A stretch of DNA of 15,624 nt from Terrimicrobiaceae bacterium (GTDB taxonomy: Bacteria; Verrucomicrobiota; Verrucomicrobiia; Chthoniobacterales; Terrimicrobiaceae): positions 1 to 15,624 of the forward strand of contig JBIIPZ010000054.1 in the NCBI GenBank assembly GCA_044342325.1, read 5' to 3'. The notes beneath the pieces are model-generated. The model was not told the origin of the DNA, did no database searches, and saw only the letters and a program-made list of their open reading frames with translations. The translations under genes were made by a program, and so were the position numbers. This document shows, piece by piece, positions 1 through 15,624 of the stretch; positions within the stretch are counted from its first letter, which is position 1; every line of letters starts with the position of its first letter.

Positions 1-344
1 TTTATCAATCTGGAGCTTACGATCAGGCTCTGAATGTCTTTCGTCCACTGGCTCTTCTGGACAGCGGCGAGGCCCGGAACTGGATCGCCTTGGGTGGTTG
101 CCACCAGATGAAAGGCGAATACGAGCAGGCACTGCAATTTTATGGCAATGCCATGATGATCGATCCAGCCAATCCTTCGCCTGTTTTCAATGCCTTGGAA
201 TGCAATATCGCTTTGAAGAAGTATTCTGAGGCAAAAAGTGCTGCGGAGTATATCATAGCCACCGCCACCGACAAACCCGAACACGCCGCACTCCTCGTGC
301 GCGCCAAGCTGTTGCTGGGTGCCATCGAATCCAAAATTTCGTAG
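1..344 (+). CDS. sycD: SycD/LcrH-family (class II) T3SS translocator chaperone, TPR protein, 5'-partial
   Basis: The frame is open from position 3: YQSGAYDQALNVFRPLALLDSGEARNWIALGGCHQMKGEYEQALQFYGNAMMIDPANPSPVFNALEC... This matches the LcrH/SycD TPR pattern (YQSG.Y..A..F..L..LD; LG.C.Q....Y..A...Y). It lies directly upstream of two translocator-like genes. The true start is before the window. Confidence 0.92.
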   Translation, partial: YQSGAYDQALNVFRPLALLDSGEARNWIALGGCHQMKGEYEQALQFYGNAMMIDPANPSPVFNALECNIALKKYSEAKSAAEYIIATATDKPEHAALLVRAKLLLGAIESKIS

Positions 345-352
345 GATTGTTT

Positions 353-1399
353 ATGCCTGTCGATAAAATCCCGAGTTCCGCCACTCAATCTCCAGCAACC
401 ATTTCGGATACCACAGTCGTGTCTTCCGACAAGGCTGCTGAGAAAAATCCTGTGGGTATCTCCTCGGCCAATGCCCCTGTCATGACAGATGAATCCGTAA
501 AGATGGATGAAGATGTTCCTGCAGATCCCACAGCTCCAGATAAAAAGCCTGATCAACCCGTTCCGATTCCTCGGCCTCGTAGCGATATCAACATCCTGGC
601 CATGCAGCAAATGATAAGTCAGATAACGATTGATGATGGCTTACTGCAAATGTCCTCCAGCAAAATCACGATGGATAGCATGCAGAAAACGAATAAATCT
701 TTAGCTGACAAGCAGATCAAGCAGATGGAAGATCAGGCGCAGAAGCAGCAGCAAGCCGATAAAAAGTCTGGCATTTTCTCTTGGGTATCCAAGATTTTCA
801 CGGCTCTCACCGTTGTGGTGGCAGTCGCTTTGATCGCAACTGGTGTTGGTGCGGGCTTTGGAATTGGCCTGCTGGTGGGTTTGGCGGCTGGACAGCTTCT
901 TCAGATCGATGCCGTGAAGAATGCGATTGTCAAAGCTGTGAGCGCTGTTTTCGGTGAAAAAGTTGGTGCAATTCTTGCGAATGTGGTCATCCTTGCTGTC
1001 CAAATTGCAATAGCCATCAAATCTGGCAATCTGGGTGCTGCGTTGGCAAAAGGAAGTAACATCATGAAGGCGGTCAGCAATGTCGCTGCAAAGGTGATCA
1101 AAGGCCTTAATGATGTCGATAAAGCCAAGAATACACTCATGAAAGTCAATACAACGGTGCAAGCGACTGGAGGAATCACTCAAGGAGGAATGCAAATTGA
1201 TATTGGAGTGACAAATATTCAACTTGCTAATCTGAAGCGGGTCGTGCAGGACAATAAAGCTGATATGTCATTCCTGACTGGCTTGATTGATCAAACATTG
1301 GCCCTGCAAAAGCAGGCAACAGACCGCCTCTCACAAAATCTTCAGGAAACCTTAAGCCAAGTTGCCTCCTATAGTTCCTACAATCGTTCCTGGAGTTAA
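353..1399 (+). CDS. sctE: Major hydrophobic translocator SctE (YopB/PopB/SseC/CopB-like)
   Basis: ATG at 353 has AGGA 6 nt upstream (the ORF track starts at TTG 347). A disordered S/T/P-rich N-terminus is followed by a coiled coil (KQIKQMEDQAQKQQQADKKSGIFSWVSKIF), a long hydrophobic hairpin (TALTVVVAVALIATGVGAGFGIGLLVGLAAG), a second hydrophobic segment and a C-terminal coiled coil. It directly follows sycD. Confidence 0.85.
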   Translation: MPVDKIPSSATQSPATISDTTVVSSDKAAEKNPVGISSANAPVMTDESVKMDEDVPADPTAPDKKPDQPVPIPRPRSDINILAMQQMISQITIDDGLLQMSSSKITMDSMQKTNKSLADKQIKQMEDQAQKQQQADKKSGIFSWVSKIFTALTVVVAVALIATGVGAGFGIGLLVGLAAGQLLQIDAVKNAIVKAVSAVFGEKVGAILANVVILAVQIAIAIKSGNLGAALAKGSNIMKAVSNVAAKVIKGLNDVDKAKNTLMKVNTTVQATGGITQGGMQIDIGVTNIQLANLKRVVQDNKADMSFLTGLIDQTLALQKQATDRLSQNLQETLSQVASYSSYNRSWS

Positions 1400-1421
1400 A
1401 AAATTTAAACATCCAACTATT

Positions 1422-2180
1422 ATGCCAGAAATCAATCCCAATATGACATTTGCCGGAATCGATTCCGCCAAATTGGCCCCTATCTTGAAAGACTATAATG
1501 TCTCTCAAGTTGACATCACTAAAATTCTCCAAGATCCCTCGCTTTACCGCGTATCGGATGTGATCACAGACCCCGCCGGCGCGTCAAAGGTCGCAGAGAT
1601 TGCCACCCCTTCCGCCAAAACAACGGCCCCGCTGGAAGAGAAAAATATATCGGCTTTCGAGAAGATTTTCCAAATGCTTCTTTCGATTATGTCGGATCAA
1701 AGCAAGTTCCAATCTTTGATGAACAAACTCAGTCTCTCTTCCAATGTGACCGCCTTGGAGTCCACCAAACTTGGTAATGAAAAAGTCGCCGACTCAGAAA
1801 AGACCAATGCGATTGCGGGCATTGTGAGTGGTGTTGTCAGTATGGGTTTTAGTGCGTATTCCATGAAAGTGGGTGCTGGGCCAACATCAAAAAATGGCGT
1901 GAATGCCACGAGTTCACCCAGTGTGGAGTCCCTTTCAGCCAAAGCGATGGCATTTCAACAAATTGGGACGGCGATTGGTGGAGTTTCAACAGGCATTGCT
2001 GGCATCGTCGCGGCCAATCAAAAGAAGGAAGGTCAAAACACCTTAGCGGAAGCCGATTTCGTTAAGACCGCTGCGCAAGCATTCGCGGCAGCCGCGTCCG
2101 ATATGCGAAGCCAAATGGATACCCAAATGGGTGCTGCCGGGAATATTCAGAGCTTTATCCAATCAGTAGCTCGGAATTAA
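1422..2180 (+). CDS. sctB: Minor hydrophobic translocator SctB (YopD/PopD/CopD-like)
   Basis: ATG at 1422 avoids overlap with sctE and gives 252 aa. It has one Gly/Ala-rich hydrophobic segment (AIAGIVSGVVSMGFSAYSM), a second amphipathic Gly-rich stretch and an amphipathic C-terminal helix, in the canonical chaperone-SctE-SctB order. Confidence 0.75.
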   Translation: MPEINPNMTFAGIDSAKLAPILKDYNVSQVDITKILQDPSLYRVSDVITDPAGASKVAEIATPSAKTTAPLEEKNISAFEKIFQMLLSIMSDQSKFQSLMNKLSLSSNVTALESTKLGNEKVADSEKTNAIAGIVSGVVSMGFSAYSMKVGAGPTSKNGVNATSSPSVESLSAKAMAFQQIGTAIGGVSTGIAGIVAANQKKEGQNTLAEADFVKTAAQAFAAAASDMRSQMDTQMGAAGNIQSFIQSVARN

Positions 2181-2251
2181 AGCCAGTCCGCAGTTGAAAT
2201 AACAGCCATGGAGACCGCTGTTTTCCGGTCAAGCCCTTCGGCGTTGCGATT

Positions 2252-3394
2252 GTGAGAAAACTGCGCGTTGGCGTTTCGATCTTTGTTTCGGAGGATGCGA
2301 ACATTTGGAGCAATGGCATCAACCAGAACATTGCGTTGCTTGCGCAGCTCCTTCGGAACATCGATTTTGTCGACAAAGTCTATTTTTTAAATGGCGGATC
2401 GGCTGCGAAGTTCCCGTCAGGTCTGAAGTTTGATCATCTCGATGTGTCGCTGGTGCAACCAAGCGATGTCACCTACGATATCGATGTTGTTATCGAAATG
2501 GGTGCGCGGCTCCCGATGGAGTGGAAGCGCCGGGTCTTGGCACTGGGGGGCAAGAGTGTTCTTTTTATCGTAGGGCACAGCTACAGCGGACTGGTCGAAT
2601 CGGTCCTCTTTGGCTCGCGTTATGCCTCTCTTGAGGATTCATGCTCCTATTCGGATGTGTGGGGACTGCCCCACCACCGGAAGACGGGAAGTCCTCTTCT
2701 GGAAACGATTTGCCGTCGGCAGGTGCGGGACATGCCGCATCTGTGGTCCCCCGTTTTCCTTCAGCCCGGCATCGATGAGATGTCGCGCGCTGGAAAACCA
2801 TTTGGATTTCAGCCTTCCCGCAGCGGGTCGCGAAACCGAGCCTGGCGGGTGGGAATCTTCGAACCGAACTTGTCGGTGGTGAAAAACTGTCTTATTCCCA
2901 TGCTGATTTGCGAGAGTGCTTATCGAAAAAACAAGGAAGCTATCAGTGAGATGATGGTGATGGGTGTGTCGTCGATCAAGGAGAAGCAGGAATTCAAAGA
3001 TTTTGCGCGCTGCCTATCGATGACCCGCGATGAACGGGCCACCTATAATCCCAGAATGCCTTTTGTGGAGTGCATGGCCCGGCATGGCATCGATGCCGTG
3101 GTATCGCACCAGTGGGAGTGTGCCTTGAATTATGCCTACTACGACGCTCTCCACGGTGGCTATCCCTTGATTCATAACTCCGAAATTCTCAGGGATGCGG
3201 GAATCGGTTACTTTTACTCTGGATCCTCGGCTTCGGCGGGCGCCGAGGCACTTCTGGAAGCTTGGGACAGCGCGCCGGAGCTTCGTGAGGAGTCACAACG
3301 CAGGGCGGCGGAGTATCTTCGCAAGCTGGCTCCTGACGATCCGAATAACATCCAAGCTTTCGCCGAGCGCCTCCTGGCGATCACCGCCGAATGA
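2252..3394 (+). CDS. DUF2827-family protein, putative GT-B-fold glycosyltransferase
   Basis: GTG start, 380 aa. Motifs recalled for DUF2827: RVGVSIF...NIWSNGINQN, DVVIEMGA, PHLWSP.F, VGIFEPNLSVVK.C.IPMLICE.AYR, VVSHQWE..LNY.YYDAL.GGYPLIHNS. The last resembles the GT-B nucleotide-sugar-binding signature (EA...G.PVI). The enzymatic function is inferred. Confidence 0.8.
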   Translation: MRKLRVGVSIFVSEDANIWSNGINQNIALLAQLLRNIDFVDKVYFLNGGSAAKFPSGLKFDHLDVSLVQPSDVTYDIDVVIEMGARLPMEWKRRVLALGGKSVLFIVGHSYSGLVESVLFGSRYASLEDSCSYSDVWGLPHHRKTGSPLLETICRRQVRDMPHLWSPVFLQPGIDEMSRAGKPFGFQPSRSGSRNRAWRVGIFEPNLSVVKNCLIPMLICESAYRKNKEAISEMMVMGVSSIKEKQEFKDFARCLSMTRDERATYNPRMPFVECMARHGIDAVVSHQWECALNYAYYDALHGGYPLIHNSEILRDAGIGYFYSGSSASAGAEALLEAWDSAPELREESQRRAAEYLRKLAPDDPNNIQAFAERLLAITAE

Positions 3395-5460
3395 AAACCT
3401 CTCCCTCCACCATCCGCCTCGCCTTGGCTGTGAGGCCTCCGGAAGCCAACCGCTCGCCGTGGCACTCCGACGACGCCCAGCTCGCATGGTTCCTTGCGAA
3501 ACTTTTTGCTCAGGTCGATGGCGTGAAGGTCGCCGGCATCCTGTGTGCGGCTTCCTTTGATCCCATCGATGGTTTGCCGCACATCCCCTTGGAATCGGGT
3601 GATGCTGGCATCGATGCCGTAATTGAAGTCGGCGATGCGCTGACTGAGGACTGGAGAGCTATTTTTCAAGAGGGTGGGGGATGCCGTGTGGCGCTGCGCA
3701 CGGGAAATGATCTGGCAAGCGGAGCGGAGCGATTGTTTTTCGCGAAGACGCCCGGGGAGGTTCCCGCCTTTCGCAATGCCGATGCTGTCTGGATTTTCCC
3801 CGGACCGGATGAAACGAATCGCGATTTTTTCGAAATCCTGTGCGGTTGTCCGGTGCATCGAGTCCCTCTCCTCTGGCATCCACACTTTCAGGAAAGCTTC
3901 TTGTGTGATCTTCCGGAGCAATCCTCGCTGGGATACAAGCCCGGCGAGGCGCGGTGGCGCATCGCCGTGTGCGAGGAGAACAAAAGCATCACCCAAAATC
4001 TCGTCGTGCCGCTTTTAATCGCCGAGAATGCCAACCGGAAAAATCCCCGTCTCCTCGAAGAAGTTCATGTGATCAACACGCGCCGTATCAACACGAACCC
4101 TGTCTTTGTGGATTTCCTGAAAACCTTGGATTTCGTCGACCAGGGGTTGCTTCAATTGTTGAACTTTATTCCCTTCTGCGAACTCATGGGCCGGAGGGCA
4201 AACTGTGTGGTGAGCCACCAATTTCACGCAAGGCCACCCCACTTTCTCTACGAGGCTTTGCATTGCAACTACCCGGTGGTTCACAATGCGCCTCAACTTC
4301 AAGGCGTGGGCTTTTTTTACAGGGAATTTGACGCCATGGGCGGTGCGGAGGCCTTGCTGGAAGCCCATCGCAGCCACGATGCCAACCTGGAGGAAACGCG
4401 CAAGGCGAATGCCGGCTTCATCGCGTCACTCTCTCCCTGCTTCGCGCCAAACATCAAGGCCTACTCGGATGCCTTGCAGGAGGCGGTGGAATCCAGTCGG
4501 CGTTCAAGGGTGTCTGCGGCACAGACTGTGGCCAGACCGAACAACCAATTGCCTCGGGATGGCAACAGCAAGGCTATCGTCGTTTATCTGGATGCCGGTG
4601 AGAAAGCGGCCGAGGAGTTCAGTTGGCTCCAAAAAACCTACCAACTCTGGAATCTGCATCGGGAATATGACTTGGTCGTCTACCACAATCCGGCCGTCCA
4701 GCCTCCAAAGGGCGAGGGCTTGGTGGCACGCCAGCTTGCTCCAATGGCTGATGATGACGGGTTTTGGAGCGACTATCCGTTCGTGAATTCCTTTGCCATG
4801 TTCCGGCGGGAGGGGGAGCAGGAATGGATACTGGACAGATACGAACATCTTTTCAAAACGGATTGTGATGTCTTCCTGACCACCAATCTGCGTGGTCTGG
4901 AGTCTGATCAAGTTCTGCTGGGCTACGGCGGCTACATGGAACATCCCGAGACGCGCGACGAGGTGGTCCAAAAGCTGGTTCGTATTTTCAAAAAACTCCG
5001 AATTTCCGATGGCGGTCTCAACCATGTGGGAGCTTCAATTTTTGGTCCAGCCCGGCAGGTGCTGCCTGTCGTGGCGGATCATCTCGCATTGACCCGCTAC
5101 TTGTTGGAAACGGAGTGGAAAAGCGGCGATCCCGGCAAATGGCCCGGCTGGTATCGGGGCGTGGCCTCCATGTATGCCATCCATCTTGCTGTGAATAAGA
5201 ACCTTCAGGCCCGAAATGTGCGGTTGAATGCGCTGGATGCGTTTTGCTTGGACAACAAAATCACCCGCGATGTCCTTCACATCCACGCATGGCATTGTGT
5301 GGCGGATTTTTCAAAGCACAAATGGTTTGCGGGAAAATACAAGCCCCGTTCTTTCAGCGGTATACCGGAGGTGGCCAAAGATTACTGCCTCTGCGTGGCG
5401 TCATCTTCTCTGGAAGAATTACGCAAACTTGCTGGCGGTAGTCATAACGACAAATCATAA
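3391..5460 (+). CDS. Two-domain protein: divergent DUF2827-like N-terminal domain fused to a DxD-containing GT-A-like C-terminal domain (putative glycosyltransferase)
   Basis: 689 aa with an ATGA overlap to the upstream gene. Residues ~1-365 are paralogous to the upstream protein (DAVIEVG, VPLLWHP, WRIAVCEEN.SI..N..VPLLIAE.A.RKN, VVSHQ...LYEALHCNYPVVHN). Residues ~391-689 carry YEHLFKTDCDVFLT (DxD at 4861-4869), WPGWYRGVASMY and HIHAWH. Confidence 0.72.
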   Translation: MKTSPSTIRLALAVRPPEANRSPWHSDDAQLAWFLAKLFAQVDGVKVAGILCAASFDPIDGLPHIPLESGDAGIDAVIEVGDALTEDWRAIFQEGGGCRVALRTGNDLASGAERLFFAKTPGEVPAFRNADAVWIFPGPDETNRDFFEILCGCPVHRVPLLWHPHFQESFLCDLPEQSSLGYKPGEARWRIAVCEENKSITQNLVVPLLIAENANRKNPRLLEEVHVINTRRINTNPVFVDFLKTLDFVDQGLLQLLNFIPFCELMGRRANCVVSHQFHARPPHFLYEALHCNYPVVHNAPQLQGVGFFYREFDAMGGAEALLEAHRSHDANLEETRKANAGFIASLSPCFAPNIKAYSDALQEAVESSRRSRVSAAQTVARPNNQLPRDGNSKAIVVYLDAGEKAAEEFSWLQKTYQLWNLHREYDLVVYHNPAVQPPKGEGLVARQLAPMADDDGFWSDYPFVNSFAMFRREGEQEWILDRYEHLFKTDCDVFLTTNLRGLESDQVLLGYGGYMEHPETRDEVVQKLVRIFKKLRISDGGLNHVGASIFGPARQVLPVVADHLALTRYLLETEWKSGDPGKWPGWYRGVASMYAIHLAVNKNLQARNVRLNALDAFCLDNKITRDVLHIHAWHCVADFSKHKWFAGKYKPRSFSGIPEVAKDYCLCVASSSLEELRKLAGGSHNDKS

Positions 5461-5534
5461 TTTTTTTCATTTCCGTAGTGTCAAACCCGCTTCCACCTGC
5501 TGCACTTCAGTCGCAAAGCTGACGATTCTTTCCT

Positions 5535-5918
5535 ATGCAAACCATGCCAACCCATGTTTCCGCTCTTTGCGACCTTCTGGCTGTTCCAGCTTCTGAGAGG
5601 GAACTTCCCATTCAACTGGTGATTGATGATGCGAACCTTGTTGAAATCCGCGAGCACGACAAGCGCTGGTATCTCTGCGGGCAATTGAACGAGTTGCCCA
5701 TCGCATCCGATGATTCTGCGCTTGAAAATTTTCTTGAGGCCCCGTTTCCCGTCTCGGCATGTGGATTCACGAGCTTCGAGTCTGCCAACGGCCGTCTTCT
5801 TTACTGGAGCGAAATCCTTCCCGGCGCGCATGGACTGCCGCCCCGGCCTGATCTCAAATCCTTCATCCGCGAGCTCTCAGGTCTTTGTAAAAAGGTCTCG
5901 CTCGAAGGGATTTTGTAG
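5535..5918 (+). CDS. Class I T3SS chaperone-like protein (YscB/SycE/CesT fold)
   Basis: 127 aa, small and fairly acidic, with a helix-3 strands-helix-2 strands-helix pattern (IQLVIDD..LVEIRE...WYLCGQL ... GRLLYWSEI ... DLKSFIRELSGLC). It sits immediately upstream of sctC, the position of yscB in Yersinia. Confidence 0.6.
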   Translation: MQTMPTHVSALCDLLAVPASERELPIQLVIDDANLVEIREHDKRWYLCGQLNELPIASDDSALENFLEAPFPVSACGFTSFESANGRLLYWSEILPGAHGLPPRPDLKSFIRELSGLCKKVSLEGIL

Positions 5919-5942
5919 GGCATTGTCTCGCGCCTTGAAAAT

Positions 5943-7970
5943 ATGCGTCTTTTCAAAATAGCAGGCCGTGTTCAGACATTGGCGAGTGTGGCCGCTGTGG
6001 TTCTTGGTTTTTTGCATTCTTTGCCCACCCTCAAGGCGGATTCCACAGAGGCTGCGCTGATCCCCTGGCCAAAAATCAAATACCTCATCGTCGCTCAAAA
6101 CCGTGAGGTGGCTGATGTGCTCTCCGAACTCTCACAGCAGCATGGAGTGCGCACGGTCATTAGCGGAAATGTGAAAGGGCGCATCAGCGGTCGGTTTGAA
6201 AACATTCCGCCCGGCGACCTCCTCTCCCAGCTTTCCCGCTCGTTCAACCTGATGTGGATGTTTCATAACGGAATCCTCTATGTTGGCACGCCGGTGGAGG
6301 TGCAAACCAGCTTGGTGACTCTGCGCTTTTCCAAGCCGGAAACTGTCCTTTCCTCGCTTTCGCGAATGGGCATTCTCTCCCCTGGGTCCTCTGTTTCCAA
6401 TGTGCCGGGCACGCCTCTTATCTCCATCACCGGCTTGCAGGCTTTTGTGGATGTCAACAGGCATGTCGCCGAGACGCTGGACAATCAGGAGCAGTTTCGC
6501 CAGCAGGGCGAGATGGTGATCGAGGTTTTTCCTCTCAATTACGCTTGGGCCTACGATGTTGTGCTCGGTGGTGGCTTGGCAAGTGCTGATGGAAATGCCA
6601 GTTCGGGAAGCGTCATCAAGGGCGTTGCCTCTTTGCTTAACGAGCTTGTGAACGATACGAGCCAAGGCGCTGTCAATATCGGTGACACCTTCGCCAGCGG
6701 TGGCAAGCCCAGGGCCATGGTTGGCGCTCTAGGTCCTCAGCAAGCGGCGGAAACCGCCAGACTCGGATTTTACACGGGACCGGCACCACAATCATCGACC
6801 GGCCCCGCATCGCCAGCCCCTGCAGCAGGCCCACCCTCAGCGGCAGGCCCGTCCTCCGCACCGCAGCAGGGCTACAGCACCGCGACAGGGCCGGGTCAAG
6901 GGCTTCCCGGCGCTTTCGTGACCAATCAGGCCAGCATCATGTCTGATGTGCGCCGGAATGCCGTGGTGATTCGGGATATCCGGGAAAACATGCCCTCCTA
7001 TGCGGATGCCATAGCACAGCTGGATGTGCCTGCGCGGGTCATTGAAATTTCCGCCGCTATCGTAGATTTGGCGATCGGCACCTCGCGCACCTTGGGCGTC
7101 AACTCTATCGGCGTGGGAGCGGCAGGGCAGGGCGGGGGAGTAGCCAGTGCGACCGGGCGCCGCGAACTCGCGGTGGATGATGCCGCGATCGTCGCTCAGA
7201 ATGCCGCCGCAAAAGCCAACGGGGTCAATGTGCTCAACAATCCGCTCATTTCCCGCGCCGCCGATGCCGCAAACGCGGCTGATGCCCCGAACATTCTGGC
7301 AAGTGGCGTCTTTGGCACCACGCAAGTCATGGCCTCCATCAACGCTCTGGAGCAACAAAACAAGGCCCGCACACTATCCCGCCCCTCCGTGCTGACACTG
7401 GATAATTTTGGCGCCAGCATCAGTCGCCTCGAAACCTTCTATGTGAACAGCACGGGCCAGTATGTGAGCAATCTTTTCAATGTCAGCACAGGGCTTAGCC
7501 TTCAGGTCATTCCCCATGTGACCATCGAGAAAAATAAGGAGCGCATCTACCTGCAGGTGAAAATTGAGGATGGAAACCTTGGGGGACGCCAAGTGACTTC
7601 GATTCCGACGGTGCAGCAATCCTCCCTGACGACTCAAGCCATGGTGAAACGCGACCAGAGCCTCTTGATTGGCGGGCTCTTCCTGAAGGTCGATAAAAAG
7701 CAGATCAGTGGATACCCTTGGCTCCAGCGCATGCCGGTTCTTGGCTACCTTTTCTCGGTCAAGGGCAGGATGGATGACATGGTTGAGCGGATTTTTGTGA
7801 TCACTCCGCGTATTGTCGAAATCGACTCGAAGAATCTCGGCGATTACTCCAAGTATTTCCAACCGGCTCCGCTTCAACAGGAGGCCCTTGACGAGGAGGC
7901 CGCGTTCAACCTGCCGGTGGAAGAAGTGCCTGTGCCATCCCCGACTCCCGCTGCTAAAAAGAAAAAATGA
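5943..7970 (+). CDS. sctC: T3SS outer-membrane secretin SctC (YscC/HrcC family)
   Basis: Sec signal peptide, then N0 (VKGRISGRF...LSRSFNLMWMFHNGILYV) and N3 (FPLNYAWAYD; SDVRRNAVVIRD...IAQLDVPARVIEISAAIVD). The secretin domain includes INALEQQNKARTLSRPSVLTLDN, QSLLIGG, P.L..MPVLGYLF and ERIFVITPRIV. Confidence 0.96.
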   Translation: MRLFKIAGRVQTLASVAAVVLGFLHSLPTLKADSTEAALIPWPKIKYLIVAQNREVADVLSELSQQHGVRTVISGNVKGRISGRFENIPPGDLLSQLSRSFNLMWMFHNGILYVGTPVEVQTSLVTLRFSKPETVLSSLSRMGILSPGSSVSNVPGTPLISITGLQAFVDVNRHVAETLDNQEQFRQQGEMVIEVFPLNYAWAYDVVLGGGLASADGNASSGSVIKGVASLLNELVNDTSQGAVNIGDTFASGGKPRAMVGALGPQQAAETARLGFYTGPAPQSSTGPASPAPAAGPPSAAGPSSAPQQGYSTATGPGQGLPGAFVTNQASIMSDVRRNAVVIRDIRENMPSYADAIAQLDVPARVIEISAAIVDLAIGTSRTLGVNSIGVGAAGQGGGVASATGRRELAVDDAAIVAQNAAAKANGVNVLNNPLISRAADAANAADAPNILASGVFGTTQVMASINALEQQNKARTLSRPSVLTLDNFGASISRLETFYVNSTGQYVSNLFNVSTGLSLQVIPHVTIEKNKERIYLQVKIEDGNLGGRQVTSIPTVQQSSLTTQAMVKRDQSLLIGGLFLKVDKKQISGYPWLQRMPVLGYLFSVKGRMDDMVERIFVITPRIVEIDSKNLGDYSKYFQPAPLQQEALDEEAAFNLPVEEVPVPSPTPAAKKKK

Positions 7971-8824
7971 GCGACCCAATGAACACACACTCGCAGGAAT
8001 ACCCCCGCATCTTTGCTGTCATGAGATCTATTTCAAAACGCCTTCTGCTGATTCTCCTCGCTGTCTTGATGGCGGGGTGCGGTGCGGAAGATCTCTACAC
8101 CAATGTGACGGAGAGCGACGCCAACACGATGCTTGGCCTCCTGATCGCGCGGGGAATTTCTGCCACGAAGCGCCCGGTGAAGGAAAATCTCTTCGCCGTC
8201 GCCGTGCCTCGCGATCAATTCGCCAGCGCGGTGGATATTCTGAAGTGGTATGGAATTCCCAAGGAAACTTTCGATGGGATCGGCGAAATGTTTCCGAAGA
8301 CCGGCCTTGTTTCCTCACCGAGCGAGGAGCGGATCCGTTTCATGCACGCTCTGGCGGGCAATATCTCCGAGATGCTCAGCAACATCGATGGCGTTATCAC
8401 CGCGCGCGTCATCCTCGTGCTGCCGAGCAACGATCCCTATACAAACAAGAATAACCCCGCTTCTGCTTCGGTGTTCTTGAAAATCCGGCCCGGCTTTGAT
8501 ACCACCACGCAGATTCCACAGATCAAGCAGCTCGTGATGAACAGCGTCGAGGGCTTGAACTACGACAAGGTTGCCGTGACGCTTGTGCGCTCGGACGAGG
8601 TCGATTTCTTCAATCCTTTGAAGGCCGGTGCACAGCAGGGAAAAATTCTGGGGATTTCCGTGAATTCCGAATCCCGTGGTGCGCTCGTTGCGGTCCTGAT
8701 CGCAGCCTTCCTCTTGGTGCTGGGCAGCGCGGGAGCTGCTGTTTATTTTTTCCTCAAGTTTCGAAAGGGCGCGCAGGGTTCTGCAACATCCACAGAGTCA
8801 ATTGAGCCCCCAGTGGCCGGTTGA
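7967..8824 (+). CDS. sctJ: T3SS inner-membrane ring lipoprotein SctJ (YscJ/HrcJ/PrgK)
   Basis: Lipobox LMAGC, then LYTNVTESDANTM, FPKTGLVSSPSEERIRF, LSNIDGVITARVILVLP, PASASVFLK and IKQLVMNSVEGLNYDKVAV, with a C-terminal TM helix. The start is ambiguous: 7967 (ATGA overlap with sctC), 7979, or 8021 (gives a normal 19-aa signal peptide). Confidence 0.96.
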   Translation: MSDPMNTHSQEYPRIFAVMRSISKRLLLILLAVLMAGCGAEDLYTNVTESDANTMLGLLIARGISATKRPVKENLFAVAVPRDQFASAVDILKWYGIPKETFDGIGEMFPKTGLVSSPSEERIRFMHALAGNISEMLSNIDGVITARVILVLPSNDPYTNKNNPASASVFLKIRPGFDTTTQIPQIKQLVMNSVEGLNYDKVAVTLVRSDEVDFFNPLKAGAQQGKILGISVNSESRGALVAVLIAAFLLVLGSAGAAVYFFLKFRKGAQGSATSTESIEPPVAG

Positions 8825-8848
8825 GGCCCTCATACAGGTTGATCGCCC

Positions 8849-9520
8849 ATGAGCACCACCAGCAAAGAAACCTGGCAGAAACTCGCCGATTCCTGGGTGG
8901 GAATCGCTCCGAGGGAGGCCCATTTCGAGTCCTGGATGTCGCTGAATCTCCATCCCCCGCTTGAAGGACATCTCCCGGCAGAATGGGTTGCCCGCGTAGA
9001 GGCGGACCCTCGCGCGTCTGCATTCGCCCGCCGCTATCTGCGATCCAGTTTCAAATGGGAATCGACTTGGGTGGACTGGATGCCCAACAGCGATGTGGCT
9101 GCCTTGGTGCTCGAGCCGAAGGAGTCCTTGGAAAGGACCGTAATGCTCTCCGGCGCGCTCTGCTGCCGGCAGCTGATCTCTGTGTCGATCTCAAAAGCCG
9201 TTCGAATCACCCTGGTTGATGCATTGGGCAGCGAGGTGCTGCAGCGTCTCTCTGCGCGGCCAGCCCTCGGTAGAATGGGACTTCCTGATGCCGTCGTGCC
9301 GCTGGCCTGGGCCTTGAAACCCGCCGAGACCCTTCGCCGGAGCGGCCTGCTTTGCCTGCGTCTGGCGGTGTCGCCGTTTCCCTCCGGCATGGAATCCCGC
9401 CTCGCCGCGATCCTCCCAGATTCTGTGTGGATGGAGCCTTTCCCTGCTTTTTCCCCGGAGGACCCAAAACTCGCAATGGAGTGCATCTCCGCCGCGAGGA
9501 AACTTGACCATTCTTTATGA
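8849..9520 (+). CDS. sctK: Putative sorting-platform protein SctK (YscK/OrgA-like)
   Basis: 223 aa, Leu/Trp/Pro-rich (LHP near the N-terminus, GLLCL near the C-terminus). It lies between sctJ and sctL, the conserved sctK position. The call is mostly positional. Confidence 0.62.
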   Translation: MSTTSKETWQKLADSWVGIAPREAHFESWMSLNLHPPLEGHLPAEWVARVEADPRASAFARRYLRSSFKWESTWVDWMPNSDVAALVLEPKESLERTVMLSGALCCRQLISVSISKAVRITLVDALGSEVLQRLSARPALGRMGLPDAVVPLAWALKPAETLRRSGLLCLRLAVSPFPSGMESRLAAILPDSVWMEPFPAFSPEDPKLAMECISAARKLDHSL

Positions 9521-10131
9521 GTTCGCACCTTCTCCGGATTGAAAATGATATCCCCGCCGTGTTGTCCGGCTCCGTGTTGAAAGCGGCCGACGCCCTCAAG
9601 CTGGCAGATGCCGAGCGCGTGCTTGTGGCAGCTAGGGAAATCGAGGCTCGCAGCAAGGAGGATGCCGCCAAGGAGGCTGAACTTCAGCGGCAAGAAGGCC
9701 ACCGCAAGGGCCTGCAGGAAGGTCTCCTCGAGGCCCGTTTGCACAACCTGGAAACCGTTGCGGCTACCTCCAAGATGATCTCCGGTTTGCACCACCAAAT
9801 CTGTGATGTCGTGACGACCTGCCTACGCACTCTACTCAAGGACATGCCTCCGGCACAGAGGATCGAGCAAGCAGCTACGCTGGCGTTGGAAACGGTGAAT
9901 CTCCAGCAGACGGTGGTTCTCTGCGTGAACCCCGCCGAATTGCGCGAGGCCGTGCCGGTGTCGCAAAAACTCTCGGAACTGATGTCTGGCGGCGCCCGTG
10001 TGGAATGTCGAGGCCGCGAGGATGTGGAGCTGGGCGACTGCCTTTTGGAAACGCCCATGGGCATCATCCGCTGCGCGTTGGAAGACCAACTCGCTCTCAT
10101 CAATAAAGCCCTTCACAGCGCGCAGGAATGA
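9517..10131 (+). CDS. sctL: T3SS stator SctL (YscL/HrpE/FliH family)
   Basis: 204 aa with VLKAAD, an AxxxGxxxG repeat ([10 protein letters not shown]), LCVNP and [16 protein letters not shown] overlap with sctK. Confidence 0.92.
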
Positions 10132-10135
10132 GATC

Positions 10136-11470
10136 ATGACGGCCGCCGAACCTCTTCCAGGTTACTTTCAGCGCCTCCGCTCGGCCGGTGCCGCTGTCGT
10201 TCCCAGACGCCTCTCTGGCCAGATCACACAGGTCGCCGGCGTGCTGGTGAAGGCGCTCCTTCCCGGCGTGCAAGTGGGGGAACTCTGTGAGGTCTGGCGT
10301 CCCGGAGCCAAGGAAGCGCAGTTCGCCGAGGTGATTGGTTTTTCTGGCTCCACCGCCCTCCTGATGCCTGTGGGTGATTACGAGGGCCTCTGCTCGAACA
10401 CCGAGGTGCGCCCGACCGGGACGACCCACAAGATCAAGGTCGGCGAAGGACTCCTTGGCCGCGTGCTCGATGGGCTCGGCAACTTTCTTGATACTTCCGC
10501 CGAGCCGTTCATCGCGGAAGCCGAGTATCCCGTCAATGCCCTGCCGCCGGACCCCCTCTCGCGCGGCCTTGTCGAGCGTCCGCTCTCTCTTGGCCTGCGG
10601 GCTATAGATGGCCTGCTGACCTGCGGCGAGGGGCAGCGCATCGGCATCTTTGCCGCTGCGGGTGGAGGCAAGAGCACCCTGCTTTCCACGATTCTTCGCA
10701 ATACCGAGGCTGAGGTCGTCGTTCTCGCCCTCATCGGTGAGCGTGGTCGCGAGGTTCGCGAATTTTTGGAAATGGTCTTGGATGAGGAATCCCGCAAACG
10801 CGCTGTGGTGGTGGTTTCCACCTCCGACCGCCCCGCCATCGAGCGCCTCAAATCGGCTCATGTCGCTACGACTGTGGCCGAGTATTTTCGCGACAAGGGA
10901 AAGAAGGTTCTGCTCATGCTCGACTCGGTGACGCGCTTCGCCCGCGCTCAGCGCTCCATCGGCCTCGCGGCTGGCGAACCACCCGCGCGCCGTGGATTTC
11001 CGCCCTCAGTTTTCAATGCGCTTCCCGCCCTGCTGGAGCGCGCCGGTCCTGCCGAGAAGGGATCCATCACCGCCATTTATACCGTGCTTGTGGAGGGTGA
11101 CGACATGAACGAACCGGTGGCCGACGAGGTGCGCTCGATTCTCGACGGCCATGTGATCCTGTCCCGCCGACTCGCCTCGGCCTACCACTACCCCGCTATC
11201 GATGTTCTGGAGAGCGTGAGTCGTGTCATGGGCAATGTGGTGGACGATGCCCACAAGGCCGCTGCCGGCAAGGTGCGCGACATGCTGGCCCGCTACCGCG
11301 ACACCGAGTTGCTAATCCGCATCGGTGAATACAAAAAGGGCAGCGATCCCGCCACCGACGAGGCGATTGAAAAAAACAAGGCGATCAATGATTTTCTGAA
11401 GCAGAAACTCTCCGAAAAATCCACCTATCAGGATGCGCTGGAAGGTCTCAAAAAACTCGCTGGAGTATGA
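10136..11470 (+). CDS. sctN: T3SS ATPase SctN (YscN/FliI family)
   Basis: Walker [26 protein letters not shown], Walker [50 protein letters not shown] and [11 protein letters not shown] 10136 (444 aa) lies 4 nt after the sctL stop and is preferred to the ORF-track start at 9998. Confidence 0.98.
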
Positions 11471-11961
11471 AGTATCCGCTCACATTCCTTTTGGATTTGC
11501 GCAAGACGCGCATGGAGCGCTGCGAGCAAGCCCTTGCCCAGGCCCGCGCCATGGTCAAACGCCGCCACGAGGAACTTGATGACCGCATTCGGGAGCACAG
11601 TGAGTATGTTCAATGGTGCGACAACGAGGAGGATCGCCTCTTTGCGGAACTCTTCGCCAAGCCTGCCCAGCACCAAAAAGTTCTCGATGTTCGCGAGGAA
11701 ATGCTCGCCAACCGCGCTCGCGAAGCTGAATACCTCAAACGCATTGATGATGCCCGTGCGGCCTTGGAGGCTGCACGCGCCGAGGAGGCCAAGTGCCTTG
11801 AGGCCCTCCAAATTGCCATCCGCAATCGCGAAAAACTCGATTCCCACAAGACGCTGTGGACCGATGGATTCAAACAAGCCGAACAAATGGCCGAGGATGC
11901 GGTGATGGAGGAAACCGCTGAGTCTGCTTATCTTAGAAATCTGCAATTAGTTGAATCATAG
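11467..11961 (+). CDS. sctO: T3SS stalk protein SctO (YscO/FliJ-like)
   Basis: 164-aa coiled-coil protein starting [23 protein letters not shown], with REKL and EQMAED near the C-terminus. ATGA overlap with sctN, in the conserved position. Confidence 0.85.
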
Positions 11962-11966
11962 TTACT

Positions 11967-13955
11967 ATGGAAAACCTTCAAATCAGCTCTTCTCATCTCA
12001 GGTCGGTTGTCTCCACGGAGCCACCCATAGTTGTGTCGGCAAAAGCGGATGATGTGGCTTTTTTTAATGCAGCTATGCAAGGTGAGACCACGGCGTCATC
12101 CTACAAAGACGCTGCTTCGACAGGCTCCCCAGAGGAGATCCTGCCTCAAAGCCAGCAAGATCAAATTTTAAAAGCTGCAGCCAAAAGTCCCGAGGATTTG
12201 GCCCAAGTGGTTCAACAGCTTCTTTCCGAGAATCCCTCACTTGCCGGAGCCATAGCCGCTTACGCGACCAAACTTGATCCCTCTTCAGCCGCAACTTTTG
12301 CGGAAGCTGCGATCAAAGCCAATCCGCAAGCTGCTGCGCAGATTGCGGCATCGGTCACGGAGGTAGCGATCAAAGCCAATCCGCAGGACGCCGCGCAAAT
12401 CGCGTCCTCGGTCGCTGAAGTTGCGGTCAAAGCCAGTCCGCAGGTCGCCGAGCAGATAGCGGCCTCGGTTGCCGAGGCTGCCATCAAAACCAATCCCGAG
12501 GCCGCCGCGCAAATCGCGTCCTCGGTCGCGGAAGTTGCGATCAAAGCCAATCCCGAGGCCGCCGCGCAGATTGCGACATCGGTCGCGGAGGTTGCGGTCA
12601 AAGCCAGTCCGCAGGTCGCCGAGCAGATAGCGACATCGGTCGCTGAGATTGCGGTCAAAGCCAATCCCGAGGCAGCCGCGCAGATTGCGATATCGGTCGC
12701 GGAGGTTGCGATCAAAGCCAATCCCGAGGCAGCAGCGCAGATTGCGATATCGGTCGCGGAGGTTGCGATCAAAGCCAATCCCGAGGCAGCAGCGCAGATT
12801 GCGACATCGGTCGCCGAGTTTGCGATCAAAGCCAATCCGCAGGCTGCCGCGCAGATTGCGACATCGGTCGCCGAGCTTGCGATCAAAGCCAATCCGCAGG
12901 CTGCCGCGCAGGTTGCGGTATCGGTCGCGGAAGTTGCGATCAAAGCCAATCCGCAGGCAGCAGCGCAGATTGCGTCCTCGGTCGCCGAAGCTGCGACCAA
13001 AGCCAATCCACAGGCCGCCGCGCAGATTGCCGGCAGTGTTTTTTCCGCCGTTGTGAATGCCATTCCCAACATTTCCTTGCCAAACACCTTGGATATTGCC
13101 GCGCGCATCGCGAAGGTTGCGGTAAGTGCGAATCCCATTGCAGCTCCGGATATTGCGGCTGAGATGATGAAAACAGCCCTCTCTTTCTCTCCTGGATATG
13201 CTCCGGCCGTAGCCGAGGAATTGCAGTTAGTGATCAATGAAGTGGCTCCCGAGTTCGCCGCTGTCGTGGGGGTGGTTTTGCAAAATCTGCAAACGAACAC
13301 TTTGCCGAATAGCGGATCCAACACTCCTGCGACTCCTATAGGGGTCGCCGCAGCCCCTGTTGCAGGCGTTATTTCGGGAACCGTCTCGATGGCCACGGGC
13401 GGAACATCGCCCTCTCCAAGTGGCAACCCAGCTCAATCCCAGAATACGCCTTCTATGCCGGATCAGGCACCACAATCAGGATTCATTGCTTCACAAGCCA
13501 CCGCAGCCAGCGTGGGCGGGTCTAACCCCGTTCCTCAGGCATCTCCCAAGGTGATTGTTAATCTCCTCCAACTGATTGCCGATACGGTCAGTAACATCAA
13601 AATCGATGAGACTCAGACGACCATTGTTTTGCAGAAAACAGCCGAGCTTCCCGGAGAAGTGACCCTCCAAGTTCGCATGCGCAATGGTGCTCTCGAAGTC
13701 AACTTCAATACTTCCGACCCCGAGAGCCTCGCTACTTTGCAAAACAACATTTCAGCTCTCCAGTCCCAGCTCCAGAAGTCGATCGCTATATCGGCTCAGG
13801 TTTTTCTCGCTGGGCAACCTCTGGAGGACGAATTATCGAATTTGGATGATTCAAAATCCGAGGTCGGCACCGATTTCAAAACCGGACAGTCCAATGAGGG
13901 GAACGGAAAAGACAAAGTCCAAAAGAAATCTCAGAATGGAGGAGCACAGCAATGA
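11967..13955 (+). CDS. sctP: Needle-length control protein SctP (YscP/FliK-like) with internal tandem repeats
   Basis: 662 aa between sctO and sctQ. It has a long Ala-rich repeat and a low-complexity middle, a C-terminal FliK/T3S4-like domain (TTIVLQKTAELPGEVTLQVRMRNGALEVNFNTSDPESLATLQNNISALQSQL) and a charged tail. Confidence 0.85.
   Translation: MENLQISSSHLRSVVSTEPPIVVSAKADDVAFFNAAMQGETTASSYKDAASTGSPEEILPQSQQDQILKAAAKSPEDLAQVVQQLLSENPSLAGAIAAYATKLDPSSAATFAEAAIKANPQAAAQIAASVTEVAIKANPQDAAQIASSVAEVAVKASPQVAEQIAASVAEAAIKTNPEAAAQIASSVAEVAIKANPEAAAQIATSVAEVAVKASPQVAEQIATSVAEIAVKANPEAAAQIAISVAEVAIKANPEAAAQIAISVAEVAIKANPEAAAQIATSVAEFAIKANPQAAAQIATSVAELAIKANPQAAAQVAVSVAEVAIKANPQAAAQIASSVAEAATKANPQAAAQIAGSVFSAVVNAIPNISLPNTLDIAARIAKVAVSANPIAAPDIAAEMMKTALSFSPGYAPAVAEELQLVINEVAPEFAAVVGVVLQNLQTNTLPNSGSNTPATPIGVAAAPVAGVISGTVSMATGGTSPSPSGNPAQSQNTPSMPDQAPQSGFIASQATAASVGGSNPVPQASPKVIVNLLQLIADTVSNIKIDETQTTIVLQKTAELPGEVTLQVRMRNGALEVNFNTSDPESLATLQNNISALQSQLQKSIAISAQVFLAGQPLEDELSNLDDSKSEVGTDFKTGQSNEGNGKDKVQKKSQNGGAQQ
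12309..13049 (+). repeat. Coding tandem repeat: 13 x 57 bp (19 aa, consensus AIKANP[E/Q]AAAQIA[T/S]SVAEV)
   Basis: Units start at 12309 (gcgatcaaagccaatccg) and recur every 57 nt to 12993 (gcgaccaaagccaatcca), in frame with no indels. Confidence 0.97.
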
Positions 13956-14956
13956 CCAATATCAGCAAAGAGAATCTGCCTGAGCTTGACCCCAACCAAT
14001 CGAGGCTTTTTGAGCTCACAACGGGGCTCGGAGGCCACTTCCCTGTGCGTTTTGGCAATGACCTCTGGACAATTGTTTGCACGGCTGAGCCAAAGCCTTG
14101 GAAACCTGAGATAGCGCTTCCGCTTTTGATCGGTGGTGAACCATCCGCCCTGGAGTTGACATTCACGCCGGGCGCCAAACTCTTTGAGCGTCACTCGGAG
14201 TTTCGAGATATCGCCTCCATGTCGGAGCCGTTCGCATTGGCAATCCGTGCCACATTGAACCGGGAGCTTCTTGACTCGCTCCAAAATGCCTTTGATGCCG
14301 AGGTGGAGATCGCTCCGTCTTTTCCCAAACCTCTTCCCCCCTTGCTTCTGGCTTTTGATATTCTTGACCAAAATGGCACAGCCGAAGGCAGGGGTGTGCT
14401 TCGGATCGGTCTCGAGACATTGAAACGCATCGAAGGGATCGCGCCATCGTGGCAGACACGAAAGAACCCCAAGCTCGAAAGCCTCCCGCAACCCGTGGCT
14501 TTATGCGTCGCTGCGATCAATGTCCCGGTCGACGACCTCGCCAACTTGAGGGCAGGAGATTGCCTCCTCCTTGGAGATTCTGCCGCCTGGCCGTATCAAA
14601 TCTGGATTTCCGCAGGAGCCGCTCCTATGCCAACAGGCATCCCTGCAAACGCAGCGCAACCGCCACTCTTGGAAACATCAACCCAATCAGCCATGAACTC
14701 TTCCGATTCCACATCCGCCCCGTCACCAATCTCCGGCCTTCAATTGCCCGTTCTCATTGTTGCCGGTCGTCGCGAAATGACCCTTCACGACTTGTCCTCC
14801 CTGCGCGAGGGGGCATCCATCGAAATCGGGAACGGGGAGGAAATCGCCGTCCAACTCGAGGTCAACAATCAAGTCGTGGCCAAGGGTCGACTGGTGCGCG
14901 TGGCTGATAAAATTTGCGCCAACATCACAGAGGTCATCTCGTTCCCTCAGGCATGA
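13952..14956 (+). CDS. sctQ: T3SS cytoplasmic ring protein SctQ (YscQ/HrcQ; FliM/FliN SPOA domains)
   Basis: SPOA1 (DDLANLRAGDCLLL) and SPOA2 (LQLPVLIVAGRREMTLHDLSSLREGASIEI...VNNQVVAKGRLVRVADKICANITEV). GGAGGAG lies at 13938-13944 and there is an ATGA overlap with sctP. Confidence 0.92.
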   Translation: MTNISKENLPELDPNQSRLFELTTGLGGHFPVRFGNDLWTIVCTAEPKPWKPEIALPLLIGGEPSALELTFTPGAKLFERHSEFRDIASMSEPFALAIRATLNRELLDSLQNAFDAEVEIAPSFPKPLPPLLLAFDILDQNGTAEGRGVLRIGLETLKRIEGIAPSWQTRKNPKLESLPQPVALCVAAINVPVDDLANLRAGDCLLLGDSAAWPYQIWISAGAAPMPTGIPANAAQPPLLETSTQSAMNSSDSTSAPSPISGLQLPVLIVAGRREMTLHDLSSLREGASIEIGNGEEIAVQLEVNNQVVAKGRLVRVADKICANITEVISFPQA

Positions 14957-15612
14957 ATGTGAATCTCTCAAATCCGCTGGAGATCATTCTCCTGCTGCTG
15001 ACGACCTCCATGGTGCCGTTCCTTGCGGCCACCGTGACATCCTTCGCCAAGATCGTCATTATTTTCGGAATCATCCGCAACGCATTGGGCCTGCAGCAGA
15101 CACCGCCCAACATCGTGCTCACCTCGCTGGCCATCATCATCACCTGCTACATCATGGCCCCTGTCGCCTCGGACACTTTTGCCGTGGCCCAGAGCGAGAA
15201 TTTGTCCAGCATCACTTTTGATAACGCGACAGAGAAATTGGGGGAGATTTCCAAACCCATCACACTCTTCCTGATTAAAAACAGCACGATCCAGACGCGC
15301 TTGTTTTTCCTCGAGAAGGCCCGCCAACTCTGGCCCAAGCGATTTGCTGAAAAAGCCACGGAAAATGACTTTCTGATTGCCATGCCGGCTTTTGTTCTCA
15401 CCGAGATCACTCAGGCTTTTAAAATCGGATTCATCATTTACCTGCCCTTCGTCGTGGTGGACCTGATTGTATCCAATGTTCTTATGGCGCTTGGTATTGT
15501 TATGATTTCGCCAACGACCGTTTCGTTGCCCTTCAAGCTCATGCTCTTTGTGCTCTTGGATGGCTGGATGCGCCTGATAGACGGGATTATGTTGACGTAT
15601 AGGATCGGATAA
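14953..15612 (+). CDS. sctR: T3SS export apparatus protein SctR (YscR/FliP family)
   Basis: TSFAKIVIIFGIIRNALGLQQTPPN, PAFVLTEITQAFKIGFIIYLPFVVVDLIVSNVL and SLPFKLMLFVLLDGW. ATG 14953 overlaps the sctQ stop (ATGA), giving 219 aa. Confidence 0.97.
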   Translation: MNVNLSNPLEIILLLLTTSMVPFLAATVTSFAKIVIIFGIIRNALGLQQTPPNIVLTSLAIIITCYIMAPVASDTFAVAQSENLSSITFDNATEKLGEISKPITLFLIKNSTIQTRLFFLEKARQLWPKRFAEKATENDFLIAMPAFVLTEITQAFKIGFIIYLPFVVVDLIVSNVLMALGIVMISPTTVSLPFKLMLFVLLDGWMRLIDGIMLTYRIG

Positions 15613-15613
15613 T

Positions 15614-15624
15614 ATGGGACAGGG
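15614..15624 (+). CDS. Probable start of the next gene (sctS expected), 3'-partial
   Basis: An ATG lies 1 nt after the sctR stop (MGQG...). The identity is inferred only from the conserved sctR-sctS-sctT order. Confidence 0.35.

Follow-up and report, generated by a model that had tools for sequence, protein, structure and literature searches.

The question raised by this locus is why two putative glycosyltransferase genes are embedded in the gene cluster of an injectisome, and which molecules their products may modify. An earlier note on the same DNA had suggested that they decorate secreted parts of the injectisome (type III secretion system, T3SS) or its effectors before export. We followed up this suggestion on the entire stretch of 15,624 nucleotides, called the window below. 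The DNA is derived from an uncultured lake (freshwater) bacterium of a Verrucomicrobia MAG lineage.

Position of the two genes in the injectisome cluster

Analysis of the open reading frames and Pfam searches over the window placed genes A and B in the middle of a T3SS cluster, all genes of which are transcribed from the + strand. The order of genes 5' of gene A is the 3' part of a gene for a TPR class-II (translocator) chaperone, which runs off the window start (positions 3–344; TPR_19, E 1e-12, and TPR_2), sctE for an SseC-like major translocator (347–1399; PF04888, E 1.3e-14) and, directly upstream of gene A, sctB for an SseD-like minor translocator (1362–2180; PF05802 SctB2, E 7.9e-5). SctB also matched the NCBIfam model translocon_SseD with an E value of 7.5e-14, a score under the cut-off of the model. 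SctE starts with about 90 Ser/Thr/Pro-rich residues and contains a hydrophobic segment (KD19 2.55). Gene A (2252–3394, GTG start, 380 aa) follows the end of sctB at 2180 after a gap of 71 nt, and gene B (3391–5460, ATG start, 689 aa) is separated by 74 nt from the next ORF, which starts at 5535. The stop and start codons of the two genes overlap in the four bases ATGA at 3391–3394, as read directly, which suggests translational coupling.

The genes 3' of gene B code for a 127-aa chaperone-like protein (5535–5918), the secretin SctC (5943–7970; PF00263, PF03958, PF21304), the inner-membrane ring lipoprotein SctJ (7967–8824; PF01514, E 1.3e-27), an SctK-like protein, SctL and the ATPase SctN (together 8849–11470; PF06578 and PF02108, both weak, and PF00006 with PF18269; the listed sctN start at 9998 is probably too early), SctO (11467–11961; PF07321, E 1.2e-15), an SctP-like ruler/switch protein of 662 aa (11967–13955; PF02120 and PF09483, both C-terminal) and SctQ and SctR (13952–15612; PF01052, PF00813). 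The Pfam matches of SctC, J, L, N, O, Q, R, E and B thus comprise a non-flagellar T3SS core including secretin and translocators, and SctD, F, I, S, T, U, V and W are absent from the window. The 127-aa ORF, which gave no Pfam or NCBIfam match and is 94% identical in the related locus L001 (see below), is a lead only: CesT/SycN/SsaM clusters scored 0.90–0.91 in the Atlas, and its structure resembles SigE chaperones with a TM score of 0.64, pointing to a small class-I chaperone. The SctP-like protein contains a repeat of 19 aa in 12.8 copies (DNA 12300–13030; TRF period 57, 85% matches) with Ser/Thr in each copy, and is a candidate acceptor. The ORFs, coordinates, ATGA overlap, both gaps and the one-strand T3SS setting given in the earlier note were all recovered from the sequence and the Pfam results.

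Neither the 71-nt nor the 74-nt gap contains a terminator-like or promoter-like site on the + strand; membership in the operon is judged from spacing and from a consensus scan built for sigma-70 promoters. The GC3 value of the cassette (0.63) falls in the range of the apparatus genes (0.57–0.71). No genes of the nonulosonic-acid pathway were detected by Pfam in the window.

Predicted glycosyltransferase domains of A and B

The product of gene A is a canonical A-type copy of DUF2827, matching the full PF10933 profile at positions 1–362 with an E value of 2.4e-120 and 402 bits (gathering score, 25 bits). Across 240 other DUF2827 domains, 49 columns reach a conservation of 90% or more, and A keeps 44 of these. 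The AF2 model (pLDDT 88.2, pTM 0.87) consists of two Rossmann-like domains in a GT-B arrangement, as the earlier note had expected, and Foldseek retrieved BshA, MshA, PimA, WaaG, SenB and OGT with a probability of 1.00 (E values down to 8.5e-10, TMq 0.62–0.66); viral GT1-type proteins were matched as well. The bacterial OGT homologues are found among many GT-B matches and are not specific. Because Glycos_transf_1 and related Pfam families gave no match even at E ≤ 10, we rejected an assignment to GT4 by sequence, and A is GT4-like at the level of the fold; sequence searches of the PDB returned nothing below E = 1. K211 of A may be equivalent to the diphosphate-binding lysine of GT4 enzymes. 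The maxima of 19-residue Kyte-Doolittle hydropathy are 1.41 for A and 1.45 for B, compared to 2.50–2.55 for SctE, SctJ and SctR, and the first Rossmann strand of A begins as early as residue 4, so that a signal peptide would not fit in front of it. This agrees with the previous reading of both proteins as lacking an obvious signal peptide or transmembrane helix.

The N-terminal domain of B (residues 1–385; 3391–4545) is also a DUF2827 domain, as the earlier note had assigned it, with residues 16–362 matching PF10933 over profile positions 7–362 (E about 7.3e-72 to 4.1e-71, 240–243 bits). It represents a diverged B-type copy on a long branch (root-to-tip 2.10 vs. a median of 0.64) and keeps only 33 of the 49 conserved columns, the lowest number of all domains (minimum of the others 36, median 48.5), with 4 of its 16 missed columns being trimming gaps. 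The losses include the fully invariant columns of R155, P205, K211 and N293 of A and the 99% conserved columns of R268 and Y294, suggesting that this domain may act as a non-catalytic partner. Moreover, 53 of 121 near-invariant B-type columns are replaced, alike in nine fusion orthologues, and the rewritten signature motif and the new C-terminal domain of the T3SS-linked lineage recur in all nine (70–92% identity), as expected after a change of acceptor.

The C-terminal domain of B (residues 390–689; 4558–5460) belongs to DUF7164 and is predicted to adopt a GT-A fold. Residues 456–651 matched PF23741 with E values of about 9.8e-32 to 1e-30 and 107–110 bits (gathering score, 27 bits), covering only positions 97–303 of the 353 in the profile; a cut-off of E ≤ 1e-3 gave 283 relatives in the set of representatives. 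An alignment of 39 DUF7164 domains reveals a DxD motif, D491-C-D493 (4861–4869; D102 and D104 of the domain), both aspartates of which reach a conservation of at least 90%. The AF2 model (pLDDT 95.2) contains a single Rossmann-like domain, for which Foldseek retrieved the GT6 enzymes ABO and alpha-1,3-GalT as well as WbbM (probability 1.00), and these results together bear out the GT-A domain with DxD motif foreseen in the earlier note. The match to GT6 has an E value of 5e-7, and the TMq of the GT6 and WbbM matches is a moderate 0.45–0.49; since the structural alignments show 9–13% identity and no Pfam GT6 match was obtained, we rejected membership in CAZy family GT6, and the likeness is one of fold. 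Elsewhere, DUF7164 is fused to GT2, FkbM methyltransferase or PF11397 GlcNAc-transferase domains and also occurs in multi-GT fusions and in proteins with 7–8 tandem copies, but it is fused to a DUF2827 copy in none of the 79 other loci compared below. Three domains are therefore present as previously proposed, whereas counting all three as glycosyltransferases may be an overstatement, given the invariant residues lost from the N-terminal domain of B.

Modelling of A together with residues 1–385 of B predicted a heterodimer with ipSAE values of 0.91, 0.91 and 0.90, compared to 0.00 for the best control; the mark applied was attained by 116 of 157 solved complexes and by 2 of 215 mismatched pairs. 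At least 93% of the contacts agreed between runs, and the partner pLDDT was at least 86. Because A and B are paralogues, the prediction may merely mirror a homodimer interface of the family.

DUF2827 loci elsewhere and the possible acceptors

To place the cassette in its family context, we compared 80 related DUF2827 loci. Only one of them, L001 from a related MAG of the same lineage, shows a T3SS context, and 6585 nt of it align collinearly with the window at 91.5% identity; the conservation of the linkage is therefore shallow. In L001, the cassette occupies the same place and evolves under purifying selection, with dN/dS values of 0.21 for A, 0.29 for the N-terminal and 0.14 for the C-terminal domain of B, within the 0.08–0.38 of the T3SS genes. 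The sctB gene of L001 contains an in-frame stop which, if real, implies that the T3SS there may be decaying while the glycosyltransferase genes are intact. This stop and the invariant residues lost from B might be read as signs of a decaying or non-functional insert, an explanation to which we give hardly any credence: the two ORFs run uninterrupted in the window as well as in L001, their dN/dS values are low, the nine orthologues share the derived residues of B, and the C-terminal domain is modelled with high confidence and an intact DxD motif.

A trimeric autotransporter adhesin is encoded within about 3 kb of DUF2827 in 45 of the 80 loci and located upstream on the same strand in 36 of these 45, with a median gap of 1216 nt. 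On two annotated Burkholderia plasmids, the adhesin gene lies just 5' of the DUF2827 pair, in one case with a stop/start overlap. A 2026 preprint independently proposes that DUF2827 proteins glycosylate trimeric autotransporter adhesins and reports 327 such neighbours; the role is put forward there ahead of any biochemical test of a DUF2827 protein (10.64898/2026.01.22.700529). The adhesin-linked habit fits a protein-glycosylating role, and it shows that the family also occurs outside loci for LPS or capsule, a restriction to which was part of what the earlier note named as refuting its idea; the precedents listed there lacked these pairs beside adhesins, which are the closest. In the window, the position equivalent to the upstream adhesin is occupied by the exported T3SS translocators.

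The tandem arrangement is conserved: with few exceptions among the 79 other loci, the N-terminal domain of B finds its best match in the ORF right behind the A-type copy (E about 1e-47 to 1e-62). This occurrence of A-then-B tandems without nearby sct genes points to a bacterial acceptor and speaks against A and/or B being T3SS substrates that glycosylate host proteins. NleB and SseK are injected GT-A effectors acting on host proteins, and the location of A and B inside a T3SS cluster, beside a class-I chaperone-like ORF, together with the DxD-containing GT-A domain of B would suit such a function. We nevertheless consider it very improbable, as A starts with a folded strand instead of a disordered N-terminal export signal, B aligns with B-type proteins not linked to a T3SS from residue 1, and no effector glycosyltransferase family was matched in Pfam even at E ≤ 10.

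The nearest Verrucomicrobial relatives show another setting. In L025 and L057, the pair lies amid genes for GT2, GT4, GT11 and GT34-like enzymes, a sulfotransferase and ABC/HlyD proteins, and these loci, together with L018, surround their DUF2827 pairs with polysaccharide-type glycosyltransferases, methyltransferases and a sulfotransferase. The setting of L025 and L057 could equally serve a polysaccharide, and A and B may make or decorate an exopolysaccharide, an LPS-like molecule or a glycolipid needed when the injectisome is deployed. Their GT4-like and GT6/WbbM-like folds are typical of polysaccharide or glycolipid synthesis, and the DUF7164 multi-GT fusions and tandem copies resemble polymerising enzymes. 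On the other hand, Pfam detected in the window neither a priming transferase for a lipid carrier nor a flippase, a polymerase or a gene for sugar-nucleotide synthesis, and the prevailing neighbourhood of the family consists of one large secreted-protein gene directly upstream, which makes a glycan product improbable.

No sct genes were seen in the DNA examined of the other Verrucomicrobia-type loci (L016, L022, L023, L025, L035 and L057), and PIN and IS200-like ORFs flank or split the pairs of this type, hinting at mobility. A working glycosylation module may have been inserted into the sct operon while its acceptor is not a T3SS substrate but, for example, an adhesin, an RTX or T1SS protein or another surface protein encoded elsewhere, and it would be at most co-regulated with host contact. 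The links of the family to adhesins and, in L025 and L057, to GT-rich ABC/HlyD clusters, as well as the rarity of the T3SS context, favour this possibility. It is countered by the GC3 value of the cassette, which is fully ameliorated to the cluster range, by the tight packing without terminator-like sites, by the purifying selection at the same place in L001, by the remodelling of B specifically in the T3SS-linked lineage and by the absence of an adhesin gene from both the window and L001. We regard it as a serious but rather unlikely explanation.

Proposed function of the A/B module

The reading we tentatively prefer, while granting that it may well prove wrong, is that A and B form a cytoplasmic protein-glycosylation module which was recruited from adhesins to a T3SS-exported substrate and is co-expressed with the injectisome operon. 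A and the diverged DUF2827 domain of B would assemble into a pseudo-symmetric heterodimer, in which A would act as priming glycosyltransferase, with Ser/Thr (or a different side chain) as its target in an export substrate that is unfolded or free of chaperone, and the N-terminal domain of B mainly as partner or acceptor-recognition subunit. The DxD-containing GT-A domain of B would then add a further sugar from a nucleotide sugar, and the modified protein would leave via the T3SS, as glycosylated flagellins do via the flagellar T3SS. The most likely acceptors are the translocators SctE and SctB, whose genes lie directly upstream, possibly joined by an SseB-like filament protein encoded outside the window, or else the SctP-like protein with its many repeats; we found no sequence tie between A or B and any particular T3SS protein. 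The scheme builds on the observed gene layout, the domain families, the predicted folds, the DxD motif, the conservation with purifying selection in one relative and the adhesin-linked setting of the family elsewhere, whereas we infer enzymatic activity, the heterodimer, the way in which the domains share the work, a common transcript and, most of all, which protein is the acceptor.

That dedicated enzymes glycosylate proteins in the cytoplasm is established for substrates of the flagellar T3SS as well as for several adhesin pathways. Our literature search found no report of a glycosylation cassette in an injectisome cluster, and a 2012 survey of T3SS contains no occurrence of "glycos" (PMC3459982). 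It is conceivable, if doubtful, that the locus represents the first glycoprotein-exporting injectisome, in which a DUF2827 heterodimer and the GT-A domain fused to it add sugars, in the cytoplasm and before export, to proteins of the translocon or filament or to a repeat-bearing ruler. DUF2827 pairs would then be a portable module for glycosylating exported fibres, moved in evolution among type V adhesins, perhaps substrates of type I systems, and a type III system, with the remodelled B marking the switch of acceptor. If injectisome parts or cargo are indeed glycosylated here, glycoproteins can pass the export gate of the injectisome, the exposed parts of translocon or needle have a new way to be stabilised or to escape notice by hosts, and the uncharacterised families DUF2827 and DUF7164 obtain a small system of two genes in which few candidate acceptors need testing. 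The result also has a bearing on the relations between uncultured Verrucomicrobia of fresh water and their eukaryotic hosts.

Comparison with known systems

GtfA-GtfB is a paralogous tandem GT-B O-GlcNAc transferase with one catalytic and one degenerate subunit, acting on serine-rich repeat adhesins of the accessory Sec system, which are modified in the cytoplasm before their dedicated export and receive additional sugars from later GT-A/GT-D enzymes. On paper, the two tandem DUF2827 copies and the extra glycosyltransferase domain of A/B resemble this arrangement, but the secretion system is another one and the A:B heterodimer is only predicted. We rejected homology to GtfA/GtfB, as neither A nor B matched such families in Pfam or NCBIfam.

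HMW1C/NGT enzymes belong to GT41, and Aah/TibC are heptosyltransferases. Like the proposed module, they are dedicated cytoplasmic enzymes encoded beside their exported targets (two-partner and autotransporter adhesins), but their families differ from those of A and B. NleB/SseK share with B a DxD GT-A domain encoded with a T3SS; in contrast to them, A has no export-signal region, and DUF2827 is widespread without a T3SS. Classifying A and B with these effectors was rejected because A is folded from residue 4 and there is no family match.

Flagellin glycosylation islands, for example those for the Maf-dependent pseudaminylation of Aeromonas flagellin (PMC4065374), are alike in modifying their substrate in the cytoplasm before the type III gate and in clustering the glycosyltransferase genes with those for the apparatus or filament, but they serve a flagellar T3SS instead of an injectisome and use enzyme families unrelated to A and B. 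The adhesin-linked DUF2827 tandems of Burkholderiales and others (10.64898/2026.01.22.700529) share the Pfam family, the A-then-B order, the cytoplasmic location, the GT-B-like fold and the position 3' of a gene for an exported surface protein. The window differs from them in that the neighbours are injectisome genes instead of a type V adhesin gene and that B is strongly diverged and carries an additional DUF7164 GT-A domain.

Architecture of the cassette

The window carries an injectisome cluster with all genes on the + strand. Pfam assigned a TPR chaperone fragment (3–344), SctE (SseC-like, 347–1399) and SctB (SseD-like, 1362–2180), followed by gene A (2252–3394, 380 aa), which matched the DUF2827 profile from end to end (E 2.4e-120), and gene B (3391–5460, 689 aa), which joins a DUF2827 domain (B-N, residues 1–385; E 4e-71) to a DUF7164 domain (B-C, residues 390–689; E 1e-30). 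Behind B lie orf127 (5535–5918, 127 aa), which matched no family, and the genes for SctC, SctJ, SctK (weak), SctL, SctN, SctO, an SctP-like protein, SctQ and SctR, in this order. As read directly in the sequence, A and B overlap in an ATGA, and the cassette formed by them is separated by 71 nt from sctB and by 74 nt from orf127. Neither A nor B contains a hydrophobic stretch matching those of the cluster's membrane proteins. The anatomy described in the earlier note was thereby borne out in full, including gene positions, overlap, both gaps, the DUF2827 domains of both proteins, the extra DxD domain of B and the lack of membrane segments.

NCBIfam gave no match for A, B or orf127; in a protein atlas, orf127 was chaperone-like and resembled the CesT/SycN/SsaM/SigE type, which serves as a lead only. 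No terminator-like or sigma-70-like site was found on the + strand of the sctB–A and B–orf127 gaps, although such a scan has little power in this phylum. Searching the window, gaps included, for Rfam families and tRNAs yielded no match. Further downstream, sctC (from 5943) is directly followed by sctJ (to 8824), with no sctD between them. The sctN ORF as listed (9998–11470) shows Pfam domains only from residue 76, and its true start is probably later than 9998 because the listed ORF begins 134 nt within sctL.

Predicted glycosyltransferase folds

The structural models matched the folds that had been predicted for both proteins, namely GT-B for A and GT-A with a DxD motif for the C-domain of B. 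The model of A, built on an alignment of 39 sequences (pLDDT 88.2, pTM 0.87), found as its best PDB matches exclusively GT-B structures, mostly GT4-like (BshA, MshA, PimA, WaaG, also SenB and bacterial OGT homologues), with a probability of 1.00 and TMq values up to 0.66; GT1-type enzymes from a viral structure library matched as well. The model of B-C (pLDDT 95.2) matched GT-A structures at moderate TMq values of 0.45–0.49, with GT6 ABO/alpha-1,3-galactosyltransferases first and WbbM also present. An alignment of 39 DUF7164 domains has no fully invariant column, but the DxD aspartates (D491 and D493 in B) reach 90% conservation or more. Neither Pfam at E <= 10 nor a PDB sequence search showed GT4 or GT6 membership at the sequence level, and the PDB search with the A profile returned chance matches only (E >= 1). 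The models thus point to A and B-C being glycosyltransferases at the level of the fold.

In the viral library, no named glycosyltransferase matched the model of A nearly as well as did an uncharacterised Pyramimonas orientalis virus 01B protein (E 8e-21, TMq 0.79, 16% identity), which suggests that a giant algal virus encodes a DUF2827-like enzyme. With DUF7164 excluded, the protein atlas clusters nearest to residues 390–689 consisted of phage proteins (score 0.96), and in one of these clusters 40% of the members contained the hydroxyproline O-arabinosyltransferase-like family PF23452 (HPAT); Pfam at E <= 10 did not bear out an assignment of B-C to this family.

Among cluster representatives, we found 283 relatives of DUF7164, which elsewhere is fused to GT2, FkbM methyltransferase or PF11397 GlcNAc-transferase domains. 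The relative closest to B outside the DUF2827-DUF7164 fusions shares 67% identity in the domain and is joined to GT2 instead. There are also giant proteins with 5–8 tandem DUF7164 domains, such as P0138 (2345 aa; 7 domains by Pfam) and P0147 (2869 aa), an odd architecture for a GT-A-like domain.

Predicted complex of A and B

Structure prediction of A together with residues 1–385 of B gave ipSAE values of 0.91, 0.91 and 0.90, compared with 0.00 for the highest-scoring of three controls. Of the reference cases used for calibration, 116 of 157 solved complexes and 2 of 215 mismatched pairs attained the mark applied to complex scores; the calibration is only rough here because the A:B prediction used its own alignments. 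At least 93% of the contacts agreed between runs, the partner pLDDT was at least 86, and the dimer is pseudo-symmetric, since equivalent regions of both chains form the interface. Because A and B-N are paralogues, the prediction supports a heterodimer but falls short of proving it, and could instead reflect a homodimer mode of the family.

Conservation of the cassette and divergence of B-N

Eight full-length orthologues of the fusion protein B were found at 70–92% identity in metagenome-derived protein sets, one of them named as deriving from a Verrucomicrobia MAG. A scan of one genome per species detected DUF2827 in 513 stretches, and the best 80 loci were retained. The top locus, L001, is a 6576-nt contig from a Verrucomicrobia MAG, which is collinear with positions 775–7342 of the window at 91.5% nucleotide identity and has the same gene order (sctE-sctB-A-B-orf127-sctC). 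Its sctB homologue (591–1406) contains an in-frame stop at codon 133, which might reflect misassembly or incipient decay; the glycosyltransferase genes, orf127 and sctC are intact. SctC homologues (146 matches) are common in records of Spartobacteria, Chthoniobacterales and Candidatus Xiphinematobacter, and non-flagellar T3SSs are already known in Verrucomicrobia, as stated in the accessible text of PMC3459982.

A is a normal family member: of 49 columns with 90% conservation or more across 240 other DUF2827 domains, it retains 44. B-N retains 33 of them, fewer than any other domain (36 at the least), with 4 of its 16 misses being alignment-trimming gaps. Its root-to-tip distance is 2.10 (subclade median 0.64), and 53 of 121 columns nearly invariant in 23 ordinary B-type proteins, the DUF2827 copies most like B-N, are replaced. 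The replaced sites include a Gly-containing N-terminal motif, the basic positions R152, K202 and R259 (B numbering) and the signature stretch HQWENxQNY. That the cassette is simply decaying is hardly credible given that these replacements are essentially identical in all nine fusion orthologues, and that the window and L001, when compared, show dN/dS values of 0.29 for B-N, 0.14 for B-C and 0.21 for A (0.08–0.38 for sctC, sctE, sctB and orf127). Judged by these comparisons, the divergence of B-N is a fixed derived state, and we infer that B-N turned into a non-catalytic or re-specified partner while the new GT-A domain was gained.

DUF2827 loci outside the injectisome

The suggested association of DUF2827 with sct genes in other genomes held for L001, which belongs to the window's own lineage, and failed for the other 79 of the best 80 loci, in which tblastn with all 15 window proteins detected no true sct gene and no DUF7164 part. 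Matches to SctC in nine Collimonas/Paraherbaspirillum loci were rejected as T3SS components at 23–25% identity, the one inspected (L002) being PilQ beside pilMNOP. Long DUF2827 ORFs (450–860 aa) of high-GC genomes were likewise dismissed as upstream read-through artefacts, leaving L001 as the only locus with a real C-terminal extension.

DUF2827 genes occur in tandems of 2–4 paralogues, with two or more copies in 75 of the 80 loci. The order is fixed, an A-like copy (37–53% identity) being directly followed by the copy most like B-N; this assignment relies on the tblastn pattern because midpoint re-rooting left the support of the B clade (77 members) ambiguous, at 0.157 or 1.0. The tight coupling of A and B is broken in the Verrucomicrobia-type loci L057 (7549–10661), L022 (15–2992) and L035 (16–3789), where small ORFs for PIN-domain proteins and/or IS200-like transposases split the two.

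Trimeric autotransporter adhesins were detected at 45 of the 80 loci by signal-peptide and membrane-anchor HMMs, a lower bound since these small local HMMs were built on three sequences each. In 36 of those 45 loci, the adhesin gene lies upstream on the same strand (median gap 1216 nt), and Pfam confirmed the adhesins at four inspected loci. On annotated plasmids of Burkholderia thailandensis (L082, 1940–11273) and B. glumae (L081, 1922–11252), it is located just 5' of the DUF2827 pair, and in L082 its stop overlaps the first DUF2827 start. Since these units are bordered by integrase, IS21 and Tn3 genes, the adhesin gene and the glycosyltransferase pair may move together as a mobile module. 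The available part of a 2026 preprint independently reports the association and proposes cytoplasmic glycosylation of the adhesins (10.64898/2026.01.22.700529). Collimonas-type loci do not fit this context and carry a gene for a MORN-repeat protein upstream.

None of L016, L023, L025 and L057, the Verrucomicrobia-type loci with the closest tree position to A, showed an adhesin match. The pairs of L025 (10–13085) and L057 (10764–18673) are situated amid genes for GT2, GT4, GT11, GT34-like, sulfotransferase, FkbM methyltransferase and ABC exporter/HlyD-type proteins, and L016 (40–525) has an RTX-repeat ORF fragment upstream of the pair. Loci of this type may serve a polysaccharide or a glycoprotein secreted by a type I system; for the cassette in the window, we consider a role in glycan synthesis improbable.

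Among the best 80 loci, the T3SS-linked pair is confined to the window's own lineage, which counts against a deep association. The main rival reading, a hitch-hiking module whose acceptor is not a T3SS protein, is unlikely but has to be taken seriously. The insert is not recent, as A and B have a GC3 (0.63) typical of the apparatus genes (0.57–0.71).

Proposed function and candidate acceptors

The reading we tentatively prefer, at somewhat less than even chances, is that the DUF2827 heterodimer of A and B would prime a T3SS-exported protein in the cytoplasm, the GT-A domain of B would lengthen the glycan, and the glycoprotein would exit via the injectisome, in the way that glycosylated flagellin exits through the flagellar T3SS (PMC4065374, accessible text). 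A reading based on injected effectors appears quite improbable.

By position, the first candidate acceptors are the translocators SctE and SctB encoded directly upstream. Their genes (347–2180) are outliers with a GC3 of 0.48 (all other window genes, 0.57–0.71) and share 76–85% amino acid identity with L001, where A, orf127 and SctC reach about 94%. In both respects they resemble a module that evolves fast or has been exchanged. Another candidate is the SctP-like ruler/switch protein (11967–13955, 662 aa), which has a T3S4-like domain at the C-terminus. Within it, a 57-nt (19-aa) unit of the type IKANPQAAAQIA[ST]SVAEVA is repeated 12.8 times in tandem (12300–13030, 85% matching), with Ser/Thr in each copy; the array may set needle length and is a possible glycosylation target.

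We found no description of a glycosyltransferase cassette within an injectisome cluster in the portions of the literature accessible to our searches, including one on DUF7164. The anatomy of the cassette is solid, its acceptor is a candidate only, and its known distribution is narrow. We rate it as belonging with secretion-coupled cytoplasmic protein glycosylation, a known kind of system, of which the injectisome setting is the new part.
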